NCBI GenBank assembly: GCA_963823665.1
Contig: CAWGMQ010000005.1
Location: forward strand, 64,001 to 128,000
Length of the DNA stretch: 64,000 nt
Origin: an uncultured Planctomycetota bacterium
Lineage (GTDB): Bacteria; Planctomycetota; Planctomycetia; Isosphaerales; Isosphaeraceae
Reading direction: 5' to 3'
Shown: piece after piece, positions 1 to 64,000 of the stretch
How positions within the stretch are numbered: position 1 is the stretch's first letter
How the letters are laid out: the number at the start of each line of letters is the position of its first letter
Position numbers and translations under genes: made by a program
Notes under the pieces: generated by a model
What the model saw: the letters and a program-made list of their open reading frames with translations, nothing else
Told to the model about the DNA's origin: nothing
Database searches by the model: none

Positions 1-2679
1 TCGACGCAGATCGCTCGATCCTGATCGTGCTGGCCGTCGACAACAGCCAGATTGCCGTTCATCCCGGCGCCCTTCTGCGGAACCAGTTTGGACTGACGCC
101 TGCCAGGATCGAGCGCGATCTCATCCGGGACGTGTTCATTCCGTTCGCAGAGAAGGAGCAGTACCCCGAGGGGCTTGCCGCGCTCATTTCGGGTCTTCTC
201 AACCAGACGAACGACGCGATTGCTGCTCGCGATCATCTGACGGCGCGTGCGCCAGTGAAGATCACGGCGTCTGGTTCGAGCAAAAGCAAGGCGCAGACCA
301 AAACGGCGGGCGGCACACGGAGTGTGCCTGCTGCGACGCGCGAGCCGCAGGCGCCGGTTGTGCAGCGAGAGCTTCCTGACAAAGCGGTGACTGAGCAACC
401 TGTTCTGCCGGTGCGCTCGTCGTCGAATTGGATGACGGGCCTGACCGTCGTGGTTCCAATGGTGGGGACCGTATTGCTCTTGATCGTTGGTGCGCTCTGG
501 TGGGGATATCGCCGCACGCGATCGCGCGTGGCCGGGCGGATCAAGGATGTGAAATCGAAGGCGGTCGATGTGATGGATCACCTCGACGCGCTCAAGGAAC
601 GGATCAAGCTGCTGCCGGCCTCGCCCGAATTTCGTGAGCCCATGACCGGCGAGACGCAGGCGCTTTATCAATCGGCCAAGCAATCGAGCGACAACATCTG
701 GGACGGGTGGCTTCAGATCATGGAGGTGCTGGACAAGGCAGAGAAGCTCGCGGCGAAGTCGGGCTCGTTATTCTCCCAGGCGGCGCTCACCGAAGCGGAG
801 AACCTCATCAAACAGAAGGGATCGTTTCAGGAGATCGAGAACCAGGCGGAGCAGATCGGCAAGTCGGTCGACCGGCTGGAACGCGCGCACCCGGAAGCGC
901 ACGCCGTGCTCGATGCGGCGAGCGCCGCGCGACCCAAGCTCCTGGCGGGACTGGAAGCCCTCACCAAGCTTGACCTGCCCACCAAGCCGTATCAGGCCGA
1001 CGTCGAGGCGCAAGTCGCCGCGGAGGCGAAAGCCGGCTCGCAGATGGTTGCCGACCCGATGGGGATTCGGAAGGTGCTGGAAGAGCTGAAGGCGAAGTCG
1101 GAAAGTCTGCTCGCCCGGATCGAGCGAGTGGCGGCGCTCTGCGGGGATGTCAGGCAAGTGAAGGTCACGATCGAGACGATACGGAAACAGGTGGCGGCGC
1201 ATCGGGCTCAGGGGCTCAAGCTGCTCGAGAGTGGGGGCAACCCCGACCCGGCGCTTTCGCAGGGCGAAGCGGCGCAGGCTGAAGTGATCGCTGCCCTTCG
1301 CAACGGTGATGCCGGTCTTGGGGCTACCGCCTTGAGCACGGCCCAAGCGCGCGTTCAGGATGCCCAGACGACGATCGAACAGGTGCAAAAGGCCCGGTCT
1401 TTCTGCGATCGCGACCCTTCAGCCCGGCTGCGCGAAACCGAGCGCCTGCGCACGGCGATGTCTCAGGCCGAGTCTTATCAGGCCGATCTGGAGCGTGACT
1501 TTGCGCCCTCGTCGTGGAGCGCGGTGGGGCGAAATCTCGAGCAGGCACAGGGCCTTCTGGCGACGTTCGATCGCCAGGTGCAAGATGCTGCGCGGGCGGC
1601 CTCGAGCAGCAGCCAGGAGTATCTGAAGGGTGCGCGGACTCTCGAAGAGCTGGCCCGGCAGCAACAGATCGTGCTTCGACTCATGTCGGGGCTGGGCGAG
1701 CAGCTCAATTCGCTGGTCGCGGTGCGCAACGAGTCACGATCGTTGATCGAGCAGCTCGCAGCGAGCGAGCGAGCGGCCGAGCTTTTGATCCGCCAGAACG
1801 AGGCGGTGGTCGGACCACTGGCCGGTGAGAGCCTGGCGAAAGCGCAGCAAGTGAGGCAGGAGATCCTGCTGCGATCGGGCAGGCCCCGGCCCGACTGGCC
1901 CGCTTTGCGGCAGAGCCTCGCCGAGGCTATTGAGAATATGTCGATTGCCCAGTCGCAGGCCGAGGAGGACATCAAGAGCTTCGAGCAGTTGAACGGTGAA
2001 TTCGAAGGGGCCCGCCGGACGGCCAGCCGGGTGTACGCTCTGCTTTCCAGTCACCAGGAAGACCGGCTCGCGGCGAACCAGCATTATCAGGCTGCGGCTG
2101 ATTCGCTCGATCGGATAGCCATTTCGATGCAGGAGCCGCGGGGTATCGCGGCCTCGCTGCTGGCGCAGGTGCGAGACGCCGCGGCTGATCTCGCGCGGTC
2201 GGAGGAGCTGGCGCGCGAAGATATCCGTCTGGCTGCGCAAGCTCAGTCCGAGATCAGCGACGCTCTGCAGGCCATTCGTCAAGCTCAGGGCTACGCCGGC
2301 ATGGGGATCGGCGCCGACACCGGCGGAGCCCAATCTCAGCTCATGCAGGCCGAGCAGCTTCTGCAATCGCAGAACTACGAGCAGTCAATTCAATATGCCG
2401 GGGCCGCCACGCAGCTCGCGCGACAGGTGTACTACGCCGCGATGCAGCAAGCGATGTTGCAACAAGCCGCGGAAATGGCCGAGCAACGGAGGCGGGCTGC
2501 CCGGGCGGCCGCGCCCGCGTGGGGATGGAATCAGCTTCGGGACCGCCGCGGCGACCGCAGCAGCGGCCACGATCCTTGAGAATGCCGTGACCGCCCCACC
2601 GCCGGACCCGGGGCCTGAGCCGGAACCGGCGACAGCCGGCGGCTCCTGGGGTGGCGAAACGGCCCAGGGAAGCTGGTGA
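1..2679 (+). CDS. Membrane-anchored long coiled-coil protein (possible N-terminal TPM-like domain), 5'-truncated by window; frameshift near 2525
   Basis: ORF 27..2579 has one TM helix (GLTVVVPMVGTVLLLIVGALWWGY) then ~650 aa of A/Q/E-rich helix; the Gly-rich tail GISFGTAAA...GGSWGGETAQGSW lies in ORF 2395..2679. Confidence 0.6.
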
Positions 2680-2833
2680 AGAAACACGGGAATTTCGGTG
2701 GCTTGACCGAGGGCGCATCCTGGTCCATAATGAAGAATGTGTTGCTGGAAGCTTCAGGTTGGATGTTCTCACCCGGCCCAAGCTAGCCACCACTGTTTAC
2801 CCACCTTCTCAATCGCGTGATCGGGGTTTTGTC

Positions 2834-3377
2834 GTGAAGGGGCGGCGCATCGAACAATCACCGGGGTCGCGCATCCTGTTCGTCGGGATCGTGATTCTGA
2901 GCGTGATTCATGTGCCGCTGCCGCAGGCGGACTATCACAACGTTCGCCATCACGACGGTGCGGGCGAGGTCTGCGATCACCACGATCACTCTGCTGCGCT
3001 GGCACCCTTCGGCCGAATCGGACGCCGACGTGACGCTGCTCCACTGGCACTGGTTCCTGCCGCTGCTAGAAGGACCCGATTCGCATCAGCGTTCCGATGA
3101 CGACCACCACCGACCGGGCTCCGGCCCCGCGATTCACGCGCACGTCGGTGACGGTCTGGTACCGGAAGACTGGCAAAGCGAGCCGCTCTTTGGGACGGCG
3201 GGATCATGGCAGTTGATCGATCAACTCGCGTTCGATGGCTCGATCGCGGGTGCGGCACTTTCTGCCGACGCTTGCGATGTAAGCGATGCGCCATTGGGAG
3301 TTCTCTCGGGTCAAGCCTCCCCCGTGGAGTTAGTGTGCGCGCAGCGGACCGCTCTATTACAGCGATGGAACTGCTGA
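2834..3377 (+). CDS. His-rich putative exported/membrane protein upstream of metal efflux genes; frameshift near 2990
   Basis: Hydrophobic N-terminus ILFVGIVILSVIHVPLP, then HNVRHHDG..CDHHDH in one frame, continuing LLRWHP..LHWHWFLP..DDDHHRP..IHAH in ORF 2910..3377. Confidence 0.55.
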
Positions 3378-3661
3378 TCTGGCCCACCCGCGCGCCCTTC
3401 TTTTTCTCTTCTACGCGCGGGCATGAGTGATCAAATCAGCCGCGCTGGCCGTCGAGCGAACGGCTTGTGCGAAAGCCGTCAACTTGTGCGGGTTGGAAGC
3501 GAGAAAGCCCGGTGGCGCGATCGCGCCGTGCTTCCTTCGCCGGGCACGCCTTCCTGGAGCCGGCGGAGTGATGAGCGAGCCGTGGCCGACTCTGGATCAC
3601 CCGTGAATATTCTCGATCGAAGGGACCTCGTCGTCTGGCGACCTTGGTGGGAGCAATTGCC

Positions 3662-5333
3662 ATGTCTGTTGCACTGAGCCAGCGCCCCTGGGGCAAACGA
3701 TCGATCCAGGCCGCCCTGCCCTGGATTGGGATGGGCCTTTGCGTGGGGCTGTTCATTACCTACATCGCGTATGAGCGTTTGTTTGGCAAGCCGCTCAAAT
3801 CCGGGTCGGGGACTCCGGCTTCGCAAGCTGCCGAGCAAGACGGTGGCGGAAAGCCGGCGCAACGGCCACCCGGCGGCGTGAACACCGTCACGCTCGACGA
3901 ATCGAAATTTGCGGTTGCGAAGATCATGATTGAAGAAGTGCGCATCGACAAGATTGCGACGGACGTGTCGGTCGTCGGGCAAATCCAGGCGAACATGGAC
4001 GAGCAGGTCGAAATCCGCCCTCGCTCTGCGGGGATCATTCGCGAGGTTCCAGCCAAGCTGGGCCAGCGGATCAAACGTGGCGACACGCTGGTGACGCTCG
4101 ACAGCCCGGACATCGGCACCGCGCGGCTGAACCTGCGGGCCAAGCAGCGCGAGCTGTCGACCGCGCGGTTCGAATATGGCTGGAAGAAGGAAATCGCGGG
4201 CAACGTCGCCCTGCTCATTCCCGAGCTGAAGCGTGGTATCAGGCGAGCGCCGGAGTGCACTCTCGGACGACGATGAGCACATGGAGCAACCACCCAAGCC
4301 GCGTGGGAAGGCGCCGGTGTCGAGCTCATCGACCGATGCTCGAGTGATCGAGAAGCAATTCGCGGACAAGCAACTGGGCACCTATCGGGGCACCCTCTTG
4401 CAGGCGTACGCGGACTTTGACATCGCCAGCCACGAGGAGCAGAAGCAAGCCTACCTGTTGCGGAAGGATATCGTGGGGGAGCATCCGGCGCTTGTGGCGC
4501 GGCATACGCGAGAGGGAATTCAAGCCAAGCTCGAAGCAGCGATCGAGCAGGTGCACTATGACGCGGAATGGGAGAGGCGAGTGGCCGCGCAGGGTGTGCA
4601 ACTGGCGGAGGCGACGGTCGTGGATGCGGCGCTGCGATTGCGCATCCTGGGTGTCTCCGAGGATATTCAAGACCTGCTCGACCACGCCGACCTCGCGAGC
4701 ACCCGCGCTCGCGAGGAAGACGTCACGTACTACCGGATCACGGCACCCTTTGACGGGACGATCATCAAGAAGACGCCGACGGCGGTTCGAAGCCAGAAGG
4801 CTGATCTGAACGACGTTCTGTTCATGCTGGCCGACTTGCGCACGGTCTGGGTAACGGCCAACGTCTCCGAGGTGAACGTCGCCAAGCTTCCCAAGATCAA
4901 GGACGGTACCTTCAGCCTGAGCGCCAAAGCCTATCCCGGCCGCGAATTCTCGGCGCGGCTGCTTTCCGTCGGCGCGGCAGTTGATGCCCAGACCCGTACC
5001 GTGCCGGTGCTCGCCCAGGCGGAGAATGCCGATGACCTTTTCAAGCTGGGAATGAACGTGCAGATCCACCTGGACAGCTCGTCGACCGAGTCGGTGCTGA
5101 CGGTTCCCGACGCCGCGGTGGTGGAAATCGATGGTCAGAGCTACGTGTTCGTACCGGTCAAGAATGGACCGAGTGAACACGTTTTCTCTCCTCGCCCGGT
5201 GGAGATCGGGCGGACGACCAACGGCCGCGTGGTGCTCACGGCCGGCCTGGCCAAGGGCGAGAAGGTCGTCTCCTTCGGGAGCTTCATGCTCAAGAGCGAG
5301 CTCATTCTGCGGAATCAAGCCGACGAGGAATAA
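3662..5333 (+). CDS. czcB: RND efflux periplasmic adaptor (CzcB/CusB-like); frameshift near 4235
   Basis: N-terminal TM; lipoyl-like IRPRSAGIIREV..LGQRIKRGDTL; ITAPFDGTI; ADLRTVWV; VDAQTRTV; directly upstream of a CzcA-like gene. Confidence 0.8.
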
Positions 5334-5356
5334 TAGTCACGAAGGCGGGTGCACCG

Positions 5357-8300
5357 ATGCTCAACTCGATCATCCAATCATCGCTCAACAACCGGTTTTT
5401 CGTGATCATGGCCACCATCCTGGTCGGCGGGATGGGGGTGTATTCCGCGCTCCATCTGGCGATCGACGCAGTGCCCGACCTGACGAACGTGCAGGTGCAG
5501 GTGATCACCGAATCACCGGCGCTTTCACCTGTCGAGGTGGACTCGCTCCTGTCGTTTCCGGTCTCAGGCGCGATGAGCGGGTTGCCTGACGTCGAGCAGA
5601 TTCGGTCGATCTCCAAGTTCGGCGTTTCCGTGGTCACAGTCGTTTTCAAGGAGGGGACGGACATCTACCGGGCGCGTCAGCTCGTGGGCGAGCGGCTGCC
5701 GCGCGCGGCCGAGGCCATCCCGCCGGGTTACGGCACGCCGATGCTGGGGCCGATCGCCACGGCGCTGGGCGAAGTCTTTCAGTTCCAGGTGAAGGCGACC
5801 AAGGAATCCGGGCTGACGCCGATGGACCTTCGCACCCTACTCGACTGGTTCATCGCCTACCAGTTGCGACGCGTGGAAGGCGTGACCGAGATCAACGCGC
5901 ATGGCGGCGAGATGAAGACGTACGAGGTCGAGCCCGACCCCGATGAGCTGGCGGCCCGTCGGCTGTCGATGACCGAGCTCTTCGCGGCGCTCAAGTCCAA
6001 CAATGCCAACGTGGGGGGCGGCTACCTGGTTCATGAAGGCGAGGCCCGCTACATCCGCGGTGTCAGCCAGGTGCGCACGATCGAGGACATCGCCGCGATC
6101 GTCATTGACGAGCGCGACGGAGTGCCTGTCACCGTGCGGGATGTGGCCAAGGTGAGGACGGCGCCGATGATCCGGGCGGGCCTGGCGACACGAGATGGCC
6201 AGGGAGAGATCGTCACGGGACTGGTGATGATGCTGATCGGCCAGAATGGACGCGAGGTCGTCGATCGGGTGAAGAAGGAAATCGAAGAGCTGAAGAAGCG
6301 GCTGCCGCCCGGAGTGACGATCGAGCCGCTCTACGATCGAACTCACCTGATCGAGCACACGCTCAGCACAGTTCTGCACAACCTGACAGCGGGTGGCGCG
6401 CTCGTCATCTTGATCCTGCTGGTGATGCTGGGAAACCTGCGTGGTGGAATCATCGTGGCACTGGCGATCCCGCTCTCCATGCTCTTCGCCGCCAATGTCA
6501 TGCTGGCGCTGGGAATCTCGGCGAGCTTGATGAGTCTCGGGGCCATCGACTTCGGCCTGATCGTGGATTCGAGCGTGATCATGATCGAGAACTGCGTGAG
6601 ACGACTGGCGCACGAGGGCGGAACCCGGCCCAAGATCGACATCGTGCGCGATGCCGCGATCGAAGTGCGCAAGCCGACAATGTTCGGCGAGCTGATCATC
6701 GCGATCGTTTACCTGCCGATCCTGGCGCTGCAGGGCACGGAAGGGAAACTCTTCCGGCCGATGGCGCTGACGGTGATTTTCGCACTCGCGGGGTCGCTGC
6801 TCCTGTCGCTCACGCTCATGCCGGTGCTGGCGTCAATGGGGCTCTCCAGCCGGCCAATGGAGAAAGACGTATGGGTACTGCGATGGGCGAAGCACATCTA
6901 TCAGCCGGTACTTGATTTCTTCATCCGCCGCCCGGTTCTCGCGGTGGTGATCGCGCTATCGCTGCTGGTTGCGAGTGTGCCGACGGCGCTTCATCTCGGA
7001 GGCGAGTTCATGCCCCGGTTGAATGAAGGAGACCTCCTGGTCGAGGCCGTGCGAATCCCGTCCGCTTCGCTCGAGGGGGCCGTGGCCGCTTCCACTCAGA
7101 TCGAGAACTTGCTCAAGACGATTCCGGAGGTGCGGCTGGTGTATTGCAAGACCGGGCGCCCGGAGATCGCCAACGACGTGATGGGGGTTCACCAGACCGA
7201 CGTCTGGACGATGCTCAAGCCACCGAGCGAGTGGCGGGCGGGCCTCACGCGGGACATGTTGATCGAGGAGATGGACAAGTTGCTGGGCGAGCATGTGCCG
7301 GGGGTGAAATTCGGTTTCAGCCAGCCGATCGAGATGCGGGTGAACGAACTGGTCGCGGGCGTCAAGAGCGACGTCGCGGTGCTCATCTACGGGCCGGACC
7401 TGAAAGTGCTGCGGAAGCTTTCGCTCGAAGTCGAGCGCGTCATATCGAAAATCGACGGCGCCCGCGACGTGAAGAACCCGACCGCCGGCCGCCTGCCGAT
7501 GCTGCGCATCAACGTCCGGCGCGATCAACTGGCGCGCTTCGGCATCAAGGCCTCGGACGTTCTGGACGCGGTCGCGGCGCTCGGCGGAACGACGGTGGGC
7601 ACGGTCTTCGAGGAAGACAAACGGCACCCGCTGCGCGTTCGCCTGCCGGAGTCCTGGCGCGAAGACCCCGCGCAGATGGAGTCGATCCGGGTGGTCGATC
7701 CGAAGGGGCGGCCGACCTTGCTCAAGGACCTGGCCGAATTCGTCAAGGAAGAAGGGGAGAGCGAGGTCGAACGCGAAAACGCCCAGCACCGGGCTGTTGT
7801 GGGTGTCAACGTGCGGGGCCGGGATATCGCCAGCTTCGTCGCCGAAGCCCAGCGCGCCATCGAGGAGCAGGTCAAGTTTCCTCATCTGTACCATCCTCGC
7901 TGGGGCGGCCAGTTCGAGCATTTGCAGACGGCGGTCCAGCGATTGCTGATCGTCGTTCCGGTGACGCTGCTCTTGATCCTTCTACTGCTTTACGGCTCGC
8001 TTCATTCGTTTCGACTGGTTGCCCTGATCGCCCCGACCTTGCCGATGGCTGCCACGGGCGGTGTCTTCGCGCTCTACCTGCGAGGAATGCCGTTTTCAAT
8101 CTCGGCCGCGGTCGGTTTCATCGCTCTCTTTGGCGTCGCCGTTCTCAATGGCCTGGTATGGGTGAGCGCGGTCGAGCACCTTCGCGAAGGAGGCGCTTCG
8201 CCCCACGAGGCCGCGCGCGAAGCGGCCGTTGTGCGGCTTCGCCCGATCCTGATGACTGCGCTCGTCGCCGGGCTGGGATTCATCCCGATGGCGGTGGCCA

Positions 8301-8440
8301 CCACTCCTGGCGCCGAAATCCAGCGGCCGCTGGCCACCGTCGTCATCGGTGGAGTCATCACATCGACTCTTTTGACCTCGCTCGTGTTGCCCTCGATCTA
8401 CCCGTGGTTCGCTCGAAAATCGATACTGGAGGACAGATGA
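5357..8440 (+). CDS. czcA: CusA/CzcA family heavy-metal efflux RND permease
   Basis: 1027 aa; IDAVPDLTNVQVQV, SLGAIDFGLIVDSSVIMIEN, RLRPILMTA, GAEIQRPLATVVIGG. Confidence 0.93.
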   Translation: MLNSIIQSSLNNRFFVIMATILVGGMGVYSALHLAIDAVPDLTNVQVQVITESPALSPVEVDSLLSFPVSGAMSGLPDVEQIRSISKFGVSVVTVVFKEGTDIYRARQLVGERLPRAAEAIPPGYGTPMLGPIATALGEVFQFQVKATKESGLTPMDLRTLLDWFIAYQLRRVEGVTEINAHGGEMKTYEVEPDPDELAARRLSMTELFAALKSNNANVGGGYLVHEGEARYIRGVSQVRTIEDIAAIVIDERDGVPVTVRDVAKVRTAPMIRAGLATRDGQGEIVTGLVMMLIGQNGREVVDRVKKEIEELKKRLPPGVTIEPLYDRTHLIEHTLSTVLHNLTAGGALVILILLVMLGNLRGGIIVALAIPLSMLFAANVMLALGISASLMSLGAIDFGLIVDSSVIMIENCVRRLAHEGGTRPKIDIVRDAAIEVRKPTMFGELIIAIVYLPILALQGTEGKLFRPMALTVIFALAGSLLLSLTLMPVLASMGLSSRPMEKDVWVLRWAKHIYQPVLDFFIRRPVLAVVIALSLLVASVPTALHLGGEFMPRLNEGDLLVEAVRIPSASLEGAVAASTQIENLLKTIPEVRLVYCKTGRPEIANDVMGVHQTDVWTMLKPPSEWRAGLTRDMLIEEMDKLLGEHVPGVKFGFSQPIEMRVNELVAGVKSDVAVLIYGPDLKVLRKLSLEVERVISKIDGARDVKNPTAGRLPMLRINVRRDQLARFGIKASDVLDAVAALGGTTVGTVFEEDKRHPLRVRLPESWREDPAQMESIRVVDPKGRPTLLKDLAEFVKEEGESEVERENAQHRAVVGVNVRGRDIASFVAEAQRAIEEQVKFPHLYHPRWGGQFEHLQTAVQRLLIVVPVTLLLILLLLYGSLHSFRLVALIAPTLPMAATGGVFALYLRGMPFSISAAVGFIALFGVAVLNGLVWVSAVEHLREGGASPHEAAREAAVVRLRPILMTALVAGLGFIPMAVATTPGAEIQRPLATVVIGGVITSTLLTSLVLPSIYPWFARKSILEDR

Positions 8441-8530
8441 CCAGGATCAGGCCGCCAGTCCGGGACGGGCGCGGACACTGATCGGCGCTCGAGGGATTTC
8501 GCGGCGAGTCGATCACCTGGTGTCCATCAC

Positions 8531-9954
8531 TTACTTCGCACCGGAGACGATCGCCGGTTTGCGGGTGTGCCAGTCGGTCAGCGATTCGTAGGCGGCCGCT
8601 GCGCGGAACAGGGTTGCTTCATCCCACGGACGTCCGACGAGCTGAAGGCCGACCGGCAGGCCCTCCGGCGTAAACCCGCAGGGGATCGATACCGCCGGCT
8701 GACCGGTCAGATTGAACGGGAGCGTCAGGTCGAGAAACGCGCGCACGAGCGGAACTTCCTGGCCGCCGAGGGTCGCGGTGGTCGCGCCGATTGACGGAGC
8801 CGCGATCGGGCTCGTCGGTGTGACCAGCACGTCAAACGACCGCCAGAGCACCGGTACGCTGCGATTGTGTTGCGGCGCACCTGCTGCCCCGCCAGGTACT
8901 GCGGGGCGGTGAGAAAAAGGCCCGCCTGGAGCAGCGGCCGCACCTCGTCAGAAAACTCGGCCGCCCTGGTGCGAATCAGCTCCTCATGAGCTGCGGAGGC
9001 CTCGCTGAAGATGATCGCGCGATGTGCGCCGACAACCGGGTTCAGCGGTGGGAATCGCACGTCGACGAGCGTCGCTCCCGCCTTTTGCAGAACGCCGAGA
9101 GAGTCCTGGATCGCTGCGGCGACGCCCGGGTCCATTCGGGCAAGGAACTGATCGTGCGGCACGCCGATGCGGATGCGTTTCAGCCCACCATTTAAAGCAT
9201 TCAAATAGCTGGGAACTTCTCCGCGGCGCGTCGCGGTGTCCTTGGGGTCGAGTCCGGCCATCACCGACAGGAGCACCGCGGCGTCTCCGACGTCTCGCGA
9301 CATCGGACCGACAGTGTCCATCGACCATGAAAGCGGAATGCCACCATGGCGGCTGACCCGCCCGTAGGTGACCTTGACGCCGACGACACCACAGAGCGCG
9401 GCCGGCTGCCGATTCGAGCCGCCCGTATCGCCGCCGACGGCGGCAAGCACCATGCCCGAGGCGAGTGCGGCCGCATTCCCGCCGCTGCTGCCGCCGGGGA
9501 TGCGTGACAGGTTCCAGGGATTGTGGCAATCTCCGTAGAACGGATTGCGGCTGGTGAAACCATAGGCCATTTCGTGCATCGCCGACTTGCCCACGATGAC
9601 GCAGCCTGCGTTTCTGAGCCGCTCTACAACCGTCGCATCCTCGCGCGGGACGAAGTTCGCGAAGACCTTTGTGCCGCCGGTGGTGCGAACTCCCCTGGTC
9701 CAGAAACTGTCCTTGATCGCGGTGGGAACACCAGCGAGCGGCATGCCCGCCCCCTGGCCCGAGGCGACCTTGCGGTCAACCTGTGCGGCCGCAGCGAGCG
9801 CTTCATCTTTCATGACGGTGATGAAGGCGTGCAGGGTCGGGTTCAGCTTGTCGATCCGCTCCAGGGCAGCCTCGGTTACAGCAACCGCGGTCAGCTCACG
9901 GCGGCGCACGGCGTCGGCGACTTTGCGGGCCGTGAGCGTTGTCAGGTCGATCAT
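8531..9954 (-). CDS. Amidase signature family protein (GatA/AtzE-like); frameshift near 8855
   Basis: PLAGVPTAIKD, NPWNLSRIPGGSSGG, GGDTGGSNRQPAALCG; C-terminal PFNLTGQPAVSIPCG..GLPVGLQLVG in ORF 8531..8851. Confidence 0.85.
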
Positions 9955-10160
9955 GACGGCCACTCCTCGACAACGACGCCGCTCTCGGGCTCAACCGAGC
10001 GCCGGTCGCCTGGCGGCATCAGGCGAATTTCGTCGAAAAGTCCGTTCAACGTGGTCGTCAGGGCGTCGATCTCGCCTTGAGCGAGCGAGATTCCGAGCTG
10101 TTCGCTCGCGAAGCGACGAATCGTCTCCGCTTCGAGTATCGGCTTGGCTAAGTCTGGCAT
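9951..10160 (-). CDS. Small amidase partner protein (GatC/AtzG-like)
   Basis: ~69 aa MPDLAKPILEAETIRRFASEQLGISL..VEPESG; its TGA overlaps the amidase ATG (ATGA at 9951-9954). Confidence 0.6.
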   Translation of the reverse strand: MPDLAKPILEAETIRRFASEQLGISLAQGEIDALTTTLNGLFDEIRLMPPGDRRSVEPESGVVVEEWPS

Positions 10161-10355
10161 GGGCATCTCTCGTCGCGATATGTCGGATCTGCTTGGTGTC
10201 AGGTAACCGGCTGAACTGGCTCTCGTCACGGTGACACTTTGCACCAAACGCGCGAGACACACAACAGAAAACCACAATCGAGGTTAGTGGTGGCGTGATC
10301 ACTCTCGGGCTACAATGGCCGCAATGGCTCGTTTTCTGGTAGTCGTCGAACGAAT

Positions 10356-11183
10356 ATGGCCGAAAGCTCATCTCCGACCGACCTGTCTCCCATGCGGGAA
10401 GGGCCAATTCCGGCAATCGATCGGCTGAGCGCATCGCGGCGCCCGCATCAATCGGCCGTGATGCGCCAGAAGTGGCGCGACCTCTTGTTCCTGCACTGGT
10501 CGGTTGACGCCCAGGAACTGCGACGTGTTGTTCCGCCGGAACTCGACTTGGACCTGTTCGAGGGAACGGCCTATGTGGGTCTGGTGTTTTTCACGATGAC
10601 GGGCGTGCGCCCCGTCGGGTTTCCGCCCGTCTGGGGGCTATCCAGCTTTCACGAGACGAACCTCCGAACCTATGTCCGACTAGGTAACCGGGACCCGGGC
10701 GTCTGGTTTTTCAACCTCGAAGCCGCGAACTCCATCGCCGTGCTTCTGGCCCGCACCATCTTTCACTTGCCGTACCATCGTTCGCGGATGTTCATGGAAC
10801 GAGAACGGACGCATCACGAAGACAGCGCGGGCCTCACGACGATCATGTATGGGGGCGTGCGCCAATGGCCAGGACCAATCCCGGCCTCGTACAGCACGCG
10901 AGCGAGCGTTGGCGGACCGACGCGCGTCGCCGGGCCAGGTACGCTCGACCACTTCCTGATCGAGCGCTACATCCTGTACTCCCGGAAGGCCGACAGCGTC
11001 TTTCAGGGCCGTGTTCACCATGAACCCTATCCAATTCAGTCGGCGAGCGTTGACTATATTCACGAGAACCTGCTGAGTAGCTGGAATCTCCATAAATCCG
11101 AAGATGCCCCTTTAACCCATTTCTCCAAAGGTGTCGACGTCGAGGTCTTCCCGCTACGTCCCGTCGCAGGAAGCCTTTACTGA
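10356..11183 (+). CDS. DUF2071 / YqjF family protein
   Basis: MRQKWRDLLFLHW, FHETNLRTYV, PGVWFFNLEA, FLIERY. Confidence 0.85.
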   Translation: MAESSSPTDLSPMREGPIPAIDRLSASRRPHQSAVMRQKWRDLLFLHWSVDAQELRRVVPPELDLDLFEGTAYVGLVFFTMTGVRPVGFPPVWGLSSFHETNLRTYVRLGNRDPGVWFFNLEAANSIAVLLARTIFHLPYHRSRMFMERERTHHEDSAGLTTIMYGGVRQWPGPIPASYSTRASVGGPTRVAGPGTLDHFLIERYILYSRKADSVFQGRVHHEPYPIQSASVDYIHENLLSSWNLHKSEDAPLTHFSKGVDVEVFPLRPVAGSLY

Positions 11184-11701
11184 ATCCCTGCAAGGCCTCA
11201 GTTTAACACGAATCGCCTGCGGGAGCGGTGAACGAATTCGTTCGTCAGCCTGCCGATGAGGTCGATGTAACGGCCCTGCTGGCCAAATTCGCTCAACTGA
11301 GCGTTTTTGTACCGTTTGTTGAACAAGTTTTTGATCGGCGGCCGGCCACGCTTATCTTGGCTCGGATGGAAGTTGCGTTCCAAGGAGCGAATACATTGTT
11401 CGCACAATGACGTTAGCATTAACAATATACATTTATATCACGCTATAACTACGCAATAGCAACTGTCACGATGTTGTTTTTTTTCAACATCCCAGAAAAG
11501 GGTTGCATTTCGGGGAACGACATCCCATCCTTGGCGACTCACATGGGTCGGCTGGGAGCCCAGAACGGTCGCTTCCCGGATTCGGGTGAACTGGCCGTAC
11601 GGATTGGAGCCGCGTGGAGCGTCTCCTACTCATGTTGCTCGTGGGAGTCTTGTCCATTGGAGAGCACCATTCGTCGCTCAAGGATCCACAACTCAACCTG
11701 G

Positions 11702-12414
11702 ATGAGAACGGTTCTGCGTGTGTGGCTCGGGGCTGTAGCATACATTTCGTGTGCGGCAGTGTCGGAAGCCCAGACCTATTATTACTATCCATCTTCCAAC
11801 ACGACTGCCCCTAGCGTTACGACTGGCCAAGCGACCACGCCGACTTACTATTACCGGCGAGGGCTGTTTGGGCGTTTTGTCCGGTCGGCGTATTCTCCTC
11901 AAGTTTACCAGGGGACGCAGGCTTACCAGCCCGCGGCTGCCCCTGTCTATCAGGTAGCGGCCCAGCCAGTTGCCGCGCAGCCGGCGGTGCCTGCGCAGCC
12001 GGCGGCGCCGCGCAGCCAGCGGCGCCCGCAGAAGCGACCCAGGTTTCGAACTCGAGCACCGCGACGACGGCTACGTCCGAGACAGCGTCAGCGGAAGCGG
12101 CCGCGTACAGCGATCCGTACGGCTTCCTGAGCTGGCTGAACGCCACCCGGGCCTCCTACGGACTGCCGGCGGTTGGTCACGACCCGAATCTCTCGAGCTG
12201 GGCTGCGGAGAACAACAACCATCAAGCCGCTCGCGGCATGGGTCACTTCGTCATGGGCCCGGCGCGCCGGCAGAATGCGGCGTTTGGGTCGTATTCGAGT
12301 ATTGGTGCGATGTGGATGAACTCCCCCGCACACCGCGCGGCGCTGCTGGACCCGACGATTCGCTGGATGGGGATCGCCGGTGCGGGTGCCTACTGGACGT
12401 TCAACGCATATTGA
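11702..12414 (+). CDS. Secreted CAP (SCP-like) domain protein with Y/P/A/Q-rich linker; frameshift near 12015
   Basis: Signal peptide MRTVLRVWLGAVAYISCAAVSEA; after the shift I read DPYGFLSWLNATRASYGL..MGH..QNAA..WMNSPAHRAALL..FNAY*. Confidence 0.75.
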
Positions 12415-12572
12415 TCCGAACGTCGTGTACGCTGATGTTGTTTGCTGATCGAGCACCGTCCGAGCCGCAGGATGCAAGGGGCGGAGCGTCGGTGACTGAC
12501 TGTTCGTCGTCGATCGACCGAACATGACCGACCGCGACTGATTTCGTGCGAGGGGTCGCTCATCGATTGCTG

Positions 12573-13190
12573 TCACAGAAAGAGTGCGTCTCGAATGCCG
12601 GCGAGGATTGCCTGTTCGAGATCGAGGTCTCGTCCCCGAAGGATCCAACCCAAGGGCGCGGGGACGGGGCCAATTATTTCGCGGGTCCGATTGACCGGGA
12701 AATCGTTGCTGAAGACGGCGCGGCCCGCCGCCTGGCGATCGGGCTTGGACATGTCTTCGAGGAACTTATAGACTTCTACCTTCACCCGGAACCCGCCGGT
12801 CGGCGCCGGATCGACGTGGATTATCGCCAAGCGGCGAATGGTCTGAAGACTCGCCTCGAATCGATCCTGGAACGTCACCGAGTCGAGCGCCCAGGGCTCG
12901 AGCATTGTGGCGCCCATCTGCGGTTGCGTACGAATGGTGCGCGACAAGCGATTCTCGGACTCGATGTCGAAGTACTTGTCGACGACAGCAACCGTCTTGT
13001 TCCAGACGTTTTCAAAGTCGGTTGCGGGAACAATGAGTGGATTGGCGATGACGGGGGTCGGCGAAAAGATCCTGGTCACGCTCGGCATTCGCCAGTTCGC
13101 CGAGCCCGTGCCACAACCCGGCGCGCTTCCGGCCATACCCGCGAGCAAGGCCCCAACCGCTCGAACAACCCATCTCCGTCGTTTCCGCAT
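12573..13190 (-). CDS. Putative lipoprotein of unknown function
   Basis: MRKRRRW, hydrophobic stretch, lipobox-like APGC; globular domain FENVWNKTVAVVDKYF..SLQTIRR. Confidence 0.65.
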   Translation of the reverse strand: MRKRRRWVVRAVGALLAGMAGSAPGCGTGSANWRMPSVTRIFSPTPVIANPLIVPATDFENVWNKTVAVVDKYFDIESENRLSRTIRTQPQMGATMLEPWALDSVTFQDRFEASLQTIRRLAIIHVDPAPTGGFRVKVEVYKFLEDMSKPDRQAAGRAVFSNDFPVNRTREIIGPVPAPLGWILRGRDLDLEQAILAGIRDALFL

Positions 13191-13713
13191 CGGTAACGGC
13201 CTCGCATGCCCTGTCCCGGCCTCGCCCGATCCACTTTTTGTCGGAATGCGTCTGACATTTCGCACGGCCAAGCGCCCTACTGGACGCGTCGACCGATCTC
13301 AACGGCTGTTCGCGCCCGACCATGTGCACACTTGACCGAGCCGCGCAAGAAACTCACCAAGAATTTGGTGTGTAAGGATTTGCAACAATTCCATGCCCCT
13401 CGGAACGGGGCGACGCGGCGGAATTGGGCCAAGTCTGCAGCACGGCGTGTTGAACTCGATCAACACGAGTTGCGGCATCCTGACTGTTTTCGACCATCCT
13501 GGCAAGGCGGATTGCTCGGGCTCCGCAATAATGACCTACAGTTGACTTAAACCCAAGTATCCTCCAACTTTCCACGGGAAAAACTCTGATCCCGGCAGTA
13601 CGGAGACCCGAGCTGTACTTCACGACACGATATGAACTCGACTCGCTCCGGCATCGCTCGAAATGACCCTATCCATCAACACTTGTTGATAATAGAAGAG
13701 GGAATCGAGTTGG

Positions 13714-13729
13714 CGGTACGGGACTTGCT
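13714..13729 (+). promoter_or_regulatory. Candidate sigma-54 (-24/-12) promoter
   Basis: CGGTACGGGACTTGCT has GG-N10-GC spacing and resembles TGGCACG-N4-TTGCW; lies in an intergenic region upstream of the GGDEF gene. Confidence 0.4.
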
Positions 13730-13857
13730 GTCTGTTCGACCCCACCGCGCGGTCGCGGTGGGAGTCGTGCGATCGGCGGTGCGCAGAGGGGCTCGTATGT
13801 CCAATCTGCGATCGGAACGTCGCCGTTAACTGCTTATCTAGACAAACGCAAGGAGCT

Positions 13858-15147
13858 GTGACAGTTCGGCCACCTCATTGGTGTTCGGCTGTCAACGTGA
13901 TGGATTTCGCGACGGATCGACCACGACTTCATTGGTACCAAGCGATGCCCGAAACTGTGATGTCAGGCCGCGCCTGGCGAATCGATCGATTCCGATCATC
14001 CCAAAGTGCCGCCCAGAGCCTTGAAGTTGCCGAACCGGAACTGACGTGCAAGGACGCCGGGCTCGAGGAGCCTGCGGCCGCCCCCGAGCCAGAAACTCGA
14101 CGCGCGGGTCTGGCCGGGCGACTGAGCCAAGGTGCACGAGACTGGGTGTGGCGCCGCATCGGCCGGCGCTGGCTTGGTCACGCGCGATTCGAGGCGCTCG
14201 TGCACCGGTTCGCCGCACTCATCGACCAGTCCGACGATCCGGCGGATGTGGAAGCGGCGCTTTTGCGAATCGTTCGTCATATGGTGCCGTCGAGTCGGGT
14301 CGAATTGGTGCCTCTGGCCGAATCGCATCATCATGACGAAACAAGTGGCGCAGGGGATGCGGCGGATCCTGGCTCCGTGGGCGGGGCGAACGAGAGAACG
14401 CTGGAGATCCCGCTGCGCTGCGGAGCATCGATCTACGCGCGGCTTCGCATTCGCCCACGAGCGGGCGGCAAGTCTCGCTACCGAACCGAAGATGTGAGGC
14501 GCCTGGCGACGATCGCAACGATGGCGGCGTGCGCGATGGAGGGCATGGGGCTTTTCACGGAATGGCCGGACATCAACGTGAGGGAGACCGATAGGGGAAA
14601 ACCGAGGAGCAGCGAGGTCACGCGTGCCGATGGGCATCGTCGTGAGGTCCATCTGCAGGACGCGACGTTCTTGAACGCGGTGCTGCCGTTTGCGCTCTCC
14701 CAAGCCCGACGGCACCGTGAGCCGCTGTCGATCGTGTGTGTTGCGATCGACCGGCTGAGCGCCGTCAAGCAGTTGCTGGGCAAAGCTGAATCCGATCGTT
14801 TGATCCAGCACGTTGCGCAGACAGTTGGGCAACTGATTCGCTCGAGTGACATCGTGGCCCGTCTGGACGACGACCGAATCGTGGCGGTGCTGCCTCGCGC
14901 CCCGCGTGGGGGTGCGCTTCACGTCGCCGAGAATATCTGCCGCGCGGTCCGCGAGTCTTCGCCACCGGGCTGCGAGACGCCCTCCTTGTCGGTTTCGATC
15001 GGTGCCGCTACCTTTCCGTCGTGCGCCGACAACGTTTACTCGCTGTTCGACGCGGCCGATGAAGCGCTCGCCTGGGCTCAGAAGAACGGTCGGAGCCGGG
15101 CGGTTGTCGCGCGACCGCGGGTGCTTGCGACGGCGGCTATCGTGTAG
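13858..15147 (+). CDS. Degenerate GGDEF-domain protein (start uncertain)
   Basis: EPLSIVCVAIDRL, IRSSDIVARLDDDRIVAVLP, SVSIGAATFP, ADEALAWAQKNGR; GGDEF is replaced by DDDRI. Confidence 0.8.
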   Translation: MTVRPPHWCSAVNVMDFATDRPRLHWYQAMPETVMSGRAWRIDRFRSSQSAAQSLEVAEPELTCKDAGLEEPAAAPEPETRRAGLAGRLSQGARDWVWRRIGRRWLGHARFEALVHRFAALIDQSDDPADVEAALLRIVRHMVPSSRVELVPLAESHHHDETSGAGDAADPGSVGGANERTLEIPLRCGASIYARLRIRPRAGGKSRYRTEDVRRLATIATMAACAMEGMGLFTEWPDINVRETDRGKPRSSEVTRADGHRREVHLQDATFLNAVLPFALSQARRHREPLSIVCVAIDRLSAVKQLLGKAESDRLIQHVAQTVGQLIRSSDIVARLDDDRIVAVLPRAPRGGALHVAENICRAVRESSPPGCETPSLSVSIGAATFPSCADNVYSLFDAADEALAWAQKNGRSRAVVARPRVLATAAIV

Positions 15148-15239
15148 CGGGGCACGGGTGGTACCTAGGCGATTCTCTCCCGTTGCCGATGCGCCGAGTC
15201 TATGGTACGAGTTGAATGGGGCTGGGTGGCAGACGATTC

Positions 15240-15262
15240 TTCGCGGAGCGAAGGGCGACAAT
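15240..15262 (+). repeat. REP-like short repeat, copy 1
   Basis: TTCGCGGAGCGAAGGGCGACAAT matches 42516..42538 at 22 of 23 positions. Confidence 0.55.
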
Positions 15263-15298
15263 TTGCTGATACTGGCGATAACAACGCACATCGAACGC

Positions 15299-15748
15299 AT
15301 GCTGAAGGCGATGGTCTGGGCGGACGCGCAGTTGCTGGCGGCGATCCGCGCGCATACCGCCAGTCAGACGGAGGCTCTACCGCTTTTTGGTCATGTTCTG
15401 GCGGCCGAACACCTCTGGCTCTGCCGGCTCGAATCTCGCGAGCCGGGTGTGGCGGTCTGGCCGACGATTTCGATTGGCGAATGCGAGGCTCTTGCGGGCG
15501 AAAACGCCCGTGGCTATCAACTTTATCTCGAAAAGCTCGGTGAAACCGGCCTGGCAGCAATGGTGCGGTATCGGAACAGCAAAGGTGACGAATACACCAA
15601 CTCGGTGCTCGACATCCTGACCCACGTGGTGATCCACGGGGCGTATCATCGCGGTCAAGTTGCCCGGGTCATCGGACGCGCGGGCGGGCAGACTCCCAAC
15701 ACCGACTACATCGCGTATATTCGATCGCTGGGAGAGTCAGGGGCGTGA
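15299..15748 (+). CDS. DinB family protein
   Basis: WAD, HVLAAEHLWLCRL, DILTHVVIHGAYHRGQV, TDYI. Confidence 0.85.
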   Translation: MLKAMVWADAQLLAAIRAHTASQTEALPLFGHVLAAEHLWLCRLESREPGVAVWPTISIGECEALAGENARGYQLYLEKLGETGLAAMVRYRNSKGDEYTNSVLDILTHVVIHGAYHRGQVARVIGRAGGQTPNTDYIAYIRSLGESGA

Positions 15749-17554
15749 GGAGTCGAGTGGGGGCGGGGACGGTTCTTCCTTGGGACCCGCTGCGTCGCCC
15801 TCTTCCGGAGCTTCTCGGCCTCGACGTGAAACATCCCAACCGCGGGCGATGATATCGTCGGTCCCGTCATTTTGTAGTCGCTGCTTGTCGAATTCGCCGT
15901 GATCATCGCGGCGGTTCGCGCCGACAGAGTAGACGATGAGCCCTCCGTCGAGCCGCTGGATGCGATAGGGCTCGCCGGTGTACGGGTCGGCTGGTGGCCT
16001 GGGCAGAATTGCCGGATCGATGGCCGCGATCGACTCGGGCCATTTGCCGGTCTTTTTGCGATGGCGTTCGGCGGCGATCAGAAGGGCCGTCGCGCCGGAG
16101 TCGGCACGGGACCGGGCGTGCGCGAAGGCTGCCGCGGGCGCAGCGGGGAAGATCTTGATCGGAAGAGAAGTGAGCCAGAACGAAACCGAGTTTTGCGGCA
16201 CGTTGAAACGCCATCGGAAATCCGACCACAGTGCGGCGCGCGCGGCAAATGGCTCGAGCTCGATCTTGCGAGCGTCATTCATCCACTGGAGCATGACGGC
16301 CTGTTGGAGGTCCAAATAAAGCTTGTACCATGGGGTTACATGGTTGCGCGGGCGATTGGGATTGAGTTTCGATTTGTCTTCGCGCAGCTCTTCTATCGTT
16401 ACTTCACCGGCCGCAATTCGCCGGAGAATCTCCACCCACATGGCGCGCTCACCTCTCAGGCCGTAGTGGATGAGCGGCTCATCCAGCTCGCTCAAGAGTC
16501 GATCTTGAATTCCGGCGAGCCCCTGATCAGACGGCTCTCCTTGACCCAGAACGCGGCGGATGGCCTTCGAGGCTTCGTTCGAGGTTCCGAACTGGGTGAG
16601 CTGCGAGATCAAAAACGGCTCGTCACCGATTGAACGTGCTGCGCCCAACATCGCGCGGCACGATTCGAGCGCACCGTCGAAGTCTCGGTCGTGGGCGCGG
16701 ATCGCGCTGTCGGCTGCCAGCAGCCGCGCCAGATCGCGGACATTCAGGAGCCAGGGCAAGGGCGTGTCGATCAAGCGAGGCCCGAGATTCGGGTCAAATC
16801 GACCCCGGGTGTAGCGGGTGAGGGTGTGCGCGATTCGCAACGCTTCAGCGAACTGCTGGCGCGCCTCCCGGAGCGAGGCAACGTCCTCGATGCCGAGCCG
16901 GCAGTCATCATCGACCGCGTTCAATCGCTCCTGGCAAGTCTTCAGGAATGCGAAGGTCTTGGTGAATTCGTCCGGCATGACCTCGGGAAGCAGCGCAGCG
17001 GCTTTGACGACGACCGGAGCGGAATTCTCGGCGTCGGCCACCGGCACGCGATGGGCCAGCAGGTCGGCGATGCGCCAGTAGGGATCGTCGCGATCGGCTT
17101 GGGCGGTGGCGCGCGCAAGTTGCTGGTTGACTAACGCTCCGGCTAACGTACCCGCAACGTATGAGAGCCCGATCAGGAGGATCGCGAATACCCCGAACGC
17201 CACGCCGAGCCACCGCACGATTCTGCTTCGTCTCGTGATCGGTCGCGGCGCGCTGCTCGGTTTCGAATGATCTCGTGCAACGAGCCACCGAATCAACTCA
17301 ATGACGGCTCCGACCAATCCGCTGAACGCAACCGCAGCCACACACACTCCCAGACTGGGCAAGAGGAATGCAGGCACGTCCCAGCCGCGGCCCGACCCTG
17401 CGCCGAACAGCGTGATCGCGATGGCCGGGATGAGGAACAACACCGCGACGGCGCCGGCAAGGTGCGATGCCCTGCGGATTTTCCTCGTTGCTGCGCAGCA
17501 TCGATTGCAGCAGTCCGGGACGCGGAAGGTCGCCGCTGGTCGCACCGGACGCAT
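15737..17554 (-). CDS. Membrane protein with C-terminal GspG/pseudopilin-like motif, paralogue A
   Basis: Three TM segments; DDPYWRIADLLAHR, DGALESCRA, GDEPFLIS, AAERHRKKTGKWP..DPYTG..VYSVGANRRDDHG. Confidence 0.7.
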   Translation of the reverse strand: MRPVRPAATFRVPDCCNRCCAATRKIRRASHLAGAVAVLFLIPAIAITLFGAGSGRGWDVPAFLLPSLGVCVAAVAFSGLVGAVIELIRWLVARDHSKPSSAPRPITRRSRIVRWLGVAFGVFAILLIGLSYVAGTLAGALVNQQLARATAQADRDDPYWRIADLLAHRVPVADAENSAPVVVKAAALLPEVMPDEFTKTFAFLKTCQERLNAVDDDCRLGIEDVASLREARQQFAEALRIAHTLTRYTRGRFDPNLGPRLIDTPLPWLLNVRDLARLLAADSAIRAHDRDFDGALESCRAMLGAARSIGDEPFLISQLTQFGTSNEASKAIRRVLGQGEPSDQGLAGIQDRLLSELDEPLIHYGLRGERAMWVEILRRIAAGEVTIEELREDKSKLNPNRPRNHVTPWYKLYLDLQQAVMLQWMNDARKIELEPFAARAALWSDFRWRFNVPQNSVSFWLTSLPIKIFPAAPAAAFAHARSRADSGATALLIAAERHRKKTGKWPESIAAIDPAILPRPPADPYTGEPYRIQRLDGGLIVYSVGANRRDDHGEFDKQRLQNDGTDDIIARGWDVSRRGREAPEEGDAAGPKEEPSPPPLDSSRP

Positions 17555-17644
17555 CTCGGGGCGGTCGGAAATCGTCAGAGCACATGGGAGCCGTCGGTTC
17601 TTGGTGGACTCGTGGCGGACGGTGTCATTGCGAGTCGTCCCTTA

Positions 17645-19526
17645 TCACTCGTCTTCGGCTTCCTCGGCTTTAGCCGGTTGCCGCCGTAGGGAAAGATCCC
17701 ACAACTGCGCACCCGCGTCGTCATCCAGGCCGCGCATCCAGGTTCTGGGGGCGTACGCGCCGTGCTCGTCCATTCCGTTGGGCCCGAGCGAGTAGACGAA
17801 GAGCTGCCCGTCGCGGTGTTCCATCCGGAACGACGCGCCCGTGAATGGGTCAGCGGGCGCGCCCGGCAGGATGGTGCGATCGATCGCGGCGACTGACTCT
17901 GGCCATTTGCCCGTCTTCTTGCGGTGTCGCTCGGCGGCCACGAGGATGGCATTGGCAGCCAGATCCGTCTGATAGCGCGAGAACGCCGTGCTCGCGGTGG
18001 CGACTGCCGGCGCGAGCATCAAGGGGAGCATTTCTGTGTAAGCGACGATCGGGCTGCGCTTCCTCCGCTCGGCCTCGGCCTCCCAGGCGCGCCAGAGCGC
18101 GGAGCGCTCGTCGATGGGCCGGCGCGATGGCAACGGCCTCGGTCATTCGTTCCAGCGCAACGGCCTGCTGCTGATCGAACCAGAGCTTTCCCCATGGCGC
18201 GACCGCGCCTGGCGGGCCGGCGCGATCAGACGCCGCGCCGTCGCTGAGCGCGGAGATCGGGATTTCCCCGGTTCCGAGCCGCCGGATGATCTCGGTCAAC
18301 ACGGCTCGTTCGCCCTTCACGCCGATGATCAAAAGCGGCTGCTTCATCTCGTCGAGCAGGAGCTCCTGGAGCGAGGCCAGAGCGGCGTCAGACGCTTCGC
18401 CCTGGCCGAGCACGCGCCACGTCGCGTCGAGCGCCGATTCGCCGATGGCGATGTGCACGAGATGCGAGATCAGGAAGGGCTCGTCACCGATCGATCGACC
18501 GGCTGCGAAGATGGCGCGGCAGGAGTCGAGAGCGCCCGAGAGGTCGCCGTCACGCGCCCGGATCACGGCACTGGCATACAGTAGACGCGCCAATCCTCGG
18601 GTGCCCTGGACGTGGGGCAAGAGCGTGTCAATCACCGCCGGCGCGATGATCAGCTCGTGGCGGCCGCGGGGGTATTTCACGAGCGACCGGGCCAATTCGA
18701 CCGCTTTGTCATGTTTTTTCAGCTCGGTGCGCAGCGATTTTTCCAGTGATTCGCTCATCCTGAGATTCGTCGGGGTGTCATGAATTGAGTCGAACTGCTT
18801 GACGAATTCCGCGCGGGTGGGGTCTGGTACTCCGAGATTCGCCGTGGGGCGCTCGGGCCAGCCGTCGGGGATCAGAGCGAGTATCTCGTCGATCACCGGT
18901 GCGGAGTTGAGTGAATCGGACACTGCCCGGCGGTGAGCGAGCAGGTCAGCGAGGCGCCAGTTCGGGTCATCCTGATCGGCGGCGGCGATTGCCGCTGCCA
19001 GCCTCCGATCGACCAGGCGCCCGACGTACGCGCCGATGATACCTGCGGCGACGAGAATCAGCAGCAGCGGGATGCCGACGAGCCAGGGCCAAAGCCTGCG
19101 CCGGTGCCTTTTCTTGGGATAGCCGGCTGGCTTGTCAGCGGTGCGCGCAGGCGAAACCTCGTCGTCCGCGGACAAACTGATTGCACCCGCCGCGACCGGA
19201 CGCCGCCTCGTGATCTGTGCCGCGAGGAGCGCGACCGAGCCGCCGATCAAGGCCCCAAAAGCGGTGAATAACAGGAGGACGCCAATACCAGCCGGCACGT
19301 AGCTGGAAAACGCGAGGCCGCGGCCCGAGCCCAGGCCAAACGCGGTGACTGCGAGCGCCGGGACAATCAAGAGCGACGCCAGGAGCCCTGAGACCACGCC
19401 GGCGATGCGCATTCCGCTCTTCGCCCCGCGCCAGATGGAAGCGCGCGGCCCCGTGGGTGGAACTTCGCGCTGCTCGGCGCCCGAGGGGGTTTTCGGTGGG
19501 ACCGGCTCGTATGGGTTCTCTGTCAT
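17645..19526 (-). CDS. Same family, paralogue B; frameshift near 18125
   Basis: DDPNWRLADLLAHR, GALDSCRA, GDEPFLIS; C-terminal AAERHRKKTGKWP..DPFTG..VYSLGPNGMDEHG in ORF 17645..18133. Confidence 0.7.
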
Positions 19527-19568
19527 TTTTTCGATGCCTGGATGAACGTTGTCATTCGCGGCTGCAGG

Positions 19569-21091
19569 TCACTGCGGGTTAACGGGAGTCTGCGACGGCT
19601 TGGCTTCTGCCGGCTTTGCGTATGGTCGCCCGCGGAGCCTCACATCCCACGCTCGCGCGCCGACGTCGTCGGGGCCGCCTTTGATCCAAAGTTTCGGGTC
19701 GTACTTGCCGTGCTCGTCCTGGCCGTTGAGTCCGATCGAATAAATCACGATCTGTCCGTCGTGGTATTCCATGCGAAACGGTTTTCCCGTGAACGGGTCT
19801 ACCGGTGGGCTGGGCAAGATATTCGAGTCGATTTCCTTGATTGTTGCGGGCCATTTGCCGGTCTTGCGTCGGTGGCGCTCGGCGGCGATCAAGATTGCTG
19901 TCGCGGCGAGCTCAGCTTGAGACCGGCAGAAGGCAGTGCTGGCGGCACGTGTTGCTGGAGTTAACATTAGTGGAAGCATCGCCGTGAGTTTTCCGATGCG
20001 GCTCTGCCTGAGCGCGACGATCTTCGCTTCCCACGCCGCCCAGAGGCGCGCTGCTCGAAGGCCGGGCGCCGCGAAATTGCAACCGCCTCGGTGAGCCAGT
20101 CGAGCGCGATGGTGCGCTGGCCGGTGAAGATGAATCCGACAAAACGCAGAGCCGACCGGCCGGCAGTGTCCGCGCCGGTCGACGGCTTGGGCGAACCGCC
20201 TTCGATTGCCGAGAGTGGAACCTCCCCCTCCTCCAGGCGACGAATCAGCTCAGTCACCATGGCTCGCTCGCCCCTCATTCCATTGAACAACAGAGGCTGT
20301 GCGTGCTCATCGAGAATCAAGGCTTGGAGTCGGGCGAGCGCGGCCTCCGAAGGCTCGCCCTGGCCGAGCACTCGCGACGTGGATCGCATTGCGACGCCAT
20401 CAATCGCAATCCGGACGAGCGAGGAAATGAGGGTCGGCTCGTCACCGATCGAACGGGCCGTGCCGATCAAGGCGCGGCATGAATCGAGTGCGCCGTCGGC
20501 GTCACCATTCTGGGCGCGGATTGCTGTGTCGGCATCGAGCAGGCGTGCGAGACCCCGCGTGGACTGCGTTTCAGCCAGAAGGGTGTCGATCACCGCGGGT
20601 CCGATCAGGATTTCGTGGCGCCCGCGGCGGAAGTTGGCGACGGTGCGTGCCAGCGCCAGCGCCGCTGCTTGATTCTTGAGCTCGCTTGCGAGCGCTTCGG
20701 CGTCCTGCTCGTCCAGTCGCACATTTGCGCTGGTCGTCGCGAGCCGTTCATAGGCATCGGCGGCGGCGCGTGCGGCATCACTCGGCGCACCGGTACCGCG
20801 CCCGCGGGGATTCAGCCAATCCTTGGGGAGCAGCGCGACGGCTTTTGCCACGACCAGTGCCGAGTTTTCCGCGTCCGGCACTTGCTCGCGATGGGCCAGC
20901 AGATCGTCGAGCCGCCAGTACGGGTCGTCACGATCAGCCGCTGCGACTGCGGTCGCCAAGCTCTTATTTCCCGTCGACCTCATGTAGATCACTGTCAGAG
21001 CGACAGTGACCAGCAGGAGCAATAATGGGACACCGATCAGCCAGAGCCAGAGGCTGCGGCGCTTTGCTTTTGGGGAATCGTCGTCAGCCAT
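19569..21091 (-). CDS. Same family, paralogue C; frameshift near 20050
   Basis: Single TM; DDPYWRLDDLLAHR, GALDSCRA, GDEPTLIS; C-terminal AAERHRRKTGKWP..DPFTG..IYSIGLNGQDEHG; AAGGAG RBS upstream. Confidence 0.7.
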
Positions 21092-21427
21092 CGCCGCTTT
21101 TAACACTCCTTCGAGACGTCGTGCGAGACGTTTCGATACGATTGAATGTCGGAGTCTCCCGATCGGGACCCTGATCAAGCGATTATGGTTCGGGACGCGG
21201 GGGCGCTGCAAGCCGCTCACCTGCGCGCGTGTGTTTCCCTGCGTTGCGGGCTCGGATACGATTTGTGCGCGGTGGGGCTCACGTGCGTGGTCACATGCTT
21301 CGGCGTCCGACGCGTCCGCAACTCGGGGCCTGCGAAACGCGTTCGATGGTCGGCCGATCGAATTGGCCTCGAATTTGCGGACCGCGTTCTACCATTGCGA
21401 CAAATCTTCACCAGCGGAGATCGCACC

Positions 21428-22979
21428 ATGCGCAAAGACTTCGGGTTGTACCTGATGCTCGCGGCAGGCGTGCTCGGCAGCAGTTGCGTTCTGTCATTTC
21501 CTGGCGTTGCAGCGCGAGCGCAACAAGCGACCGCAGCGGCTGCCCCTGCCGACGCCATTGAAGCGGCCCAGACTCCGAATGCTGTCCAGCCAAGTCGTGC
21601 CGAACAACAGAAGAGCGCGCACGACCAGTCAGATGTGTTCTCCGCCGCCAAAGGCGCCGCTTCCTCTGCGGCTCTCGCGACCCAGCCGGAGAGCGGCCAG
21701 ATCTTCGGCTTCGACTTCTACCGCGACCCATTGAACGCCAAGAAGCCGATGGAGAGCTTTGAAGATAACATGAAGGCCGACATCGCCGCCAAGGCTGCGA
21801 TCATGGAGGCACAGCGGAAGCTGCTCGAACAGCGGTACAACCTCACCCCTGCCCTCGATCCTGAAGCCAAGATGTCACGCGGCAAGCCGCTTTGCGTGGG
21901 GCCGACTGCTCGACTGGCGCAAGGGGCCACATGGGAGAGCCTCGCAGGGATGAGTGCCGCCGAGATCCGCGGCGCCGGCGCGTTCCCTTATCCGTCGCTG
22001 CCGCATCCCAAGCACACGCCGGGCGGCCAGGTGTTTCCCAAAATGCAGATCGCGATGTTTCCCCGGCTCGAACGTTTCGACGTTGATTTCGATCTGCCCG
22101 AAGCGTTCCTGCCCGAGTTTCCGCCGGCGATTTATCTTCAGTCGCCGGACCGAGCTCGGAGACGTCTCGCGCGGTGAGGTCGTTTCGATCAACAACTATT
22201 ATCGGCTGTTCAAGGACATCCTGACGCCCGTTCAGCTCGACGGGCTGCGGCTGTTACTCATGCCCTTCCCGCAGGAAGAATTCAATCCCACCGATGACCG
22301 GAAGAGCGCGAATCCGAGCCTGGGCGTGACCTGCTTTGATTGCCACGTCAACGGACATACCACCGGGCAGTTCCACCTGAACCCTGATAATCGGCCGCAG
22401 CAGCGGCGGTTACGGCTGGACACCGTGAGCTTGCGCGGCGTCTTGCACCAGCAGATTCACGGCTCGAAGCGCAGCCTGCGCTCGGTGGAAGACTTCACGG
22501 AATTCGAGCAGCGGACGGCGTACTTCAACGGGGACGAGATTCACGCGATGAAGAAGGGATTCAACATCCTGGACCGGATTCAGGTCTCGCACATGGCGCA
22601 GATACAGAACATGCTCGATTTTCCGCCGGCCCCCAAGCTGGACCGCCTGGGGCATCTCGACCCGGCCAAGGCGAGCCCGGCCGAGCTGCGCGGCGAGAAG
22701 CTGTTCTCGGGCAAGGCGCAATGCGCGTCATGCCACCCGGCGCCTTTCTATCTGGACAACCAGATGCACGACCTGCGCGTCGAGGAGTTCGTTGCCGAGT
22801 CGCCGAGTGGTCCGATCAAGACGTTCACGCTGCGCGGCATCAAGGACAGCCCGCCGTATCTCCACGACGGACGCTGCCTGACGCTGGAAGATACGGTCGA
22901 GTTCTTCAACTTGATCATGGGACTGAAGCTCACCAAGGAGGAGAAGACGGACCTGGTCGCGTTCATGCGCCAGCTTTGA
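21428..22979 (+). CDS. Secreted di-heme c-type cytochrome (cytochrome c peroxidase/MauG-like); frameshift near 22142
   Basis: Signal peptide; CFDCH and CASCH; RGEKLF, TFTLRGIKDSPPYLHDG, LVAFMRQL. Confidence 0.75.
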
Positions 22980-22986
22980 ACCGACG

Positions 22987-24498
22987 TCACGGCGCCTCGT
23001 AGACTTCCAGCTCGTTGTGGGTGGGGTCGTCCGGATCGGTGCCCCGGATGAGCACGATTCGCTCGCCCGGGGCGATCAATCCGCGGTCGCGGCCCCATTT
23101 CAGGACGAACTCACGAAGATCGGCGCGGCCGGTCAAGCTCGGAATCGGCTCGGAGACCACGCCCCAGAGCAGGGACATCGATCGAAGTGTATGCAATTCG
23201 CCACACAGGGCGAGTATCAGGCTGCGGCCGCGCTGGTTGGAGAGCGCCGCGGCCGTGCGGCCCGAGTGGGTCTCGACGACGATCAAAGCTGCGTCGAGCT
23301 GTTCGGCGATCAGGCTCGCGGCTGCAACCACGCTGTCGGTGATCGGCAGTACCAGTCCGGCGCGCGCCACGGCCTCGGTGCCGGCGGGCGCGGGTGCCTG
23401 ATCGAGAGCGCCCGCCTTCGGCGTGGCGGGGATCGGGCCGGTTCGGCGGTTCTCGAAGAGGCGGCGCTCGGCCTCGCCGATGATCCGGCTCATCATCGCC
23501 ACGGATTCGACCGGGTAAGACCCGATCGCAGTTTCGCCGGAGAGCATGACGGCGTCGGTGCCGTCGAGCACGGCGTTATACACGTCGCTGGCCTCGGCGC
23601 GAGTCGGACGGCTGGAGAGCTCCATGCTGCCGAGCATCTGCGTCGCCGTGATCACGGGCACCCGGCTGCGCCGGCATGTCTCGATGATTCGCTTTTGAAT
23701 TTCGGGCACGCGGATCACGTCGAGCTCCACGCCCAGGTCACCGCGAGCGATCATCACGGCGTCGGCCTCTGCGACGATGGCCTGGAGGTGCACAACGGCT
23801 TGCGGCTTCTCGATCTTGGCGATGATCTTCGCTTTCGAACACCGGCGGTCGAGCTCTTCTCGCAACCGCCGGATGTCCTCGGCCGTGCGCACGAACGAGA
23901 GGCCCACATAGGCAACGTCGTGCTTGCTGGTCCATTCGAGATCGGCCAGGTCTTTTTCCGTGAGAGCGGCCACGCTCAAGCCAGCGCCGGGGACGTTGAT
24001 TCCTTGATGTGAGCGAATCTGGCCCGGCAGCGTGACCTTGAGCTTGACCGATCCCGACCCTCGCTCGATCACGTCCATGGCGACGGTTCCGTCCGCGAAC
24101 AGAACACTCTGGCCGAGCTGGAGGTCGTGCGGCAAGTCGCGGTGAGTCGAGGTCAAGCGATGAGGATCATCTCCTTGCTCGGGCTCACTCGTGAGGATGA
24201 ACTCGGCGTCGAGATCGCAGACGGCAACTCCGCCGGGAATCGCCCCCAGGCGGATCTTGGGACCGCAAAGGTCTTGCAACACCGCGAGCTGAACCTGCTT
24301 TTCGGCGGCGATGCGCCTGACCAGATTGAGGTTGGCGGTGTGTTCTTCATGCGTGCCGTGCGAAAAATTCAGCCGGAACACGTCGGCACCGGCGTCAATC
24401 ATGCGGCCGAGCACGCCGGCATCGCACGATGCCGGGCCCAGGGTGGCGACGATCTTGGTTCGGATTTTGCCGACGGCTTCTTTGTAATGTAGATCCAT
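22987..24498 (-). CDS. pyk: Pyruvate kinase
   Basis: RTKIVATLGP, FRLNFSHG, DLCGPKIR, IIAKIEK, MIARGDLGVE, ATQML, PTRAEASDV, AVMLSGETA. Confidence 0.96.
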   Translation of the reverse strand: MDLHYKEAVGKIRTKIVATLGPASCDAGVLGRMIDAGADVFRLNFSHGTHEEHTANLNLVRRIAAEKQVQLAVLQDLCGPKIRLGAIPGGVAVCDLDAEFILTSEPEQGDDPHRLTSTHRDLPHDLQLGQSVLFADGTVAMDVIERGSGSVKLKVTLPGQIRSHQGINVPGAGLSVAALTEKDLADLEWTSKHDVAYVGLSFVRTAEDIRRLREELDRRCSKAKIIAKIEKPQAVVHLQAIVAEADAVMIARGDLGVELDVIRVPEIQKRIIETCRRSRVPVITATQMLGSMELSSRPTRAEASDVYNAVLDGTDAVMLSGETAIGSYPVESVAMMSRIIGEAERRLFENRRTGPIPATPKAGALDQAPAPAGTEAVARAGLVLPITDSVVAAASLIAEQLDAALIVVETHSGRTAAALSNQRGRSLILALCGELHTLRSMSLLWGVVSEPIPSLTGRADLREFVLKWGRDRGLIAPGERIVLIRGTDPDDPTHNELEVYEAP

Positions 24499-24624
24499 GT
24501 TGTTTGATTTATGGGACTCGGGGGGGATTTCTGAAGGACACAATTCGATTGGTTGATTCTACCTCGGCGCCTGTTCTTCGTGGGGCGATTTTCTCGACTG
24601 TGCCAGTAGGTCGATGCGGCGCGA

Positions 24625-26071
24625 TCAGCCGTGCCGGGCGATGCGGTAGCGGATTGCGCCTGTGGAGCTGGCGCGCGTCCACTCGCCCCAGCGCCAGAGT
24701 GCGAGACCGACGGCGGTGCCGGCCGCGGCCGACAGGGCGTCGCTGATATCGGCCGCCCGTCCGGGGAGGAAGACTTGACCAAACTCGAACAGGACGCCGA
24801 GCGATAGCCCGATCAGCAAAGCGCCGACAAAGGACTGGCGGTTGGTGCGCGCCGCGAGCAGAGCACCGAGCGGGGCGAAGATCAGGACCTGGCCGATGAC
24901 GTCGGCCAGATCGGCGATCGTTCGGCTGAAGAAATAGGACCAGAATGGAACCACCATTGCCAGGTTCCAGTACGGCGGCGCGGGAAGGGTGAATCGCGGC
25001 GGGTTCCACAGGGTGAAAGTCACGGCCAGGCACCAGATCGCGATGGCCGGCATGATCAGGCGATGGGGATCGAGCTCGCGCGACAGCACCACCACGGCGG
25101 CGCCAGAAGCCGACCCGAACAAGGCGAGCACGATTGAAGTGGCGTCGACGTCGCGCGCGGGAATCGCAAGCTGGGATGTTTCGATCGCCAAGCTCAATAG
25201 AACCGAAGCCCCGATGGCCCAGCCGATCGGACGAACGCCGCGGACGCGTGATTCGCGTGCGGCCAATGCGAAGAGGCCGCCGGCGAGCGTCCAGGTGAGC
25301 AGCTCAGCCGCCCAGTAACCTGGTTTGGTGGATCTCAATGGCTGTGTAGCCGGCCGTCCAAACGGAACCCACTGCACGACGTCAAACGCCGACTTCAGAT
25401 CATGCGGCCTGAGCTTGAAGCCGAACGGTGACAGAGCGGAGAGTAATAGAATGGCGCCGGTCAAGAACTGCGCACGTCGTGCGCGGACGCGAGATGATCG
25501 CGTGGCGAAGTCGTACCGAGAGGATCGGCCAGACCAGACGGATCCATGGCCAGCCGACCAATGCCCCGACGGTGGCACCGAAGCTATTGGTCACGAGGTC
25601 GATAAACGAGCAGGCGCGCTTCGGGGCAAACAACTGAGCCAGCTCGACCGAGCCGCTCAGGAACGCCCCCGTGCACATCGCAACCGCGATCGACACGATG
25701 AAACCCGCGCCGCGGCGTGCGAGCGCCATCGCCAGCAGCAACCCCCAGGGAACGAAGAGGAGCACGTTTCCATAGACGTCAGCCCACGAGCCGCCCTTGA
25801 GCGGCGCGGTTCGGAGTCGTTGCAGCCGTTGCTCGACCAGCTCTCTCGACGCCGAAAAGTTGAATGGCAGAAGCGTGGCATAGAAGATGAACAATCCCCA
25901 CAAGACGAGCAGCCACAAGACCGGGTCACTCAGCCACTTCGATTGCAGGATCCTCTGCTCGATGCGTTTCCAGTGCACGGTGTTTGCAAACTCCAGAAGG
26001 AGGCCGCACCGGGGCTCCGCGTCGCGTGTCGCCCGCGATTCACGAGCACGGCTCGCGAACGACGGTATCAT
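24625..26071 (-). CDS. VanZ-like multi-repeat membrane protein; frameshift near 25460; start uncertain
   Basis: NVLLFVPWG..VELAQLF..DLVTN; IETSQL..VDATS; QVLIFAPLG..FEFGQVF..DISD. Confidence 0.75.
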
Positions 26072-26319
26072 ATCCTATTCGACTACGACGTCATCAGCAT
26101 GATTGGCGCTGATTCGCGTCTGAGCGGCGAGTCGCGAGCGATTCGCTGCCCCCCCTGCCCTCATCCCGCCCGCTCAGATTGCGATTGCACCGCCGCCCCG
26201 TGCGCGCGAATATGACAACAGTCAGACGTGTGTGGTCTTTCCGCTCGCCGACGGTGATCCGATCGTGGAGTACGCTCGGGCGATATCGCGGGAGGCATCT
26301 ATCGGTGAGCATTCGAGCC

Positions 26320-27425
26320 CGATGGCGCGTCGGCGTTGGCCCCGTCTTCGTCTACGAATGCCTGACCTCCTCGAGGCGCTGGCAGGGTTACGCGATGCGC
26401 GCCGGGTTTCTGCTGGTCCTCTTGATCACGCTGCTGGTGATCTGGGATGGAGGCAATTCCGTGCAGCGCCCGAGCGCGATCGTCGCGCTCTATTCGCGCT
26501 CGCCACGACCTTCAGCTTGACCACGGCAACTTTCGGGGGCACGTTGGCCGCTTGCTTGGTCAACTCCGCGCAGGTGTGCGCGGGCCTGCTGATTCTCAGC
26601 GTCATCGCGGCCGCCTCACTCGCCGAGGAGCGGGCCAGCGGTAGTCTCGACCTGCTCTTGACGACGATGATTTCGACCCCGCAAATCGTCCTGGGCAAGT
26701 GGCTCGGCACCTACCGCGCGGTACCGTTCTTTGCCGTACTGCCCGTGGTTATTTCCTTCGGGTTGGCTCACGACCGGTCCGAGACATGGACCGATGCTGT
26801 GGTCCTGATCCTCTACATATTCTGCTCGGGCGCCGCGATCGCGAGCCTCGGGCTCGCGATGGCCACCTGGCTCCCTCGCGTCGGCAGCGCAGTGGCCGCG
26901 ACGGTATCGATTTATCTCGCCATTACCGTCGGCTTGTCGTTCACGTTACTGTGGGCACCTCCGCACAACGGGCTCGTGATGGCCAGCCCGTTCACCTGGG
27001 CGTTCCTCGTGACGTGGAAAACCACCGACAGTACCTTCCCGTTCCATTTTGTCGCGCCACGGGCCATCATCTGGCTCGTCATCATGGCGATCGTCGCAGT
27101 CGCCTTGCTGATCGCCACGCTGGCGACCTTCGACCGCAAGCTCGGCCGCGGAGAGAGCGATTCATCGCGGCGGATGAACGGAATCTTCACGCGCAGCGTG
27201 CGAGCATTCCGGTTCGTGTTCCTCTTGATCGCGGCGCTTGCGACGGTCGACACGATGTCTGATGGACCTACGCCACGCCCGGGCACGGTCGATCAACTCG
27301 CGCTGGTCGTCTTCGCGTGTGTTCACTATGCCGGTGATTCCCCTGTTCCGGCCAAAAGGTTCACTTGCGAGAACATTTTCGCCGAAAGGCTTTTCGTCCA
27401 ATCAAGTCGGGGCGGCGGGATTTGA
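26320..27425 (+). pseudogene. ABC-2 type permease, apparently internally deleted and/or frameshifted
   Basis: GPVFVYECLTSSRRWQGYAMR in one frame; AAASLAEERASGSLDLLLTT..IVLGKW in the next; the 3' end runs into the tRNA remnant. Confidence 0.55.
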
Positions 27426-27427
27426 AC
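27406..27427 (-). mobile_element. 3' fragment of a tRNA (Pro-type), att-site-like remnant
   Basis: Minus strand reads GTTCAAATCCCGCCGCCCCGAC (T-loop, 3' T-stem, acceptor strand CGCCCCG-A); no 5' half of a tRNA follows. Confidence 0.6.
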
Positions 27428-27687
27428 GTCCCGAAGAGACCTTGGCTGTCTTGCCAGGTGCTTCGGTCGGACCGACCGAAGCGCGCGACACCGATCAAGT
27501 TGTTCAAACTCCTCTCGCAGGGTTGTGCGGCTGAGAAAGTCCCGACGCCACGCGCGATTGCTGCGATTTGCCCGTCTCGGCGCTCATAGACCTGACTACC
27601 GGTCGCGGCATGGGTATAATCGCTGCCGGCGGCGGGTGGCGGTCTACGTAGGGCTGCTTTCGTTGCGCCACGATCTCGGAGGCGATC

Positions 27688-28089
27688 ATGAAGGCGATTC
27701 TCTCAATGGCGTTGGTCCTCGGGGTATACGGCCTGGCGGGCGCGGCGGACGACAAGGCGGTCGATCCGGTCGGGACGTGGAAGTGCGAGTATGAGATCGG
27801 CGGACAGCAGCGGACGTCCACCTTGACGATCAAGAAGGACGGGGACAAACACTCCGGGACGATGAGCTGGACGGACCAGAAGGATGAGCCACTCAGGGAC
27901 GTGAAGCTGAAGGAGGGGACGCTGACGTTTTCAGCCGTGCGGAAGTTGGCGGGGATGGATGACGGCATCACCGTCGAATACAAGCTGACGGTTGACGGGG
28001 ATAAGCTCAAGGGGAAGGGCTCGTCGGACCGCGGAGGCGAGAAGCGGGAATGGGATATCGAGGGCAAGAGGCAGAAGGACGATAAGTAG
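27688..28089 (+). CDS. Small secreted beta-rich protein
   Basis: GGAGG RBS; signal peptide MKAILSMALVLGVYGLAGA; DPVGTWKC..LTIKKDGDK..LTF..LKGKG. Confidence 0.75.
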   Translation: MKAILSMALVLGVYGLAGAADDKAVDPVGTWKCEYEIGGQQRTSTLTIKKDGDKHSGTMSWTDQKDEPLRDVKLKEGTLTFSAVRKLAGMDDGITVEYKLTVDGDKLKGKGSSDRGGEKREWDIEGKRQKDDK

Positions 28090-28236
28090 TCGTCGCGCAG
28101 TACAGAAGCACGGTGAGAAAGTGGGCTTCCGCGAGCGTCTTCCAGGGAGGGGGATCGGTGATGAGAAAGTAAATGTACAGGATGAATACGGCCACGGTGC
28201 TGGGCAGGACCACCCGCCGTTCGGTGGAATAATCAC

Positions 28237-29259
28237 ATGAGCGGATATCCATCTCGTGATTTCACTTTTTTCTGTTGCGGTTCGTGCGTGGCGTGTGCCT
28301 TGGGGTTTGGGCTATGGTTGTATTCCACGGGATGGCCTTACCCGGTACTTCTGCCGAACACACCAGTTCTGCCGAGCACATCGACGCAAGGCGCTGCGCT
28401 CGGCATACGCAAGACGACGCGATCGCCGACCGTGGCGACGCAAGACGACGCGATCTTCGATCTGAACACCTACCTGCTTCATCGCAACGCGTTCTACCAG
28501 GGTCTGCCCGCGCAGGACGTTCAGAACAAGCGATTGGAGGACCAGGCGAAGTTACTGGAGGCCTACGAGAAAGACCCGGAGAAGTTTCTCAAGCGCTACA
28601 CCGTGAGCGAATGGGTTTTCCTTTTTGATGCCGTCATCGAAGCCAGGAACATGGTTCGCGTCGGGGCGTTTGCTGACGGCGGGAAATGGGTGAGCGATCC
28701 CCAGTCCCTGAAAGCCGGGGCTCTGGTTTACTCGTTCGGCGCCGGGACAGAGATCTCATTCGATACCGAGTCGGCGGGGCTTTACGGCTGCGAAGTTCAT
28801 TGCTTCGACCCCACACCTTCCGTGGAGCGTTCTTTTGCCAAGTACTGCCCCGGCCAACCGGTCGGCAAGGGGAAATTCTGGTATCATGCTGTGGGTCTGG
28901 GACCGGTTTCCCTCGACCCCAAAAAAGCCGATGACCTGGTCCTCGAAGACCGGAAATGTCCGGTCAAACTCCTCAGCGAGCTTGCTGCCGAATTGGGCCA
29001 TGCGCATATAGATATTCTGAAAATTGATATCGAAGGGGGAGAGACGGCGGCTTTGACGGAAATCCTCTCTTCCGGGACACTCAAAAGACTGGCGGTCAAA
29101 CAGCTCTTGGTGGAATTCCATTTGTGGGACGATGAACACTGGAGTTCTTTCGTCCACATCATCAGCCTGCTCCGCAAGCAGGGCTACCTGATTTTCCGCA
29201 AAGAGTTCAATCCTGTGGACGGGCGATGTGCCGAGTTCTCTTTTCTGGGCCCGGATTGA
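28237..29259 (+). CDS. FkbM / Methyltransf_22-like SAM-dependent methyltransferase with N-terminal TM
   Basis: DGGKWV, VYSFGAGTEISFD, CEVHCFDPT, GHAHIDILKIDIEGGE, QLLVEFH. Confidence 0.8.
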   Translation: MSGYPSRDFTFFCCGSCVACALGFGLWLYSTGWPYPVLLPNTPVLPSTSTQGAALGIRKTTRSPTVATQDDAIFDLNTYLLHRNAFYQGLPAQDVQNKRLEDQAKLLEAYEKDPEKFLKRYTVSEWVFLFDAVIEARNMVRVGAFADGGKWVSDPQSLKAGALVYSFGAGTEISFDTESAGLYGCEVHCFDPTPSVERSFAKYCPGQPVGKGKFWYHAVGLGPVSLDPKKADDLVLEDRKCPVKLLSELAAELGHAHIDILKIDIEGGETAALTEILSSGTLKRLAVKQLLVEFHLWDDEHWSSFVHIISLLRKQGYLIFRKEFNPVDGRCAEFSFLGPD

Positions 29260-29686
29260 ATATCGTCCTATGACTCTATAGTTTGTCAGCCGCCGCACCG
29301 GCCTCGGGTCCCTGCAAGCGGTCCTTCGCAAGTTTTACCGGAGCGGTGAACAGATATAATAGCCATATCGTATACATAGATGTAGTGAACGAGGTAAGCG
29401 TGATGCCAGCCAGAGGAGCGCAGTCATGCTAATAACCGTGACCCACCTTTGCTACTTCGCGACAGTCGTCACCATCGGAATCCTGCTTGGCGTCGTGTTC
29501 GGGCAGGCGAAACCCGATCAGGCGTGAAGTGAAACTGGCTACCGCCGGCCGCGGCCTCTTGCATGAGGGGCTTGCGGCTGGTCTTGTTTCTGCCGATGCT
29601 GCATCGATGCTCAAAGCTATCGCCGACCACCTGGCTGCTGCTCTACATTCACGATCAAGCCACCCCGCCGCTCTGACGTCGCCACA

Positions 29687-31006
29687 TCAACGACTTGCAA
29701 GCGGCGCACCCAGCACGAGAAACGCCTCGCTCACCGGGCTGGGCACGATCGCCCGGGCCATCTCTCCGATCGGAGCGCGTTTGAGCCGATCGGGAACGAT
29801 CGCGTCCGGCTCGAAGAAGACGCTGCTCGGGTTTCCGCCAAAATCTCCAAGCCTGCCGTCGTGCTGGACGAAGTAATTGTGGTTATTATCGGCCTGCGTG
29901 ACGAGCCCCCCCGGGGAAATGAAAACCGATTGGCTCGGTACCGAATTGACCATCTCGCCGGAATTGATCCACATGAGGCCTGTGCGTATGAGGTCTGTGC
30001 GTAGCTGCGCCCGCCTGCGCCGATGCGGGGCGGCGGCGGCCGGACTGATGGTCTGATTCCGCGGGACCGTGACGGTCACTCCCTCGCCCGTCACGACAGC
30101 CAGGAGCTGCGGGCCCGTCGTGGTCTCGCGCTCCGGAATTTCCACGCGGAGCTCGCGGTCGGAAACCACACGGAAACCGGCAGCTCGCGAGCCGCCGGCT
30201 TGGCCCAGGAACAGTACTGCATTCGTGCGGGCAAACCCCTTGCCGGTAAGCGTGATGATCTCGCCGGATCCGCCCGCGCGCGGCGAGAACCCTCGAATGA
30301 GCGGTGGAACTGCCCGCGCTTCCGACAGGTCCGGTAGTAGCGGAGCCACATACCGGAATGGTCCGACCCCCGGGCACGCCGTGATCTCGGGAACCCTGAC
30401 GAGCGTGACCGCGGCCCGCTGGTTCGGCCTTGCAACACCAGGGCCGAGCTGCGCGGCCGGCTCGTAAAAGACGATGCCGCCGGGATTGCGGAATTCCAGC
30501 AGCGTTCCGCCGCTCTTCACGAAATGCATGGCCGCGTTCGTGCTGTGCACCACGACGCCCCCTTTCTCGATCAGGGCGACGCTCTCGGCGCTCGACACGA
30601 CACCACCGCTCTGCACGTGATAAAACGTTTCGCCGGCCTCGGCGACGTTGGCCCCTTGTACCGACGACCGGACGGTCTGCACGGTCGCGGGCATCGCCAC
30701 CGCCGCGCCACTCTCGGTGAAGACGGCGAGGGTCGCAGCCGCGCCCGGTCGATAGCACTCCGGCACGACCACTTCGATCTCCTCGTCGGAGATAACCTTG
30801 AAGCGGGCGCGCCTCAGCGTGCGGTCGATCGCGAAAACAACACGCCCCGTGGTGGCCAGCCCCTTGCCCTTCAACTGCACCGGAATACCAGCCGGTCCCG
30901 ATTCGGGCGTCATCGAGAAAATCTCCGGTCCCGCCGACGCGACCGGCGGAAGAACCATGCCGATCACCACAACGAGCGTCCAGGGCAACCGTTGTCGTAT
31001 GCACAT
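29687..31006 (-). CDS. Secreted protein with two IPT/TIG domains
   Basis: Signal peptide; PEIFSMTPESGPAG..LKGKGL..FKVISDEEIEVVVP and PLIRGFSPRAGGSG..LTGKGF..FRVVSDRELRVEIP; AGGAGG RBS. Confidence 0.75.
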   Translation of the reverse strand: MCIRQRLPWTLVVVIGMVLPPVASAGPEIFSMTPESGPAGIPVQLKGKGLATTGRVVFAIDRTLRRARFKVISDEEIEVVVPECYRPGAAATLAVFTESGAAVAMPATVQTVRSSVQGANVAEAGETFYHVQSGGVVSSAESVALIEKGGVVVHSTNAAMHFVKSGGTLLEFRNPGGIVFYEPAAQLGPGVARPNQRAAVTLVRVPEITACPGVGPFRYVAPLLPDLSEARAVPPLIRGFSPRAGGSGEIITLTGKGFARTNAVLFLGQAGGSRAAGFRVVSDRELRVEIPERETTTGPQLLAVVTGEGVTVTVPRNQTISPAAAAPHRRRRAQLRTDLIRTGLMWINSGEMVNSVPSQSVFISPGGLVTQADNNHNYFVQHDGRLGDFGGNPSSVFFEPDAIVPDRLKRAPIGEMARAIVPSPVSEAFLVLGAPLASR

Positions 31007-31028
31007 CGGTTAAGCCTCCTCGCCTCCG

Positions 31029-32606
31029 TCAGCGGCCGTTGTGCGCCAGCCGCCCCGAACCCGATCGTCGGCTCGACTCGGACAAAAGCTTGCGCACCTG
31101 GTTGCTCAAACCGGCGTCGATCGGCTCGACCGCGGCCAGCAGCGTGCGCAACTGCGGGCCCGATCGGTCGTGCTCCTTCGCTTCCTGGACGATCCCCTGA
31201 GCCAGTGCGTAGGCCAGATCAGCCGGCTTGTCCCAGGTTGTAACGGTGGCCAACTGGCGGGCATTGCTTCGGGTAATGACAAAGAGCGGCGCCCCCTGAT
31301 CGGGCGCGGCATATGGCGAGACGCCTAGCCGCCGCGAAAGCGCCGGCAGCTCGTTGATCGGCAGCGCGATCACTACATAGGAGCTTGCCAGAGCGTCGAG
31401 CGGCTCTGACCGGACGAGGCCGCGGCCGGCTACGGTGCGCTCCCACTCACGCAGAACATCCGAAGTTTCCGCGACCTTGTGCAAGATCAACAAGATCGGC
31501 AGCTTCGCGCGGTTCGCGGCGGCAAATGCCCGCTCGGCGGCATCGAGCTCGGTCTCGGGCCCGCTCAAGGGCTGACCGAGGATGTCTGCGAACACTCGGT
31601 GATAAACGTCCTTCAGCATCGGCAGCGGCTCTTCGGCCAGCAGCCTGTGAATCTGCACGAGCGTCGAACGACTCCCGCGCTGTTCCAGGCTCTCGCAGGC
31701 TTCACGATGGCCAACGGCAACCTGGACGGCGTTGCCCCGGGCTTCGCGATCGAGCTGCACCGCCCAGCGCGCCTCCGCCAGCAGTTCGTCCGCGGTCGCC
31801 GGGCCGGTCAATCCGTGAATGACCCGCCCGTCCGGGGTGCAGAAATAGCTCGCCACGTTCCCGCCGTTCTTTTGCAGATTGCCAAACTGATTGACGACCT
31901 CAAAACTGCCAACCTGCTGGTGTGCCGAAACGAAGTGCGCGGCGAAATATCGTGCCACGTTGGGGTCTGACAGGGCGCCCGCCCTGTATGCACTCGCGTT
32001 GTTTCACGTGAATCCGGGATCTTCGAAGTTACCCGATACGTGAATCAAGAAAACGAGCTTTCCTTCGCGACTGGCTTCGCCGGCGGCCTCCGCGGGTGAT
32101 TTGGCCCAGGTGAGCGCGGTGTCGAGCGAACGGTTGGCGGAGCAAACTTTCGCGGCGCCATTGCACGATTCTGGTTCCGCAAGCGTGAGGTCGGCCAGCG
32201 CAAACCACGGCTTCTCCGGGAGCACGAATGGTGCAGCCGTTGCAACCGCGCCTGGCGAAAGAGCAAACTGATCGACCGGCGGCGACTTCTCAAAGCGAGG
32301 TCCAGCGATCTGTTCCTTTTCGACCTGGGTCTCTGAACCCGGCAGACGGCCGGCTTTCGCGATCGGCACCGCCGCGTGCTCAGGCGGTGTGCCCACGTCC
32401 TCAGCCGGTGCGGTTTTCGAGGCGACCGGTTGCCCGCTGTCTGCCAGCGCGCGCTTCGGACCATGCGTGCACCAGGTGTACGCCGCCAGGATGAGAGCGA
32501 TTGACGCACAAAACCCCACGCCCGCGGCATAACCCACGAGCATTCCACGAAGCCAGCCCTGTGACAGTCTCGGCCCCATCGCCGGCAAGTTCCCACGAAC
32601 ACTCAT
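31029..32606 (-). CDS. Thioredoxin-fold membrane-anchored protein, candidate selenoprotein (in-frame TGA at 32004-32006)
   Basis: ORFs 32004..32606 and 31029..31958 share a frame; read-through gives GKLVFLIHVSGNFEDPGFT-U-NNASAYRAGALSDPNVARYFAAHFV..FCTPDGRVIH. Confidence 0.7.
31970..31987 (-). promoter_or_regulatory. Candidate bacterial SECIS hairpin
   Basis: mRNA ACAGGGC-GGGC-GCCCUGU: perfect 7-bp stem with a G-starting loop, beginning 16 nt after the UGA. Confidence 0.6.
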
Positions 32607-32687
32607 GGCGCGCCCCCCAATGAGAGTCGGAACAAGGCTTCCGTCCTTGGTTACGAACCTCCCGCGCGAGGTGTTCGCGGCTAATTT

Positions 32688-33849
32688 TCAGATCGTCGCG
32701 CTGGCACCGGCCTGCACTGCCGCTTTCACTTTCTCGATGAACGCCGGCCAGCGTGGGTCCGATTCCAAGCTCATGAGCTCGATGTGGCTGTGCCGAACGG
32801 GCAACCACGCCAGGAAGAACTCACGCTCGACGAGCGCCTGTTCCAGCGCGGCGAAGGCCAGGTCATTTTCTCCCAGGGCGGCATGAAGATGAGACAGGAA
32901 ATACGGACGTGTGGGGGCGGGGATCGTGCGCTCGGCCAGCTCGCGTTGAATCTGCCGCGCTTGGCCTACATCCCCGGAGAGCGCCAGCGCCTGACCCAGT
33001 GTGGATAAGAACATGGGCAACCGTCCGGAAAGCTCAACGGCCCGGTGCAATTCCCCGAACGCAGCCTCGCGATCTCCCAGGAACCAGCATGCCCGGCCAA
33101 GCTGCTGGTGACTGACGGCAAAATTCGGGTCGAGTTCCAGAGAGCGGCGCAGCGGCGGGAGCGCCTCGGCGAACGATTTCAGGGAGTTAAACGACATGCC
33201 GAGGTATGCGTGGGCTGCTTTGGAGAGCGGGTCGCCTTCCACGGCACGTCGATTCTGGGCAATGGATTCCTGGTCACGTCCCCTATGGATCAGAAGCCAC
33301 CCATACCAGTAGCGGGCCGGAGTGTAGTTCGAATTCAATTCCAGGGCCTTCAGCAAGTGCCGTTCGGACCCGTACCAGTCCCAGTCGCACCAGCCAAGCA
33401 CGACGCCGAGTGAACAGTGGGCCTCGGCGGAATTGTCGTCCAAAGCTGATGTCATATACCCGGCAAACGTTGGGATGAGCGAGCTGCCGGGACAAGCGCA
33501 CGTCACTCACAAATAACTGAAAGCGCCTCGAACTCTCGGCGACGCCGCGCGGCAGAAATTTGAGCGCCACCGGATGACCGAGCTTCAAGTCATCGGCGCG
33601 ATAGACCTCTCCCATGCCGCCCCGGCCGGCGAGGGACACGATGCGATAGCGGCCGGCGATTTTGGTTCCCGACAGGAACCGGCCATGAGCCGACGAATCC
33701 GGGTCGGAAATCGATGGGGAAGCGCTTGGGTCGGTCGGAGGGTCGTGATCGATCGTTGCCTCCGGCTCCGGCACGAGCAGGCCGCCGCAGGCCGAGCAGA
33801 ACTTGCTGTCAGCGTTGTTTTCGGCGGAGCAGGCGGGGCAGGTTTTCAT
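32688..33849 (-). pseudogene. Ser/Thr kinase-TPR gene remnant with large internal deletion
   Basis: Zn-ribbon CPAC..CSAC and GRGGMGEVYRA..VALKFL..HPNVCRVYDI, joined out of frame near 33447 to TPR repeats (AEAHCSLG..ALELNSNY..LELDPNF). Confidence 0.7.
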
Positions 33850-34026
33850 GGGTCATCCGGCCCCCGTCGCGGTGCCGAATCTCCATAGCCGTTTGGCAAT
33901 CATCGCAACGATTCTGAGAATGGAGCGATTTTAGCAATGCGGTTTCGAAATGCCACCAGCGAGTCGCGTTCGAACGACGAAAAGACGGGCCGCGCAAGTG
34001 GTTTACGGCAAAGGCGACAAAGGTGG

Positions 34027-35485
34027 TCAGCCGCCAAGCCCCGGAATCGGCCGGCCGCCTTCCGTGACGATGGGGTGGGGCCGTCCCAGCGGGTCGGTCC
34101 AGTGGGCATCGGGGTCGATCCCAAGGTGGCGGAAGACGGTGGCCCCGAGGTCGCTCGGAGTTACCCGGCCGGTGCGGATCTCGGAGGCGGTGCGGTCGGT
34201 GCTGCCGATCGCCTGGCCATGCGCCAGCCCGCCGCCGGCGACGAGCATCGACATGCAGGTCAGGTAGTGTTCGCGGCCTCCCGTCGCGGTGATCGCCGGC
34301 GACCGGCCGAACTCCCCCATCATCAAGATCAGGGTGCTGTCGAGCAGGCCCCGTGCCTCCAGGTCGTTGACCAGTGCATAAATCGCGCGGTCGATGCGCG
34401 GCAAGAGCGGCTTGAGGCCCTTGATCAGACCGCCCCAGATCACGTCGTCGCCGTGGTTGTCGAAGAGCCCGAAGAAGCCGCTGACGACCACGAAGGTGAC
34501 ACCCGCCTCGACCAGCCGCCGCGCCAGAAGAGCGCGCTCGCCCAGGGTGTTACGGCCGTAGAGATTCCGGACCCGGTCCGGTTCCTGGTCGATCTGAAAA
34601 GCTTGCCGCGCTTTACCGGAAAGGACCATTGATAGCGCTTGACGATTGTAGATGTCCATGCTCGCCATGGTGTCGCCGGTGTCCAGCGAGCTTTGCAGGC
34701 GGTCGAATTGCGCAAGCAGCACGGCGCGGTCATTGGCGCGGGCGACGTTGACCGCCGGGTGCAACGCGAGGCGCCCGGCGAACTCGCCGCCGTCGACCGG
34801 CTGGTAGGCGGGGCCGAGAGGGCCGGCGCCCCAGACGTCGGCCTTCCAGTTGTTCCCCGCATCCGCCAGGCCGACGAAGGCCGGCATGCCCGGCTGGTTC
34901 GGCCCTCGAAACCGCGCGGCGAGCGAGCCCATCGACGGGTGACGGCCGCCGTCGGCGAACGTTGGCGACTGCGACAGCGTGTTGCCGGATTGCATGGTGG
35001 CCGGGTGATGATCGCGGCTTTCCCGGCAATCCACGGAGCGGATCAAGGTCAGCCGGTCCATGATACTGGCCTGCAGCGGCAAGTGCTCGCACACTCGGAT
35101 GCCGGGGACCCTGGTGTCGATCGTCCCAAAGGGACCGCGAATTTCGCCGGGGGCATCGGGTTTGGGGTCCCACGTATCGATGTGGCTGGGACCGCCGGAG
35201 AGCCAGAAGAGAATCACCGAAGTTTTGCGCTGTGCCACCCGCCGTGGTCGCCCGAGCACGGCTTTGCAAGAGGGCGGGTAGCGACAGCCCCGCCAGGCCT
35301 GTCAGGCCTGTTTGCAGAAACCACCGCCGCGAGCCGACTCGGATCAGGTCGGAAGCCGCCGGTTGTAGCGGATTTTCGCAAGCGGCGCCGGCGTGCTCGG
35401 CGTCATGATACCGGTTGGACTGGGCTGGGGCGATCACGACGAGTCTCCTGCCGGGTATCCCAAACACCCCTGACGATACAATCAA
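34027..35485 (-). CDS. DUF1501 family protein; frameshift near 35260; start uncertain
   Basis: Tat-like SRRWFLQTG; WLSGGPSHIDTWDPKP, LLARRLVEAGV, MGEFGRSP, GG+GQAIGSTD. Confidence 0.85.
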
Positions 35486-35704
35486 CGCGGCTCATGGTCG
35501 ACCGCCCGACCCTATGCGGTATCATCCTTGCCTGTCAAGCATACGGGCCCTCGGGGCGGGAAAAGGTGTCAGGAACCGAAAATGGCTTTCCCGTCACGCG
35601 TCACTTGATGGATGCCAGCCCGCGAATACCCGGTACGCTCGCACAATCCGTGCATCAGGATCGCCGGCATGATCACGCGGCACGACGAGCATCCGCCCCA
35701 CCAC

Positions 35705-36511
35705 TCAGCGGCTGATCTTCAGGCTCGGCAACGCCCGCTGTAGTTCATTCACTCCGGCGTCGGTGACCTGCGTCGACATGAGATCGAGATCCGACAGTTT
35801 GGTCAGCCCGTGCAGGTGCGCCAGCCCGGCGTCGGTGACGTGAGTGCGAGTGAGGTTAAGTTCCGAGAGATCGGTCAGTCCCTTAAGCTGCTCCAGCCCG
35901 GCATCGGTGATTTGTGTACCACCAAGGCTGAGTGAGGTAAGGTGCTTCAGCGCCGTCAAATGCGCAAGTCCGGCGTCCGTGACCCGATTGCCGTCAAGGA
36001 AAAGAGCCGTGAGGTTTGTGAGGCCCTTCAGATACAACAGCCCAGCATCTCTGACCCGAGTGTCTCGGACGCAAAGGACCGAGAGGTTTGTCAGTCCCGT
36101 AAGCTGCGATAGCCCGGTGTCGCTCAGGGTAGAAGGGATGACAATACAATCCCAGGACGATTGATCGTGAAACAGAGCCTGTAGCCGGGTGAGACGTCCG
36201 ACCTGTGCGATCGCTGCATCGTCGGCTTCGCTTGGGGTGAGAAAGACAAACGTGACGTGATCGAAATAGTCGACCCCGATCAGATCGATGAGCCACCGTG
36301 GCCCCCAGGGTTTTCCCCCCGAAATCGACGCTCCGTTGTTCCACTCCCAGTCATAACCGACGTTGCCGCCGACTTTCTGGATCGCCGCCACCGCCTCACG
36401 CTGAATCCGAGCGTTGCGAACGAGCCAGCCAAGCCAAACACCGATCACAAGCACCAGAACGATCAGCCCCCGCACGCTGAAGCGCAGGAATCTTCGCCAG
36501 GGCCGCCGGAT
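35705..36511 (-). CDS. Leucine-rich repeat protein; natural start apparently replaced by the repeat element
   Basis: RRPWRRFLRFSVRGLIVLVLVIG, then about six L..T.VTDAGL..L..LT.L repeats, ending ELQRALPSLKISR. Confidence 0.8.
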   Translation of the reverse strand: MRRPWRRFLRFSVRGLIVLVLVIGVWLGWLVRNARIQREAVAAIQKVGGNVGYDWEWNNGASISGGKPWGPRWLIDLIGVDYFDHVTFVFLTPSEADDAAIAQVGRLTRLQALFHDQSSWDCIVIPSTLSDTGLSQLTGLTNLSVLCVRDTRVRDAGLLYLKGLTNLTALFLDGNRVTDAGLAHLTALKHLTSLSLGGTQITDAGLEQLKGLTDLSELNLTRTHVTDAGLAHLHGLTKLSDLDLMSTQVTDAGVNELQRALPSLKISR

Positions 36512-36690
36512 GGGAAGCAAGACACCCACCCTTTCGTCGTGAATCAAAGATGAAACCGTTCGGGGAAAGGCGCAGCCGGACACCCATTCTCTCCGAGTGA
36601 TCCATCCACGGCTGCCTCAAACTCGCCAAAACGCTGGGTGTCTTGAAACCTGGTGTCTTGAATCCCAAAACGCTGGGTGTCTTGAATCCC
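36512..36690 (+). repeat. ~140-bp TIR-bounded repeat, copy 1 (right end triplicated)
   Basis: GGGAAGCAAGACACCC..GGACACCC..CAAAACGCTGGGTGTCTTGAA followed by two further GGTGTCTTGAATCCC units. Confidence 0.9.
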
Positions 36691-37345
36691 TGCGCCGTCC
36701 AGCCGATCCGCTCGTCCTTCAACCGATGGACCCGGCCACGGGTCGCGAGGGGCTGCTCCCGCGCCGACTGTTCGAGCTCGCTGTCGGACAGCCCATCGAT
36801 CAGGCCAACTCCGAACAGTGGCGGAGTATTGCGTGCCGTCAACCGGAACCCCACGCGATTGCTCCCCAAGCCGTTCTCCACGTCCCGCTCGGTGGCCATG
36901 GTCTCCCTGTTCAGCTCCTCCATGGTCGGGTTCGGAAAACACTTGCTGGGCCTGTCCTCATATCGAATTCGGGGGCCGACAGTCGTGTGTCGGCGACCGG
37001 AGTGGCTGGTCGAGTCCATCGAGACGATTTTAGCCCTGATCGAGGCTGCCGAGACGCGAGCACTCGTGCGGCATCGAGAACGACCTGCCCCGCGGTTGTC
37101 AGACCGATCAGGCCCGCCAGCGCCCACCGCCAGGCGCGGGACGGTCGCACCGCCGGCGCCCGGACTCGCATCGGCGGCACACCGCGAGAAATCGCGCCCG
37201 TCACAGTCATACCTGAAGCCTTCATCGGGGAAGGAGTCCGCGTCCGACCGGTTCGTTGGCCTCTATTGAGGCATTCGTCCCCGGTCGCGGTTTTGTTCGA
37301 GGGACCTCCGGTGAAATGGGACTCAGGTCGGATCGACCGAATCAA
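36691..37345 (-). pseudogene. Fragment of a di-heme oxidoreductase-like gene
   Basis: RNTPPLFGVGLIDG..RGRVHRLKDERIGWTAQ ends exactly at the repeat; upstream frames are disrupted. Confidence 0.55.
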
Positions 37346-37415
37346 CTCCAGATCAATCGACTTCGGTATCGTCGGACCGAAGCGGACAGTCTCCGCTGCT
37401 ATCGGAACCCCAGCG

Positions 37416-38168
37416 TTACTTTTTTGCCTTGGCCTTCTCCCGCGCGGCGGCCTCGGCGAGGACCGACTCGGGGTCGTCGTTGAACGTGTCGCGGCAGCCG
37501 GTGCAGCAGACCCAGTAGGTCTTGCCCTTGTAGTTGACCTTGATCGTGCCGCGGCCCTCGGTAACGACGCAGAGCGGGTACGACTCGCCCGTGGCGAAGG
37601 CGACTCCCTCGCGGGTGTAGCCGACCTCGCCGAGCCGGGAGAAGGTGTGGAGCTCGGGGTCCTCGGCCTCCAGCAGGACGAGCAGGCGGGTGTCGTGCAG
37701 CGGGGTGATCGAGACCCGGCGCACTCCGCCGGCCGGGGCCTTGGCGTCGGCCGTCAGGACCAGCGGCTTCTTTTCCTCCGCCGCACCGGCGAAGGTGCGG
37801 GACGTGCCGTCGGCGAGGGTCGCCTTGAGGACGAACGTGCCGGGCGCCTTGCCCGCCCGAAGTACGCCCGACTTGAGGTACTTGCCCTTCTTGACCGTTA
37901 TCTCCAGTCCGGCCGAGTCGCTGGTGAGCTTCCAGGCCCAGACCGCCGACTCCATCCACGCCCCGCGCACCCGTCCCCGCTGGACCTGCCCGACCCCGCG
38001 CCACGAGCCCACGAGCGGGGCGTACGCCTTCAGCGCCTCCTGGTCGGCGCGCCGGGCCGGCGCGACCTTGTCCTTGTCGTCGACAGCCCGCACCGTGACC
38101 GCGGCCGCCGCCACGACCCCCAGCGCCGCCAACAGGCCGACGCCCGACGAAACCCTGGCCCTTCGCAT
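37416..38168 (-). CDS. Secreted YHS-domain protein
   Basis: Signal peptide; C-terminal CVVTEGRGTIKVNYKGKTYWVCCTGCRDTFNDDPE. Confidence 0.8.
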   Translation of the reverse strand: MRRARVSSGVGLLAALGVVAAAAVTVRAVDDKDKVAPARRADQEALKAYAPLVGSWRGVGQVQRGRVRGAWMESAVWAWKLTSDSAGLEITVKKGKYLKSGVLRAGKAPGTFVLKATLADGTSRTFAGAAEEKKPLVLTADAKAPAGGVRRVSITPLHDTRLLVLLEAEDPELHTFSRLGEVGYTREGVAFATGESYPLCVVTEGRGTIKVNYKGKTYWVCCTGCRDTFNDDPESVLAEAAAREKAKAKK

Positions 38169-38267
38169 CGTGGACTCGCCCCCCTGAAGACTGACCCTCC
38201 CGTCGCCGACCCCGACCCCGACCATTGTAGGATGAAACCCCGCCCGGAAGCCATACTCTGTTTCGAT

Positions 38268-38414
38268 GGGAAGCAAGAAGCAAGACACCCACCCTTTCGT
38301 CGGGAATCAAAGATGAAACCGCGCGGGGAAAGGCGCAGCCGGACACCCATGCTCTCCGAGTGATCCATCCATGGCTGCCTCAAACTCGCCAAAACGCTGG
38401 GTGTCTTGGATCCC
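38268..38414 (+). repeat. ~140-bp TIR-bounded repeat, copy 2
   Basis: GGGAAGCAAGAAGCAAGACACCC..GGGTGTCTTGGATCCC. Confidence 0.9.
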
Positions 38415-38512
38415 TCTTTGATCAATCATCGTCAACAATCAAGAAGTTTGAGACAATGGGTGCTTGGCCTCCGATCAAAGGAAGATGGAGGCGGTGCCGC
38501 CAAGAGGTCGCG

Positions 38513-38956
38513 ATGAAAGTACCCCACTTCCGAATCGCCTCGATCATGGTGGTCGTCGCCATCGTCGCACTCAACCTCGTGGCGATTCGGGCTTTGCTTG
38601 GATTCCGTTCTCTAATGGGTGAATTGTTGATACTGAGTGCCCTGCCGATGGCGAACCTCTTGGCAGTCGGCCTGCTGATTGGTAGACGGCGTCCTGGGAA
38701 CCGTCCATTCCTCCTGGGCTTCGCGCCGTTCGGTGCGATGGCGCTCGCCCTTTACGTCGCCGTGACGACGTCTGTTCCTCGTGAGATTGTGGTATCCTGG
38801 CTGGCGCCGGTGAGCGACTACTTGGTGAGAATGATCGGGGCACATCGACCGTTGCTCTTCATCCGAGCCCTGACCTTCGCCTGTCTGCTCATACTGGTCT
38901 TGCCTCAAGTGATCTTCGCTCTGATCGGTGGCTTCCTATCCCGGAGATTCAAGTGA
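38513..38956 (+). CDS. Small four-TM membrane protein
   Basis: GAGG RBS; MKVPHFRIASIMVVVAIVALNL..FLLGF..LPQVIFALIGG; resembles 60521..61051. Confidence 0.7.
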   Translation: MKVPHFRIASIMVVVAIVALNLVAIRALLGFRSLMGELLILSALPMANLLAVGLLIGRRRPGNRPFLLGFAPFGAMALALYVAVTTSVPREIVVSWLAPVSDYLVRMIGAHRPLLFIRALTFACLLILVLPQVIFALIGGFLSRRFK

Positions 38957-38982
38957 GGAGGCAGACACTCGTCAGTCGCATG

Positions 38983-39122
38983 GGGAAGCAAGACATCCAC
39001 CCTTTCGTCGGGAATCAAAGATGAAACCGTGGGAGGAAAGGCGCAGCGGGACACCCATTCTCGTCGAGTGATCCGTCCATGGCTGCGTCAAACTCGCCAA
39101 AACGCTGCGTGTCTTGAATCCC
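38983..39122 (+). repeat. ~140-bp TIR-bounded repeat, copy 3
   Basis: GGGAAGCAAGACATCC..GCGTGTCTTGAATCCC; most diverged copy. Confidence 0.88.
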
Positions 39123-39337
39123 CATCCCAATGGACAAGGACGTTTCATAGGGTACGCTATTTGTCTATGCCTTCCGATGGCCGCTCCCTCGGTCCGATTC
39201 CTGAGAACAGGCATCCAACGACGACTGACTGGAGGGCGTCGCCGCAAGAAGAACGCGCGAAGTCCGAGATCTGAGGGGAAGATGGTGGATTCAAATACTC
39301 CGGCGCCGGCCGCGAGTATGGCAGGTACGGGATCGAC

Positions 39338-40388
39338 ATGCGAAGACTCAAGGTCGACCTTCAAGACGTGGCGATCGCCTTTGAAGACCACGGTTCCGAG
39401 TTGAGCCACTACCTCGACATGCAGACCGGCCGGGTCGTTTCCGTCGGCGCAAACGACTTCTCGGAGATCGATGAAGACGACGATGTACTCCGGGAAGATG
39501 AGCTCCGAGAAGATGACTACGAAGGGCCCGAACTGCCTAGCGAGCCTGACTGGATTCGAGCCGAACATGCACTTCGCGCGGAAGTCTGCAATGGGCTGGG
39601 CACGCGGTACATTGAAATCCCCGCCGACGACCGTCGCGAAGCCTACCGCGACATGGAAGAGTTTGTTGACACCGTGCAGGACAGTCGCCTCCAGGCTTGG
39701 CTGGCACGCGACATCGTGGGCCGCGGCGCATTTCGCCGGTTCCAAGATAGGCTTTCCGGGGACTTTCACGAGCGACGCCGTTGGTTTGAATTCAAGAATG
39801 CGCGGCTGGAAGCGCGAATACGCGATTGGTTGGCGTCCGAGGAGATCGAGCCAATCGAAGATCCCCGCGATCAGGAGCGGGAAGAACAGCGGAAGGCCCA
39901 GGAGTTGGTCGATATTCGACTCGACCTGGTCGCCGCGGTCTTGGATTTCGTTGGTTCCGTGGCGCGGACTCCCGGGGGTGCTGCGGATCGCGCTCATCGG
40001 GTCCTTGACAACCGATCGGCTAGACCCGAAGGATGCCGACCTTCTCGTCACTGTGGCAGATGACGCCGGCCTTGGCGCGCTCGCCAAGTCTGCCCGTCGC
40101 ATGCAGGGTCGTGCGCAGAGTTCCAACCGCGGAGCCGATGTTTTTCTACTGGATCCGCGCGGACGCTATATCGGGCGCACGTGTCAGTGGAAAGACTGTG
40201 GTCCCGGAATTCGTCAGAGCTGCGACGCCCTCCATTGCGGCCAACGGCACTACCTTCACGATGACCTGGCCGCGGTCACTCTCCCGAGAGAGATCACAGA
40301 TTCCCCAGCCATCGAGCTATGGCCCGGGCTGGTCACCCGCGTGCCGGTTCCACAAGACCTCAAGGCGGGGCTAATCGACAAGTTGTGA
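39338..40388 (+). CDS. UPF0158 domain fused to (or adjacent to) a nucleotidyltransferase-like domain; frameshift near 39975
   Basis: YLDMQTGRV, YRDMEEFV, GRGAFRRFQD, WFEFK; then PGVLRIALIGSL..PKDADLLV and C..W..C..C..HC..HYLHDD. Confidence 0.7.
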
Positions 40389-40439
40389 TCGTCGTCCTCT
40401 CTCTTTTGTCGCTAGCTGATTCGAAAGGTCGTTTCATCC

Positions 40440-40736
40440 ATGAACCAGTCACCTGAACTCACGCCGGCCGAGCAAGTTCATGCTGGCCTTTACCGAGACC
40501 CGTCGCAGCTTTTCAAACGGGCGCTAGGTCGCAAGCTTTCCTTCATCATCCCGTCGCTCGTGCTCATGATTGTCTGGCTTTTCACGCGTGAGCTCCCCTA
40601 CGTCATTCTCGGTTATGGGATCTTGCTTTACGAAGAGGTGCTTGGAATCTTCTTGGCCAAGAGAGGCATTCAGACCACCAATCAAGTCCTCACGAGATAT
40701 CAGCAAAAGGTCCCAAATCAAGCAGACGCTCCCTGA
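40440..40736 (+). CDS. Small two-TM hypothetical protein
   Basis: 98-aa ORF with FIIPSLVLMIVWLF and YVILGYGILLY; ends 33 nt before repeat copy 4. Confidence 0.55.
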   Translation: MNQSPELTPAEQVHAGLYRDPSQLFKRALGRKLSFIIPSLVLMIVWLFTRELPYVILGYGILLYEEVLGIFLAKRGIQTTNQVLTRYQQKVPNQADAP

Positions 40737-40769
40737 CAGGGCGATCCCGATTTCTGCATCTACAACGAG

Positions 40770-40939
40770 GGGAAGCAGGAAGCAAGACACCCATCCGTTC
40801 GTCGGGAATAAAAGATGAAACCGTCCGGGAAAAGCGCATCCGGACACTCATTCTCTCCGAGTGATCCATCCATGGCTGCCTCAAACTCGCCAAAACGCTG
40901 GGTGTCTTGAATCCCAAAACTCTGGGTGTCTTGAAACCC
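40770..40939 (+). repeat. ~140-bp TIR-bounded repeat, copy 4 (both ends partly duplicated)
   Basis: GGGAAGCAGGAAGCAAGACACCC..GGGTGTCTTGAATCCC-AAAACTCT-GGGTGTCTTGAAACCC. Confidence 0.9.
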
Positions 40940-40991
40940 ATCTGACCTATGGATGCTGCAGAAAATTCCCGGCCGGAGTTCAACTGAAAGC

Positions 40992-41576
40992 CTAAGCCAG
41001 TGATAGCTTGAACAACTCTTGCGCCACTGCGTGACGCCCTAGAACAACATGCGTCGCACGCTCGCCCGCGACGTGCTCCGTACAGGTGTATCCGAGCTTG
41101 ACGAGATCAATTTCGCCAAGGAAGCGTTCGCCCGAGCCGAGGAGCACCGGGCATATCGCCAGATTCAGCTCATCGATCAGTCCGGCGCGAAGATACTGCT
41201 GATCGGTGGCGACGCCGCCTCCGATACAAACGTCTTTCCCATTCGCGGCCGCTGTGGCTCTCTCGAGGGCGCGGTGGATTCCATCCGTCATGAAATGGAA
41301 CGTCGTTCCTCCCTGCATCGGGATCGATTCGCGCGGGTAGTGGGTCAGCACGAACACGGGGCTGCGAAACGGCGGCGTCTCTCCCCACCCGCCCTTCCAG
41401 GAGTTGTCAGGCCACGGCCCTCGAACGGGTCCGAGCATGTTTCTGCCGAAGATGTAGGCGCCCACGTTCAGGAACCTCCGAGCGAAGAAGTCATCGTCGA
41501 TCCCGGTCGTTCCTGCGTCCTTGCCGTGAATGGGCTGGAACGTCCACTCCTTGCGTACTTGGTTGAGGTATGGCAA
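40992..41576 (-). pseudogene. Dihydrofolate reductase / RibD C-terminal family protein, probably 5'-truncated
   Basis: GAYIFGRNM, WGETPPF..PVFVLTH, GKDVCIGGG, AGLIDEL, PVLLGSGER; the usual N-terminal S.DG motif is not seen. Confidence 0.65.
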
Positions 41577-42063
41577 CTGGAGCGGGATCTGGAAGCAGGC
41601 CGGGGCGACCCGAGCACGGCTGGGTTGCGCGACCGTCCGTCGGCGCTCCCCAAACCGCCGCCCGGGGCGGCACCTTGTGCCGCAGATAGCATCAATTCTC
41701 TTCGCTAATCGATTCCGCCGCTGGAACCCGGAAAGTCTCTTGAAATTTCCCAGTTGACGGCGTGTCGAATCCGTAAAGTCGTCGCATAATCTATGTCAGG
41801 CGGACCGCTGTGTCGCGATGCGCTGCGGCCTGGCAGGGCCGACTCGATGCGTCGCGTTCTGGAGGCGCACCCAACGCCCCGAAGGTTTTGTTGCCGAGGG
41901 ATGTGTTCCAGCGGGCTGGAAGTCCCTGGGTATTGACCTGCGCACCGTTGGGGCGGGGCATGGCGGGGGCGAGGCCGCCCGGAGTCGTCGGCCCTACGGT
42001 GACTGCACCAGGCCCTGAGGAGTGGGCCGGATTTGGGCTGCGGCTGGGTTGTCGGAGGCGAAA

Positions 42064-42142
42064 TGAGATTAACATTAAGATTCGGATCAGGATTAAGATT
42101 ATGATCAAAATTAACGGTAAAACTACGATCAGGATTGGGATC
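42064..42142 (+). repeat. Degenerate 6-bp-period AT-rich repeat tract
   Basis: GAGATTAACATTAAGATTCGGATCAGGATTAAGATTATGATCAAAATTAAC..ACGATCAGGATTGGGATC. Confidence 0.6.
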
Positions 42143-42515
42143 TGGAGGAAGATCAGGGCGCGGCCGGTTTACACTAGTGTACGGATGCTGGAAGGCCCCC
42201 GTAATATTGCCACTTTTTGCCATTTTTTCGATGGGATCGACGATTGCTTCGGGTGCAGTGGCTGCTCTGCAAGTTCAATGGGCATAATCGAATGGGAACA
42301 GAGCGAAGGCGTTCTTCGGCAATGGCAAAACCACTTGGCACGTGCCACGAAAAATTGCCAAAACAAATCGATGGTCTTGTTCACTATGTTTTTAACCCGT
42401 TTTTTCACGGCACTCGAGAGGGCATTCGCGCCGGCTGGGGCGCGCGGTCTTCCCTGGGCGCAAGCCCCCTCCGCCCTCTGCGGTGGCACCTTCCCCACGA
42501 GGGCGGATGAATCCC

Positions 42516-42538
42516 TTCGCAGAGCGAAGGGCGACAAT
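42516..42538 (+). repeat. REP-like short repeat, copy 2
   Basis: TTCGCAGAGCGAAGGGCGACAAT, near-identical to 15240..15262. Confidence 0.55.
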
Positions 42539-42937
42539 GGGGTGGTTCGTGAGAGCCGCTTCAGCACGATCAATTTGGAACTGAATTCCGATTTTTCCTG
42601 CGTCACACTCAACTCGTTCTGGCATAACGGGTTCTGGCTTGTCCGAGCGCGCTCCAATTTCCTGCGTCACACCTAAGTCCAAGCCCTGCAAGGACGTGAC
42701 GCAGTGACGAAGGCCTGGCCCACTTGTGTGCGCGGGCGGCGGGTTTTCAATGGTCTGACGGGGAGGGATGAGGCGAGGGTTCGTTCCCTTAAAGTGGCCC
42801 GTTGGCGCGCCCGAAGTCGGATTGTCGCTTCCGTCCAATCATGGTACACATCCAGCGCTCGAGCACCGGTGCCCACGCGAGAGCCCGGTGACGCATGGAG
42901 GCTCTCGGGTAATCCCCTCCGCGATATCCCCTCCCAC

Positions 42938-45190
42938 ATGACGAATTTCGTTCGCTTGGTCCAATTCGCGTGGCGCTATCGGGTCCGCTTCGGGCTGTCG
43001 ATCGGCTGCGCCGCCATGGTGGCCTTGCTGTTCTTCACCGAGCTAGGGGCCGTCTATCCCCTGTTGCACATTCTTTTTGACAGCCAAAATCCGAAGCGCT
43101 GGGTATCCGAAAAAATTGTCTCGATCGAGGATGAGATCGTCATTCTCGATGCACGCGCGGTGGAAGCCAATATTGCGTTTCAAGTTATGCATGGCGGCGA
43201 GCGCGTTCACGACTTGCTCAAGGAGCGTCTGGAAACGCTACGCAACGATCATAAATCGAAGGCGGATGTACTCGAAGCGCGTGAGCACCAGCTCGGTCTC
43301 ACGGAGATCAACGAGACGATCGGTGAGTCTCGGCGGCCCGAGATGGTCGAGCTCGATGGACTGCGCCACGCCGTGCGCCTGGCCGACTGGCGGCTCAAGG
43401 AGTTACGCGAATGCCGGCGGCTGCTGGATAGAGACGGCAGCGCCGGGCTTTCGCGCCGACTGCGCGACATTGCGCAGGAGAAGGCCGATCGAGCCCGAGT
43501 GCTCGCGCGGTTACCAGCGTCGCTCAGCCGTACATCAATCGCTATCTGCCCGACGAGCCCTACACGAGTTTGCTGCTCTTGATGGGGCTTGTGATGGTTG
43601 GCGTGGCCTTCAAGGGCTTCTTCATGTTTCTGCAGGAGACGCTCGTCGCATCGGTCATGCAGCTCACGCTTTTTGACATCCGCAACGTGTTCTTTCGGCG
43701 CACGATCAACCTGGATCTTGCGAGCTTTTCGGACCAGGGCTCTTCGGAGCTGATGACCCGCTTCACGAATGACATGGACTCATTCGGTCAGGGGCTCAAT
43801 ACCTTGATGAGCAAGGTGATCCGGGAACCGCTTCGATTCGCAAGCTGTTTGGGCGGAGCACTTTGGTTCAACTGGCGGCTCACGTGCTTGACCCTGATTC
43901 TGGTGCCGATCTCTGGAGCTACGACCTACCGCGTGGGCAGGATCATGAAGCGGGCGGTGAGGCGGTCGCTCGAGAGTATGTCGACGATCTACAAGATCCT
44001 CCAGGAGAGCTTCCAGGGCATCAAGGTGATCAAGGCGTTCTGCACCGAGCGGGTCGAGCGCAGGCGGTTCTTCGGCGAGACCAAGAACCTGTACAAGAAG
44101 AGCGTGCGAGTGGCGATGATCGACGCGATGAGCGACCCGGTTCTCGAGATGCTGACGCTGCTCGACGGTGGTCATCGCTCTGCTGGCTGGCTCGTATCTG
44201 GTCCTCAACCACACGATCTACCTTGAATCTCGGATTGTTCCGGCTTGCAGCTTGCCGCCGAGCCGATGGCGATCCAGGACTTGCTCACGCTTTACACCAT
44301 GCTGGCGGCGGCGGCCGACCCGATTCGAAAGCTGGCGAACGTGCACTCGAAGATCCAGCGGGCTGCGGCGGCGGCGGACCGGATCTGTGCGCTGATGGAC
44401 CGGCGGCCCAAGGTTGCGGAAAACAAGCGCGGACCGCGGCTGCCGCGGCATCGGCATAGCATCGAGATTGACGAACGTGACCTTCGGCTACCGGAACGCA
44501 GTGCCCGTCGTGTCTGGTATCAACCTTACCGTCCGGCACGGGGAAACGATCGCGCTGGTGGGCCCCAACGGCTGCGGCAAGACCACCCTCATGAACCTTG
44601 TGCCGCGGTTCTGGGACGTCGACTCGGGGGCCATTCGAATCGACGGCCACGACATCCGGGACATCCAGCTCCGGAGTCTGCGCACCCAGATCGGCATGGT
44701 GATTCAGGAAACGATCCTGTTTCAGGACACGATCGCCAACAACATCGCGTACGGTTTCACGCATGCCAGCCGAGCCGACGTCGAGCGGGCGGCCGAGCGG
44801 GCTTACGCCCACCAGTTCATCACGGCGCTGCCGCGGGGATACGACACGTTGATCGGCGAACGCGGCTACGGACTCTCCGGGGGTCAGCGGCAGCGAATCG
44901 CGCTGGCGCGGGCCATGCTGCGCGATCCGGCCATCCTGATTCTCGACGAGGCGACGAGCGCCGTTGATATTCAGGACGAGGTGCTGATTCGCAAAGCGAT
45001 CGAGGAATTCACCAAAGGCCGCACGACGTTTCTGATCTCCCACAGCCTGGCGTCGATCCAGGTTGCGGATCGCATCGTGCTGCTGGACGGTGGCCGGATC
45101 GAGGCGATCGGCACCGACATCGAGCTCAAGCGCACATCGGCCCTCTATCGCCGACTGCACGAAATTCACTACCACCGCGAGACGGCGTGA
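42938..45190 (+). CDS. MsbA-like ABC exporter (TMD+NBD) with a large coiled-coil insertion; about three frameshifts
   Basis: LMTRFTND, ESFQGIKVIKAF; Walker A GPNGCGKTT, signature LSGGQRQR, Walker B ILILDEATS. Confidence 0.85.
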
Positions 45191-45248
45191 ATCAGGCCTG
45201 GTTCAAACGTAGCGAGAGTAGGGTCACACCCGCGATGTTTCACCGCAC

Positions 45249-45311
45249 GTAGGGTGGGTGCAACCCACCACCCCATATCGTATTACGACCGGTGGGTTGC
45301 ACCCAGCCAAC
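45249..45311. repeat. GTAG-type REP pair (REPIN-like)
   Basis: GTAGGGTGGGTGCAACCCACC, 21-nt spacer, then the inverted copy GGTGGGTTGCACCCAGCCAAC. Confidence 0.7.
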
Positions 45312-45635
45312 GTACTGGCGCCCATCAACGGTGTTACCTTAGCGTCGCTTCCGTTGAACCACGCCCCGGCGACCCCTTGCTTTTGAGAGTCACGGAGGGA
45401 GAAAATTGTAAGAGTGCATTGTTCTGGCGCGGCAGGTTGGCGTCACATCGCCCGTTCTTCCCCGTATGAGTTAGGTGGTTGGAATCACGCCGCCTTGCAC
45501 GCAATCGTCTGCGCGACCGGGGATGCAGGACTTCAAAGAGGGCGGCGTGCGGGGCAAGCGGCACCGCGACAGGACGTTGAGAAGCTCGGCCGGGCTTTCG
45601 CGTAGATGGCTGATCGCGAACTCTGGATCTAAGGA

Positions 45636-47307
45636 ATGATTTCCATGGAAACACGGCAGGCGCGATTCGCTCCGGCGAGTGGCGGTGCGATCAAGTGGGT
45701 CGCGGTTGGGTATGCGGTTGTCGTCGCGGCTGCTCTTTCGAGCGGCATGCTGGCGCGTGGTGGTGACGACTCGACGAAAACGAGCCGCAAGGAGATTGGG
45801 TCGAATTCCGCTTTCATCGACAAGTTGATCGAGGACGGATGGAAGAAGGCGGGAGTGAAGCCGGGGAAGGTGGCCTCGGACGAAGAATTCATGCGCCGCG
45901 TGTACGTTGACATGCTGGGCCGAATTCCGAACGTGCAAGAGGCCCGGGCGTTTCTGGGGACGAAGGAATCGGGCAAGCGGGCGAAGCTGATCGAGTATCT
46001 CCTCGAGCATCCCGACTTCGGCAACAATTTCGCGACTCAGTGGACGATCTTGCTGATCGGTCGCGGCAATCAGGGCATGATGGTTGACCGGGGAGCACTG
46101 TCGAGCTGGCTGCGAAAGCAGTTTGCTACTGATCGGCCGTGGAACGAGGTGGTGCGGGAGCTGGTGTCGGCGAAGGGATCGAACAAGGAGAACGGGGCGG
46201 TCAATTACGTCCTGGCCCATCTCGAGTTTGATGCTGTGCCGCTCACGTCGCGAACGACCCGGCTATTTCTCGGGCAGCAGGTCCAATGCACGCAGTGCCA
46301 TGACCACCCGTCGAACGACTGGAAACAAGGCGATTTTTGGGGGATCAACGCGTTCTTCAAGGGGATCAAAGCGGAGCGCGTGACGGCCCCCAGCGCAACT
46401 GGCCAGGAGGCGTATGACCACACCGACGTGAGCGACATGCCCACGGATACCTACGCGCGGTTTGACCGCCGCGACGGGATGGTGGGAATTGCGTTCCCGC
46501 GGTTCCTGGATGGTCGCAAGATCAGTCAGGGGGAGGATGTCGATCGCCGTGTCGAGCTCGCAAAACTGATCGCCGACCCGGATAACCAGGCGATGGCCAA
46601 GGCCTTCGTCAACCGAACGTGGGCCCACTTCCTCGGGCGAGGCTTCGTGGAGCCGGTTGATGACTTCGGACCTCACAATCCCCCGAGTAATCCGGAGCTG
46701 CTGGACCAGATCGCGAAGGAGTTCAAGGAGAGCGGGTACAGCCTCAAGAAGCTGTGCCGATGGATCACGAACTCGCGCCCGTATCAGCTCAGCTAGCGTG
46801 AAAGTTCGCCCTTCGGACAAAGAGGAGGGTCTTTTCTGCCAGATGCAGACCAAGCCCATGACCCCCGAGCAGTTCTTCGATTCGCTGGTCACGGCGACGA
46901 GGGCTCATCGGTCCGGCGTCGGCGGTGCCGAGGAGAACAAGAAGCGCGATGCTTGGCTCAGACAGTTCCTCTTCACGTTCGCCAACGACGAAGCCGAGGA
47001 GTCGACGAATTTCCAGGGCACGATCCCGCAGGCGCTCATGATGATGAACGGCCAAATGATGCAAGAAGCCCTTTCCGGTAAGCCGGGGAGCTTCCTCGGA
47101 GAGATATGTGAACAGGCTGGAAACTCGAGATCTCCTGCGGCATTCATGGTTGATTCGATCTATCTGGCGGCGCTCAGCCGGCATCCGAATGGCAAGGAGG
47201 TCACACAGGCGAAGGAGTACTTCGACTCGTACCCGGATAGTCTTCAGATCTTGCAGGATTTGTTCTGGGCACTGCTGAACTCGAATGAGTTTGTCCTGGT
47301 TCATTGA
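45636..47307 (+). CDS. DUF1549/DUF1553 protein; frameshift near 46795
   Basis: DEEFMRRVYVDMLGRIP, QCTQCHDHP, VNRTWAHFLGRGFVEPVDD, PSNPELLD, QALMMMNG, DLFWALLNSNEF. Confidence 0.9.
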
Positions 47308-47392
47308 AGTTTCACCCGGCATGCCGGCCGGCACATCGCGACTTTGCGAGGTGCGTGGGCCGCGCAAGCACCTTGGGCAAAGAGGGGATCCC

Positions 47393-48680
47393 ATGTCAGA
47401 GACTTCGCGATTTCTTGGCGGGATGACGCGGCGGCACTGGATGGGGCATCTTGCTTCCACGGCGCTGGGGATTCCGGCGATCCAGTTCTTCTCGTCGCTT
47501 GACGCCTCGGCCCAGCAGCTTCGCAAGACCAACCGGAGCTGCATCGTGCTCTGGATGGGGGGAGGCCCGAGCCATCTCGACATCTGGGACTTGAAGCCCG
47601 ACAGCGAGAAGAACGCCGGCGAGTTCAGACCGATTGACACCTCGGCGCCGGGCGTGAAGATCACGCAGCACCTGCCCAAGGTCGCCAAGCAGATGCATCA
47701 CCTGAACATCATTCGATCGCTGGATTCCAAGGAAGGCAACCACGACCGCGGCACGTACATGATGCACACCGGGATACACGCCCAACCCGACGGTTGTGCA
47801 CCCGGGCTTCGGATCATACTGCGCGGTCGAGCTGGGCGAGAAGCTGCAGAACTTCGACCTCCCGCACTGCGTTGCGATCAATTCGCCCAGCGTGGCTGCG
47901 GGGTTCCTGGGAATGTCGTACGCTCCGTTCGTCGTGCAAAACCCGAACGCGCCGATCGCCAATCTCAAGCCCGCGGCCGACGTCAACGATCTGAGGATGC
48001 GGCGGCGGCTGCATATGCTGGCGGGCGTGGAGAGGCAATTTGCGGTGACGCGTGCCAGCCAGTCGGCCGTCGATCACAAGGCGGTGTACGAGAAGACTCT
48101 TCGCATGATGACTTCGCAGCATCAAGACAGCTTCAACCTTGAGCGGGAGCCGGCCGATGTGCGCGACAAGTACGGGCGCGGCTCATTTGGCTCGGGCTGT
48201 CTCATGGCCCGGCGGCTGGTCGAGCGCGGTGTGACGTACGTGGAGGTTTCGCTGGACGGCTGGGACACGCACGCCAATAACTTCACGACGCTCTCGAATC
48301 GGCTCCTCCCCGAACTGGACAAGGGGATGTCGTCCCTCGTCGCTGACCTGGCCGAGCGCCGGCTGCTCGACACCACGACAATCGTCTGGATGGGTGAATT
48401 TGGCCGCACTCCCCGGATCAATCAGAACGCCGGCCGCGATCACTGGCCGCGGAGCTGGTCGGTTGTCGTGGGTGGCGGCGGCATGAAGGGGGGTCAAGTT
48501 GTCGGCGCGACCGACAAAGACGGAATCGAGGTCGTCGACCGTCCGGTCGGGGTGATGGACTTGATCGCCACCATGACGAAGGGCATGGGAATCAACGTCG
48601 CCACTCAGTTCACGACCCCGCGCGGCCGGCCGATCAAGATCGTAGACGGCGGCAAGCCGATCCAGGAGCTGTTTGGTTGA
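47393..48680 (+). CDS. DUF1501 family protein; frameshift near 47773
   Basis: TRRHW; LWMGGGPSHLDIWDLKP, CLMARRLVERGV, GWDTH, MGEFGRTPRIN, GRDHWP. Confidence 0.9.
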
Positions 48681-48966
48681 CTCTGACCATGCTGACGCTC
48701 GGGCCCGGCGCGACAGGCTTGGGCCCGTGCCGGATCATCAGCTTCCAGACCGCGGCCAGAAACAGCAGCGCCACAACGATGGCCGCGGCCCAGAGCATCG
48801 CGCGCACGACACCCGACATGGGAGACGCGGGTGTCTCTCGCAGGTAAACCGGGAAGGGCTTCGTCGACCGCCCTCGCACCTCAGGTTCGGCTTTGGCGAA
48901 GACCTCATGGGATCGCGACTTGATCGAGATTTCCTGCTCGTGCAGGTTGCGTGATTCAGAAGGCAT
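48634..48966 (-). CDS. Small single-TM hypothetical protein
   Basis: KPFPVYLRETPA then MLWAAAIVVALLFLAAVW; follows the methyltransferase on the same strand. Confidence 0.55.
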   Translation of the reverse strand: MPSESRNLHEQEISIKSRSHEVFAKAEPEVRGRSTKPFPVYLRETPASPMSGVVRAMLWAAAIVVALLFLAAVWKLMIRHGPKPVAPGPSVSMVRVNQTAPGSACRRLRS

Positions 48967-49146
48967 GGCACAGTGCCTACAGCGGCGCGGAACTAGAGGC
49001 GGCCTGGATTCTGACGCTCGAAAGGCATCAAATCGACTTCTAAGCCTAGCACGCCGGGCTCACGATTGGGAGAGCGGATTGGCGCGATCCGGCTCCTCCG
49101 TGGTAGGGTTGATACCGAAATCCGGAAGTTAATGCCGACCTGTTCC

Positions 49147-49950
49147 TCAGACGCGTGCTCGGAAGAACCAGTCCCAGCTCGGCGGAAATGCGGCGAGAAC
49201 CCCGCCGCTGGCGAGGTTCTCATCCCAAGGATAGAGCACTTTTTTGAGCACGGGCGCGGAAAACCCGGCCTTTTTCAAACGGTACTCGATCTCGAACGGC
49301 TGCCAGAACTTCTGTCTCAGGCCTTCGAATTGAAACCTTCCGAAAGCGAAGTCGTACTGTCGGCGCTCGACGTGGAGGGCGGCCAGCTTTTCCGCCTCGA
49401 CGAGCGGAAAGCCCTGGTCGAGAGAGCGGTCGATCAAGAGCATCATGTGGTAATAGATGGCGTCGATCGACGGGACAACCCCCATGAAGAGCCCGTCCGA
49501 CTTCAAGCTTTTGCGAATCGCGCACAGCGTGCGGTCAATCAGCCGCACGTCAGGCATGACCAGGGAATTGACGGCGACAGCAACGTCGATCTTGCCCGCA
49601 AGATCGTCGAGCTCGTGCATCGCCCGCTCGAGAAAAGTGACCCTGGCCAGTGTATCGCTCTCGAGCCGGCTTCGCGCGCGCCGGAGCATATCGGGGGCGA
49701 AGTCAAGCGCGACCACGGATTGGAACTGGTCCGCGAGGTGAGGGAGCAGGGTGCCAGTGCCGCAGCCGAGATCAGCCGCGGTCTTGCGCTTGGCGGCTGG
49801 GATTTCCGCCAGCTCTTCCCAGAGTGGGTTGACGACGTCGGGCCCGTACGGGTCGAGAAAGATCTCGTCGTAACGCGCTTCCTGGCGGTTCCAGTGCTCG
49901 GCCTGCTTTTGGATGGGTTCTTTGGCCAAGGGACAGTCGAAGCTCCCCAT
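49147..49950 (-). CDS. Class I SAM-dependent methyltransferase
   Basis: ADLGCGTG, VVALDFAPDML, IDVAVAVNS, LKSDG. Confidence 0.85.
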   Translation of the reverse strand: MGSFDCPLAKEPIQKQAEHWNRQEARYDEIFLDPYGPDVVNPLWEELAEIPAAKRKTAADLGCGTGTLLPHLADQFQSVVALDFAPDMLRRARSRLESDTLARVTFLERAMHELDDLAGKIDVAVAVNSLVMPDVRLIDRTLCAIRKSLKSDGLFMGVVPSIDAIYYHMMLLIDRSLDQGFPLVEAEKLAALHVERRQYDFAFGRFQFEGLRQKFWQPFEIEYRLKKAGFSAPVLKKVLYPWDENLASGGVLAAFPPSWDWFFRARV

Positions 49951-50025
49951 GCTCGGAACGGTGTTCGTCGCGTGCCGACTTTCGCTTCTGGCAATCGCGG
50001 ATTCACGGTACCATCGTAGTACAGT

Positions 50026-50568
50026 TCAATCTTTTTTTGCCGGCTCCGAAACCCCGGTGACCGGACTCACCCGCACGATGTCAATCCTCGCACTTCGTGA
50101 CGCGCCCATGACATCGCGGCGATACCATTCCGGGTAGCCGAGCTCGGGGTTTGGCTTGAATTTCATCACAATCGTGGTGCCCTTGGGTTCGTCGAACGGG
50201 CGGTCTTGCTTGAGCTGGGCCAGCTCGTCGGCAATCGTGGTGAAGATCCCATCGACGCTGTAATATCGGGGCGCAGCAATCCGAAGCTCGGTTCGCTCGC
50301 CTTGAGGCCCGATTCCTTCAACTTTCTTCACAGCGCCGTCGCGCACGGTCACGAAGAAGTGGCCGTGAGCCGGTGCGGTGGTGTACTCGAGGTCGTAGTC
50401 GCGAATTCCAGCCTTGGACCAGATTTGCCGGGCCGCAACGATCTTCTCAGCCGTGACATTTTCGCCCCCGGAGCAGCCTGTCCCGAAGCATGCCGTAAGG
50501 ACGCCGAGGAGGAACAGCACCGTAGACCGGAGCAGTCGCTCACGTAAGCTATGTCTCATGATGAACAT
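50026..50568 (-). CDS. DUF6174-like lipoprotein
   Basis: Lipobox GTGC; AARQIWSKAGIRDYDLEY, VTVRDG, SVDGIF, PELGYP. Confidence 0.65.
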   Translation of the reverse strand: MFIMRHSLRERLLRSTVLFLLGVLTACFGTGCSGGENVTAEKIVAARQIWSKAGIRDYDLEYTTAPAHGHFFVTVRDGAVKKVEGIGPQGERTELRIAAPRYYSVDGIFTTIADELAQLKQDRPFDEPKGTTIVMKFKPNPELGYPEWYRRDVMGASRSARIDIVRVSPVTGVSEPAKKD

Positions 50569-50887
50569 TGCTCGCAGAAAATGCTTGCTCGGCGCGTCTT
50601 GCGGATGATGCGCCCGCGTATGCGTGCCGCTTTCCCCGCAGGATCGTCGATGAACGAGCCCCGACCGACCTGTGCGCTTCTCCAGAATGCCAGGAGAACA
50701 ACGAATTCGCCAGCCCGTCGTCTGCAGTTGTTGTTCGAGGTAAGAGTCGGTACTTTGAAGAGAGCGCCTCCGACGATCGGGTTCGGGGCGGAACTTACTT
50801 CGCAGTTGCGGCCCGATTGAACTTCCGTCCGCGGCAACCAGGACCGACGCTCCGCCCGCTCATCGCCTACCAACCAGGACTCACTTC

Positions 50888-51388
50888 ATGTTGCGCCCCC
50901 GTCGCTACGCCCTCGCATTGGCCTTTACCACGCCCCTGCTCGCCCTTTCCGCCGGTTGCGGCGAGGAGCCCTCAAACAAGCCGAGGGTCGAGGCTCGTGA
51001 CACGCTCCACAAGACCACCCAGAATGTCTACGAGCTGAAGGCCGAGCTTGCCAAGGGCGCCATACTCGCCGACACCGAGATCCAGGTTGCCGATCCCCTT
51101 ACACAGGCCGCCGATGCCTACCGCACCACGGTGGCCAAAGGCGGCAAGATGAGGGTCCAGATGGACATGGCGATGTACGAGGCGACCAACGGCGAAAAGC
51201 CGAAAACGTACGAAGAGTTCATGGAAAAGATCATCAAGAAGGGCAATGCCGACGGCATCCAGCTCCCGATGCTCCCCTATTACCAGGAATACGCGTACGA
51301 CGTCGATAAGAAGGAGCTCGTCGTCATCGAGTACCCCGCGAAAAAGAAGGCGATGCAGGAGCAGAGCGACAAGGACCACGGCCGTTAG
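50888..51388 (+). CDS. Lipoprotein of unknown function
   Basis: Lipobox LSAGC; MYEATNGEKPKTYEEFMEKII..LPMLP..YAYD. Confidence 0.7.
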   Translation: MLRPRRYALALAFTTPLLALSAGCGEEPSNKPRVEARDTLHKTTQNVYELKAELAKGAILADTEIQVADPLTQAADAYRTTVAKGGKMRVQMDMAMYEATNGEKPKTYEEFMEKIIKKGNADGIQLPMLPYYQEYAYDVDKKELVVIEYPAKKKAMQEQSDKDHGR

Positions 51389-51417
51389 TCAGGCGACCGA
51401 GGCGCTCGCAGTGGCCG

Positions 51418-52098
51418 TCAGCGATCGTCCGGCTCGAGAGCCATGATCACGTCCGACCGGCCGAGCGCCAGTCCGTTGAGCTTGGGCAGGGCAACCAGAT
51501 CAAAGCCATTGCTGATGTCAAACGCCCAGGTCGCCACGGCCGCCCGCATTCGTGTGCGCCAGGGAAGCTGCTTCCAGACGCTCCTTGCCAGAGCGTCGAT
51601 GGGCGTACTTGACTGCACGATGACCCGGCGCCTTTGCTTGATCGCCGATACGATCCCCTTCAATTGTGGGCTGGTGTCGGGCGAGGCCCCGGATCGAATG
51701 GCGGGCCACGCCTTCAGCCGGCCGGCCGGAAGGGCTCGGTTCTGGTCTTCCGCCTGCCAGTCGTGGCGAAGCTCGTGCTTGAGTCGAAACGGGTCACCAC
51801 CCATCCAGTGATAGGCAAACCGCCCCACGAATAGTGCGTGAAACGCGAGCGCACCTGGCCGGCCGCGGTCATCGCAGCCTTGTGAATGGACTCCGGCCAC
51901 GAGCCATGGCCCACTGTGTAGCCGCAACGCGAAGAGGCCATCGACGTGCGGGGTTCCCGCCGGCGGCTCGCCGAACCGCTGACAGACTGCGCGTAGCTCG
52001 GCCAGCCACTCGGGCCGGCATCCCGTTGAATGCGCGAGCACACCGTAGCCACGGTTCCAGAACGGGAAGCTGCCGTACACCGCCTGCTCGAATCGCAC
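51418..52098 (-). CDS. GAP1-N2-like (GTPase-associated protein 1) domain protein
   Basis: FEQAVYGS..GYGVLAHS.G, G.DDRGRPGALAFHALF, DPF; directly downstream of a TRAFAC GTPase. Confidence 0.6.
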   Translation of the reverse strand: MRFEQAVYGSFPFWNRGYGVLAHSTGCRPEWLAELRAVCQRFGEPPAGTPHVDGLFALRLHSGPWLVAGVHSQGCDDRGRPGALAFHALFVGRFAYHWMGGDPFRLKHELRHDWQAEDQNRALPAGRLKAWPAIRSGASPDTSPQLKGIVSAIKQRRRVIVQSSTPIDALARSVWKQLPWRTRMRAAVATWAFDISNGFDLVALPKLNGLALGRSDVIMALEPDDR

Positions 52099-52210
52099 GG
52101 ATAGACCGCCCTCAAGCAGTCGATCGCCGTCGGCCCGAGCGAGCCCGCGGTCGATAACCAGGGGCCGCGAGCTTCCGGCACTTTCGCCAATATATCCCGT
52201 GGCGCTTCCG

Positions 52211-54596
52211 TTAATCCGGCACGCTCAGTGTCGGCATGGCAAAATCCGACGCGAAAACCAGGGTGGTCTTCCCTCCCTTTGTGGGCGTGACCGTGCCCGA
52301 GAGCACACGTATGGCCAGTGGGTCTCCCTGACGGCTATGGAGCACGTAGACCTCGCTCGCCGACCAGTCGTAATCGATGATGCGCACCGTCACCGGATCG
52401 CCGAGCTTCCAGGTGATGGGCTGGGGGAACGTGTAGTCCCAGACCGGCCGGTGAGAGTCGCGAATGACGGTCGAGGGCCCGTATACGGCGCCGGCGACTT
52501 CGATCACCACGCCCAGGTCGGGTGCCCCTCCGGCGAAATACTTGCCGACGCGCGGCTCGACCTCACCGCGCCGGAGCGTGACGCGGTATTGCCCGGGCAC
52601 GGAGATCTTGTCCCACCATTCCTGATAGCGCTCTGCATCCGCGGCAAACCGGCCGTCGGCATGATCGCGAAGGTAATCCTTCAGCCGCCTGGCGACTTCG
52701 GCGACATCATCGGGATGGGCCTGAGCGTGATCAAACGCCTGGCGGTACGCGTAGACATCCCACTCGCGGAGGATCCGGTCCTTGGCTTCGATCGCCTCGC
52801 TGACAAACCGCCCGCCGGCTTCGTGGTTCTTGAGGTAGTGCTCGAATCGCTCGATCCGCGCCGCGAATCGCGTGGGATTCTTGTGCGAAAACTCGCGGGC
52901 TTCATCGATATCGTGCTCGTCCAGGCGCTTCAGGTACATCTCCAGCCGGCTATTGACCTCTGCGCGAACGGCGCTCGAGGGATGGTCGGTCAGGAACTGA
53001 CGCGCCCGTTCGATCTGGTCGGCGAGCGACATGGTCGGCAGCGACTCCGATCGGACCAGGTCGTCGACGAACTGGCGTTCGACGGCCGTCCGGCGCTTCG
53101 CCAGATCGTCCTTGAGCGTGCGTGCCAGTGCCAGCGCCTCGACCCGGCGCGGCGTGTCTGGATATTCGCGCAAGAAGGCGTCGATGGAGGCGAGCGGTGG
53201 AGCTGGGTCGTCAAGTGCGGCGAGCGAGAGGGCTTCTCCCTGGACGGACTTCCAGCGCTCGTCATGCCTGGTCTGCGCCTGCGCCGCTTCGACCTGCCTG
53301 ATTGCCGGCGCCAGGCGAGGCGCCTGGTCTTTGAGCTGCCCCAGCCTGACCTCGAGATCAGCCGGTGCCGTTCCGTTGGCGACCTGCACGCCCGCTGCTT
53401 TCACTTGCCACTCGTCGCGCTTCTGGCGTGCTGCGCGGCCCTTGTTCGGCCAGAACCATGAGAGCGAGGGATGCCACTCGAGCACCTCGGACCAGCGGCG
53501 CGCGACGGCCGGTGGCGCAGCCTCGCCGGCTCTTTCAAATGCCTGTGCGCTTTCAAACGCGAGCAGGTCCCATCCCGCCAATCCGCCCGCGACGACGATC
53601 GCCGCGGCCGCGAAGCGGGCCAGGCGGCGCCAGCCGCGCCTTCTTTGCAGCTTCTTGAGCCGGTCGAGGAATTCGAAGGAGCGATTGGATCTCGGATAGC
53701 GCTTCTCATAGGCGGCCAGGCACCGCGCGAGGCGCGCGCAAGTCACCGGGTGCCAGCTTCCAGAGCAGCTCCATATCGGCCCGATCGCGTGCCTCGAGCT
53801 GCTCGGCCACCCAGGCCAGCGGCCCTTCGAGCCCAAGTGGATGAAGCTCTGGCGGCGGCTGATTACCCGAGGCCCCGGCGCCGAAGGAGCTGACGGCGAA
53901 CACTCCTCCCTGGGGGGCGTGGGCCGCCAGGGCGTGACGCGTCATGCCATATCGCTCATTGAGCAGCCGCTCAACGAGGCCCGACCACTGGCCCGCCGCA
54001 AACCCGGGGTTCGTCTCAGCGAGCGAGCCCGCCATGACCTGGTCAAACTTCGTCAGGACCAGAGCGATCGGACGGCCGACCCCACCGTCATCGGACCGAT
54101 CGATGTAGCCCTCGAGCAAGCCTTCGACTTCCTGCTGCCGGCGCCTGACCTCCGCGGGATCAGCCGTTGCCGCGGGGTCCAGACACAAGAGCACCGCATC
54201 GCAATCGGCGAAGAACTGATGGATCGACCGATCCGAGCCCAGCGACACGTGTTCGCCTTGATAGTCCTTGAGGATCAGCTCGATGCGAGACGGCCCATGA
54301 TAGAGCCGAAGATTGAGCTCGGTCTCGGCCAGCGTGCCGGCCATCGGCTGGCCCGACTCGATCTGGGCGATCTTCTCGGCGAGGTACTCCGCAGTTCGGG
54401 CGTCAGCCGCGGCCATCCGCATCCCGGCGAAGCGTCCGCTCGACGCTTCGCGATAAAACATCGCCAGGAGAGTGGTCTTGCCCACGTGGCGATGCCCGAA
54501 GAGGGCGACCCGCTTGGGCCCCGTAAGGCGAGCCTCCAGAAGATCGAGCCGGCTCGCGCGGCGCCTCGTCTTGCTCTTGCTCATGTCTCTGTTCAT
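52211..54596 (-). CDS. TRAFAC-clade GTPase + TM + helical repeats + C-terminal C2-like domain; frameshift near 53740
   Basis: G1 GHRHVGKTT, G3 DYQG, G4 TKFD, G5 VSS; TM AAAAIVVAGGLAGW; FLREYP/FLTDHP repeats; APDLGVVIEV..PVWD..VRIIDYD. Confidence 0.75.
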
Positions 54597-54625
54597 GGCG
54601 GGAGCCTGGCTCCAGACCGGTTGTG

Positions 54626-55672
54626 TCAGACGACTTTTGAATTGACGCGCACTTGTCTGTTACGACCAAACACCAGACGATCGAAGAGAAATGCAACCGG
54701 CCGGAAGAGAATGGCGAACGGCCGGAACATCCATCGGACCGGCAGGCCGAGGAGAATCAACAGCGCGGTCCCGGCAACAATTCCGGCGACGCCCATACCG
54801 ACCCAACGGATGACGGCAAAGTTGAGTCCAAAGGCGGACAGGGTTTCTCCGATCGAGCTTTCGAGCCCGCGTGCTGCGCCCAGTCCGGCGGCCGAGGCAA
54901 GCTGAATACCGGCCTTCGCAAACTCGCGCACGGCGAACTCGGTGGCCCGGCCGGCGTAGTCAACGAACTTCTCGGGGTTGGCCAGGAAAACCGCCAGCAC
55001 CCCCGCGGCGGCCAGTTTCTTCTTATTGGGCAAGACCGTGTTCGTGAAGAAGGACCAGCCGCCTCGCCCGGCCTTGCGCAAGACGCTCAGACTCTCGGGC
55101 CCTTCCTTGACGAGGACTTCGGCGACATCATCACCGAAAACGCGAACCGCGCTCGATCCCTCGGGCCCGAGCCGGCGAACCATCGCTTCTGCATTGGCAG
55201 GATAGCGCCTTGCCAGAAGCTGTGCAGTCTCGCCTAGCTCAACGACGAGCCGCTTTTCGGCGGGAGCGAGTGCTTCAAACGTTCGCAGCACCTGCGGATC
55301 TTGCTTCAACAATCGAGAGAATCGGGCCTTGAGGAGTGCTTCGGACGGCTGCTCGAACTGCCGTCCAGCCTTGGCTAGCTCATCGGATTGACGCACAAGC
55401 TGCTCGAGCCCGTCGTCGGCTCCACGTGCCAGAAACAGCCGGCCCGCGCGAAGCTCGGTCCGCGCGCCATTGCCACTGCGCACCAGGCGCTTGCCGCCGG
55501 CCTTGGCTTCGACGATCACGTTTTGCACGACGTCATCGAGCCAGGAGAGTTTTCCGGCTTGAGCGAGCGCTGGCGAGATGAGCATGAGCAGCGCAGGCGC
55601 GAGCACGGCGGCCAAACGCACGAGCAGAGTGCTCTTCGCCCAACCGCCACGGCGTTTTGAATTTACATTCAT
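54626..55672 (-). CDS. Hypothetical membrane protein in the GTPase operon
   Basis: Signal peptide; RLGPEG..FGDD..KEGPES helical repeats; C-terminal TM helices; 30 nt upstream of the GTPase ORF. Confidence 0.65.
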   Translation of the reverse strand: MNVNSKRRGGWAKSTLLVRLAAVLAPALLMLISPALAQAGKLSWLDDVVQNVIVEAKAGGKRLVRSGNGARTELRAGRLFLARGADDGLEQLVRQSDELAKAGRQFEQPSEALLKARFSRLLKQDPQVLRTFEALAPAEKRLVVELGETAQLLARRYPANAEAMVRRLGPEGSSAVRVFGDDVAEVLVKEGPESLSVLRKAGRGGWSFFTNTVLPNKKKLAAAGVLAVFLANPEKFVDYAGRATEFAVREFAKAGIQLASAAGLGAARGLESSIGETLSAFGLNFAVIRWVGMGVAGIVAGTALLILLGLPVRWMFRPFAILFRPVAFLFDRLVFGRNRQVRVNSKVV

Positions 55673-56075
55673 CGGCACGAACCCTCGGATTGTCGGCTGA
55701 CTTTGCGGGATGCCGTGGTTTTCCGTATTGCAGGATATTCGACCAGGACAGCGGATTGTTTGGTCAAAAGTGATCGAATTGCTGAAGACCGGCTGGATTG
55801 CTCCGGCCGTTCCGTTTCGATCAAGTTTTCGGGCCATCCGTCGGGCCTTGCTGCCGGTTGTCCATTGGCTTTTGCGAGACAGGATCTCCCGCTGCTATTC
55901 TACCATGCGGGGAAGGGGCGCCGGTTCGATCAGGAGCTGTGCGGCATCGGAAAGTCGACCTGCCGCAAGGAGACGGTAGAGCGAAGTTCCTCATGCTCGG
56001 TTGGTGATGGTCGCCGGAGATCGAGCGAATCGTCGAGAGCCTTCCGTCACAGATCGAGCTGTCCCGCGAAGACTC

Positions 56076-57837
56076 TCATCGATCTCGGCCCAGTGATCGC
56101 CACGGCAAGACTGGTGTCGGTGAAGTCTGTATCGTTGTCGTGCTCGCATGGCTTCGCAATAAGTGATCGGCAATGGCTTGATGCCCGCGATTGTTGAGAT
56201 GCAACATGCCGGGTGCGATCTCTCCGCGGAGGTAGCCGACCGCGGTCAGGATTGGACCCTGGATTTGCTCGGATTCCTTCGCTCTCACGAACCAGGTGTC
56301 TTCGGCCGCGTAGCCGTGAGCGCCGAATGACTCGAAGACTCCGTCGGTGAAGTTCCACCCATGGCGCCGGGCCGTCTCGCTCTGTGCCTTGTGCAGTGGA
56401 CGCAAGAGGCGCTCGCGGACCATCTCCAGCTCGCGACGATTGACACGAAGCGCGGGGACCAGATCGTCGAGAATGGCCGCAGCGGTGGCACCGCTTGATT
56501 CACGAGTCAAGTCGGGGTAGCCAAGCAGGTGAACCTGGGCGCCGGCCAGAATCTGATCGCTGGCGACCGCGCTTGCGACGCGCTCGAGTTGCTCTCGGGC
56601 CGACGCCAGACCAGACTCGATGGCCTGCGAGAGGCCGTAGATCAATTTGACGTCCTGGTCGATTGCCTCGCGCCGGGCGTTCGGGCTCTCGTTCGTGAGC
56701 GTGCAAGCCGCGGTGGGGTCGATCAGCGAATCGAGGTCAGTCGGACGAGCCGCCGAACCGGCTTGACGAGTCGGGTAGGCGGCAAGCAGGCGCAGCGGGT
56801 CGACGCACCGGATCTCGCGTCGCAAGAGCTCGCCGACCAATTCCATCCCGCGCATCGTTGCAGCCGATGGAGAGGATCAGAATGTCGACCGGCCGAGTGG
56901 CGGCGATAGCATGAAGCTCGTCGAGCTGTGCTGGCAGCGGCGGCCCGGGACCCAGTGCCTTGTTGTCATTCGAACGATCGCTACGGAAGAGATCGTCGGC
57001 TCGTGCACCGGTGGCGGCCAGGCAAACGAATGTGACCGAGGTATGCGGATCCAACGCTTCCAGGCGCATGGCAAATTGTGCTGGGCCGGAACGGGTCGAG
57101 CGATGGGACCGCCCGTGCAACAAATTGGCCGGCGGCAGCGGGCCAGTGGGCGTCTTGCGCGACTGGTTTCCCTCGGGCCCTCCATCAGCCCACACTGGCG
57201 GCGTGGACGGGTCAACGCGACCACGAAGTATTGATCCGCGTTCGGAAGACTTGATCGCATCCCAGCGGGCAGGCAATTCGGGATTGCCTTCGCCGGTGGC
57301 GAGCGAGTCGCCCAGCGCGACGATGAGGATATCCTTGACGCGGATTATCGCTTGCGCTGCCGCAGTGCGCCCATCGCCGAGGCGAACAGTCACCTTCACG
57401 ACATGGTCGCCTTGCGGGAGATGGGTGATCGCTTTCGGCCCGGTTGAGACGAACTCGCTCGATCCTGTGGGGCCGGCGATCGTCCAGTGGCAGGATATGT
57501 CTTCTGTAGATACTTGAGCCGTTTCGATGCTGGCTTCGAGCTGGACTTCGTAGCGCCCGGGATTGACGTACTCGTAGGAGTTCGGGAGGTCGGGCCGGCC
57601 GTTTCGGTTGAGGTCATATCCCGGTCCGAAACGATCGGCCATTTTCCAGGCGATCGTCGCGGGAGTGTGCGCATGGGCGGTGGATCGCTCGGCGGTCGCT
57701 GCGGCGCGGTCGGCTGCTCGTCCGGGACGATGATCAGCGCGCGCCAGCGGCGCGGCCGCGAGGGCAATGATGAGGAGGGGGTTCGTCCCGACCATTCGAT
57801 TGAGCCGACGGAGGCTCGCCTGCGCGTGCTTGTTCAT
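56076..57837 (-). CDS. Secreted SGNH/GDSL hydrolase with N-terminal PKD-like domain; frameshift near 56845
   Basis: IVALGDSLATGEG, HRS, LAATGA, ILSIGCND, GYPD, MLHLN..GHQAIA. Confidence 0.75.
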
Positions 57838-58179
57838 GGAAAGATCCCTCCAGGGCGACCTGCATCGTAGGGTGCACATGGCCCCAGGTACCAATCAATG
57901 CACTCGGGATGCCACTCTATGACTGGTACGCAAAATCGCTGCGGATCTTTCAAAGAAAACTAGTCTTCGAACGAGGTGCCTGTTCGCGTGACGCTCAGAA
58001 GCAACGTCACGCGGGCAGGATTCGTCGTTCACTGACGGGAGCAGAGCGGCAGGCTGAAATCGATTTCATGGAAGAAATTGAAGAGCTGACGGGCGCGAGC
58101 CCGCCTGAGCGTCACGGGATCGGCGCGAGCTGAAGCTTGTCGATGCTTGATCGGTCGCAGTCGAGACGGTGACTGGTCG

Positions 58180-60171
58180 CTATTGGCCCGCTGTCGAATC
58201 GGTGCGCCGACTCTTCAGATACTCTTCCATCTTGTGAAACCCAACCACGCCGACCCCGGCCTGCACAGCCTGGGCTGCGACGTATTTTACGCCGCGCGCT
58301 GGCGGAATTCGCAGCACGACCTCGACACCGCCCCTCAACAGCCGGACTGCGCGCCACTGACTCAGTCGCAACCCGGCCTTCGACGCCATCGGGCCCGCCG
58401 TCTCCGTCAACTGTGCGAGACTCAGCCGCGGCAGCGCTTCGGGCCAGCGCCTTAGCACCTGGTAAAAGCCACCGGCCGAGCGCACGGACCACCAACGCGC
58501 CAGCCTTTTTCCCGCGCCCGCCTCGCTTCGTGCCAGCGCCTTCCCGGCCGCCTCGCTGCCGGTTGCCACGAGGTCTCGGCCGAGAGTCTTCGCGCCCTCG
58601 CGCACGGCCGCTTTCACTTCGCTCCGCACCGCCTCGGCCGCGACCGCTCCCTCGGGCTGGAGCGCCGCCAGGCTTAACACGTCGGTGATCACAAAGCAAC
58701 CGTCGACGAGCGCCCAGGCCGCCTCGCCGGAGGTCGGGGCATACCCCCTTCGCAGGACGTTACCCAGGTGGATCACGTCGTACAGAGGAAGGAACTGGTA
58801 GTACTGAACGCTTGTCTGATCGAGCTCGGCCACGCGATTCAGCCCGTCGTTTTTGATCGTGCGGATCGTCGCCTGGCCGTTGTCGCCGGAAGCAAAAAGG
58901 GCGGCCAAAGCGAGTGATTCGGTGACCGTGCGCTTGTTTTTGCGCTGGAGAAAATCGATCGTTCCAGGACCCGAGTCGGTTCGGGCGATGGGAGGGATGA
59001 CCGCAGGACCATGGGCACGGAGGATCTCGCAAAAGTCGGGATCGGCCGAGTACTTCTCGAGCATGGCCAGCGCCATCGTTCCGTGCTCGGCCAGGGCCCG
59101 CACAGCCTGGCGCCGCAGGGAGGAATCGGCGTAGTCGCCGAAGACGACGTCGGCCGCATCCGGCCCCGCTTGTTTGAGCGCCCGCTCACCGGCATCTCCA
59201 TATTCGACGATCAGCCGAAGGGCATCCGGGCTGCCCGATGCCGGTTCAGTGAGCCCGGCTGCCGCGGCGTGGCGAATGTGCGCGGCGACGGTCTCCGGTC
59301 GGTGCGACTGGAGCAATTCGTCAATGTAAGGCGCATTGACCCGGACCAGAATCAATGCCTGATCCAGGGGGATGGCGTCTTCCAACGCGTCGAGGATCGG
59401 CCCGTAGAGCTTGACGAGAGCAAACCCCTCGGGCCCCTGCTTGCGGAAAGCGTCGAGTGCGAGCGGGCCGTGCTGTTCGAGTGTTTCCAGGCCCGACTTC
59501 AGGTCAGCCGGGCCTTGCTCGAGGCTCATGAAGCAGAGCACGGCCAGGGAGTCGCCCAGGGCGTGCTCATCGTTCTTCAGACGATCGATCAAGTCGCTCA
59601 TGCCGCCTGGATCAGCCAGGATGAGCGGGAGCACCGATGGAAATCGCGCCGCGGTTTTCTGCTGAGACGGCGTCAACCTGGCAATCTGCCCGATGAGTGC
59701 CTTCCGGTCGGTGTCATCCGCTCGCTTGAGGCCGAAGTACTCGCGCCAGTGGAGCAGCACGTCGGCCGCTGCGTCGCTGCCGAGCGAGTCGCGGAGCCGG
59801 CGGAATTCATCGGGATGTTTCTCGTAAAGAAAGATCGCCTCGATGTCCAGACGATCGAGGAGCACCAAGCCGCGCAGGCCGTCGGTCTGCTCGATCAACT
59901 GGGCGTTGCGGCCAAACCGGTGGGCGACCCTCGCAACGAGCTCGCGATCTGTTGCGCTGGCCGACGGATAATTGCGAAGCAGCGCCGTCTCAACCTCTGG
60001 TTCAACCGGAGCAGGGTTCTCACCGTCGCCTGCGGGCGGCCGTGCGGCGGCAGACGATCCATCCGGTCGCGCACCGGGCTTGAGCGCCAGCTTGAACAGC
60101 ACGGCAACTGCGGAAAGCAACACGGCTATGGCGAGCGTTCGCTTCATCAAGGGTCTCGAGAGCACGTTCAT
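58180..60171 (-). CDS. Hypothetical membrane-anchored alpha-helical repeat protein
   Basis: 663-aa ORF with N-terminal TM and recurring (H/Y/Q)GP..A motifs. Confidence 0.65.
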   Translation of the reverse strand: MNVLSRPLMKRTLAIAVLLSAVAVLFKLALKPGARPDGSSAAARPPAGDGENPAPVEPEVETALLRNYPSASATDRELVARVAHRFGRNAQLIEQTDGLRGLVLLDRLDIEAIFLYEKHPDEFRRLRDSLGSDAAADVLLHWREYFGLKRADDTDRKALIGQIARLTPSQQKTAARFPSVLPLILADPGGMSDLIDRLKNDEHALGDSLAVLCFMSLEQGPADLKSGLETLEQHGPLALDAFRKQGPEGFALVKLYGPILDALEDAIPLDQALILVRVNAPYIDELLQSHRPETVAAHIRHAAAAGLTEPASGSPDALRLIVEYGDAGERALKQAGPDAADVVFGDYADSSLRRQAVRALAEHGTMALAMLEKYSADPDFCEILRAHGPAVIPPIARTDSGPGTIDFLQRKNKRTVTESLALAALFASGDNGQATIRTIKNDGLNRVAELDQTSVQYYQFLPLYDVIHLGNVLRRGYAPTSGEAAWALVDGCFVITDVLSLAALQPEGAVAAEAVRSEVKAAVREGAKTLGRDLVATGSEAAGKALARSEAGAGKRLARWWSVRSAGGFYQVLRRWPEALPRLSLAQLTETAGPMASKAGLRLSQWRAVRLLRGGVEVVLRIPPARGVKYVAAQAVQAGVGVVGFHKMEEYLKSRRTDSTAGQ

Positions 60172-60520
60172 CCCGGCAACTCAGCACGCGACGGGCGCCG
60201 CCAGTGGAATTCTCCACCCCAGGGCTCGAATGTCAATTCGCACGGAACGAAGCCATTCGTTATCCGTGCCCCCATCCGCGCAAATCGTTCTCAGACGGTG
60301 TATTCGACCGGTAGGGGTGAATCTTCATTCCCAGTCCGGGGGACCGCCGCGTCGTTCTGGTAATCTGCGGAGAATATCAGGGATTTGACAGACATGCCGG
60401 GTTGCCGGCCGATGCCGACGTCGGGTAAACCGGTTTCATTTCCAATTTGAGGCCGTTACAATTGTCAGGGACAGCCACTTGATGCATGGACCGAGTTCCT
60501 CGGCTCCGCGGAGGGCCGTG

Positions 60521-61051
60521 ATGAATCAGCGTCGCACGACGATTGCCTCGTTGATGAAGTTGGTGGCGATCGTTGCGCTCAATCTGTGTATAGGACAGAT
60601 GATTTTCTGGTACGAGCCATGGCGGCTGGCGGGAATTGGTCCGATCGCGGTAGCGATCCAGGTGGGATTGTTCTTTCTGCTCCGTTCGCGTGGCCGTCCG
60701 CGGCCTTATGCATTCTGGGTCGGCTTCGAGATGGGCGGTTTGCTCGGGCTCAGTTCATTCTTGTATCTGCGGGTACCTGACTCGGTGGTGGGTGCCATCT
60801 GGGACGATTATGCCGAATTCATCGACGACCTGTTGAGCGTGCATCTCGGGCTCTCCGTGCTTAACCGCGGCCCGTTCGATCCCACGTTGCTGATTGCCGT
60901 CGCGGTGTTTGCTTCACTGCCACAGATGCTGATGGCGATCGCCGGAGGTTCGACGGGCTTGTTTCTGGGATGGTCCCGGCAAAGTCGCATGCTTGCGTTC
61001 AAGGTGGTCGCGATCGCGGCGGTGCTCTACGGCCTCTTCATGTTATTGTAA
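60521..61051 (+). CDS. Small multi-TM membrane protein
   Basis: RTTIASLMKLVAIVALNL..FWVGF..LPQMLMAIAGG; same pattern as 38513..38956. Confidence 0.65.
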   Translation: MNQRRTTIASLMKLVAIVALNLCIGQMIFWYEPWRLAGIGPIAVAIQVGLFFLLRSRGRPRPYAFWVGFEMGGLLGLSSFLYLRVPDSVVGAIWDDYAEFIDDLLSVHLGLSVLNRGPFDPTLLIAVAVFASLPQMLMAIAGGSTGLFLGWSRQSRMLAFKVVAIAAVLYGLFMLL

Positions 61052-61065
61052 GCGCGGTCACTCAC

Positions 61066-63051
61066 TCAGGGTGGTCTGCCTGGTTTGCGGCGATCGTGCA
61101 CTCGGATGTAATGATCGGTGAGGCTCGTGTGCAAGTCGGCGACCGGCACCCTCGGCATGTGACACTCCAGGCAGTTCCTCGCGGGGCTGACCGGGCAGGC
61201 GCCAGCGTGCTTTTCCCCGGCCGGGGCCTTCTTAGGCACCGCCTGCGAGACGTGGCACGTGAGGCATTTCGCCTCGTAGAACGCGGCGGGCGCCGGGTCG
61301 GCTTGATGCGGGTCGTGGCAAGTCAGGCAGCTCATCCCGCCGTCGCTCTCGGAAAAACACCGGCTGAAGGTCAAGGTGAGCCCCGGCGAGCGGACGTACG
61401 CCGGTTCCTCGGCGCGCGCTGGACATCCGCGATCTGGTCGACGATATGGCAGTCCGCACATTGCTCGACGATTGCTCGGGCGCCCGCGGTCCCGGCATTC
61501 ACGATCGCTCTGTCCTTGAAACCGGCGCTGATCGCTTTCAAGTGGTTTCCGCCTGGCCCGTGGCACCGCTCGCAGCCGATGCCTGAATCCGCGACCTCCG
61601 GGCCGACCCCGCTATCGGGAGGCGGGAGGCGAAAGTCGCGCGGATAGGTGACGTGACAGTAGAGGCAGCGGACCACTCCGTCGCGGACCGGAATCGTGTC
61701 GCCCCGGAAGTTGTCTGCGGGAGGATTCGAGTCGGGAGCGGCAAGCGAGGTGCGGCCCCAGGCCACGCCGCTCGGACTGTGATACGACGATAACCTCAAG
61801 ACTCGGTACGATCGTTCGTCGTCTCGCCCGATCATCGTCACGTAGCGGTCGCTCGCCCCGAAGGCGTACTCGACAACGAGCTGGTAGACCTTGTCGGCGG
61901 CGCGGGTCTCAACGTTGATCGCATCCTTGTCGCGGCGGAATGTGTGTGTCACCTTCGGGTCGTCGGGGTCACTCAGGGGCCGTTGCGGGATCGGGAGCGC
62001 GAGCAGGGCCCGGTCATGGTGGAACGTCCGGGCGTGCCGGCTATTTTCGTGACTGCGCGACACCTTGCGGTGACAGGAGACACAGCTCGCCGCGCCGACG
62101 AACGGACTCGGCTCGGGAATCAGCGGGTTCTCCGCGCGATAAGTGCCGGCCGATATCAGTGCGGCTGCGGCCTCCGCGAGCTTCCCCTCCTGGAGCCAGG
62201 CGCGACTCGAGAGCCAGTGGGCTTCGCCGTCGAGGCCGCCGGTCGCATCGCCAGCGCGGATCGCTTCGAGCGCCCGGCGAGCCTCCTCGGGCCGTCCGAG
62301 CTGTAGCAAACTCCGTGCGAGCAGCTTTCGAAAATGCGATGGCGGCTGCAACGCGCCCTGGGCACGCGGGTCCAGCTCCAGGCCGCGTGCGAGCGCATCG
62401 ACGGCTCTTTTCCGGTCCTCGAGCAGCACCCGGATCTCGCCCAGCAGCAAGAACCCGCGGGCTTCCCATGACGGCTGGAGTGCGAGTTGCTTGGCCGCCG
62501 CCGCCGCCTCGTCCATCCGCTGCAGATCGCGCCAGAAGCCGCGCCATGCTGTCAAGAAGCTCAGGATTGTCTGGCCGGTCATGGGCCGACTTTTCCCAGA
62601 AATGGAGGGCCGCGTCCAGTTGGCCGGCACGGGCGTTCATGAGGCCCAACAGGTACAAATCCTCGGCCTGCAACTGCGCCGAGTCGAGCCGGTTCTCATA
62701 GATCGCCATGGCGGCCTGGTCGCGCTGCGAGCGGGCCGCCGCGCGTGCGTAAATCCGGAGCGTTTCCGTATCCTGAGGGTTGGATTTCAACGAGCGACGG
62801 CTCAATTCCGCGGCTTTTTCCCACTCGCGGCGGTCGTAGGCGCGAGCGGCGTCGGCGAGCCCGCTCGTTTCTCCGCGCGTCCACTCCGCGAGCCGTCGCT
62901 CGAGCGGCTCGCGCCACGTCACCCATCCGAACGCGAGCGCGCAGGCGATGGCCAGGACCGCGAGCATCGAGCCGGCGAGAACGCGGTATCGTCTCATGGC
63001 GGGCTTCGGTGTGGTGGTGGGCTGCATGGAAAACGACTCGCTGTCACTCAT
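61066..63051 (-). CDS. TPR + multiheme c-type cytochrome (c554/c552-like); frameshifts near 62530 and 61420
   Basis: TM and TPRs, then seven CxxCH: CVSCH, CLYCH, CERCH, CADCH, CLTCH, CLTCH, CLECH; TDHYIRV. Confidence 0.85.
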
Positions 63052-64000
63052 TCGGGCCCGTCGGCCTGGCGATTCCACGCCTGCGCGGCCCGGGCCCAGC
63101 CGAGCGTCTCGCAAATCGCGGCGAGGCGCTGGGCCGCCGCCGCCGGGGTGATCTTGGGCTGTTCCTTGGAACGGACGCTCTCGAAGAAAGCGGCGTAGGC
63201 TCCCTGAAACCGACCGCGGGCCTCGCTGATCTCCGTGGACTTTTTGCGGCTGGCGATGGCTGTATCGCGGAGGCCGAGCCGGTCCTGTGCCGTGCCCAGC
63301 CGATAGTGGTATTTGTTGAGAAACGGATTGAGATCGATCGCCTTCTGGAAGTGCGAGGCAGCCATGCGCCAATCACCCGCTTTCTCGCTGGCGACGCCGC
63401 GATTGAACCAGGTTTCCGAGTCGTTGTCGGCCGACGGCGGAGGGACTCGCAGCATGGCGAGAAAGCGTTCGAGGTCTCCTTCTTCCAGGAATGCAGCGAG
63501 CGAGCTGCGCCAGGCTCGAAGATAGTCTGGCCGCAGCTTGAGACAATCCTCGAGACGACGCTCGCCCTCGGCCCGCTGGCCCATTGCGATCTCGGCCAGA
63601 GCCAGGGCGTGGAGCGCATCGCAATCACTCGAGTCGGCAGCAACGTAGCGCCTCAATTCGATGATCGACTCCTTGGGAGAGACGCGCTCGAGCTCGCGCG
63701 CATGCGCATGGTCAGCCAGTACAGTCGTTCCTGCGTGCCGGAGGCGCGGTCGTACGCACTCCAGATCACCGGATAAGCGTCTTCCCAGCGATCCTCGATC
63801 GCATAGAGTTTCAACAATGCGTTGTAGGCGTCGGTCAGCAGCTCCGGAGGCGCAGGGTGCAAGGGATCGTCCTTGATCAGCTCGAGCCACGCACGCTCGG
63901 CATCCCTGGCCCGGTCGAGATGGAGATAGGCCTGCCCTTCCCGGAGTAGTGCGTCGGGCTTGTGGGCGGACCAGTAGGGTACCTCGTGCAACTGCCGGGC
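63048..64000 (-). CDS. TPR repeat protein, 5'-truncated by window; frameshift near 63700
   Basis: EGQAYLHLDRARDAERAW, HFQKAIDLNP..HYRLG; its stop overlaps the cytochrome ATG. Confidence 0.75.
   Translation of the reverse strand, partial: PAVARGTLLVRPQARRTTPGRAGLSPSRPGQGCRACVARADQGRSLAPCASGAADRRLQRIVETLCDRGSLGRRLSGDLECVRPRLRHAGTTVLADHAHARELERVSPKESIIELRRYVAADSSDCDALHALALAEIAMGQRAEGERRLEDCLKLRPDYLRAWRSSLAAFLEEGDLERFLAMLRVPPPSADNDSETWFNRGVASEKAGDWRMAASHFQKAIDLNPFLNKYHYRLGTAQDRLGLRDTAIASRKKSTEISEARGRFQGAYAAFFESVRSKEQPKITPAAAAQRLAAICETLGWARAAQAWNRQADGPE

Follow-up and report, generated by a model that had tools for sequence, protein, structure and literature searches.

A predicted thioredoxin-fold selenoprotein of Planctomycetota with a lone selenocysteine, divided by gene callers at an in-frame TGA

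On the minus strand of the window, by which we mean the whole stretch of 64,000 nucleotides that was analysed, two open reading frames follow one another in a common frame. The question raised by this locus is whether they represent two genes or a single gene in which an internal TGA is read as selenocysteine. The upstream frame (32606-32004) encodes 200 aa and the downstream frame (31958-31029), which opens with a GTG start, encodes 309 aa; only the TGA (32006-32004) and 15 sense codons lie between them. Coding runs in the direction 32606→31029, and at the same coordinates on the plus strand the frame is closed. The ORF map and the translation bear out what the initial annotation had described, namely this one-frame pair and a 525-aa read-through product carrying the UGA in the sequence context it had quoted, with a predicted selenocysteine at position 201 (U201). 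Its expectation that standard pipelines would split the gene also proved right, as databases list the downstream 309 aa as a protein in its own right and the close database matches begin past U201 in 46/46 cases. The nearest named relatives come from an uncultured Isosphaeraceae (91%) and an uncultured Planctomycetota (93%). The promoter scan gave no sigma-70 site at the locus, and no Rfam match over the cut-off was obtained. The features of the locus are collected in Table 1.

Table 1. Features of the locus, in positions of the window
Feature	Position	Strand	Remarks
Whole gene	31029..32606	-	525 aa with a single internal TGA read as Sec (predicted); ATG 32606-32604, stop TGA 31031-31029
Hydrophobic segment	32478..32540	-	~residues 23-43; likely uncleaved membrane anchor, by hydropathy
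Pro/Ala/Glu-rich linker	32157..32465	-	~100 residues; length differs among relatives
Cys148	32165-32163	-	second Cys near Cys155
Cys155 (U-46)	32142..32144	-	candidate distant resolving Cys; Cys at U-56..U-38 in 41/45
Thioredoxin-fold domain 1	31725..32129	-	~residues 160-294; Thioredoxin_7/DsbH-like; predicted model
In-frame TGA, predicted U201	32004..32006	-	start of active-site helix, thioredoxin domain 1; conserved 45/45
bSECIS-type hairpin	31970..31987	-	7-bp stem, 4-nt loop GGGC at 31980-31977
Thioredoxin-fold domain 2	31179..31553	-	~residues 352-476; Cys-less; predicted model
IPT/TIG gene	29687..31006	-	439 aa, likely exported; Pfam TIG; predicted model

Conservation of the in-frame TGA and of its hairpin

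In a sample of 301 genomes of the class, 51 matched the domain. Of the 51 matches at E<1e-14, 50 contain one TGA and the remaining one does not span the site; the TGA-bearing matches occupy 40/301 genomes. The aligned column is TGA in 30/30 loci retrieved from this sample and, after the addition of 15 loci from further genome contigs, in 45/45, a set from which L073, L074 and L076 were omitted as duplicates of counted genomes; for L090 no profile match was obtained. The reading frame continues without interruption across the TGA in all of these relatives, and the flanking residues are invariant in the alignment on both sides. Three close relatives (L023, L077 and L083) carry a frameshift downstream of the U, which reflects either assembly error or decay. 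The initial annotation had named TGG or TGC in the reads, as well as TAA, TAG or a lost frame in homologues, as signs that would speak against selenocysteine. None of the codons TAA, TAG, TGG and TGY was found at this column among the 45 family loci, and a contig from an Illumina RNA run that is 97% identical spans the codon with its five differences all falling elsewhere; as the independent data of a relative, this contig bears on the presence of the codon and not on its expression level. Homologues with a cysteine at the same column, which had likewise been anticipated, were found in P0066, which is close to the family, in L070 and in the S-C-ANS subfamily, and among the 150 best-scoring representatives in the profile search, 148 are of the Cys type.

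With regard to the translation machinery, the genome of the window (G000) encodes selA, selB and selD over the cut-off and a tRNA-Sec (selC) with a TCA anticodon, which is the complete set that was to be looked for. It also contains a gene of the formate-dehydrogenase type, in which TGA-His occurs together with a hairpin that has a GGUCU loop. We found selA in 39/40 carrier genomes, as compared with a background of 169/301 (E<1e-50) or 155/301 (over the cut-off), and the carrier without selA (G284, 83% complete) possesses selB and tRNA-Sec. In G059 and G195, selB/tRNA-Sec did not exceed the cut-off, and only Cys or non-redox paralogues were found there. Since the genomes are kin to one another, this association describes a pattern and does not amount to independent evidence.

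The hairpin ACAGGGC-GGGC-GCCCUGU, for which the initial annotation had claimed a perfect stem 16 nt downstream, is located exactly there, with its loop 23 nt past the TGA. According to Fig. 2A of PMC13188914, the bSECIS model comprises a loop of 3-9 nt with a G among its first two nucleotides, a stem of 4-16 bp, a UGA-to-loop distance of 16-37 nt and a minimum free energy at or below -7.5 kcal/mol. The hairpin falls within each of these limits, with a loop of 4 nt, a stem of 7 bp, GG at the start of the loop, a distance of 23 nt and -12.3 kcal/mol. On single-sequence folding it was not significant (z = -0.07 to -1.97), and 18 of the 1852 TGA triplets of the window, including that of U201, are accompanied by a perfect stem of at least 7 bp under the same loop and spacing rules (~1%). 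By itself, the hairpin is hardly beyond chance.

Considered across the relatives, the comparative evidence for recoding lies far beyond chance. The covariation check that had been proposed was made on two subgroups, split by motif and counted without L023 and L083, which are identical to other loci across the 48 nt. In the subgroup of the window (17 loci), 96.6% of the cells are paired and 3/7 pairs show two-sided changes; in the second subgroup (26 loci), the hairpin has moved by ~4 nt and has a CGUG-type loop, 94.0% of the cells are paired and 3/6 pairs show two-sided changes, both the split and the structures having been derived from the same sequences that were scored. Each subgroup contains 8 two-sided changes and its paired-cell score is reached in 0/500 shuffles, where both the change counts and the shuffle control ignore kinship among the loci. 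The arginine codon at U+7 (n=45) is CGT in 25 cases, AGG in 16, AGA in 3, CGG in 1 and CGC in 0, and CGC makes up 210/416 Arg codons elsewhere in these genes; such use of rare codons is what would be expected from a constraint on the RNA. Judged from these patterns, the hairpin is under selection. In the C-U sister subfamily, L070 is the only Cys version and lacks one stem pair and the loop G, but no two-sided change was seen in the alignment of the nine sequences of this subfamily.

The features by which bacterial selenoproteins are recognized were thus found together, that is, a conserved UGA with flanking conservation, the full Sec gene set and Cys homologues at the column. Because the TGA is conserved, the hairpin covaries and Sec machinery is present in this genome and in 40/40 carriers, we consider that the TGA is almost certainly recoded as selenocysteine and that the locus holds one gene and not two.

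Two other explanations of the codon have to be weighed against recoding. If the TGA were a true stop, the locus would be a conserved gene pair, the first encoding a short anchored product and the second, from a start of its own, a protein of 309 aa, a view to which the GTG 15 codons downstream, the separation of the halves in databases and the frequent use of TGA as a stop in these genomes lend some credit. However, such a stop would, according to the predicted model, sever a single thioredoxin domain at the point where a strand gives way to a helix, and it is followed directly by invariant residues (N-N-A, and R at +7). In addition, TAA/TAG occur in 0/45 loci at this column although all three stop codons occur freely at the genuine termini of these genes, no ribosome-binding site precedes the GTG, and the carriers are restricted to genomes with Sec machinery, all of which makes a true stop highly improbable. 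Decoding of the TGA as Trp or Cys, through a changed code or suppression, or its origin in a sequencing error, appears scarcely credible given that the same codon is found in 45/45 loci and in independent short-read contigs, that TGA also terminates this gene and many of its relatives, and that the tRNA-Sec of the genome has a TCA anticodon. In its favor are the frameshifts seen elsewhere in the genome and in relatives and the W at this column in P0045, a database protein of another subfamily, but this W is known from the protein only and may reflect the code chosen by a gene caller.

Predicted architecture, cysteines and chemistry

In the predicted model of residues 150-515 (pLDDT 91), two thioredoxin folds are observed. 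The redox residue sits in this model where a helix begins after the central strand, as in the Thioredoxin_7/DsbH type, and profile alignment places U opposite the first Cys of the CxxC in PDB 2kuc (E 1.2e-5), so that model and alignment agree with the initial annotation in assigning the UGA to the redox position of a thioredoxin fold. Domain 1, in which Arg208 occupies U+7 and a GGN motif precedes the last strand pair, gave in VIA a Z of 11.0 to 3f9u (rmsd 2.4, 107 aligned), 10.8 to 3ira and 10.2 to 2lst, and AGR3 was matched too. The arginine at U+7 is found in 45/45 family loci. Foldseek against PDB and viral structures returned nothing at E ≤ 0.001 and weak thioredoxins only, and the window protein, used as a single query, gave nothing relevant in Pfam, NCBIfam or the PDB sequences. 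The ESM Atlas provided unnamed clusters and weak Thioredoxin_7 clusters for a Cys paralogue and nothing usable for P0066.

The second thioredoxin-like module that had been suspected downstream is present in the model at residues 352-476, with a Z of 9.0 to the thioredoxin 3d21 in VIA (rmsd 3.9, 104 residues). Profile comparison of domain 1 with domain 2 gave a weak match (E 0.0009, probability 23%, 109 columns) and BLASTP of one against the other gave none; domain 2 is likely a degenerate duplicate of domain 1. As domain 2 was found in only 8/301 genomes, most family members are single-domain proteins. The hydrophobic N-terminal segment that had been noticed was also recovered, with a hydropathy of 2.23 over 15 residues, and the value is at least 2.0 in 33/45 relatives, in which the segment is either an anchor with a long linker or a signal-peptide-like start. 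It is likely an uncleaved membrane anchor of an exported protein, a localization read from hydropathy alone.

The absence of an adjacent Cys partner holds throughout the family, with a cysteine within 6 residues of U in 0/45 loci and consequently neither CxxU nor UxxC. Two more distant cysteines come into consideration. Among the Cys-type relatives, the upstream Cys is present in 163/254, and because in 92 of them it is the sole other Cys beyond residue 45, the sequences suggest that it pairs with the active-site residue. The two residues are also found apart: P0066 has kept the active-site Cys and is without the upstream one, and L052 and L053 have kept the upstream Cys and are without the active-site one. 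The model is of low confidence at the end that contains Cys155, with pLDDT below 50 for its residues 1-7. An alternative partner of the Sec is a Y-F-C-type Cys at U+51..56, found in 38/45 loci. Non-redox variants of the active-site column were Ser in P0056, Thr in L053 and Ala in L052, which indicates that the fold can persist without redox chemistry.

Our main reading, to which we would give a probability of roughly two in three, is that of a tethered, exported enzyme whose lone selenolate reduces or rearranges oxidized thiols of envelope proteins. SelB bound to the adjacent hairpin would recode the UGA to selenocysteine, and the N-terminal helix would anchor the protein in the inner membrane, with the ~100-residue linker allowing it to sweep the periplasm. 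Sec201 could then attack a substrate disulfide or sulfenic acid, while the conserved Arg at +7 would likely stabilize the selenolate or bind the substrate. The resulting mixed selenenyl-sulfide might be resolved by Cys155 or by an outside thiol; the assignment of the distant Cys155 as the resolving Cys is tentative and somewhat doubtful. The non-catalytic domains of protein disulfide isomerase bind substrates or partners, and the Cys-less domain 2 may do the same. The protein encoded downstream, described below, may act in the same envelope module. As a general function, the role of a thiol-disulfide enzyme is predicted to be likely.

The selenocysteine could also be real and serve outside disulfide exchange, the lone selenol scavenging peroxide, sensing redox state, binding a metal or holding mixed disulfides. 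The last of these roles has been proposed for AGR2-type proteins with a single Cys, and AGR2/AGR3 are among the nearest solved relatives. The lack of CxxU and UxxC in 45/45 loci points in the same direction, as do the existence of Ser, Thr and Ala relatives and the GGN motif at the place where thioredoxins usually carry a cis-proline. Nevertheless, disulfide isomerase-like proteins have their nucleophilic Cys at the position of U in the alignment, and sister subfamilies possess either a distant Cys or a vicinal one (C-U, C-x-U), which would be anticipated were a resolving thiol of importance. We consider a role outside exchange to be unlikely and retain the thiol-disulfide enzyme as the preferred reading.

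With regard to the neighborhood, the IPT gene follows the selenoprotein gene in the closest relatives. It starts 22 nt past the stop of the selenoprotein gene, with a GAGGAGG ribosome-binding site, and the two are likely co-transcribed. It adjoins the selenoprotein gene in 11 loci and was found in 7/301 genomes, in 6 of which it stands beside a two-domain Sec gene; in the more distant two-domain relatives L079 and L082, it is absent from the 3.5-kb flank. The model of its product comprises IPT/TIG domains into which β-helix-like segments are inserted (Z 12.9 to 3hrp). This protein was considered as the disulfide substrate, but its two cysteines are Tyr and Ser in most relatives, and since they are unconserved, it is probably not the substrate. 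No conserved upstream neighbors were seen among the loci compared.

The wider group and its place among known families

The family of the window groups as a single clade (support 0.91) that includes a Ser version, and its neighbors in the tree are Cys and non-redox relatives. A profile built from 36 domains retrieved 4977 representatives at E ≤ 0.001 and matches 126/251 genomes of the phylum, up to 12 times per genome. Among the phylum matches listed, 135/150 hold one TGA, which for 29 loci (L107-L135) is known only as present within the match. In 40 hand-picked TGA matches, the TGA ends the same strand-loop in 40/40 and Arg is found at +7 in 38/40. The active-site motifs of the subfamilies are T-U, C-U, C-x-U or Cys, and the genome of the window encodes, in addition to the gene described here, one more Sec member (L094, C-U-G) as well as a member of the Cys form (L092). 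On these sequence comparisons, the family belongs to a phylum-wide group of Sec/Cys thioredoxins.

None of the known families covers the window protein in Pfam or NCBIfam, and NCBIfam gave 0 families up to E 10; distant paralogues match NF041383 weakly (best E 1e-4). The VPGUxxT families (NF041383/NF041382) and the Trx7/PDZ family (NF041199) of NCBIfam resemble it in combining a UGA with a G-loop hairpin and in placing Sec at the thioredoxin site. In contrast to these families, the window protein contains no UxxC, CxxU or VPGU, and it has in addition a likely membrane tether and a predicted second thioredoxin domain devoid of Cys. It shares its fold subtype with Thioredoxin_7/Thioredox_DsbH (PF13899, PF03190; 2kuc, 2lst, 3f9u, 3ira, 2ju5 DsbH, AGR2/AGR3; Z 8-11), from which it differs by a longer loop ahead of the active site, Sec in place of Cys, the conserved Arg at +7 and the lack of a second Cys, so that it has none of the patterns CxxC, UxxC and CxxU. 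The window protein itself does not match the Pfam thioredoxin families PF13899/PF03190, and PF13899 is found weakly in 12/36 and 20/39 relatives. The a-b architecture of PDI/ERp44 is similar in that an active thioredoxin domain is followed by a Cys-less one, and weak fold matches were obtained; however, no sequence relationship was found and domain 2 seems to have arisen by duplication of domain 1 within the protein, and we regard this likeness as an analogy.

In the literature, Table 1 of PMC13188914 (119 families, 2026) names no family with this motif and none that is selenoprotein N-like, and the accessible portions of deep-Sep (PMC12013277) and of BSepDB (PMC13326102), the latter of which gathers previously reported selenoprotein families, make no mention of Planctomycetes. 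The planctomycete candidates in the accessible part of PMC4807772 include one "hypothetical" protein and two "thiol-disulfide isomerase-like thioredoxins", given without sequences; one of them may belong to this group, a comparison made by description alone. A description of the group was not found in the open-access literature as far as it was accessible, the families of Haft and Tolstoy 2025 having been compared via NCBIfam and the table of PMC13188914. Sec recoding and thioredoxin-fold selenoproteins are already well known, and the translation mechanism is ordinary. What is new within thioredoxin-fold selenoproteins is the lone Sec, the likely membrane tether, the Cys-less second domain and the conserved partner gene.

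Selenoprotein N and the meaning of the group

The resemblance of the active-site region to selenoprotein N (SELENON) is a lead. A thesis has reportedly treated a SelN homologue of Poribacteria. SELENON is described in the consulted part of PMC8584023 as a membrane-anchored ER selenoprotein with an SCUG motif and an EF-hand, and the consulted parts of PMC8639696 and PMC3541580 give U462, G463, R466 and R469 in the human protein, R469 being mutated in disease. Like the window protein as predicted here, it is membrane-anchored and extracytosolic, and the spacing of U462 and R469 equals that of the near-invariant Arg at U+7, although this concerns a single residue and is weak evidence. In contrast, SCUG is replaced by T-U-N in the window protein and the Arg at +4 by Ser, and no EF-hand was matched in it by Pfam. 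Cys-Sec is found in sister subfamilies, as in the C-U-G of L094. SELENON is not among the profile matches listed (best 150, 120 and 120), all of them half proteins or relatives of the Cys type, a result that does not speak against kinship; nor is there a SELENON entry among the structure and fold matches listed, which are saturated by bacterial relatives. The accessible parts of PMC7016017 and PMC7539508 name no bacterial SELENON homologue. The broadest proposal would be that of an uncatalogued, phylum-wide superfamily of exported selenoenzymes (Gly-loop, Sec, Arg at +7), with up to about ten copies in a genome, at the bacterial root of animal selenoprotein N, of which the branch of the window would combine resolution by a Cys 46 residues away with a Cys-less domain 2 and a dedicated IPT/β-helix partner, and this we hold to be speculative and on the unlikely side.

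The novelty of the group lies in its scale and design, as half of the sampled Planctomycetota genomes carry members and yet gene callers cut them. Soil Isosphaeraceae are aerobes. According to the consulted part of a 2026 review (PMC13188914), aerobic bacteria rarely retain selenoproteins, and the presence of the group in aerobic Isosphaeraceae would therefore revise this view of selenoproteins in aerobes, together with that of the selenium demand of planctomycetes. An active site with a lone Sec and possibly a distant resolving Cys is directly testable. If the link to selenoprotein N were true, the chemistry of selenoprotein N could be studied in a simple bacterial system, and the small soluble members of the group could serve as models for a poorly understood human myopathy protein.

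Thioredoxin-group genes and other selenium genes in the host genome

The genome containing the window (G000) encodes a second Sec member of the thioredoxin group (L094), and many downstream halves of split proteins of this type are found in the protein database. A Cys-type paralogue (L092) is also present, together with a further locus of the same sequence, L093, in which the frame is lost just past the active site. L093 is either a partial duplicate or an assembly error. Outside this group, we identified a formate-dehydrogenase-type gene with its own TGA, and the SelD of this genome (L019) is the Cys form.

Features in the window and elsewhere in G000
Feature	Location	Strand	Remarks
L094, Sec thioredoxin-group member	C4:575205-575435	minus	Cys-Sec-Gly and hairpin
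L092, Cys-type paralogue	C3:916927-917313	minus
L093, copy of L092 sequence	C3:924919-925065	minus	8 kb from L092
L103, formate-dehydrogenase type	C5:531591-532334		TGA-His and GGUCU-loop hairpin
Zinc-ribbon/kinase fragment and TPR ORF	window 32688-33849	minus	Overlapping, different frames; directly upstream of main gene
IPT/TIG protein	window 29687-31006	minus	β-helix-like inserts

Surroundings of the main gene

Together, the kinase fragment and TPR ORF have the look of a single Ser/Thr kinase-TPR gene that has been broken or has shifted frame. The IPT/TIG gene is rare, being found in 7 of 301 genomes, and the inserts of its product resemble bactofilin or autotransporter helices. Between about 36400 and 41000 of the window, copies of a repeated element, possibly MITE or REP-like, lie in the spaces separating genes, with near-identical stretches common to several ORF translations at about 36600, 38300, 39000 and 40900.

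Variation among homologues

TGA-containing paralogues occur in tandem pairs or clusters in G034 (L066, contig C128), G503 (C14), G488 (C18), G518 (C4) and G404 (C42). On a single contig of G264 (C494), a homologue (2667-3308) is located about 6 kb from selA (9621-10982). In G050, the homologue L070 is a Cys version whose hairpin has decayed, and the Sec machinery is still present in that genome. The Ala, Thr and Ser versions (L052, L053 and the database protein P0056, respectively) carry no redox residue at the Sec column. Three close relatives, L023, L077 and L083, show frameshifts 3' of the Sec codon, which represent either assembly errors or decay.

Two SECIS registers in one family

Within the main-gene family, the hairpin alignments of the two motif subgroups (A3 and A4) revealed two SECIS registers lying about 4 nt apart. 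A different rare Arg codon goes with each register, AGG/AGA in one and CGT in the other. Given these two offset registers and their distinct codons, the SECIS element appears to have been rebuilt within conserved coding sequence.

Follow-up and report, generated by a model that had tools for sequence, protein, structure and literature searches.

Co-oriented 140 bp repeats of a planctomycete genome with ends resembling those of Y1 transposase elements: probable non-autonomous miniatures

The DNA analysed, here called the window, is a stretch of 64,000 nucleotides from an uncultured Planctomycetota bacterium (GCA_963823665.1, CAWGMQ010000005.1:64001-128000). It carries four direct copies of a repeat with a body of 139–140 bp, which start at 36512, 38268, 38983 and 40770, all on the plus strand. 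Identity to copy 2 is 96% for copy 1, 91% for copy 3 and 92% for copy 4; the four co-oriented, diverged repeats described in a first-pass annotation of the window are thus real. Copy 1 (36512–36690), a member of the family termed A, has a 140 bp body at 36512–36651 followed by tandem re-copies of its right terminus up to 36690. Copy 2 (38268–38414) opens with a 7 nt re-copy of the left terminus, followed by the body (38275–38414). Copy 3 occupies 38983–39122, and copy 4 (40770–40939) consists of a 7 nt left re-copy, a body at 40777–40915 and a right-terminus re-copy of 24 nt. An exact match to copy 1 (36512–36650) is found in a different context on a public short-read contig (X1 record 1).

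The outer 16-mers of the window repeats are inverted repeats that match at 14 of 16 positions, as first annotated, and the ends read GGGA-N4-AGACAC. An 11 bp terminal stem closes the 140 bp unit, with GGGA at its foot. End motifs and a third, internal motif had been ascribed to every copy; this is mostly so, but both end motifs of copy 3 carry a single substitution, as does the internal motif of copy 4.

DNA between the copies is not a row of whole, co-oriented genes. A leucine-rich-repeat gene on the minus strand (35705–36511; Pfam LRR matches) is cut by the left end of copy 1, which replaces the start codon and first few codons; its paralogues have their native start just upstream of the position of this junction in all 16 rows listed. 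At the right end of copy 1 lies a cut gene remnant (36691–37226, minus strand) with no Pfam or NCBIfam match, which we take to resemble a di-haem oxidoreductase. Homology of the remnant to a related genome (G001, at C6) begins at 36689, and the G001 gene continues beyond the junction. A whole YHS-domain gene, also on the minus strand (37416–38168; PF04945, E 1.3e-6, just under the cut-off), follows with its upstream region, which ends at the left end of copy 2. This module has 88–93% identical counterparts in three other contexts (G001, G008 and G033), and in G033 the homology stops at 38267. The three relatives have the YHS gene without the window repeat family.

Between copies 2 and 3 is a small membrane-protein gene (38513–38956, plus strand), an open reading frame of a paralogous family with 69–71% relatives in other genomes and no Pfam or NCBIfam match. 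A UPF0158 gene (39338–40388, plus strand; PF03682, E 3.9e-8 for the first frame) has a second, overlapping frame without a family match; by eye the second frame is likely nucleotidyltransferase-like and the overlap likely a frameshift. Before copy 4 there is an open reading frame for a 98 aa membrane protein (40440–40736, plus strand; no Pfam or NCBIfam match), and beyond copy 4 a convergent gene with a RibD C-terminal domain (40992–41576, minus strand; PF01872, E 1.6e-10) ends at a distance of about 50 nt. Copies 3 and 4 do begin 26 and 33 nt after plus-strand stop codons, as had been pointed out. A recombinase gene had been reported as absent from the window, and genome-wide searches for Y1_Tnp, integron integrases and the partner-type protein discussed below accordingly gave no window match.

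The source genome (G000) is 16.5 Mb in length and 92% complete, and genome-wide counts given here cover the matches listed plus about 1.5 Mb of its stretches. It has at least 19 independent copies of the 140 bp repeat, five of which are right halves only. A genome-wide search for arrays had been proposed, and family A copies do cluster: 16 of the 19 have a neighbour within 10 kb, versus 0.41 expected. Neighbouring copies are co-oriented in 12 of 12 cases. Same-family neighbours make up 32 of 33 pairs, versus 18.3 after permutation, in a set that included, of 107 family B candidates, the 40 with scores, and excluded further families that mix with B. Similarity is no higher between neighbours than between distant copies; within-cluster and between-cluster distances are equal (0.103 versus 0.106, p 0.38), and the family is star-like with approximately 6% private change per copy.

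No target-site duplication accompanies the repeats, in agreement with the first-pass annotation; the score is zero for 17 of 18 complete elements and for a shuffled control. A partial search for empty sites (blastn and tblastx; 77 elements, 3.1 Mb) yielded nothing but two self-tandem artefacts. In other genomes, homology to the flanks halts at the repeat ends, and the sequences on either side have unrelated origins. Repeat ends often abut broken genes, with remnants also at the C4 and C6 copies, and no clean insertion is seen in the cases where both flanks can be traced (window copy 1 and the C6 copy). Two repeat bodies with 21 differences over 140 sites share a 141 bp flank that has four mismatches and meets both at the same base (Fisher p 3e-4). 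At C4 the segment between two copies is 97% identical to another genus, and at C3 a whole gene with its promoter lies between two copies. Units of an end plus its flank are found at two places in five cases among 259 ends. Seventeen donor junctions show no fixed target, with C at position -2 in ten and at -1 in seven. Terminal re-copies like those of the window occur at 82 of 288 ends, versus 10 of 3000 control sites.

The end motif, GGGW-N4-AGACACCC, has 106 exact matches listed in G000 versus four for a control. It also bounds elements of 1.8 kb that encode a TnpA(Y1) HUH transposase. Of 18 long end pairs that face inward, 13 have Y1 sequence between them, two are split by introns and three enclose other sequence. 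The family A left end agrees at 22 of 25 positions with the end found downstream in Y1 elements of both G000 and G001, and none of 1.6 million background positions reaches 21 of 25. Among 80 metagenomic loci with distant Y1 relatives, GACACCCA is found upstream of the gene in sense at 35 of 55 testable loci and in antisense at none, and downstream in inverted form at 12 of 46, with none in sense. These counts, made with the strict window motif, are the fair test; a relaxed motif, picked after inspection of its loci, brackets the Y1 gene at 17 of 36 testable loci. The annotation had offered, as one of two readings, a non-autonomous element that acts in trans with a RAYT-like HUH/Y1 transposase, and this is supported by the same ends bounding Y1 genes here and in relatives.

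A Y1 element with exactly the family A ends has not been found, the best matches being 22/25 on the left and 20/25 on the right, and therefore a cognate copy of the enzyme is assumed. The family A right-end pattern has no match, and so no exact autonomous partner, in the metagenome collection, and one locus in the species collection, from which the genome itself and very near ones are possibly left out. Close Y1 genes are missing from two of eight motif-rich genomes (G030 and G087, 73 and 78% complete, 15 candidates scored in each). Y1 genes of G009 are 50% identical and have other ends. Other Y1 genes of G000 (11 PF01797 matches) were rejected as partners, as their ends differ.

The ends are also homing sites of group II introns. 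All 19 of 19 introns home into repeat ends, and at least three intron types target the ends of Y1 elements and miniatures, differing in the end or strand that they use. RmInt2 and ISRm17 offer a similar case, with group II introns located within either terminal inverted repeat of a mobile element; as far as the consulted sections of PMC4615759 go, the present case differs in that the targets are the ends of Y1 elements and miniatures.

The partner protein, encoded intact at G000 C8:1396555-1397781, is 409 aa in length, and H76/H78 and Y189 are invariant in 48 sequences. The spacing of 111 aa compares with a median HuH–Y distance of 110 in subclass 2.3, as given in the excerpted text of PMC6006769. 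The HuH–Y distance of about 110 residues, the insertions in the core and a long C-terminal tail are features of subclass 2.3, to which the protein is assigned on these features as set against the descriptions in that paper. The match to NF047646 (E 3e-8) is below the cut-off, and searches of Pfam and of PDB sequences gave no match and no significant match, respectively. With a weak structural model (mean pLDDT 55), the top two of 48,161 chains in a fold search are Y1 transposases (Z 6.1 and 5.9, below 8; rmsd 2.9 over 87 and 4.1 over 92 aligned residues), and the top six Foldseek matches are Y1 enzymes, all with E above 0.1. Three copies have stop-free, full-length transposase frames. One internal deletion, from 585 to 1254, leaves the transposase dead and recurs at six G000 loci; trans mobilization is therefore likely. 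On these comparisons, a putative subclass 2.3 Y1 enzyme is tied to the inverted GACACCCA end motif and to several miniature families.

What might the repeats be? They are probably non-autonomous, two-ended miniatures, moved in trans by the subclass 2.3 TnpA(Y1) HUH transposase of the approximately 1.8 kb elements with the same ends elsewhere in the genome, with insertion near resident copies and one-ended joining. Nicking by the enzyme would take place on single-stranded DNA, at the CCC that terminates an end, and the cut end would be joined to a target of little sequence demand, often with CC microhomology. Preferred targets would be same-strand sites close to a resident copy from that copy's own family, as proposed for TnpA(REP), and the direct orientation is proposed to follow from this targeting. 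Each end may be able to act alone; the proposal is that adjoining genes would therefore be cut, lost or brought in. The tandem re-copies would arise when an end is rejoined to its own subterminal DNA. On this view, cargo arrays would form as a by-product, with occasional movement of a repeat together with its flank, and without the fixed attI site of integrons. Among the points against this explanation is that, between G000 and its relatives, most breakpoints of shared segments do not coincide with ends in both genomes.

A related proposal gives gene movement a larger part. Here subclass 2.3 Y1 enzymes would recognize the GACACCCA ends, excise a repeat together with neighbouring DNA and integrate it at resident repeats of the same family, forming integron-like arrays in giant planctomycete genomes without a tyrosine recombinase. 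We regard this form of HUH gene shuffling as tentative.

An ordinary MITE is a rather unlikely alternative. A single Y1-dependent master would have hopped locally in an old burst, with co-orientation due to the lagging strand and flanks later eroded by deletions, and with neither preference for resident copies nor gene capture. The star-like family A also fits a single old burst followed by decay, and to that extent counts against the reading preferred here. One flank on two different bodies, the C4 segment shared with another genus and the lack of a clean insertion wherever both flanks are traceable all speak against the ordinary MITE. In a GC-skew test for the lagging-strand orientation bias of IS200/IS605-type elements, orientation shows no consistent relation to skew, but the 20–60 kb pieces are too noisy for a firm outcome: family A has mostly positive skew and family B is mixed, and an apparent 15/15 agreement of Y1 elements vanished after elements were masked and flanks added. 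Features of a classical DDE-type MITE, duplications and clean empty sites, did not turn up in the searches described above. That the repeats are not a scattered ordinary MITE, as the annotation had supposed, is borne out by the family-specific co-oriented clusters together with these absences and the shared flank.

Less plausible is a dedicated cassette system in which the Y1 enzyme excises circles of repeat plus cargo and integrates them at a same-family copy, so that the host shuffles genes. The direct, family-specific arrays with unrelated neighbours, the identical flank on different bodies, the whole gene with promoter at C3 and the end-plus-flank units found twice would suit it, and IS26 makes such arrays by targeting a resident copy, according to the available part of PMC4894685. 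Against this, many flanks are broken genes, shared end-plus-flank units are scarce, and just seven or so of 16 complete copies lie within 120 nt after a co-oriented stop codon on a crude reading of open reading frames. Moreover, no repeat-to-repeat joint or circle junction appears in four contig sets, a weak test as these hold small shares of the stretch (word share 0.10–0.17). The window array has no Y1 gene at its head; the closest one, at a distance of about 28 kb, is missing its upstream end.

It is very improbable that the copies are retro-copies or structured RNAs spread by a reverse transcriptase of the group II intron or DGR type. The right-half copies, the abundance of group II introns at the ends and an excess of A>G over T>C changes in family A (35 versus 8) could be read this way, but A, C, G and T are substituted at similar rates (0.073, 0.068, 0.043 and 0.061, respectively), and DGR-like adenine-specific mutation was rejected. 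In addition, Rfam gives no match in the window, introns inside the ends are later invaders, and the ends track a DNA transposase.

The other reading of the annotation, integron-like gene-capture sites, fails: that the repeats are attC-like, in an integron or CALIN with a tyrosine recombinase, is hardly credible, even though two copies begin shortly after co-oriented stops and three of the four have bottom strands that fold better than shuffled versions (z about -3), given ends that belong to Y1 elements, the absence of GTTRRRY or RYYYAAC cores from both strands of all four copies (as first annotated), no match over the integron-integrase cut-off among 18 tyrosine-recombinase matches (TIGR02249; G000, 92% complete), compensatory change in none of 39 predicted pairs, and inter-copy DNA that is not whole co-oriented genes.

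The repeats resemble several known systems in part. IS26 belongs to the autonomous DDE elements, and its copies are near-identical; the copies here are instead non-coding, about 10% apart and have a probable HUH partner, and resident-copy targeting is a proposal that the array statistics and one body swap would fit. The translocatable units of IS26 are similar, in the sections of Harmer and Hall (2016, PMC4894685) drawn on here, in that direct copies are split by unrelated DNA and built beside a resident copy. TIRtrons (TIRYT), as outlined in part of Di Nocera et al. (2013, PMC3733652), likewise have a RAYT-like Y1 gene that lies between terminal inverted repeats rather than REP hairpins, and repeats also away from the gene, in dimers or clusters. 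However, their motif there is GGGGWSAS, versus GGGW-N4-AGACACCC(A) here; GGGGWSAS is absent from the window ends and present in a few distant relatives, e.g. L252. The accessible text of PMC6006769 places 26 TIRtron examples in subclasses 2.1, 2.2 and 2.5 and none in 2.3, and co-oriented, gene-separating arrays do not appear in the excerpted TIRtron description (PMC3733652).

The E. coli TnpA(REP) system with REP/BIME (Ton-Hoang et al., PMC3333891) shares, as far as the excerpts go, a trans-acting Y1 enzyme, non-coding repeats and local tandem amplification; there, the enzyme cuts some way off from a resident repeat, and insertion near one, with sequestration of flanking genes, has been proposed. 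REP, BIME and REPIN sequences are short hairpins with a GT[AG]G foot, which the window repeat lacks. IS200/IS605-type elements also make no duplication, but have a fixed 4–5 nt target and no terminal inverted repeats, whereas here the ends are inverted and no target is fixed. The subclass 2.3 proteins of Quentin et al. (2018, PMC6006769) are similar in the part of the survey used: long, with a HuH-to-Y distance of about 110, core insertions and several diverged copies per genome. The survey found no REP-like sequence beside 2.3 genes, in contrast to the inverted GACACCCA motif and miniature families found here. In the literature searched, which left most subscription journals outside, no description of the end motif or of such arrays was found, and the portion of PMC5581495 available adds nothing on the subclass 2.3 clade.

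Subclass 2.3 is a widespread Y1 group without a DNA partner in the 2018 survey (PMC6006769). The inverted GACACCCA motif and the miniatures offer a concrete candidate substrate, which opens the chemistry of the subclass to direct tests. Should resident copies guide insertion and each end act on its own, this would provide a mechanism for the heavy shuffling of modules among soil planctomycete genomes of 12–16 Mb, and it would be a HUH counterpart to IS26-style array building.

The four window repeats, here family A copies 1–4, begin at 36512, 38268, 38983 and 40770, are 139–140 bp in length each and lie in direct orientation, as the first-pass annotation had described them. The inverted terminal 16-mers (14/16 match) and the starts of copies 3 and 4 at 26 and 33 nt past stop codons are likewise borne out, and neither attC cores nor target duplications were found at the window copies. 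Three of the four have a terminus re-copied in tandem. Other repeated sequences of the window are a low-complexity hexamer-like run followed by a ∼385 bp segment that recurs >20 times in the source genome at 72–84% identity (42068–42545), three paralogous segments ∼1.9 kb apart and 67–78% alike (16616–20938), and a REP-like imperfect palindrome with 75-nt arms after an ABC-transporter gene (45195–45365), of which ∼120 bp is multicopy in the source genome and its relative G001 (85–92%).

The source genome (16.5 Mb, 12 contigs, many frameshifts), placed in the Isosphaeraceae by the names of its relatives, has at least 21 family A matches (40 of 44 candidates scored). Two of them lie on contig C9, a duplicate of the beginning of contig C3, and 19 were counted after their removal. 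Of these, 16 lie within 10 kb of another copy, where uniform placement would give 0.41, and adjacent copies share their orientation in all 12 pairs. A search of 60 other genomes gave three single copies in G001, half copies in G008 and one further 24 bp match that is probably due to chance. The exact end motif GGGTGTCT-N4-WCCC has 106 matches in the source genome vs 4 for a control, because other miniature families carry it. One of these, family B, shows at least 42 matches among those listed (40 of 107 candidates scored), with 25/40 copies clustered and 17/18 pairs co-oriented. Additional families of 150–190 bp are found in the source genome and in relatives G033 and G030. Family A substitutions on the displayed strand are skewed (A>G vs T>C, 35 vs 8; C>T vs G>A, 28 vs 15), a pattern expected of single-strand deamination, and family B has no such skew.

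The 11 Pfam Y1_Tnp matches in the source genome were rejected as partners, as their ends differ. A Y1-like gene that Pfam does not detect is bounded on both sides by the repeats' end motif in ∼1.8 kb elements. Long inward-facing end pairs enclose this gene or its remains in 13 of 18 cases. The family A left end and the downstream end of the Y1 elements are identical at 22/25 positions; 0 of 1.6 million background positions reach 21/25. In the 409-aa protein, H76, H78 and Y189 are invariant; it matches NF047646 below cut-off, and has two Y1 transposases as its best, weak fold matches; many homologues are named RayT by JGI. The protein's HuH and Y are 111 residues apart, in keeping with subclass 2.3 (median 110). 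PMC6006769 found no REP-like sequence flanking the genes of this subclass, and the text of its supplements does not contain the motif. Three copies of the gene in the source genome have stop-free reading frames; the nearest copy (C5:132700–134256, 4.7 kb beyond the window end) is frameshifted and lacks the upstream end. A form that has lost the catalytic region through an internal deletion recurs at six loci with an identical junction, and this multiplication of a transposase-dead element points to mobilization in trans. The partner of the repeats very probably belongs to this Y1 enzyme class. A second, more distant long Y1 gene near C10:188936 has no GACACCC ends and is directly preceded by a CRISPR-like array of ∼36 bp repeats with unique spacers (L058/L145). 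A further Y1 family with flanking TIRs is represented in the window by a solitary end at 35559–35580, which has the motif seen around the Y1 gene in L049 and faces the LRR gene, 125 nt beyond it.

The association of motif and enzyme holds beyond the source genome. At least four exact end motifs are present in 8/121 genomes of the family, and six of these eight have a close enzyme copy (E below 1e-100); the other two are 73 and 78% complete. The enzyme gene is also present in G086, with degenerate ends, and in G009, with ends of another type. Among 80 metagenomic loci from distant relatives, 35/55 testable loci have the strict octamer GACACCCA upstream in sense (antisense, 0) and 12/46 have it downstream inverted (sense, 0). 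A relaxed motif, picked after inspection of those loci, gives 44/55 and 26/46 vs a background of 30/704.

The end motif is also a target of group II introns (RF02005; maturase TIGR04416). Twenty copies of 99–100% identity are present in the source genome, and all 19 readable ones, of one type, directly follow GGGTGTCT, with 3′ exons that restore the motif. A loop at intron position 219 has a complementary hexamer and is a putative EBS1. Some related introns have the motif's opposite strand as their target, others the ends of different Y1 families. ORF-less forms of ∼730 nt are numerous, and some copies are twintrons (loci L029, L043, L131, L132, L135–L138, L144, L342–L371); none interrupts the four window repeats. 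Insertion into mobile-element ends is a strategy already published for RmInt2 (PMC4615759). Two family A half copies in G008 (L037:8880–9200) border, at their internal third GACACCC, on intron-like sequence that resembles class IIC by eye, and the adjacent genes are those of window 29663–32686 (91–93% identity).

In the traceable two-sided cases, the two flanks derive from unrelated DNA. Copy 1 takes the place of the first part of the LRR gene (35705..36511, minus strand) on its left and cuts another gene on its right, and both junctions overlap the donor by CC or CCC. A C6 copy is at the stop codon of a gene common to G030, with a 5′-broken gene common to G089 on the other side; a C4 copy adjoins a 5′-broken gene common to G033. 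The YHS module next to copy 2 (gene 37416..38168, minus strand) is homologous to G033 and to a public contig up to 38267, where the match ends. The 17 donor junctions display no fixed target sequence, and a partial search in 3.1 Mb of DNA found no empty site for 77 elements. A tandem self-copy follows the terminus at 82/288 ends vs 10/3000 control sites; as one is also present in a short-read contig, re-copies are not solely a long-read artefact. In one case, two bodies that differ at 21/140 sites adjoin, at an identical base, a 141 bp flank with 4 mismatches, and this suggests exchange at the left end. Among 259 ends, there are five cases of an end-plus-flank unit present at two places. Long tandem arrays of their own terminus are seen on Y1 elements of the clade in L183 (G033), L185 (G117) and L193 (G061), even where the end motif differs, and end re-copying appears to be a general trait of the clade.

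If permissive islands were the sole cause, families would be mixed, yet 32/33 neighbour pairs within 15 kb, counting family A and the 40 scored family B copies, are of one family (18.3 by permutation). Family B does intermingle with additional families, and both A and B are present in one island of G001. If copying had been recent and local, neighbours should resemble each other, yet for family A the distances within clusters equal those between them (0.103 vs 0.106, p 0.38), and for family B the two are nearly equal (p 0.065). This leaves two options, a single master that underwent an old burst of local copying, or resident-guided insertion. The latter has been proposed for TnpA(REP), which cuts at a distance from a resident repeat, with possible sequestering of flanking genes (PMC3333891).

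The observations to be explained are shared ends, a clade-wide motif, clustering, common orientation, absence of duplication, re-copied termini and broken flanks. HUH chemistry is known from IS200/IS605 and TnpA(REP), and the mechanism envisaged here is based on it. Single-stranded ends would be nicked at the terminal CCC, a covalent tyrosine intermediate would form, and joining would be to a loosely specified target that has a resident copy close by on its own strand; each end would be able to act singly. Such Y1-driven joining near resident copies, ends acting singly, is on balance the probable explanation. An old MITE burst with later erosion is unlikely. A dedicated cassette system resembling the IS26 translocatable units described in PMC4894685 is doubtful: a co-oriented stop codon closely precedes, on a crude reading, only ∼7/16 complete copies, relatives without family A have the YHS gene and a C4 cargo, and most breakpoints of shared segments are not at repeat ends in both genomes. 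A retro-element is highly improbable, and attC sites are scarcely credible, as cores are missing from the window copies and no integron integrase exceeded the cut-off in a profile search of the source genome.

TIR-flanked Y1 genes with repeat families are of a known kind (PMC3733652). The subclass 2.3 end motif, two-ended miniatures and family-specific co-oriented arrays are apparently undescribed as far as literature searches show, although figures and non-text supplements may bear on this. Between two family A copies on C3 (L023:2177–3498) is a whole gene, serine-hydrolase-like by eye, with its promoter, and an internally deleted form of this unit precedes another family A copy on C4 (L026:10746–11020). 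Single-gene modules of the window (27465–33909, 37365–38267) are 88–97% identical in G001, G008 and G033 but differ in order and place, whereas a core ABC-transporter region is only 78–86% identical. Modules have been heavily shuffled, and transfer between genera is likely.
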